Shown here piece by piece: positions 1 to 32,000 of a stretch of DNA of 32,000 nucleotides; the first letter of the stretch is position 1, and each line of letters starts with the position of its first letter. This DNA comes from Thiobacillus denitrificans DSM 12475. GTDB lineage: Bacteria; Pseudomonadota; Gammaproteobacteria; Burkholderiales; Thiobacillaceae. The translations under genes were made by a program, and so were the position numbers. The stretch lies in NCBI RefSeq assembly GCF_000376425.1, contig NZ_AQWL01000001.1, forward strand, positions 348,846 through 380,845, written 5' to 3'. Below the pieces are notes generated by a model that saw only the letters and a program-made list of their open reading frames with translations, was not told the origin of the DNA and ran no database searches.

Positions 1-36
1 GACCAGGGTGAATCCGCGCGGCATCCGTTTCAGCAT
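1..36 (-). CDS. pseudopilin, 5' end only (gene runs off the window)
   Basis: Reverse complement of 1-36 reads MLKRMPRGFTLV, a prepilin class-III signal (G|FTLV). The ATG at 36 lies 7 nt after the stop of the upstream pseudopilin gene. Absent from the ORF track because it is truncated. Confidence 0.45.
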   Translation of the reverse strand, partial: MLKRMPRGFTLV

Positions 37-43
37 GAGGGCT

Positions 44-523
44 CTACCATTCCCTGTACGGAATGCCATTCAGCCCGGTGGCGGCCGATAGCGAATATAC
101 GTCGTATACGTCGCGTCCGGCCATCGGGGCGTCGGGCGGGCTGGCGTAGCTGCGCACCCCCCAGGTGGCGGCGGCCGGGGCGGCCGCGTCCGGAAAAAAC
201 GGGTCGCGCGGCAGGCGGCGGATGAAGTAGAGCTTGCTCGCATCCGGTTTGGTCTTGTCGACCACGCCGCGCCACAGCATGTCCAGTTCGGGCGGGTAGC
301 CGCTGTCGTCGGCCGGGGATGCGATGCGGCCTTCCGCGACGCCCTGCCTGTAGGCATCCAGCGCGCTGCGGATCTGCTGCAGCGCTGCACGCAATTCGGT
401 TTCCTTGTGACGCTGTTGCACCAGTTGTCCGAACGGCACCGCCATGCTGGCGAGCAGCGCGAGTATGGCCAGCGTGATCATCAATTCGATCAGGCTGAAG
501 CCGCCGTAGCGCCGGGTCGGCAT
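44..523 (-). CDS. GspG-like T2SS pseudopilin (second copy)
   Basis: N-terminus MPTRRYGG|FSLIELMITLAILALL is a prepilin cleavage/methylation motif. GspG-like body motifs (YP..L..L, LPRDP) are present. The start follows the secretin stop by 3 nt. Confidence 0.8.
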   Translation of the reverse strand: MPTRRYGGFSLIELMITLAILALLASMAVPFGQLVQQRHKETELRAALQQIRSALDAYRQGVAEGRIASPADDSGYPPELDMLWRGVVDKTKPDASKLYFIRRLPRDPFFPDAAAPAAATWGVRSYASPPDAPMAGRDVYDVYSLSAATGLNGIPYREW

Positions 524-526
524 GTT

Positions 527-2476
527 TCAGCTACCTGCCGCCGGAAGGGGAGGAATCTGCGGGGCCGGCGGGATGGATGCGTCATCGGGCACGCTCCCGT
601 CGCCGGCCGGCGGATCGGACTGGGGCGCCGCCGGCAAAGCCGTCTGCGGCGCTGCGGCCGTCGCAGGTACGAAGGGCGCCGCCAGTCCGCCACCGATAGC
701 GTTTTCGGTGCCGCCGCGGAATTCGGTCAGGGCCGGCTGGCGGGTGGCGTCGTTGCGCAGCACGCGCGGGGTGATCAGCAGCACGATCTCGGTCTTGCTG
801 CGTTCGTCGCGCTGGCTGGAGAACAGTCGCCCCACCAGCGGCAGGTCGCCCAGCCCCGGCACGCGGCTGGCGGTGCTGCGGTCCTCGTCCGAGATCAGGC
901 CGGCCAGCACCTGGGTTTCGCCGTCCTTCAGGCGCAGCGTGGTGCCGGCATTGCGGGTGCCGATCTGGTAGGTGAGGGTGCCGCTGCTGCTGCGGATCTC
1001 GCGCACGATGTTGGAGACTTCCAGCCCCATCTTGATCTGCACATCATGGTGCATCAGCACGCTGGGCTCGACGTCGAGCTTGAGTCCCACGTCCAGATAC
1101 GACACCGATTCCGATATCACGCCGGTCGAGGTGGTGTTGGAGGTGATCACCGGCACCTTGTCGCCGATATGGATCTTGGCCTTCTCGCGGTTCTTCACGC
1201 GGATGCGCGGATTGGCCAGCAGGTTGACGTCGCTGTCCTCTTTCTTCAGGTTGAGCTGCGGCGTGTTCATCGTGATGTCGGCGCCGGTGATGTGGCGTAG
1301 CTTGTCCACGGTCAGCGGCAGCGGCGACAGCGTGGTGTTGGTGGTGACCACCGGCGCGCCCACCGTGGACGAAGTCGCGGTTTGGTTGGTGACGGTGTTG
1401 AGCAGCGAAAACTGGTTGGGGTATTGCACGCCCAGGTCGAGCAGCCGACCGCGCTTGATTTCGAGCACTTCGACTTCGAGCATGACTTCCGGCTCGGCCA
1501 GATCCTGCACCGCGACAATCTTCTCCGCCAGGCGGATGGCGTCGGGCGTGTCGCGCATCACCAGCAGATTCAGCCGCTCGTCCACGTACAGATCCTTGGC
1601 CTTGATCAGGGTGCGCAGCATCGCCATGGTGGTCTTGGGATCGGCGTTGCCCAGATAGAAACTCTTCACCAGCAGCTCCTGGTACGTCTTGTTTTTTTGC
1701 GGCTGGTCGGGATAGATCAGCAGCGTGTTGGCGTTGACCACTTTCTTGGCCAGCTGGCCGGTCATCAGTAGCATGTCGATCGCGTCGGCGATCGGCGTAT
1801 TGCGCGCGAACAGCGTGGCCTTGAGATCCAGCCGGACGTCCTTGTCGAACACGAAATTGATGCCCGATTGCCGCGCGATCATGTCGAACACATTGCGCAG
1901 CGACGCATCGCGGAATTCCAGCGTGATCGGCTTGCGGGTGGCCGCCCCGAGTTCGCGCGTACTGAGTTCGTCGGGCGTGCGTAACGCCTGGATCTGCCGC
2001 AGCAGCGTCTGCGCGCCGGCATGGCCGGGCGCCTGCGCCAAAATCAGGTGCGCCACCTGTGCCGCCTCGTCGAGGCGGCCTGCCGACAGCGCCTGGTTTG
2101 CTGCCTGGAGCGTCTGTTGATGCTGGCGCATGGTCGCGAGATTGGCGAGCTGGGTATGCGCGCGCGGATTTTCGGGATGCAGCACCAGCACTTTCTGCAG
2201 CAGGGCTTCGGCGACATCGAAGCGTGTCGCGTCCAGTTCCTGTTGCGCCTGGAGCAGGAGGTCGCCAGTCAGGCGTTCGCGCTGGGTATGGTAGTAGGCC
2301 TTGAGTTCGATGTTGCCGGGCTCCTCGGCAAGCCCCGCGCGCAGACGTTCGATGCCGGCCTCGGCCTGGCCGGCGGCGAGCAGCGCGCGCCCCTCCTTGA
2401 GACCGCTGCTGGCACAGCCGGCCAGACTCAGGGCAAGCAGCGCGGCAATCGATAGGGAATGGCGAAAGGACTGCAA
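527..2476 (-). CDS. gspD: secretin (GspD/PilQ family) with lipoprotein signal and TPR-like N-terminal extension
   Basis: 649 aa. Lipobox LSLAGC. About 170 aa of helical TPR-like repeats, then an N0-like ITLEFRDASLRNVFDMIARQSGINFVFD segment. C-terminal secretin core NPRIRVKNREKAKIHIGDKVPVITS. Pro/Ala-rich tail. TTG start at 2476 preceded by AGGAG. Confidence 0.9.
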   Translation of the reverse strand: MQSFRHSLSIAALLALSLAGCASSGLKEGRALLAAGQAEAGIERLRAGLAEEPGNIELKAYYHTQRERLTGDLLLQAQQELDATRFDVAEALLQKVLVLHPENPRAHTQLANLATMRQHQQTLQAANQALSAGRLDEAAQVAHLILAQAPGHAGAQTLLRQIQALRTPDELSTRELGAATRKPITLEFRDASLRNVFDMIARQSGINFVFDKDVRLDLKATLFARNTPIADAIDMLLMTGQLAKKVVNANTLLIYPDQPQKNKTYQELLVKSFYLGNADPKTTMAMLRTLIKAKDLYVDERLNLLVMRDTPDAIRLAEKIVAVQDLAEPEVMLEVEVLEIKRGRLLDLGVQYPNQFSLLNTVTNQTATSSTVGAPVVTTNTTLSPLPLTVDKLRHITGADITMNTPQLNLKKEDSDVNLLANPRIRVKNREKAKIHIGDKVPVITSNTTSTGVISESVSYLDVGLKLDVEPSVLMHHDVQIKMGLEVSNIVREIRSSSGTLTYQIGTRNAGTTLRLKDGETQVLAGLISDEDRSTASRVPGLGDLPLVGRLFSSQRDERSKTEIVLLITPRVLRNDATRQPALTEFRGGTENAIGGGLAAPFVPATAAAPQTALPAAPQSDPPAGDGSVPDDASIPPAPQIPPLPAAGS

Positions 2477-2477
2477 C

Positions 2478-2987
2478 TCAATCTCCTGTGCGCAGGCTGC
2501 GCGTCTGGTTCAGCGGTAGATAAGTGAAATTCAGGATGCCGTCGACCACCGGTTCCAGCCGCCATACACCGTCGAGCACCTGGCCGGCGTGTACGCTCAC
2601 CGGCACCGTGCCGCGGGCCAGGTACCAGGTGGTGTGGCCGGCCTCCTGCCAGCGTCCCATGTAGCTGAATGGCAGAGCCGGCGCCTGCGGGGGCGGCAGT
2701 GGCACATAAGGGGGCGGCGGTGGCGGGGGCGGCGGCACGAACCAGGTCTGTTCGGGAAACAGGTTGGCACGGGAAAGCGCCAGCCGCGGCGCCGCTGCCT
2801 GAGGGCTGGCCGGCACGATGACGGGCCGGCCGGTGGCGCGCGGGCGCGCACGCGCCACGGGTTCGGCCAGCTCGAGTCCGGCATCGCCTGCTTCGGTGGC
2901 CGGTTCGTCGAGCGCCAGCCAGATCGACCACGCTACTGCGCCGGCCAACACGGCGAACAGAACCCGGCGCCGTTGTGTTTCGCTCAT
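2478..2987 (-). CDS. PilP/GspC-HR-like inner-membrane assembly protein, proline-rich
   Basis: 169 aa. One N-terminal TM (VLFAVLAGAVAWSIWLAL), a PPPPPPPPP linker, and a C-terminal beta-rich segment (FSYMGRWQEAGHTTWYLARG..VLDGVWRLEPV) resembling PilP/GspC HR domains. ATGA overlap with the upstream gene. Confidence 0.45.
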   Translation of the reverse strand: MSETQRRRVLFAVLAGAVAWSIWLALDEPATEAGDAGLELAEPVARARPRATGRPVIVPASPQAAAPRLALSRANLFPEQTWFVPPPPPPPPPYVPLPPPQAPALPFSYMGRWQEAGHTTWYLARGTVPVSVHAGQVLDGVWRLEPVVDGILNFTYLPLNQTRSLRTGD

Positions 2988-3511
2988 GGCGTCGCCTCCA
3001 TGAACAGGCTCAGGTGCAACTCGGCCTGCAGCTCGCCGGATTCGATGCGATCACGCTTCAGCTTCAGCTCGTCCAGCGTCAGGTTGGGTTGGCGTTCCAG
3101 CGCCGCCGCGATGAAAGCATGCAGTGCCGGGTAGGAAGTCACAACCGGTAGCACCAGCTGCCAGCGTTGCAGCGGGGTGGCCGCCAGCGGCGACACGCTG
3201 TATTGCCCGCGCGGCAGGTCGAATCCGTGCGCGCGCGCCAGCCGTTCCAGTTCGCCGATCTGCTGTGCCGCCGCTCCTGCCGGCGGCAGCTCGGCCAGCG
3301 GATTGAATGGCACCGGTGCTGGCGCGGCCGGCCGCGCGGTGGTCACGTGCAGCGCGGCCAGGCGTTCGTGCTGAGCGGCGACCGCCCGCTGCACCGAGGA
3401 AACCTGGACGCCCTGCAGCAGCAGCGCGCCCGCCAGCAGTCCCAGCCCGGCCAGGCCGCCGGCGCCGAGGCGGCGCGCCCATTGTCGCAGTTGCCAGATC
3501 AGATTTGTCAT
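2984..3511 (-). CDS. PilO/GspM-like assembly protein
   Basis: 175 aa with an N-terminal TM (GLAGLGLLAGALLL), a coiled segment and an alpha/beta C-terminal domain. Its position and size match PilO/GspM. ATGA overlaps on both sides. Confidence 0.5.
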   Translation of the reverse strand: MTNLIWQLRQWARRLGAGGLAGLGLLAGALLLQGVQVSSVQRAVAAQHERLAALHVTTARPAAPAPVPFNPLAELPPAGAAAQQIGELERLARAHGFDLPRGQYSVSPLAATPLQRWQLVLPVVTSYPALHAFIAAALERQPNLTLDELKLKRDRIESGELQAELHLSLFMEATP

Positions 3512-4026
3512 GCGCCCAGCTCCACCAGGATAGTGATGCGCACCGGATGCTGTCCGGCGTCGGCCTGCGCCTCGTGCTGGGTCAGCGTGGCACGCTTCAC
3601 CCCCGGCTGCTGTTGCAGCGCGTCGATGAAGGCGACGGCATCGGCAAGCTGCCGCGCTTCGGCCACCAGCTTGAGCTGCGACTTGGCCTGCACGGCGTCG
3701 AGCGAGAGCAGCGCGATCCTGGCGCTGCGCGCCGTGGCCAGTGCGTCGAACGCCGGCTGCCAGGAATGGCCGAGCTGTGCCGCGATGCGTGCCTGGGCTG
3801 CGTGTGCCGCACTGTCGGCGCGCGTGGCGGGTTGTGCCGTCGCGCGCGGCTGGGCCCGTTCGAGCGCGGCGATCCGCAGCGCCAGCCCGGTCTCGGCAGC
3901 GCGCGCCGCCTGCAGATTGCTCCAGGCCCAGCCCAGTGCCGCCATGCCGGCCAGCGCCAGCGCAATGCTCAGCCTGGCGGGACGCGAGGAGCGCGCATGG
4001 AAATCGAAATCGAGCCGCATTGTCAT
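3508..4026 (-). CDS. PilN-like assembly protein
   Basis: The track ORF 3508-4413 overlaps the upstream gene. The internal ATG at 4026 (MTMRLDFDFH...) forms an ATGA overlap with that gene's stop at 4023. This gives 172 aa with a TM (LSIALALAGMAALGWAW), a coiled coil and a PilN-type C-terminal domain. Confidence 0.5.
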   Translation of the reverse strand: MTMRLDFDFHARSSRPARLSIALALAGMAALGWAWSNLQAARAAETGLALRIAALERAQPRATAQPATRADSAAHAAQARIAAQLGHSWQPAFDALATARSARIALLSLDAVQAKSQLKLVAEARQLADAVAFIDALQQQPGVKRATLTQHEAQADAGQHPVRITILVELGA

Positions 4027-4781
4027 ATTCCCGCCAACGCCAGTGCGCCGCGGAGTTGCGTGTCGTGCGGCAGCACCTGCCAGCGGGTACCGGCGGAATC
4101 CGGCGCTGCCACCGTGCCGGTGCCCAGCGCCTGAATCCAGGTCGCAGCGGGGAGGGGCTGCGCCATCAGCGCGGCCTCGCGTTCGATCAGCTCGGGCAGT
4201 GTCGCGGCCCAGCCGTCGTCGACCGGCTGGCCGGCGACGTGTCGCCAGATGCCGTTTGCCGAACCGAACAGGCTCAGCCAGCCCGGCTCGACCAGCGCCC
4301 ACCAGCCAGCCAGCCGCTGCGGCAGGCGACGCGCAGCGACGCTGGCGAGCGGGCGGATCGTCACATCGCGAAAACCATGGCGAGCCAGCAGCGCATCCAG
4401 TTGCCGGACCCACGCCGCATCCATCGCGGCGCCGAGCAGGCCATGTTGCGGTGGCTGGCTGAGCACCTGCACGTTCCAGTGCTCGGCCTCGTCGCCATAG
4501 ATGTCGCGCAGGCTGGCCGTCACCAGAGCGCGCTCCTCGGCAGGCGCGAGCGCCTTGCCGGGCGGCGGCGTCAGCACATGGCGAACGAAGTGCTGCGACA
4601 CCACCACCTCGGCGCGGCGGCTGCGCCAGGCGGCATCGGCGAGGGCATCGTCGAGCAGCGGCAGCAGGCTCGCCGCGCCGCGTTCATGGCTGGCGAGCAC
4701 GCGGCTGTCGCGTGCGCGCAGCAGCGCGGCTTCGCCGGGAATGAGCGCGATGCGCAAGGAATCAGCCGACCAGCGTGACAC
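4023..4781 (-). CDS. GspL-cytoplasmic/PilM-like assembly protein (no TM)
   Basis: 252 aa, soluble. Pattern VVVSQHFVRHVLTPPPGKALAPAEERALVTASL is typical of GspL/PilM N-terminal regions. GTG start overlaps the gspE 3' end by 20 nt. Confidence 0.4.
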   Translation of the reverse strand: MSRWSADSLRIALIPGEAALLRARDSRVLASHERGAASLLPLLDDALADAAWRSRRAEVVVSQHFVRHVLTPPPGKALAPAEERALVTASLRDIYGDEAEHWNVQVLSQPPQHGLLGAAMDAAWVRQLDALLARHGFRDVTIRPLASVAARRLPQRLAGWWALVEPGWLSLFGSANGIWRHVAGQPVDDGWAATLPELIEREAALMAQPLPAATWIQALGTGTVAAPDSAGTRWQVLPHDTQLRGALALAGI

Positions 4782-6438
4782 GGTTGATCTCCTCCAGGGT
4801 GGTGTCGCCCGACTTCACCAGCGCGAGCGCCGCCTCGCGCAGGCTGCGGGTGCCGCCGCGCGCGGCGGCTTCCTTGATCTGGCCAATCGGCGCGCGCGCC
4901 ACGATCAGTTCGCGTAGTTCGTCAGTCAGCAGCAGTATTTCGGCGACGGCGCGGCGGCCCTTGTAGCCACTGCCGCGGCAGTGGCCGCAGCCGCTGCCCT
5001 GGCGAAATTCGTAGTCGCGGGTCTTCTCGAGCGTCAGGCCCGACAGTTCGAGCAGGTCGTCGGCGGGCACGACCGGCGCGGCGCAATGCGGGCAGTTCAC
5101 CCGCAGCAGACGCTGCGCCACGATGCCATTGAGCGCCGATACGAAGCTGTAGGGGTCGACGCCCATGTGAATGAAGCGGCCGATGACGTCGAACACGTTG
5201 TTGGCGTGCACGGTGGTGAACACCAAGTGGCCGGTGAGCGCCGACTGCACCGCGATCTGCGCGGTGTCGGCGTCGCGGATCTCGCCGACCATGATCTTGT
5301 CGGGGTCGTGGCGCAGAATCGAGCGCAGGCCGCGCGCGAACGTCAGTCCCTTCTTCTCGTTGACCGGAATCTGCAGCACGCCTGGCAGCTGGTATTCGAC
5401 CGGGTCCTCGATGGTGACGATCTTGTCGCGGCCGTGGTTGATCTCGGAAATCGCCGCGTACAGCGTGGTGGTCTTGCCCGAGCCGGTCGGCCCGGTCACC
5501 AGCAGCATGCCGTAGGGCTCGGCTGCCAGCTTGCGGATGCGCGCCAGCGTCGCCCCGGCGTAGCCGAGGCCTTCCAGCGTGAGGCCCGAGAGTTCTTCCG
5601 ACAGCGCCTGCCGGTCCAGGATCCGCAGCACCGCATCTTCGCCGAATACGCTCGGCATGATCGACACCCGCACGTCGACCTCGCGCCCCTGCATCGACAC
5701 CTTGAAGCGGCCGTCCTGCGGCACCCGGCGCTCGGCGATGTCGAGTTCGGCCATCACCTTGATGCGCGACACCGCCTGTTCGGCAACTTCGACTCCCGCG
5801 GCGTGGGCGATATGCGACAGCACGCCGTCGATGCGGTATTTCACCGTCAGGCCGCGCGGATCGGTTTCCATGTGGATGTCGGAGGCGCCGGCTTTCAGCG
5901 CGTCGTACAGCGTCGAGCGCACCAGCCGCACTACCGGGCTGGCGTCCTCGGCGATGCTGGCGAACGACAGGGTTTCGGCGCCGGAGTCCGGCGCCGCCTG
6001 CGTGCTGCCGCCGCCCACGCCCTCCATCGCGCGCAGGCCCTCCTCGTGGCGCGCCAGCAGTGCCGCCAGATCGGCGGGGTGGGCGAGCCCGGTCTTGAAC
6101 GGCGTTCCCAGCACATGCCCGGCATAGGCCCGGCTGGCACTGTCCCAAGGATCGGTCAGCAGCAGCCAGGGTTGTCCGTCACCATCGCGTGCGGCCAGGC
6201 AATGCCGGCGCGCGGCCTCGTTGAAGCCGAGTTTGCCGAAGTCAGCGGTCAGTGCGTTCAGCCCGGCCATGTCGAAGGCGGGCTGGCGGCAATGGGCGGC
6301 CAGCAGATGCAGCGTGGCGTCGGCGTCGAGGCCGAACTGCTCCTGCAGCCTCAGTATCACGGACTGGCCGGCAGCGTGCGCTTCCTGGCGCAGGCTGGCC
6401 AGGGCGGCGGCGGTGAGGGCGGGTTGCGGTGCGTTCAC
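4762..6438 (-). CDS. gspE: type II secretion ATPase GspE
   Basis: Walker A GPTGSGKTT, Asp/His boxes, tetracysteine CPHC...CGHC. The track ORF (to 7026) overlaps gspF. GTG at 6438 (VNAPQP...) makes a GTGA overlap with the gspF stop, giving 558 aa. Confidence 0.9.
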   Translation of the reverse strand: MNAPQPALTAAALASLRQEAHAAGQSVILRLQEQFGLDADATLHLLAAHCRQPAFDMAGLNALTADFGKLGFNEAARRHCLAARDGDGQPWLLLTDPWDSASRAYAGHVLGTPFKTGLAHPADLAALLARHEEGLRAMEGVGGGSTQAAPDSGAETLSFASIAEDASPVVRLVRSTLYDALKAGASDIHMETDPRGLTVKYRIDGVLSHIAHAAGVEVAEQAVSRIKVMAELDIAERRVPQDGRFKVSMQGREVDVRVSIMPSVFGEDAVLRILDRQALSEELSGLTLEGLGYAGATLARIRKLAAEPYGMLLVTGPTGSGKTTTLYAAISEINHGRDKIVTIEDPVEYQLPGVLQIPVNEKKGLTFARGLRSILRHDPDKIMVGEIRDADTAQIAVQSALTGHLVFTTVHANNVFDVIGRFIHMGVDPYSFVSALNGIVAQRLLRVNCPHCAAPVVPADDLLELSGLTLEKTRDYEFRQGSGCGHCRGSGYKGRRAVAEILLLTDELRELIVARAPIGQIKEAAARGGTRSLREAALALVKSGDTTLEEINRVTLVG

Positions 6439-7619
6439 TGGATCGATCCCGCCAGGTCGAAGATCGGCATATAGAGCAGCACCACGATCAGGCCGATGGT
6501 GAGGCCGATGAACACCATCAGCAGCGGCTCGAACAGGCGGGTGAACCAGTCCACCCAGCGCGCCATTTCCTCGTCGTGAAAAATGGCGATGCGCTCCATC
6601 ATCTCGCCCATGCGGCCACTTTTCTCGCCGACGCGCAGCAGTCGCGCGGCCACCGGCGTGGTCAGCTTGCCGCGGGCGAACGCCGCCGAGATGGTTTCGC
6701 CGCGACGCATCGTCTCCATCGCCGTCGCCGCGCCGCCGCGCAGGTGCGCCGAAAGCAGCCCCGATACCATGCCGAGCGCCTGGACGACGGGAATGCCGCC
6801 GGCGAGCAGCATGCCGAGGCTGCGGTAGAAGCGGGCCAGTTCGAAGGTGCGCAGATGCTCGCCGATCGCCGGGAGTCGCCAGGCCAGGCGGGTGAGCGCG
6901 GCGCGGGTGGCGGGCTGCGACAGCACGGCGACCAGGCTGGCGACCAGACCCAGCGCGCCCAGCGCAACCCAGCCGCCGTGCGCTCCGACCGCCTCGCCCC
7001 AGGCCAGCAGCATGCGCGACATCCACGGCAGGTCGCGTCCGGCGTCGGCATACACGGTGGCGAAGCGCGGCACCACGTAGCCGAGCAGAAAACCGATCAC
7101 CAGCGTACCGACGCCGATCAGCAGCATCGGGTAAATCGACGCCGACAGCACTTTCTTCTTTACCGTGTCGATCTGGTTCTGATAGCCGAGGTAACGGGCC
7201 AGCGCGGGCGAGAGGTCGCCGGTGCTCTCGGCCGCGCGCACTGTAGCGGTATACAGGGGCGGGAATGCATCGCCCTGCGTGGCGAGTGCGGCCGAAAACG
7301 GGCGGCCTTCGCGCATGGTGGCAAGCAGGCGCTCGATCAGCTGGCGCGATTCGGGGCGGCTTTCCTTCTCGGCCAGGGTTTCCAGCGCCTCGGTCAGGGT
7401 CAGTCCGGCATCCAGCAGCGCGATCAGTTCCTGCGTGAACAGCAGCAGCGGAAAGCGTATGCGCCGTGCCGCCAGCCAGCCCGCGCGCTCGGCGACGATG
7501 GACAGCACCTGCGCACCTTCGCGCTGCAGCCGCGCAGTGACCTCGGCCTCGTCGAGCGCTTCCAGCGTCAGCGCCGTGACTCCCGCACCCGGGCGCAAGG
7601 CTTTTACCCGGTAGCGCAT
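6435..7619 (-). CDS. gspF: type II secretion inner-membrane platform protein GspF
   Basis: 394 aa with two GspF repeats and three TM segments (e.g. SIYPMLLIGVGTLVIGFLLGYVVP; EPLLMVFIGLTIGLIVVLLYMPIF). Confidence 0.9.
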   Translation of the reverse strand: MRYRVKALRPGAGVTALTLEALDEAEVTARLQREGAQVLSIVAERAGWLAARRIRFPLLLFTQELIALLDAGLTLTEALETLAEKESRPESRQLIERLLATMREGRPFSAALATQGDAFPPLYTATVRAAESTGDLSPALARYLGYQNQIDTVKKKVLSASIYPMLLIGVGTLVIGFLLGYVVPRFATVYADAGRDLPWMSRMLLAWGEAVGAHGGWVALGALGLVASLVAVLSQPATRAALTRLAWRLPAIGEHLRTFELARFYRSLGMLLAGGIPVVQALGMVSGLLSAHLRGGAATAMETMRRGETISAAFARGKLTTPVAARLLRVGEKSGRMGEMMERIAIFHDEEMARWVDWFTRLFEPLLMVFIGLTIGLIVVLLYMPIFDLAGSIQ

Positions 7620-8054
7620 TTACCAGTTGCCGATGTCGGCGCCGTCGCCGCTGCCGCCGGGTGCGCCATCGCGGCCAAACGAGAAGATGTCCACCTCGCC
7701 GCGCTCGCCGGGCATGCGGTATTGATACGGCTTGCCCCAGGGATCGTTCGGCACCGCTTTCTTCAGATAGGGGCCGTCCCAGCGCGCTTCGTCGGCAGGC
7801 TTGGTGTTCAGCGCGGCCAGGCCCTGCTCGATGCCGGGGTAATGACCGGTGTCGATGCGGTATTGGTCGAGCGCCTTTTCCAGCGCGCCGATCTGGGCCT
7901 GCGCTGTCTTGACTTCGGACTTGCCGACCTGGGAGAAATACTTGGGTGCCACATAACCTGCCAGCAGCCCCAGAATCACCAGCACCACCAGCAGTTCGAG
8001 CAGGGTGAAGCCGCCGCTGCGGCCGGGGCCGGATGTCGCGATGAATGGAAACAC
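7620..8054 (-). CDS. gspG: major pseudopilin GspG
   Basis: GG|FTLLELLVVLVILGLLAGYVAPKY, then GspG hallmarks (LDQYRIDTGHYP, WDGPYLKK, PNDPWGKPYQY, SFGRDGAPGG...DIGNW). I place the start at GTG 8054, preceded by AGAGG at 7 nt, rather than the track's ATG 8177. Confidence 0.85.
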   Translation of the reverse strand: MFPFIATSGPGRSGGFTLLELLVVLVILGLLAGYVAPKYFSQVGKSEVKTAQAQIGALEKALDQYRIDTGHYPGIEQGLAALNTKPADEARWDGPYLKKAVPNDPWGKPYQYRMPGERGEVDIFSFGRDGAPGGSGDGADIGNW

Positions 8055-8671
8055 AATCTGACCTCTGTGTGGTTGTCCGCCGTGGAATGGATGGATTGCC
8101 TGAGATGCGTGCCGGCGTCCCCGGACGACGGGCAGGGGAGGGGCAACTGTCGTGGAGTTGAATTGAAACAGCCGCATGTTACCGGCGTGTTAAAAGTGGG
8201 AATCAGGCTCGCCAGGCCGTCTTGCCTCGCCGGAAGCAAAGCGGTCGTTGTCTTGAATTGCGTGGGATATCGGGGTGCCGGGCAACGGGGTACCGGGACG
8301 CATCGCCGTCCGATGCCGCACCGGAGCATGGAAGAATCGCGCTGTCGCTGAAAGCGGCGGCCCGCCCGAAAACGGGATGCCAGGCGCCAGTCGAATATTG
8401 ACGGACAAAATGATCACCCATGCAGTCTCCCCCTGCCGATGCAACGATCACGATTTGTTATCCGCAAATTGCCGGCGTGCCGGGCCGCTGGCTTATTTGA
8501 TTTATGGCTGTGAACTTATCACGCGGATTTTCAAGCGGTCAATATGTTCTGATTTTTAATGGGTATTGGCTTGCTCTGGCCGTCTATCGTCATTTGCGTA
8601 GAACCAGGGAAATAAACGGCGCTTGTGCCTGGCGAACGGTCGGAACCGAATGCGCTGTAATTCGCATGCGA

Positions 8672-8701
8672 TTGACAAATCCATAAACCTACGGATAGAG
8701 T
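8672..8701 (+). promoter_or_regulatory. candidate sigma70 promoter for the rhs locus
   Basis: TTGACA (8672-8677), an 18-nt spacer, then TAGAGT (8696-8701), about 100 nt upstream of ATG 8799. Motif match only. Confidence 0.25.
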
Positions 8702-8798
8702 CCGGACCACATCACGGCCCGCGCAACGCACGCGAGCCGACCCTGCGGAAGAACAAACAAAACAATTCAAAGCAATTTCCGAAGGGGAGGGAAGAATC

Positions 8799-9233
8799 AT
8801 GTCGAATGGGGTGAGTTCGTTCGCGCAAGGCGTGCGAGAGCTGTTTGTAGTCGCGACGGTATTTTCTTTGTTTACCGTAATTTTTTACGGAGCAAACGCC
8901 GCTGCAAACAATCAAGGATTCAAAGGGTGGTCTTGGTATATAAATCAAGCACTTTTCGACAGTGCAGAAGAAGCCTGTAAGGCCTACCCTCCCTACAATT
9001 ACACGTACTCCCCTAATACAAACTGTTGTTATTTTGAGTTTACTGGAGTGTTGGCCAACCCGGCCTATCCCCAGTACAAGGACTGTCAATTTGCGATTGT
9101 CAACCTGACTGATCCGTTATACAACGATCCATCCAAAAGCAGACTTACGGTTTATCCATACTTCGACACTGTCTCTGGTAGAACGCAGGTAATTCGTGCC
9201 CGACAACGCCCAATCCAATTACGATCGGCATAG
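8799..9233 (+). CDS. signal-peptide N-terminal segment of the Rhs protein, out of frame with the core (probable frameshift)
   Basis: ATG preceded by GGGGAGGGAAG. Sec-like signal (LFVVATVFSLFTVIFYG-ANA|AANN). Four Cys. The ORF terminates at 9233, inside the region where the rhs frame is already open (from 9182). Confidence 0.55.
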   Translation: MSNGVSSFAQGVRELFVVATVFSLFTVIFYGANAAANNQGFKGWSWYINQALFDSAEEACKAYPPYNYTYSPNTNCCYFEFTGVLANPAYPQYKDCQFAIVNLTDPLYNDPSKSRLTVYPYFDTVSGRTQVIRARQRPIQLRSA

Positions 9234-12200
9234 GCAATAAGTTTCTAGCTGAGACCGATAGTAATACCAGCACACAAACGCTGACTCTGCGACGCTATTA
9301 CAACAGCGTATCGCCTGTGACTACTAGCTTTGGAGTGAGTTGGCGGCACTCATATAAACGTCAAATTTTCTTGAGTACGTCAACGGCGGTGACAGTGAGA
9401 CGTCCTGACGGAAAGTCACTTAACTTTCAACTGAGCGGCAGCACTTGGATTGGTGACGCCGACATTGCCGATACCCTAGTCCAACTTTCCAGCTCCGCTG
9501 GCTGGCGCTACACCATGGCCGCCGACGACTCCGTCGAACTCTACGATGCGAGTGGTAAGCTGCAATCACTCACCGACCGCGCCGGCCGCACCGAAACTCT
9601 AACTTACAGCGACGGCACCGCGGGTACTAATGGCGGCTACGTCCTCGACGCCTTTGGCAGCCCGACCCTGGCCGTTCTTTCCGTCGGCCAATTGATTCGC
9701 GTCACCGACGCTACCGGCAACGTCCTCAATTTCGGTTACGACGCCTTGTCCCGCATTATCAAGCTGACCGATCCTTCCGGCGGAATCTACGCTTACGTTT
9801 ACGACACAAACGGCAATCTCGTCTCCGTCCAGTATCCCGACGGCAAGAGCAAGACCTACCTATACGAGAACCCTACTTTCCCGCATGCCCTAACCGGCAT
9901 CGTTGACGAGAATGGCGACCGCTACGCCACCTACCGCTACGACAGCCAGGGACGCGCCTACGACGAAGACCACGGCGGCTCGGTCGATCACTACAATCTC
10001 GCCTACACCACGGACGCCAATGGCAACCCCGTCTCGACCACCGTCACCGACCCCATGGGTACCCAGCGCACCTACAACTTCACTACCATATTGGGTGCCG
10101 TCAAGAGCACCGGCGTCTCCCAGCCCGGCGGCTCCGGCTGCAGCGCTGCGTCCTCCGCCATAGCCTACGACGCCAATGGCAACGTCGCCAGTCGCACTGA
10201 CTTCAACGGCCACACTACCTGCCACGCCTACGACCTGACGCGCAACCTCGAAATCGCCCGCGTCGAAGGCCTGGCATCCAGCACCAACTGCCCGAGTAAC
10301 CTCGCTACCTACACCCCCACCGCCAATAGCGTCGAGCGCAAGATACTCACCCAGTGGGACAGCCGCTTCCGCCTGCCCGTCAAGATCACAGAGGCCGGTC
10401 GCGAAACCAGCACCGTCTACGACAGCCGTGGCAACCCTACCATCCGCAGCATCAAGGACCTCGCCAGCGGCCAGACTCGCACCTGGAGCACCAGCTACAC
10501 CTACCATGCCAGCGTTCCCGGCGTCCTAGTCCAGAAAATTGAAGACGGCCCGCGCACCGACGTCAGCGATCTCACCACCACAGACTACTACGCCCCCGAC
10601 GAGAACTGCACCGGCGATCCCCTGGGCTGCCGTGGCCAGCTCAAGCAGATCACCAATGCTCTCGGCCACATCACAACCTATGACGAATACGACGCCAACG
10701 GCCGTGCCCTCCGGATCACCGACCCCAACGGCCTCGTCAGCACTTATACCTATAGTCCGCGCGGCTGGCTCGAAACCCGCAGTGTCGGCGGTGAGCTGAC
10801 CCGCTTCGACTACGACTACGTCGGCCAATTGATCAAACTCGCCCGTCCTGACGGCAGCTACGTCAGCTTCGAATACGACCCCGCCCACCACCTCACCACC
10901 ATTGTCGACCAGGACGGCGGCCGCCTCACTTACACCTTCGACGCCATGGGCAACCGCACTCATGAAGCGATCACCGGCCTCGGCGGCAGCACCGTCTACT
11001 ACGCTCACAGCCGCACCTTCGACGCCTTGGACCGCCTGTGGCAGGACATCGGCGCCGCCAACCAGACCGTCACCTACCAGTACGATGCCCAGGGAAACCT
11101 GAAACAGATCGACGGCGCCCGCACCGACGTCGCCGACGTCACCAGCCACGGCTACGGCGCCCTCGACCGCCTCATCCAGACGCTGAACGCCGACGGCGGC
11201 GTCGAGCAATACAAACCCAACACCCTCGGCCAGGTCACAAACGTTGTCGATCCGGCCAACCAGGCCACCGTCTACACCCGCAACGCCTTCGGCGACATCG
11301 TCCAGACCCAGAGCGCGGGCACCGGCACCACCACCCGCACCTTCGACGGAGCCGGCAACACCAAGACCGAGACCGACGCGCGGAACGTGACCGCCACCTA
11401 TAGCTACGACGCCTTGAACCGGCTTGTCCAGAAACAGAGCAGCCAGAGCGGTGCTCCGGTCTACCAGTATTTCTACGACGACTGCGGCAAAGGCTTCCTG
11501 TGCTGGGTACAGCGCAACGGCAGCTTCCACCTTTACTTCAGCTACGACCTACACGGCCGGCAGACCTACCAGCTATCCGCCATCGACAACTGGTACTTCG
11601 GTGTGTACAGCTACCGCCCCGGCGGACAGATCGAGACTGTGACTTATCCCAGCGGCCGCAGCGTCACCTACGGCTACGACGCCCAGGGGCGTGTCAGCCA
11701 GGTGAAGACCCGCAAGAACGCGGCCGACTCCGAGACCGTGCTGGCAAGCAACTTCAGCTATATCTACCCTTTCACCGGCCCGCAGAGCTTTAGCTACGGC
11801 AACGGCAGCGGGTTCTATCTAAGACGCGACCAGGACTATCGCCCTTCGTACCATTTCGACGGCCCGAGCTACAAACTCTATGGCCACGACCTCGCCGGCA
11901 ACGTTGCCAGCATCGTGGACATCAACAATACCCTGCTGACTTACGCCTATGACAGCACCGGCCGTCTCGTCTCCGCCATTGACAGCGCCGCCAACAGCTT
12001 CGGCAGCCTTGCCTGGGCTTACGACAAGAATGGCAACCGCCAGAGCGAGACCCGCAACGCCGGCACCATGCCCTACGTCTACAGCCCGCCCAACTGGCTG
12101 TATCAGGCCGGCAGCGATACGCGAACCAGAACCGCCTACGGCAACACCGCATCCACCAGCACTGCCAGCTTCACTTACGATGGCTACAACCGGCTTGCCA

Positions 12201-13012
12201 CCAGCCAGACCGCAAGCGAAACCACCACCTACAGCTACAACGCCCTCGGCCAGCGCATCAGGAAGATCAACCAGAACGGACTTGCCACCGCTTTCCACTA
12301 CGGCCCGAACGGCGAACTGCTGTACGAGCAGGACCAGGCCGGCAACACCAAGGCCTACGTCTGGCTCGACGGAAGACCATTGGCAAGAATCGACAACAAC
12401 GCACAGATTTATTACTACCACGTCGATCATCTGGGGACGCCGCAAGCAATGACGAACAGTATGGGAACCACTGTGTGGAAGGCGAACTACGAGCCGTTCG
12501 GCAAGGCGACAGTGACGACCAGCACTGTCGAGAATAACCTGAGACTGCCAGGGCAGTACTTCGATCGGGAGACGAACCTGCATTACAACTACGCAAGGGA
12601 TTACGATCCGGGGACGGGCCGGTATATCGAGGCCGATCCGATCGGGCTCAGTGGCGGCATTAATCTCTACACCTATGCGGAGGGGAATCCCGTCACGAAG
12701 ACAGACCGGTTAGGATTATTTTGTGGGTCGGGTTGGAACGAGGTATTTGTTCCCGATTTATTTCCGGGCGGCGTCGATTTTTCCTCTGCATGTCATAAGC
12801 ACGATATTTGTTACAGTAAGTGCGGTACGCAAAAAAACTCATGTGACCAGAATCTACTGTCGGATGCGCTCGCAGAATGTGAAAAATCCCCTCTCAACTC
12901 CCTTGTCCGAAATCAATGCATGATGACTGCCACTTGGTACTGGGAAGCCGTAGGCCGGTGGGGACAAGGTGCTTTCGACAACGCGCAACGTAGTTGCAGC
13001 TGTAAACAGTGA
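9182..13012 (+). CDS. RHS/YD-repeat toxin (core plus C-terminal toxin domain)
   Basis: The frame is open from 9182 and already encodes Rhs N-terminal motifs (NPITIGIGNKFLAETD, LTLRRYYNS, FGVSWRHSY). There is no ATG/GTG/TTG before GTG 9317, the track start. Dozens of YD repeats (YDxxGR/N), then YYYHVDHLGTP and PGQYFDRETNLHYNYARDYDPGTGRYIEADPIGL-x18-DRLGL, then a 97-aa CT. Confidence 0.9.
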   Translation, partial: NAGNSCPTTPNPITIGIGNKFLAETDSNTSTQTLTLRRYYNSVSPVTTSFGVSWRHSYKRQIFLSTSTAVTVRRPDGKSLNFQLSGSTWIGDADIADTLVQLSSSAGWRYTMAADDSVELYDASGKLQSLTDRAGRTETLTYSDGTAGTNGGYVLDAFGSPTLAVLSVGQLIRVTDATGNVLNFGYDALSRIIKLTDPSGGIYAYVYDTNGNLVSVQYPDGKSKTYLYENPTFPHALTGIVDENGDRYATYRYDSQGRAYDEDHGGSVDHYNLAYTTDANGNPVSTTVTDPMGTQRTYNFTTILGAVKSTGVSQPGGSGCSAASSAIAYDANGNVASRTDFNGHTTCHAYDLTRNLEIARVEGLASSTNCPSNLATYTPTANSVERKILTQWDSRFRLPVKITEAGRETSTVYDSRGNPTIRSIKDLASGQTRTWSTSYTYHASVPGVLVQKIEDGPRTDVSDLTTTDYYAPDENCTGDPLGCRGQLKQITNALGHITTYDEYDANGRALRITDPNGLVSTYTYSPRGWLETRSVGGELTRFDYDYVGQLIKLARPDGSYVSFEYDPAHHLTTIVDQDGGRLTYTFDAMGNRTHEAITGLGGSTVYYAHSRTFDALDRLWQDIGAANQTVTYQYDAQGNLKQIDGARTDVADVTSHGYGALDRLIQTLNADGGVEQYKPNTLGQVTNVVDPANQATVYTRNAFGDIVQTQSAGTGTTTRTFDGAGNTKTETDARNVTATYSYDALNRLVQKQSSQSGAPVYQYFYDDCGKGFLCWVQRNGSFHLYFSYDLHGRQTYQLSAIDNWYFGVYSYRPGGQIETVTYPSGRSVTYGYDAQGRVSQVKTRKNAADSETVLASNFSYIYPFTGPQSFSYGNGSGFYLRRDQDYRPSYHFDGPSYKLYGHDLAGNVASIVDINNTLLTYAYDSTGRLVSAIDSAANSFGSLAWAYDKNGNRQSETRNAGTMPYVYSPPNWLYQAGSDTRTRTAYGNTASTSTASFTYDGYNRLATSQTASETTTYSYNALGQRIRKINQNGLATAFHYGPNGELLYEQDQAGNTKAYVWLDGRPLARIDNNAQIYYYHVDHLGTPQAMTNSMGTTVWKANYEPFGKATVTTSTVENNLRLPGQYFDRETNLHYNYARDYDPGTGRYIEADPIGLSGGINLYTYAEGNPVTKTDRLGLFCGSGWNEVFVPDLFPGGVDFSSACHKHDICYSKCGTQKNSCDQNLLSDALAECEKSPLNSLVRNQCMMTATWYWEAVGRWGQGAFDNAQRSCSCKQ
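12719..13009 (+). other. CT1 toxin domain of main Rhs, phospholipase A2-like motifs
   Basis: Begins right after DRLGL. Carries FCGSGW and ACHKHDICYSKC, has 9 Cys in 97 aa and ends RSCSCKQ. GC drops sharply here. Confidence 0.6.
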
Positions 13013-13019
13013 GAGAAAT

Positions 13020-13316
13020 ATGGAAGAGAAAACAGTAGGAGTTCTAGTCTTCACAGCGCTAACATTGCTGAACAGTATAGGTTGCCATTATTTTATTCGT
13101 TCCTATTTCTTAGCCAGCATGTTTGCTGCTGGCCTAACGACAATCATCGGTCAATTAGCTTTCAGAATCCATTATGGGTACTGGGATCCATTCTTAATGA
13201 TTTCATTGGTGACAATGAGTTTGCTTGCATTGTTGCTTTCCCTCGCCATAGGCCTCCCATTTTATCTAAGTCGGCGCTGGCGCCGACGCCCCTACAAATC
13301 AAATGGGCCGAGCTGA
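13020..13316 (+). CDS. putative immunity protein 1 (small 3-TM membrane protein)
   Basis: ATG at 13020, 8 nt after the rhs stop, preceded by GAGAGA. 98 aa with three hydrophobic helices. Low GC. Assigned from its position directly 3' of the toxin domain. Confidence 0.6.
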   Translation: MEEKTVGVLVFTALTLLNSIGCHYFIRSYFLASMFAAGLTTIIGQLAFRIHYGYWDPFLMISLVTMSLLALLLSLAIGLPFYLSRRWRRRPYKSNGPS

Positions 13317-14007
13317 CGTCTGGCTCGACGGCCGCCCGCTCGCCTGGATCGATAACGACGCGCAGATTTATTACTATCACGTCGATCACCTGGGGACGCC
13401 GTGGGCGATGACGAACCAAGCAGGAACGGTCGTCTGGAAGGCGAACTACGAACCCTTCGGCAAGGCGACGGTGACGATCAATACGGTCGAGAATAACCCC
13501 AGACTTCTTGGGCAGTACTTCGACCGGGAGACCGGGATGCAGTACAACTACTTTAGGGGTTATGACCCGACAACGGGCCGGTATATCGAGGCCGATCCGA
13601 TTGGGTTGCAAGGGGGCATGAATCTCTATGCCTATGTTGAAGGAAATCTGCTGAGTTACGTGGATCCCAATGGCCTCACAAAAGTCCATGGCAATTGGTG
13701 TGGCCCTGACTGGACTGGTGGCCACGCTGAGCAGTACACACCAGTGAGTGCCAAGTTATATTCCCCCCCTGTTGATGGCTTAGATACGGCCTGTCAATCA
13801 CATGACATTTGCTATTACCAATGCCGTAAGGCTCATCCCTGTGATCCTCCTAAAAGATCTACCTGCTTTAGGTCTTGCGATGGGCAATTAACAATAGATG
13901 CGTCTTGGGGAGAGAGCATTATGTCATCCGTAATTGTGCGAACAATGCAAAGAAATGGCATTAGGGACCCAGGGCCAAACAGTACAAATTGTTCCTGCGG
14001 AGAATAA
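13303..14007 (+). CDS. orphan Rhs C-terminal module 2 (core tail plus PLA2-like CT2)
   Basis: Homology to main rhs (from YVWLDGRPLARIDNNAQIYYYHVDHLGTP) starts about 13315, at the immunity-1 stop. DPIGL-x18-DPNGL, then CT2 (13678-14004) with NWCGPDWTGG and ACQSHDICYYQC. 9 Cys, ends NCSCGE. Confidence 0.8.
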   Translation: MGRADVWLDGRPLAWIDNDAQIYYYHVDHLGTPWAMTNQAGTVVWKANYEPFGKATVTINTVENNPRLLGQYFDRETGMQYNYFRGYDPTTGRYIEADPIGLQGGMNLYAYVEGNLLSYVDPNGLTKVHGNWCGPDWTGGHAEQYTPVSAKLYSPPVDGLDTACQSHDICYYQCRKAHPCDPPKRSTCFRSCDGQLTIDASWGESIMSSVIVRTMQRNGIRDPGPNSTNCSCGE

Positions 14008-14050
14008 CCACAGAAATATTTCCACTAGTGCATCGAAAGGGATTTAAAAC

Positions 14051-14329
14051 ATGCTTTTGTCTATAGGCATCACAGCTTTCGCCTCAATACTGACAGCATT
14101 TTTATGTTGGAGATTAAAAAGTCTAGCTTTACGGATTGCGATAGTTGCGCTGATCTCATTTAGTGTTTCTTATGTACTTTACTGGTTGCCGGTTTGGCGA
14201 GGAGCAACGGATGACCAATATTCAACATGGGCTCCGATGGTTATTGGTATTTGCTTTGTGGCGGGACTCATTGGTGGCGGGATAGGACTCTTGGTCGTAG
14301 CTTGGAAAAAAGCGAGGCAAATACCATAG
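14051..14329 (+). CDS. putative immunity protein 2 (small 3-TM membrane protein)
   Basis: 92 aa, AAAGGGA RBS, three hydrophobic helices, low GC, immediately 3' of CT2. Confidence 0.6.
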   Translation: MLLSIGITAFASILTAFLCWRLKSLALRIAIVALISFSVSYVLYWLPVWRGATDDQYSTWAPMVIGICFVAGLIGGGIGLLVVAWKKARQIP

Positions 14330-14330
14330 C

Positions 14331-14944
14331 GGCCACATCGCCACCAACGGCTACGACGTCGAAGGGCGCATCAGTCAGAAAAGACAAATGAAAGACAAAT
14401 GGGGTCACGATTATGCAACAAGTACCACCGCGAGCGAGACGACGACCTACACCTACAATGCCCAGGGTCAGCGCATCAAGAAGATCAACCAGAACGGGCT
14501 CGCCACCAGCTTCCACTACGGCCCCGACGGCGAACTACTGTACGAGCAGGACTAGGTGGGCAACAACAAGGTCTACGTCTGGCTCGACGGACGATCGCTG
14601 GCGCGGATCGACAACAACCAGCAGGTCTACTACTACCACGTCGATCGCCCCAGCACGCCGTGGGCGATGACGGACCACAAGCAGGGACGATCGTCTGGAA
14701 GACGAACTATGAGCCGTTCGGTAAGGCGACGGTGACGACCAGCACTGTCGAGAATAACCTGAGGCTGCCAGGGCAGTACTTCGATCGGGAGACGAACCTG
14801 CATTACAACTACGCAAGGGATTACGATCCGACAGCGGGCCGGTATATCGAGGCCGATCCGATTGGGCTTGAAGGGGGCCTAAATGTTTACAGCTATGTGA
14901 ATGGCAATCCGTTAAACAGGATTGATCCGAAGGGACTGGACTAA
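14331..14944 (+). pseudogene. orphan Rhs core tail 3, degraded
   Basis: The Rhs-like frame starts at 14331 (NGYDVEGRISQ...TASETTTYTYNAQGQRIKKINQNGLATSFHYGPDGELLYEQD). In-frame TAG at 14553-14555. A 1-nt deletion near 14686 shifts the frame. HVDHLGTP is changed to HVDRPSTP. The tail ends DPIGL-x18-DPKGLD followed by TAA 14942-14944. Confidence 0.8.
14381..14402. repeat. 11-nt tandem duplication at an orphan-module junction
   Basis: AAGACAAATGA AAGACAAATGG. Confidence 0.5.
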
Positions 14945-15235
14945 GTGCCACCGCTGGTTCCGCCTGCAGCTAATGGCAACTATTCAACCGATTTTACAAA
15001 GCAAGATGGTGTTTGCAGCGCTCCCGCAGGTGTTCTAAATGGCAACTCTTGTACGCGCAAATGCTGTGAAAACCACGATAATTGCTACACCAAATACCAC
15101 TGCAATGCATCATCATGGATTAGCAATTTACTGGGTTACGGCTTTGCATGTCAGCAATGCAATGCTGAGGCAGAAAAATGCGTCATCGAAAATCTTGAAA
15201 AACATGACTGTGATAGCGATAAGTGTAAGAAGTGA
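14945..15235 (+). CDS. CT3, PLA2-like toxin ORF separated from its Rhs tail by an in-frame stop
   Basis: GTG directly after the TAA, in the same frame as the Rhs tail. 96 aa, 11 Cys, KCCENHDNCYTKYHC (compare the sPLA2 active site CCxxHDxCY). Confidence 0.6.
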   Translation: MPPLVPPAANGNYSTDFTKQDGVCSAPAGVLNGNSCTRKCCENHDNCYTKYHCNASSWISNLLGYGFACQQCNAEAEKCVIENLEKHDCDSDKCKK

Positions 15236-15246
15236 GGGCTCATCTC

Positions 15247-15615
15247 ATGAATAAACCTATTGGGACGCTATTCGCACTAGCAATTGCTTTTTTTTTTATT
15301 GCTTTAGGCATATGGCACATTTTGGGGGGTGCGGCGCCACTTGGTGGTAGTCAGGGAGACACATCTTTTTTTCCGGTATGGTATCCCGTTATGATTCTTT
15401 GCGCGGGATTGCTTGGCTTTTTCTTCCCATCTGCCGCTTGGCTAGTAGGGCCGATGATGCTGGCGACACAAAGCGTGTTGGACGTTTGGTTCTCTCCTTA
15501 TGAAGCAAATCTTTGGCCAATTGGCATGGCTATACAATTCGTCTTGGCGATTCCCCTGGTTCTTTCTGGACTTGGCGGTCGATTCCTCACAAAAATAATA
15601 AAACGGGCGGATTAA
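15247..15615 (+). CDS. putative immunity protein 3 (small 4-TM membrane protein)
   Basis: ATG 15247 preceded by GAGGG at 8 nt (the track start GTG 15232 is less likely). 122 aa, about four hydrophobic helices, low GC. Confidence 0.6.
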   Translation: MNKPIGTLFALAIAFFFIALGIWHILGGAAPLGGSQGDTSFFPVWYPVMILCAGLLGFFFPSAAWLVGPMMLATQSVLDVWFSPYEANLWPIGMAIQFVLAIPLVLSGLGGRFLTKIIKRAD

Positions 15616-15640
15616 CGAAGCGCAATCCGCTTGGTGGCTG

Positions 15641-15668
15641 AATCAAAGGCAATCAAAGGGAATCACAA
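15641..15668. repeat. 10-nt tandem repeat at an orphan-module junction
   Basis: AATCAAAGGC AATCAAAGGG AATCACAA, immediately 5' of the orphan-4 core tail. Confidence 0.5.
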
Positions 15669-16136
15669 TACAACTACTTCAGGGATTACGATCCGGGGAC
15701 GGGCAGGTACCTGGAATTCGACTTGATTGGGTTGCGCGGCGGGCTCAACGGGTACTTATACGCGAACGCCGATCCGCTGACCTATACCGATCCTTTTGGA
15801 CTTGCGCCACCCACTATTTGCAATGGCCAGGATTGTGTAAATCCGCCATACGATCCGACACCCAGCGGTCTAAGACCAAGCCCGCAGCCGCGCCCTGATG
15901 GAAAGCCGCCCCGTGAATCGGGCCAGCCTGCACGCTACGATATTTGTCAGGATTTTGATCTGTTGAAAAAGCCGTGCAAAACTTGTGTTGACCTTGCATG
16001 TAATGTCTCGGCGGGCACACGCCAACTCTGCTGTGACGTTGATTTCCGCGACTGTTTTGCCAACGCGATCGACAATCCAGGAAAGCTGGCTGAATGCAAT
16101 GCGAAGCGGGCAGCCTGCGCGTTTAGGGGACGCTAA
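15666..16136 (+). CDS. orphan Rhs C-terminal module 4 (46-aa core tail plus Cys-rich CT4 of unknown activity)
   Basis: QYNYFRDYDPGTGRYLEFDLIGL-x18-DPFGL, then a 110-aa CT (15804-16133) with 11 Cys, no His, and a Pro-rich linker. No ATG or GTG is available; the track uses TTG 15723. Confidence 0.65.
   Translation, partial: QYNYFRDYDPGTGRYLEFDLIGLRGGLNGYLYANADPLTYTDPFGLAPPTICNGQDCVNPPYDPTPSGLRPSPQPRPDGKPPRESGQPARYDICQDFDLLKKPCKTCVDLACNVSAGTRQLCCDVDFRDCFANAIDNPGKLAECNAKRAACAFRGR

Positions 16137-32000: not shown

What the first reader, a model, noticed from the sequence alone, without database searches (positions are those of the whole stretch)
7620..13012. Sec-signal Rhs with disulfide-rich toxins and no T6SS markers, divergently paired with a T2SS-like operon
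The reconstructed Rhs N-terminus has a Sec-type signal (hydrophobic core plus ANA|A) instead of a PAAR or VgrG-binding domain. No vgrG, hcp, PAAR or chaperone gene lies in the 32 kb. All four CTs are Cys-rich (9-11 Cys each) and the N-domain has 4 Cys, which suggests folding in an oxidising compartment. The only secretion machine nearby is the T2SS-like operon, transcribed divergently from the same 745-bp spacer. T2SS substrates are Sec- or Tat-exported periplasmic intermediates. The hypothesis is that this Rhs is exported via Sec and the adjacent T2SS-like system, rather than by the T6SS route usual for Gram-negative Rhs toxins.
Basis: inference. Interest (0 to 1): 0.68.

Follow-up and report, generated by a model that had tools for sequence, protein, structure and literature searches.

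The report
Sec-signal Rhs phospholipase toxin locus, frameshifted
This is a decaying Rhs toxin locus of an already described class (signal peptide, YD shell, phospholipase-A2-like tips with membrane immunity proteins) in a Thiobacillus-like genome, and its position beside a type-II-secretion-like operon is confined to one lineage rather than a conserved pairing.

Summary
The sequence facts are correct. There is a Sec-like N-terminus (h-region, ANA|A). The 32 kb holds no T6SS marker. The four C-terminal tips carry 9, 9, 11 and 11 Cys. A gspG-F-E…secretin operon lies divergently across a 744-bp spacer.

- **The gene is broken.** A 1-nt deletion near 9186, also present in an independent assembly, separates the signal and N-domain from the Rhs body. 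CT3 is cut off by a stop codon.
- **The Cys-rich tips look like phospholipase A2** (C-x-x-H-D-x-C-Y in CT1-3). Each is followed by a small multi-pass membrane protein.
- **Sec export is well supported.** None of 120 core relatives has PAAR, and about 41-45 of 52 with a complete N-terminus start with a classical signal peptide.
- **The class is known.** Signal peptide plus RHS plus Tox-PLA2 was catalogued in 2012. A T2SS-dependent RHS bacteriocin, Xanthomonas Bcn-A, was reported in 2020.
- **The link to this operon is weak.** The operon is conserved in 80 betaproteobacterial loci with variable neighbours. Rhs/YD genes lie nearby only in some Thiobacillus-clade loci. The same Rhs type, with the same 5' leader, sits in at least four other contexts without T2SS genes.

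Verdict: a new member of a known kind. A T2SS route is plausible but not supported by gene linkage.

The parts
44..523 (-). Pseudopilin, the last operon gene inside the window
   Evidence: N_methyl motif, weak GspG/GspH similarity. In T. denitrificans RG (L029) one to two further pseudopilin ORFs follow it.
527..2476 (-). Secretin with an N-terminal TPR region and an STN domain
   Evidence: Secretin 9.4e-42, STN, Secretin_N and TPR. It scores 176 bits against both GspD and PilQ models, below both cut-offs.
2478..4781 (-). Four small operon genes: 169 aa (no family), T2SSM_b-like 2984-3511, PilN-like 3508-4026, 252 aa 4023-4781 (no family). Presumed assembly platform.
   Evidence: Weak T2SSM_b (3.2e-06) and PilN (0.005) matches. 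Gene calls come from identical contig L006. Order is conserved in 80 loci.
4762..6438 (-). GspE-type secretion ATPase
   Evidence: T2SSE 1.3e-124. GspE 488 bits versus PilB 468 bits, both below equivalog cut-offs.
6435..7619 (-). GspF-type inner-membrane platform protein
   Evidence: T2SSF 4.2e-51. TIGR02120 270 bits against a cut-off of 424.
7620..8054 (-). GspG major pseudopilin
   Evidence: TIGR01710 180.8 bits, above the equivalog cut-off of 88.85. Called as 144 aa in L006.
8660..8798 (+). Rhs-associated 5' module: promoter-like TTGACA-18-TAGAGT (8672-8701), UTR hairpin, A-rich tract and strong Shine-Dalgarno sequence
   Evidence: Promoter scan. The module is conserved before Rhs genes in at least 5 different genomic contexts, with some compensatory changes. 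No Rfam match.
8799..9186 (+). Rhs 5' part: signal peptide (aa 1-34, ANA|A) and a roughly 95-aa N-domain with 4 Cys. It ends at a 1-nt deletion.
   Evidence: Real homologues are only P0001 (86-87% identity) and P0054 (36-38%).
9182..12721 (+). Rhs body in the -1 frame: DUF6531 plug, YD shell, RHS core ending in DPIGL
   Evidence: DUF6531 4.2e-12, RHS_repeat 3.4e-74 over 10 stretches, RHS 5.9e-16. The frame is open from 9182.
12722..13012 (+). CT1, a PLA2-like toxin tip (ACHKHDICY), 9 Cys
   Evidence: Pfam PLA2G12 1.8e-05 and prokaryotic PLA2 7.9e-05, both below cut-off. PDB PLA2 chains 7ygk, 8k1w and 4aup at E 0.006-0.04, aligned over the motif.
13020..13316 (+). Putative immunity protein 1, about 98 aa with 3 hydrophobic segments
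   Evidence: Hydropathy scan. No family match. Role is inferred from position.
13303..14007 (+). Orphan module 2: core tip plus CT2 (ACQSHDICY), 9 Cys
   Evidence: RHS 2.1e-15 and weak PLA2. The CT2 family (GNWCGPDWTGG…HD.CY) is found on Rhs tips elsewhere. Model pLDDT is 73 and the top-5 PDB fold hits are all PLA2, but with E 0.8-4.
14051..14329 (+). Putative immunity protein 2, 92 aa, multi-pass membrane
14399..15235 (+). Orphan module 3: core tip to 14941, in-frame stop 14942-14944, then CT3 (CCENHDNCY), 11 Cys
   Evidence: Three-frame translation. PLA2_1 is the only Pfam hit, at E 0.15.
15232..15615 (+). Putative immunity protein 3, 127 aa, multi-pass membrane
15657..16136 (+). Orphan module 4: short core tip plus CT4, 11 Cys, no recognisable family
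16136..16423 (+). Putative immunity protein 4, 95 aa, multi-pass membrane
16551..17087 (+). Rhs core remnant (16551-17032) fused to a 55-nt antisense gspE fragment (17033-17087). A rearrangement scar.
   Evidence: RHS_repeat 7e-20. The fragment encodes RAIAEILLLTDALRELIV on the minus strand. It is 82% identical to the window's own gspE over 44 aligned nt and 83-96% identical to gspE in other Thiobacillus-clade loci (best: L021, 96%). It is also present in L001.

Best explanation
This is an rhs polymorphic-toxin locus of the Sec-dependent class, in a Thiobacillus-like betaproteobacterium.

**Ancestral protein and steps**
- The layout is signal peptide, short variable Cys-bearing N-domain, DUF6531 plug, YD shell, RHS core with the DPxGL self-cleavage site, and a phospholipase-A2-like tip.
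- SecYEG exports the precursor. Signal peptidase cuts after ANA. The protein folds and forms disulfides in the periplasm. These three steps are inferred.
- It then leaves the cell by a route not shown here. A T2SS acting in trans is the best candidate, by analogy with Xanthomonas Bcn-A.
- The PLA2-like tip attacks envelope phospholipids of competitors. The small multi-pass membrane protein encoded after each tip protects the producer. This is inferred.

**State of the locus**
- Three orphan tip-plus-immunity modules and a core remnant record past tip replacement.
- In this strain the main gene is inactivated, or at least uncoupled from its signal peptide, by a 1-nt deletion. CT3 is cut by a stop codon.

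**The neighbouring operon**
The T2SS-like operon next door is a conserved housekeeping-type cluster. Its gspG-proximal side is a variable region where accessory DNA accumulates. The Rhs sits there in one sublineage only.
For: - **Domain content:**
- **Frameshift:** shown against L001 and reproduced in the independent assembly L008. The relative L001 is itself broken by a large internal deletion and has an IS downstream.
- **Signal peptides:** they are the rule in the clade and PAAR is absent. The cleavage site aligns with that of P0054.
- **PLA2 assignment:** HD motif in CT1-3; weak but consistent Pfam, PDB and fold hits.
- **Immunity candidates:** all four are multi-pass membrane proteins.
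- **Composition:** G+C is 50-56% in the N-domain and tips against 61-72% in the flanks.
- **Operon neighbourhood:** the operon order is conserved in 80 loci, with no conserved neighbour upstream of gspG. IS elements, an integrase-like ORF (by its N-terminal sequence only) and regulators are found there.
- **Other Rhs contexts:** the same Rhs type, with its own promoter and leader, occurs next to acrB, dksA-hpf-AAA_33 and a phosphorylase fragment. A Methylobacter relative lies next to an OEP-MFP-MacB pump. None has T2SS genes nearby.
- **Literature:** signal peptide plus RHS plus Tox-PLA2 is listed under 'T2SS/Sec' (PMC3482391). The Bcn-A RHS bacteriocin needs XpsD and has a predicted inner-membrane immunity protein (PMC7259588).
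Against: - No signal-peptide predictor was available. The 17-residue h-region plus ANAAA (about 22 hydrophobic residues) could also act as a signal anchor.
- PLA2 assignments are below curated thresholds. CT4 has no assignment.
- Rhs/YD genes of three different types lie within 10 kb of gspG in 5 of 25 Thiobacillus-clade loci, and L018 adds a leader trace. A gspE fragment is fused to an Rhs remnant. The neighbourhood may therefore not be purely accidental.
- The whole genome could not be searched for T6SS or a canonical T2SS.
Confidence: 0.68

Rival explanations
1. The adjacent T2SS-like machine is the dedicated outer-membrane exporter of this Rhs. The divergent pairing is a substrate-next-to-machine arrangement, as with pulA and pulC-O in Klebsiella.
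For: - The divergent arrangement, with a homologous spacer, is kept in the window, L001, L028 and L041. L018 carries the Rhs leader about 500 bp from gspG.
- Two other YD-protein types lie next to gspG in L043, L030 and L039.
- In more distant loci, large Ig/LamG or fn3 proteins and a multicopper oxidase set lie upstream of gspG.
- The gspE-Rhs junction scar shows that recombination tracts spanned both.
- Bcn-A shows that a T2SS can be required for an RHS toxin.
Against: - 0 of 45 non-Thiobacillus loci with this operon have an Rhs nearby. Most Thiobacillus-clade loci have unrelated neighbours.
- 4 of 4 other loci of the same leader-type Rhs, and the Methylobacter and metagenome relatives, have no T2SS gene within reach.
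- The Rhs brings its own promoter inside the mobile leader module, about 620 nt from gspG.
- The adjacent cases may be one inherited event plus a variable hot spot.
- Both the window and L001 copies are pseudogenes.
Confidence: 0.15
2. The hydrophobic N-terminus is an uncleaved signal anchor, or the protein is otherwise retained. The Rhs then stays in the envelope and reaches targets by vesicles, lysis or surface display rather than by a T2SS.
For: - The hydrophobic stretch is long: L15-G31, then ANAAA.
- The n-region has no net positive charge.
- L041 has two hydrophobic segments before ANA|D.
- Zhang et al. propose surface anchoring for lineage-specific N-domains placed after signal peptides.
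Against: - Small-x-small sites follow the h-region throughout the family, at the aligned position in P0054.
- Most relatives have short classical signal peptides of the MRK… type.
Confidence: 0.12
3. A T6SS-dependent Rhs that lacks PAAR and is loaded through an unlinked VgrG or adaptor. The hydrophobic N-terminus would be an effector transmembrane domain.
For: PAAR-less T6SS Rhs effectors exist: TseI (PMC7170923) and Tse15 (PMC11461821), listed. The genome outside the 32 kb was not searched.
Against: - No PAAR, prePAAR, VgrG, Hcp or Eag-type gene is in the window.
- No PAAR domain occurs in 120 relatives.
- No T6SS-type Pfam family appears among the gene calls of the four neighbourhoods returned with Pfam annotation.
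- Classical cleavable signal peptides across the clade are incompatible with cytoplasmic loading.
Confidence: 0.05

Closest known systems
Xanthomonas perforans Bcn-A (RHS-family bacteriocin, PMC7259588)
   Same: A large RHS/YD protein of a Gram-negative bacterium. Its activity is found in the supernatant and is lost in a T2SS secretin (xpsD) mutant. Its immunity protein is predicted to sit in the inner membrane.
   Different: Bcn-A needs accessory ORFs 2-4 and has a different tip. It depends on the canonical Xps T2SS, which is not reported as an adjacent gene cluster.
'T2SS/Sec-dependent' polymorphic toxins with RHS repeats and Tox-PLA2 tips (Zhang et al. 2012, PMC3482391)
   Same: The same architecture class: signal peptide, RHS repeats, PLA2-fold tip with the CxxH…Y motif. 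A lineage-specific N-domain after the signal peptide is also described there.
   Different: That class is defined in silico, with no signature neighbouring genes. Here there are small membrane immunity proteins and an adjacent T2SS-like operon. The N-domain is nearly unique to this lineage.
Bacillus subtilis WapA
   Same: A Sec-exported YD-repeat toxin with a polymorphic tip and an adjacent immunity gene (own knowledge; cited within PMC7259588).
   Different: WapA is from a monoderm and is wall-anchored, so no outer membrane has to be crossed.
T6SS Rhs effectors (P. protegens RhsA, A. baumannii Tse15, A. dhakensis TseI)
   Same: DUF6531-type plug, YD shell, RHS core with self-cleavage, orphan tip arrays.
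   Different: Those carry PAAR, prePAAR or a VgrG-binding N-terminus, lack a signal peptide, and sit in vgrG clusters. None of these features is present here.
Canonical Gsp T2SS with an adjacent substrate gene (Klebsiella pulA / pulC-O)
   Same: GspD/E/F/G homologues, with a candidate secreted protein transcribed divergently from the machine (own knowledge for pul).
   Different: No GspC/L/M was found. PilN- and T2SSM_b-like genes take their place. The secretin has TPR+STN at its N-terminus. Only GspG reaches the curated equivalog score.

Membership tests
Rhs / YD-repeat polymorphic toxin | YD (RHS) repeats forming the shell | tested here: met
   PF05593, 10 stretches, E 3.4e-74
Rhs / YD-repeat polymorphic toxin | RHS core domain ending in the DPxGL self-cleavage motif before a variable tip | tested here: met
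   PF03527 5.9e-16. DPIGL in the main gene; DPIGL, DPIGL and DLIGL in the orphans.
Rhs / YD-repeat polymorphic toxin | Small immunity gene directly after each tip | tested here: inconclusive
   Four small multi-pass membrane ORFs are in the expected positions. They have no family match and their function is untested.
Rhs / YD-repeat polymorphic toxin | Uninterrupted reading frame | tested here: not met
   1-nt deletion at about 9186, also in L008.
T6SS-delivered Rhs effector | PAAR, prePAAR or a VgrG-binding N-terminal domain | tested here: not met
   No such Pfam hit on either part of the protein. None among the precomputed domains of 120 relatives.
T6SS-delivered Rhs effector | Linked vgrG, hcp or chaperone genes | tested here: not met
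   Absent from the 32 kb. No such Pfam family appears in the gene calls for L013-L017 and L098-L101. The rest of the genome is not testable with these tools.
Sec/T2SS-class polymorphic toxin with Tox-PLA2 | Cleavable N-terminal signal peptide | tested here: met
   An h-region followed by ANA|A. The site aligns with ISIA|A of P0054. 41 of 52 relatives have a clear signal-type N-terminus. This is heuristic: no SignalP run and no experiment.
Sec/T2SS-class polymorphic toxin with Tox-PLA2 | PLA2 fold with a catalytic His-Asp in C-x-x-H-D-x-C-Y | tested here: inconclusive
   The motif is present in CT1-3 and invariant in an 11-sequence alignment. Pfam and PDB hits all point to PLA2 but fall below thresholds. 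The top-5 fold hits are PLA2 with E 0.8-4. CT4 has no assignment.
Sec/T2SS-class polymorphic toxin with Tox-PLA2 | Dependence on a T2SS to cross the outer membrane | not testable with these tools
   Needs secretome or competition assays in T2SS mutants.
Canonical type II secretion system (Gsp) | GspD, GspE, GspF and GspG | tested here: inconclusive
   All four Pfam families are present. Only GspG passes the NCBIfam equivalog cut-off. GspE scores 488 against 630, GspF 270 against 424 and GspD 176 against 351. The secretin scores equally as PilQ.
Canonical type II secretion system (Gsp) | GspC, GspL and GspM, plus a prepilin peptidase in the cluster | tested here: not met
   No hits. Instead there are weak PilN and T2SSM_b matches and two ORFs without a family. 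No peptidase is in the window or in L029.

The most novel reading that the evidence does not exclude
This betaproteobacterial T2SS variant has a PilN/T2SSM_b-type platform and a TPR-STN secretin. It could be a specialised exporter of very large periplasmic cargo, with the Sec-signal Rhs among its substrates. On this reading, selection keeps the divergent rhs-gspG pairing in a Thiobacillus sublineage. The evidence that leaves this open:
- Three unrelated YD-protein types lie near gspG.
- Ig/LamG/fn3 giant proteins lie upstream of gspG in other genera.
- A gspE-rhs junction scar links the two.
Probability: 0.15. Interest if true: 0.6.

Novelty: new member of a known kind. Interest (0 to 1): 0.3.

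Why it matters
How Sec-exported Rhs toxins of diderm bacteria cross the outer membrane is known from only one activity-level study, on Bcn-A. This locus adds evidence that Sec-signal, PAAR-less Rhs proteins form a large clade. The clade spans Thiobacillus, Nitrosomonas and Methylobacter, and its N-domains are hypervariable and bear Cys residues. Thiobacillus strains with an intact copy next to a T2SS-like operon would be a convenient place to test the export route. The window's own copy is a pseudogene and the class is already described, so the finding itself is modest.

Tried and rejected
- **N-domain co-occurrence.** A word-indexed search and a full HMMER scan of 1.84 billion representatives found only P0001. 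The P0002 and P0003 hits are eukaryotic mucin/SEA-repeat artefacts. P0054 emerged only through the core search. There is no slippery heptamer at 9180-9190, and the relative has one extra base there.\n- **Tat export.** Rejected. There is no twin-arginine motif.
Full report
**What is in the window**

The flanks have 61-72% G+C. The region 8000-16500 drops to 49-57%, except for the Rhs core at about 63%.

The minus strand from 44 to 8054 carries one operon:
- a pseudopilin;
- a secretin with TPR, STN, Secretin_N and Secretin domains;
- a 169-aa ORF;
- a T2SSM_b-like ORF;
- a PilN-like ORF;
- a 252-aa ORF;
- GspE, GspF and GspG.

Against NCBIfam, only GspG passes its equivalog cut-off (180.8 against 88.85). 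GspE, GspF and the secretin fall below theirs, and the secretin scores the same as GspD and as PilQ. No GspC/L/M and no prepilin peptidase were found. 'T2SS-like' is therefore the right label.

The right flank is housekeeping: a BON lipoprotein, catalase, chromate transporter, EamA, HAD, a methyltransferase, an amidohydrolase, GyrA, an aminotransferase and a dehydrogenase. The ORFs scanned against Pfam gave no VgrG, Hcp, PAAR or DUF1795 match.

By GspF identity (up to 91%) the organism is a Thiobacillus-like betaproteobacterium.

**The Rhs gene**

After a 744-bp spacer, an ORF at 8799 starts behind a strong Shine-Dalgarno sequence. It reads MSNGVSSFAQGVRE-LFVVATVFSLFTVIFYG-ANA|AANNQG and stops at 9233.

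The Rhs frame is open from 9182. It begins with the typical CPTTPNPITIGIGNKFLAETD (DUF6531) motif.

Alignment with the only close relative (L001, 93% DNA identity) shows that the window lacks one base at about 9186. In L001 the N-domain runs in frame into DUF6531.

L008 is an independent read-set assembly that differs from the window by a few SNPs. It has the same truncated 144-aa ORF. The frameshift is therefore real. There is no slippery site.

L001's own gene carries a large internal deletion and is followed by an IS. The gene is decaying in both lineages.

**The tips**

Cys counts are 9, 9, 11 and 11 for the four tips and 4 for the mature N-domain. The core has 8 Cys in 1173 residues.

CT1, CT2 and CT3 contain ACHKHDICY, ACQSHDICY and CCENHDNCY. 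The evidence for a PLA2 assignment is as follows:
- **CT1** hits Pfam PLA2G12 and prokaryotic PLA2 (E about 1e-5 to 1e-4, below cut-off). It also hits three PDB PLA2 chains, aligned over the motif (E 0.006-0.04).
- **CT2** belongs to a family of Rhs tips with an invariant C…W…D…AC..HD.CY…C…C pattern. Its model has pLDDT 73, and its five best PDB fold matches are all PLA2s. Those matches have non-significant E-values and TM-scores of about 0.2-0.4.
- **CT3** has only a PLA2_1 hit at E 0.15. It is separated from its core tip by an in-frame stop.
- **CT4** has no assignment.

Secreted PLA2s are inherently rich in disulfides, and this explains the Cys content.

Each tip is followed by a 92-127-aa ORF with three or four hydrophobic segments. 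These are presumed membrane immunity proteins.

A core remnant lies at 16551-17032.

**Is Sec export credible?**

Yes, for the family.
- The 120 best core relatives come mainly from Thiobacillus, Nitrosomonas, Methylobacter and Sulfuriferula MAGs. None has a PAAR domain.
- Of 52 relatives with at least 80 residues before the DUF6531 motif, 41 have a strong N-terminal h-region, typically MRK-h-region-FA|D. Several of the other 11 are also signal peptides, or are truncated.
- The N-domains that follow are variable and bear several Cys residues.
- P0054 is the only distant homologue of the window's N-domain (36-38% identity). Its predicted cleavage site is at the aligned position.
- No predictor such as SignalP was available. 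A signal-anchor reading of the long hydrophobic stretch cannot be excluded.

**Is the neighbouring operon linked?**

*Looking out from the operon.* A scan of one genome per species returned 80 loci, with GspF identity of 49-91%.
- All 80 keep the gene order G-F-E-252-PilN-Mb-169-secretin-pseudopilin.
- The genes upstream of gspG fall into hundreds of unrelated clusters, and no neighbour is conserved.
- Rhs/YD proteins occur there only in Thiobacillus-clade loci.
  - L028 and L041 have the same type, divergent, with a homologous spacer.
  - L018 carries a trace of the leader.
  - L043 has a truncated DUF6443-type YD protein.
  - L030 and L039 have another type, co-directional with the operon.
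- That is 5 of 25 Thiobacillus-clade loci with at least 1.5 kb of upstream sequence, and 0 of 45 others.
- Elsewhere the neighbours are IS elements, an integrase-like ORF (identified by its N-terminal sequence only), regulators, sugar transferases, Ig/LamG or fn3 giant proteins, and a multicopper-oxidase set.

*Looking out from the Rhs.* Genes with the same MSNGMRSCAQG leader lie after acrB (L016), after dksA-hpf-AAA_33 (L098) and after a phosphorylase fragment (L101). L102 has only a short, unannotated upstream ORF.
- A Methylobacter relative lies opposite an OEP-MFP-MacB pump.
- tblastn with all the operon proteins finds nothing in any of these loci, nor in three metagenome loci.

I had no proper background rate for Rhs density. 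The 5/25 figure therefore cannot be called significant, and the adjacent cases may be as few as three independent events.

**Comparison with what is known**

Zhang et al. 2012 list 'T2SS/Sec-dependent: signal peptide' as the most common route for polymorphic toxins. RHS is among the repeats they list, and Tox-PLA2 is assigned to T2SS with RHS repeats.

Marutani-Hert et al. 2020 showed that Bcn-A, a 1398-aa RHS-family bacteriocin of X. perforans, is active in supernatant. The activity is lost in an xpsD mutant, and the immunity protein is predicted to be in the inner membrane.

The architecture and the idea of T2SS-dependent Rhs export are therefore not new. The only new proposal is physical pairing with a variant machine, and the comparative data do not back that as a rule.

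**Verdict**

- Sec export: yes.
- A T2SS route: plausible by precedent.
- This operon as the dedicated exporter: about 15%.

The locus is a new member of a known kind, pseudogenised in this strain, and of modest interest.

Noticed in passing
window 8660-8850; also L001, L028, L041, L016, L098, L101, L102: A conserved module of about 170 nt precedes Rhs genes in at least 5 different genomic contexts. It contains a promoter-like TTGACA-18-TAGAGT, a 5'UTR hairpin (GGCCCGCG-CAACGCA-CGCGAGCC) with some compensatory changes, an A-rich tract, a strong Shine-Dalgarno sequence, and a second hairpin (CGTGCGC-GCAAG-GCGCACG) inside codons 7-13. The shared 'MSNGMRSCAQG' peptide may therefore be conserved as RNA. 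There is no Rfam match. It could be an undescribed cis-regulatory leader of rhs genes.
   Followed up: partly
window 17033-17087 (and L001 about 14780-14835): A 55-nt antisense fragment of gspE is fused directly to the Rhs core remnant. It is only 82% identical to the window's own gspE (4894-4950, over 44 aligned nt) but up to 96% identical to gspE of other Thiobacillus MAGs. It looks like the junction of a duplicated or imported [gspE'-gspF-gspG-rhs'] segment.
   Followed up: partly
window 44-8054; loci L018-L097: The operon gspG-F-E, 252-aa ORF, PilN-like, T2SSM_b-like, 169-aa ORF, TPR-STN secretin and pseudopilins keeps strict gene order across Thiobacillus, Sulfuricella, Gallionellaceae, Methylophilaceae, Rhodocyclaceae and Rhodoferax. 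It lacks GspC/L/M. I found no paper describing this variant.
   Followed up: partly
L056, L091, L094, L076, L093, L077 (upstream of gspG): In several non-Thiobacillus loci the genes co-directional with and upstream of gspG encode very large Big_9/He_PIG/Laminin_G_3 or fn3 proteins. Others encode a multicopper oxidase, SCO1 and cytochrome c set. These could be cargo of the system.
   Followed up: no
L013-L015 (Methylobacter), 10001-16070; also L104: Many Methylobacter-type relatives are called as two adjacent ORFs about 10 nt apart. The first is about 740 aa (signal, N-domain, DUF6531, half a shell). The second is about 1280 aa (Flg_new_2, shell, RHS core). Protein lengths of 700-760 aa recur in the hit list. 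This is either a conserved split or a recurrent interruption.
   Followed up: no
window 14942-14944: An in-frame stop codon lies exactly between the DPKGLD core tip and CT3 of orphan module 3. CT3 can restart at the GTG at 14945.
   Followed up: yes
L029 4700-9100 (T. denitrificans RG): In this genome an IS1595-family transposase lies next to gspG. Beyond it are a Bac_transf/CoA_binding_3 sugar transferase and a SurA-like PPIase. I recall this pairing from exopolysaccharide loci, but did not test it. The gspG-proximal side is a variable region.
   Followed up: no

Follow-up and report, generated by a model that had tools for sequence, protein, structure and literature searches.

An Rhs locus of Thiobacillus denitrificans with two tips related to secreted phospholipases A2 and a third of hypothetical phospholipase type

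Three small domains encoded in one Rhs locus of Thiobacillus denitrificans carry the signature of secreted phospholipases A2 (sPLA2s), and the initial annotation took all three for Rhs C-terminal toxins of that type. Do they belong to the sPLA2 superfamily, or do they share only its motif? We analyzed the surrounding 32 kb, the whole stretch of DNA available (the window). We consider it likely that this is an Rhs polymorphic-toxin locus in which two of the tips, CT1 and CT2, are diverged sPLA2 paralogues, and CT3 is a separate tip whose assignment as a PLA2 is hypothetical.

Organization of the Rhs array

The repeat analysis (families D1-D5) supports an array in which a single full-length Rhs gene has three displaced orphan tip and immunity cassettes and a shell remnant behind it:

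8799 to 9233, + strand: N-terminal part of the main Rhs gene (from the ORF list), with a signal-peptide-like start, MSNGVSSFAQGVRELFVVATVFSLFTVIFYGANA followed by AANNQ, and a Cys-containing region of ~100 aa
9317 to 12718, + strand: RHS/YD-repeat shell of the main Rhs gene; frame open from ~9170; RHS core and boundary ...DPIGLSGGINLYTYAEGNPVTKTDRLGL at its 3' end
12719 to 13012, + strand: CT1, 97 aa, 9 Cys; sPLA2-like tip, group XII or prokaryotic-fungal type
13020 to 13316, + strand: Imm1, 98 aa, three hydrophobic segments; presumed CT1 immunity protein
13303 to 13677, + strand: core-end fragment of orphan 2, 125 aa; 79% DNA identity to main gene 12357-12656 (repeat family D1)
13678 to 14007, + strand: CT2, 109 aa, 9 Cys; sPLA2-like tip within ORF 13303-14007
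14051 to 14329, + strand: Imm2, 92-aa membrane ORF with hydrophobic segments; presumed CT2 immunity protein
14388 to 14944, + strand: decayed core-end fragment of orphan 3, two frameshifts, ending ...DPKGLD then TAA; repeat families D1 and D4
14945 to 15235, + strand: CT3, 96 aa, 11 Cys; PLA2-like by motif and Cys spacing only
15247 to 15615, + strand: Imm3, polytopic membrane ORF of ~122 aa (alternative start GTG 15232); presumed CT3 immunity protein
15723 to 16136, + strand: orphan 4 and CT4, a short core-end remnant and a 110-aa, 11-Cys tip without an HD motif
16136 to 16423, + strand: Imm4, 95-aa membrane ORF 3' of CT4
16551 to 17123, + strand: Rhs shell remnant at the array end, an internally deleted copy of main-gene segments

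The main shell matches the Pfam RHS_repeat model (E 1.5e-74, 21 stretches), the RHS core (PF03527, E 5e-16) and, partially, DUF6531, and the shell remnant is 90% identical to 10892-11191 (repeat family D3) and 84% identical to 11926-12070 (D5) by repeat analysis. Directly 5' of each of the tips CT1 to CT3 lies an Rhs core-end motif (...DRLGL/F, ...DPNGL/T and ...DPKGLD/, with the slash at the tip boundary). The description as Rhs C-terminal toxins holds in full only for CT1, which alone is fused to a full-length Rhs protein; CT2 sits on the 125-aa core fragment, and an in-frame TAA (14942-14944) splits CT3 from the core fragment of orphan 3, which is frameshifted. A 99.2%-identical sister locus (L005) shares this stop and shows orphan 3 equally decayed. 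Each of the four tips is rich in Cys. CT4 gave no Pfam, NCBIfam or PDB match and aligned with the CT3 family at 1% in hhalign; it shares the array with the other tips without being PLA2-like.

CT1 and CT2 are related to secreted phospholipases A2

Translation of 12719-13009, 13678-14004 and 14945-15232 reproduced the tip strings quoted in the initial annotation, namely FCGSGW...ACHKHDICYSKC...CSC for CT1, NWCGPDWTGG...ACQSHDICYYQC...CSC for CT2 and KCCENHDNCYTKYHC for CT3, and confirmed its count of nine Cys in each of CT1 and CT2, both of which end in CSC. A scan of all six frames of the window found the pattern [AC]CxxHDxCY exactly three times, once in each of these tips, and because it appeared in none of 300 first-order Markov simulations of the window, the three motifs are not attributable to chance.

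CT1 contains the motifs FCGSGW, ACHKHDICY and SCDQN. We compared it with sPLA2 groups XII, XIII and XIV, and it scored slightly under the curated cut-offs of both Pfam models, PLA2G12 (PF06951; E 2.4e-7, 31.3 bits, cut-off 34) and Phospholip_A2_3 (PF09056; E 1.6e-6, 29.1 bits, cut-off 29.4). A PDB search matched it to the solved bacterial and fungal sPLA2s 7ygk, 8k1w and 4aup, in alignments that span the HD helix and the subsequent Asp helix. These comparisons support the assignment of CT1 to the sPLA2 superfamily, nearest to group XII and the prokaryotic and fungal types. An orphan homologue with 85% identity to CT1 (P0001) was found in metagenomes.

The corresponding motifs of CT2 are GNWCGPDWTGG (a calcium loop with an insertion), D..D.ACxxHDxCY and FxxCDxxL, and in an alignment of nine family members (alignment A1) GNWCGPDWTGG, D33, D36, AC..HD.CY and CD68 are invariant. 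No Pfam or NCBIfam model matched the CT2 family above its curated cut-off; the family profile matched PDB entries for PLA2s of snake and pancreatic origin (E 1.5e-4) and aligned with a Methylobacterium 'phospholipase A2 family protein' (WP_026605148.1; hhalign 96.6%, E 5.6e-10), which itself exceeds the Pfam PLA2_1 cut-off. The aligned region includes the calcium loop, where CT2 has a 12-residue insertion, the HD motif and CxCD. The best eight Foldseek matches of the CT2 AF2 model (pLDDT 69) are all PLA2s, at a non-significant E of ~1. Sequence comparison therefore supports CT2 as an sPLA2-superfamily domain nearest to bacterial PLA2_1-like proteins. It also supports the earlier suggestion that CT1 and CT2 are diverged paralogues, as CT1 aligns with the CT2 family (hhalign 93%, E 3e-7) with matching Cys spacing. 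Both tips are homologous to sPLA2s and conserve the catalytic residues.

The CT3 family shares the active-site motif

CT3 contains CCENHDNCY, which agrees with CCQTHDNCY at seven of nine positions as originally counted, and CQQCN. Ten Cys/His/Asp/Tyr positions are spaced as in pancreatic PLA2 (C44-C45-H48-D49-C51-Y52 and C98-x-C105), giving a PLA2-like active-site helix CCxxHDxCY and, in the second helix, cysteine staples at i/i+7, and in the AF2 model (pLDDT 86.9) two long helices, 35-51 and 68-83, bear the motif residues. The family of Rhs tips to which CT3 belongs is large, with 252 cluster representatives at E<=1e-3; Pfam has no model of it, and no Pfam or NCBIfam model matched it above the curated cut-off.

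A competing reading, to which we give somewhat less than an even chance, is that the CT3 family has a non-phospholipase disulfide-rich fold that reached a CCxxHDxCY-like string by convergence and acts on another envelope target (examples being pore formation, lipid II or peptidoglycan precursors, or metal-dependent hydrolysis), so that CT1 and CT2 would be the only PLA2s. At least 90% of the sequences in the family alignment (A2) have Asn at the position of the second-helix Asp, the CGxG calcium loop is absent, and the additional invariant motifs NGN, QD and GCNxSSW, specific to the family, are missing from PLA2s. The family consensus matched no Pfam model, hhalign against PLA2 sequences and the CT2 family was confined to the 13-18-residue HD motif (13-73% probability), and Foldseek of the confident model (pLDDT 87) against the PDB returned no PLA2. 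Convergence would nevertheless have to account for ten positions spaced as in pancreatic PLA2 on two long predicted helices, and for weak PLA2 matches that recur where all others are scattered. CT3 itself matches Pfam PLA2_1 at E 0.15, eight of 51 family members match PLA2G12 or PLA2_1 weakly, with other Pfam families all singletons, bee-venom PLA2 is the sole PDB match of the family profile (non-significant, E 4-5), and 11 of 27 weak BFVD matches of the model are PLA2-bearing parvovirus VP1 proteins. The membrane-protein or lipoprotein partners of the family would also suit a lipid or envelope target. Given that Asn substitutes for the second-helix Asp and that the CGxG loop is missing, we treat CT3 as a PLA2 by hypothesis only, one that neither profile nor fold searches confirmed. 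The sPLA2 identity first proposed for three tips is thus upheld by profile, PDB and hhalign comparisons for CT1 and CT2, and for CT3 reduces to the signature; structural searching returned PLA2s for CT2, at the E of ~1 given above, and none in the PDB for CT3.

Relation to known systems

Rhs toxins with a PLA2 fold are prior art: a catalogue listed them in 2012, and a test of one followed in 2021. Zhang, de Souza, Anantharaman, Iyer and Aravind described Tox-PLA2 on RHS proteins with Sec-type ('T2SS') export, related to Streptomyces and fungal PLA2s (PDB 1kp4) and bearing a CxxHxxxY motif, in a catalogue that gives no immunity family for it (PMC3482391). CT1 fits this description of a PLA2-fold C-terminal tip on RHS repeats. 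The Thiobacillus locus differs in that a small polytopic membrane ORF accompanies each tip. It may also differ in its CT2 family, with a PLA2_1-like calcium loop carrying an insertion, and its CT3 family, both lacking an above-cut-off Pfam or NCBIfam match. Custodio et al. (2021) reported that the Neisseria cinerea Rhs effector Nte1 has a C-terminal PLA2_like (cd00618) domain that is toxic to E. coli only if directed to the periplasm, and that the downstream product Nti1 neutralises it (PMC8263058). The two systems have in common an Rhs protein with a PLA2-type C-terminal domain and a downstream partner gene, but Nte1 has an N-terminal PAAR and a plasmid T6SS locus, whereas the start of the Thiobacillus Rhs protein looks like a Sec-type signal peptide and the 32-kb window contains no T6SS gene, so the T6SS framing of the initial annotation was not borne out. 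In tblastn searches with CT1, CT2 and CT3 of the PLSDB plasmids, which may not include the N. cinerea 346T plasmid, we obtained no Neisseria record.

With sPLA2 groups XII, XIII and XIV and PLA2_1-like proteins, CT1 and CT2 share a small disulfide-rich helical domain, a Cys-flanked His-Asp helix, a second Asp-bearing helix and an upstream glycine-rich or Asp-containing calcium site; the enzymes of groups XII, XIII and XIV are free and secreted, whereas CT1 and CT2 would be toxin tips that an Rhs shell sets free. Tle1-4 (GxSxG alpha/beta hydrolases) and Tle5 (PLD, HxKxxxxD) are likewise periplasm-acting, phospholipid-degrading interbacterial toxins with cognate immunity proteins, but they differ from the tips in fold and chemistry, and no tip contains a GxSxG or HxKxxxxD motif. 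Their Tli immunity proteins are known as lipoproteins or as soluble proteins of the periplasm and are not known to be polytopic in the membrane. CT1 and CT2 add members to the known Rhs-PLA2 toxins, with the CT3 family as a candidate.

Membrane ORFs downstream of the tips

Every ORF 3' of a tip encodes a small multi-pass membrane protein, judged by hydrophobic segments, at a gap of 0-44 nt, and these are probably immunity proteins. Imm1 starts 8 nt past the CT1 stop, and the metagenomic CT1 homologue is followed by an 88-aa ORF 65% identical to Imm1 (loci L002-L004). Imm3 aligns co-linearly with membrane ORFs after CT3-family tips in a Geobacteraceae locus (L011, pairwise E 4e-8) and in P0044 (E 5e-10), the partner of CT3-family tips elsewhere being a homologous membrane ORF or a lipoprotein. 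The pairing of toxin and membrane ORF is thus conserved for CT1 and CT3. Imm2 is intact in L005; no Imm2 homologue was detectable beside other CT2-family tips, which are followed by membrane ORFs of 91-117 aa from a different family. A premature stop shortens Imm4 to 95 aa, against 115 aa in L005.

Two further readings bear on what the array does. The tips might be aimed at eukaryotic cells (amoebae, fungi or grazers) rather than at bacteria, with the downstream ORFs not being immunity proteins, which we regard as improbable. Zhang et al. pointed to close relatives among fungi and oomycetes (PMC3482391), sPLA2 toxins are common in eukaryote-directed venoms, the Rhs protein looks Sec-exported and extracellular, and the proteins that carry CT3-family tips bear Kelch and Ig-like surface domains but lack PAAR. 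Such a target sits poorly with a membrane ORF directly past every tip and with pairs kept across distant taxa. Conserved pairs of a tip and a small membrane ORF are a hallmark of interbacterial toxin-immunity modules. Interbacterial Rhs loci typically contain orphan arrays, and the sole tested Rhs-PLA2, Nte1, is antibacterial in the periplasm (PMC8263058). It is also conceivable, if rather doubtful, that the locus is a decaying relic, with the main gene a pseudogene, the orphans silent and no tip made in this strain. Indel mapping against L005, which has one continuous frame across the same region (...FDTVSGKNAGNSCPTTPNPITIGIGNKF...), places a 1-bp deletion near 9180 that separates the N-terminal part from the Rhs body; as CT3 moreover lies past a stop codon and frameshifts, the locus may be partly non-functional, and the Imm4 stop points the same way. 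In L005 the Rhs body and CT2 carry other frameshifts. However, these 99.2%-identical genomes differ in their single-base indels, some of which lie at homopolymers, so that assembly error is possible. The reading frames of CT1, Imm1, CT2 (in the window), Imm2 and Imm3 are intact, and orphan cassettes are in general silent stores.

Proposed mode of action

For the interbacterial toxin locus that we favor, we infer the following route. Sec would export the Rhs protein by way of its putative N-terminal signal peptide while the YD shell encloses the toxin, and autoproteolysis past the ...GL boundary would free the tip, which may then enter the envelope of a neighbouring Gram-negative cell. Action in the envelope is suggested by the Cys-rich tips, their membrane-protein partners and the Nte1 precedent; four or five disulfides would form in the oxidising periplasm, and disulfide-containing effectors activated by target-cell DsbA have been described (PMC5792426). 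The tip would cleave the sn-2 ester of membrane phospholipids, with His acting as general base while the neighbouring Asp binds calcium, and the lysophospholipid and fatty acid products would permeabilise the membrane. The small polytopic inner-membrane protein encoded 3' of each tip may guard the producer at the membrane surface, and the immunity genes of the orphans would give protection from neighbours armed with the orphan tips. Because the orphans are still 64-80% identical in DNA to the main-gene 3' shell, tip exchange by recombination would be possible.

A Rhs Array with Four Distinct Tips

The Rhs locus, as delimited from the ORF list and its translation, occupies the + strand from 8.8 to 17.1 kb of the window and has the attributes of the Rhs/YD polymorphic toxins, namely RHS repeats, a core with a DPxGL-type boundary, a variable tip and a downstream small ORF. 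The GyrA encoded in the window is identical to WP_018076564.1, in agreement with an origin from Thiobacillus denitrificans. The product of the main gene, of 1231 aa, matches the Pfam RHS repeat 21 times and also the RHS core domain (PF03527); its Rhs body ends ...DPIGLSGGINLYTYAEGNPVTKTDRLGL, after which comes the 97-aa tip CT1. Behind it lie three shorter units, each opening with a 3' Rhs shell fragment (64-80% DNA identity to 12196-12656) and ending in a distinct tip (CT2, CT3 or CT4); the repeat families D1-D5, at 64-90% identity, confirm these repeated 3'-core fragments. Of CT1-CT3, CT1 alone sits on a full-length Rhs protein. Every tip is followed, 0-44 nt on, by a small hydrophobic ORF that presumably encodes its immunity protein (Imm1-Imm4).

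Features of the Rhs array (window coordinates, + strand)
9317-13012, main Rhs ORF
12719-13009, CT1, tip of the main Rhs gene
13020-13316, small hydrophobic ORF behind CT1
13678-14004, CT2, orphan tip
14051-14329, small hydrophobic ORF behind CT2
14945-15232, CT3, orphan tip
15247-15615, small hydrophobic ORF behind CT3
15723-16423, orphan cassette 4, comprising CT4 (15804-16133; 110 aa, 11 Cys) and then a membrane ORF (16136-16423)
16551-17123, array end, internally deleted Rhs shell remnant joining copies of main-gene 10892-11191 (90%) and 11926-12070 (84%)

The tips have a GC content of about 50%, against about 63% for the shell, a drop that is usual for exchangeable cassettes. The remnant at 16551-17123 has the look of something left by a past recombination or deletion event. 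A search of NCBIfam with the tips and immunity ORFs of the array matched no model. CT4 has no HD motif and searches of Pfam, NCBIfam and the PDB with it gave no match; the missing motif and the lack of profile similarity rule it out as a fourth phospholipase A2 (PLA2). The membrane ORF behind CT4 is cut to 95 aa by a premature stop, compared with 115 aa in the 99.2%-identical sister locus (L005).

CT1 and CT2 Belong by Sequence with the Rhs-PLA2 Toxins

The initial annotation had read the secreted PLA2 (sPLA2) signature in three of the tips. The observation itself is confirmed: translation reproduced the quoted strings, the coordinates and the cysteine counts (9, 9 and 11 for CT1, CT2 and CT3), and CCENHDNCY of CT3 is indeed identical to the pancreatic-type CCQTHDNCY at seven of nine positions. 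The six-frame translation of the window contains the pattern [AC]CxxHDxCY three times, at these three tips only, and none of 300 simulated windows contains it. The interpretation as a whole is partly supported, in that profile matches bear it out for CT1 and CT2, whereas CT3 has the motif spacing but not the loop, the Asp or a significant profile or fold match.

For CT1, two Pfam matches are significant and lie just under the curated cut-offs: PLA2G12 (E 2.4e-7, 31.3 bits against a cut-off of 34) and Phospholip_A2_3, the prokaryotic PLA2 family (PF09056; E 1.6e-6, 29.1 against 29.4). Against the PDB, phmmer returned bacterial or fungal secreted PLA2s only (7ygk, 8k1w and 4aup, E 0.006-0.04), with alignments that span the ACHKHDICY helix and the subsequent Asp-bearing helix. 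SCDQN of CT1 lines up with the RIDDN Asp of a solved bacterial PLA2, so that both the His-Asp pair and the downstream Asp are present. A word-index search found one close homologue in metagenomes, an orphan 85% identical to CT1 with a downstream membrane ORF of 88 aa, itself 65% identical to the one behind CT1. Because this orphan carries the same pair, CT1 and its downstream ORF form a conserved two-gene module. On two metagenomic contigs (L001, 998-1681; L002, 44-727), an IS200/IS605-type Y1 transposase gene lies directly upstream of the CT1-like orphan cassette, a hint that insertion sequences may mobilise such cassettes.

As a single sequence, CT2 fell short of the Pfam cut-offs, with PLA2_1 at E 1.5e-3 and PLA2_4 at E 2.5e-3. 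Eight homologues share 44-53% identity with it, and the nine members of the family are invariant in GNWCGPDWTGG, two Asp before ACxxHDxCY, and FxxCDxxL; CT2 has the calcium loop, the His-Asp pair and the second-helix Asp. With the family profile, the PDB matches were group I PLA2s (E 1.5e-4). A weak tblastn match of CT2 led to a Methylobacterium plasmid gene annotated as 'phospholipase A2 family protein', the product of which (WP_026605148.1) exceeds the Pfam PLA2_1 cut-off. The CT2 family aligns with this protein through the calcium loop, HD motif and CxCD (hhalign 96.6%, E 5.6e-10), with a 12-residue insertion in the CT2 calcium loop. Behind the CT2 homologues lie membrane ORFs of another family, 91-117 aa long. 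In the Foldseek comparison of predicted models that the initial annotation had proposed, the eight best matches of the CT2 AlphaFold model (pLDDT 69) were all PLA2s, none significant, and the CT3 model recovered no PLA2 from the PDB, returning three irrelevant weak matches only.

CT1 and the CT2 family also align with each other (hhalign 93%, E 3e-7) and have the same cysteine spacing, in keeping with the suggestion that they are diverged paralogues. By sequence, CT1 and CT2 are new, diverged predicted members of the known Rhs-PLA2 toxin class, and CT3 is a PLA2 candidate only.

That class is already known, as it is covered by Zhang et al. (2012), who described Tox-PLA2 (PLA2 fold, PDB 1kp4) on RHS proteins and named no immunity family for it (PMC3482391), and by Custodio et al. 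(2021), who found that the PLA2_like tip of Nte1, a Neisseria cinerea PAAR-Rhs effector, is lethal to E. coli only if targeted to the periplasm and that Nti1 protects against it (PMC8263058). Rhs toxins with a PLA2 fold have thus been predicted since 2012, with one proven toxic in the periplasm; the main claim is correct and its novelty modest. In the literature searched, we found no enzymology, structure or immunity mechanism for Rhs-PLA2 toxins. A tblastn search of plasmids with CT1 and CT3 recovered no Neisseria record and was otherwise uninformative. The Tle1-5 lipase effectors, by contrast, carry GxSxG or HxKxxxxD motifs; a regex search found neither in any of the four tips, which agrees with the earlier remark that those lipases are different folds.

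CT3 Represents a Large Family with a PLA2-like Motif

A word-index search with CT3 found no homologue. An exhaustive HMMER search yielded 252 cluster representatives (E<=1e-3), including 82 at E<=1e-10, in proteins of 61-1818 aa that all carry the domain at the C terminus. Neither Pfam nor NCBIfam includes a model for the family, which comprises at least 252 clusters at 50% identity from Binatia, Geobacteraceae, Nitrospirae, Sulfuricaulis, Lysobacteraceae and Thiobacillus. RHS repeats were present in five of six long proteins scanned, and a DPxGL-type boundary lies within 70 aa upstream of the domain in 89 of the 150 members listed.

An alignment and model built from 51 sequences show conservation of NGN, QD, C24, C36, C40 C41 xx H44 D45 x C47 Y48, GC53N, SSW, C69 xx C72 N73 and C79, the upstream stretch reading NGN...QDxxC(S/T)xPA. 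In the model (pLDDT 86.9), helix 35-51 carries C36-Y48 and helix 68-83 carries C69-C79. The spacing of C40/C41/H44/D45/C47/Y48 together with C72-x6-C79 is that of C44/C45/H48/D49/C51/Y52 and C98-C105 in pancreatic PLA2, each of these CT3 residues being invariant across the 51 sequences or conserved in at least 90%. In the pancreatic enzyme, disulfides 44-105 and 51-98 staple two antiparallel helices.

The other comparisons speak partly for and partly against a PLA2. Weak PLA2G12 or PLA2_1 matches appear in 8 of the 51 members (best E 1.3e-4), the other Pfam matches being singletons; CT3 itself matched PLA2_1 at E 0.15, and the family consensus had no Pfam match. From the PDB, the family profile retrieved only bee-venom PLA2, at a non-significant E of 4-5, with Asn73 aligned to Asp64. 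A Foldseek search of BFVD gave nothing significant, although PLA2-bearing parvovirus VP1 proteins made up 11 of the 27 weak matches. The (Y/W)CGxG calcium-binding loop is absent from the family, as is the second-helix Asp (Asp99/Asp64 equivalent), the position being occupied by Asn73, at least 90% conserved as Asn. Alignments of CT3 by hhalign with the CT2 family, the Methylobacterium protein and bee-venom PLA2 were limited to the HD motif. With the CT2 family the score reached 87%, but once the shared pre-toxin Rhs residues were trimmed the overlap shrank to the 13-residue HD motif, and for that reason we did not count the alignment as homology. The lipocone/Wnt toxin superfamily was also considered for CT3 and set aside, a term search of that superfamily's paper having turned up nothing relevant to these tips.

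On this evidence we conclude that CT3 is a genuine toxin tip of wide distribution whose active-site layout resembles that of PLA2, and that its place in the PLA2 superfamily is not established. It is possible, if rather doubtful, that the family is an unrecognised sPLA2 clade with His-Asp plus Asn and a non-canonical calcium site or none, borne on Sec-exported, T6SS-independent Rhs/YD carriers and countered by polytopic membrane or lipoprotein immunity proteins. Such a clade would be a new bacterial group in the sPLA2 classification and would provide a first instance of protection from a phospholipase toxin by membrane-embedded proteins. Depending on whether the CT3 family proves to be a true PLA2, either the sPLA2 superfamily would be enlarged or a new fold of envelope toxin would be defined.

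Partners and Delivery

A locus search with a 10-sequence alignment of the CT3 family gave five genome loci. A membrane ORF homologous to Imm3, the ORF behind CT3, follows the tip in Geobacteraceae (pairwise E 4e-8) and behind the CT3-family protein P0044 (E 5e-10), and a lipoprotein takes its place in Binatia and Nitrospirae. The two kinds of partner are mutually unrelated and differ by lineage.

Downstream partners of CT3-family tips (locus coordinates)
L010 (Binatia), 589-1023, lipoprotein (144-149 aa)
L012 (Nitrospirae), 771-1220, lipoprotein (144-149 aa)
L011 (Geobacteraceae), 3315-3674, polytopic membrane protein (~120 aa)

The membrane or periplasmic partners and the 9-11 Cys per tip point to the envelope as the probable site of action. 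Some disulfide-containing effectors need the DsbA of the target cell (Mariano et al., 2018; PMC5792426). The Rhs N terminus opens with a predicted signal-peptide-like sequence, and no PAAR, VgrG or other T6SS genes occur in the Rhs or neighbouring genes of the 32-kb window. Similarly, six full-length CT3-family carriers have signal-peptide-like starts and RHS, Kelch or Ig-like domains, and PAAR is absent from them. Directly upstream of the Rhs locus is a divergent operon.

527-8177, - strand, T2SS/pilus-like operon: secretin with TPR and STN, T2SSM_b, GspE-like ATPase, GspF and GspG-like pseudopilin

We consider four points noteworthy: the presence of three PLA2-signature tips in a single array, their polytopic membrane partners, the apparently Sec-type, T6SS-independent carrier and the size of the CT3 family. 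With three diverged tips side by side, each next to a candidate membrane immunity protein, the array offers a compact setting in which to ask how a Sec-type Rhs protein delivers a disulfide-rich lipase, and how the producer shields its own membrane against such a lipase.

Integrity of the Locus Compared with the Sister Locus

The window and L005 differ by a 1-bp deletion in window 9170-9190, mapped to 9180 (GGTAGAAC versus GGTAAGAAC in L005), which splits the signal-peptide N terminus (8799-9233) from the Rhs body; in L005 the N terminus is intact. L005 has frameshifts of its own, at window-equivalent 10507 and 13763, and these differing indels could reflect either real decay or assembly error. 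An in-frame TAA (14942-14944) precedes CT3, the shell fragment of which carries two frameshifts, and L005 is in the same state. Differences between the two loci were too few for a comparison of synonymous and non-synonymous changes to be informative.

In the Imm3 ORF, a poly-T run (window 15280-15295) differs in length from that of L005 by 3 bp, in frame, adding or removing one Phe. Beyond the array, the purely mechanical ORF call at the catalase gene (window 17120-19198; 692 aa) includes an Arg-rich N-terminal extension that is long and implausible; the catalase gene of L005 is called as 487 aa, with a separate BON-domain gene before it (window 17217-17531).
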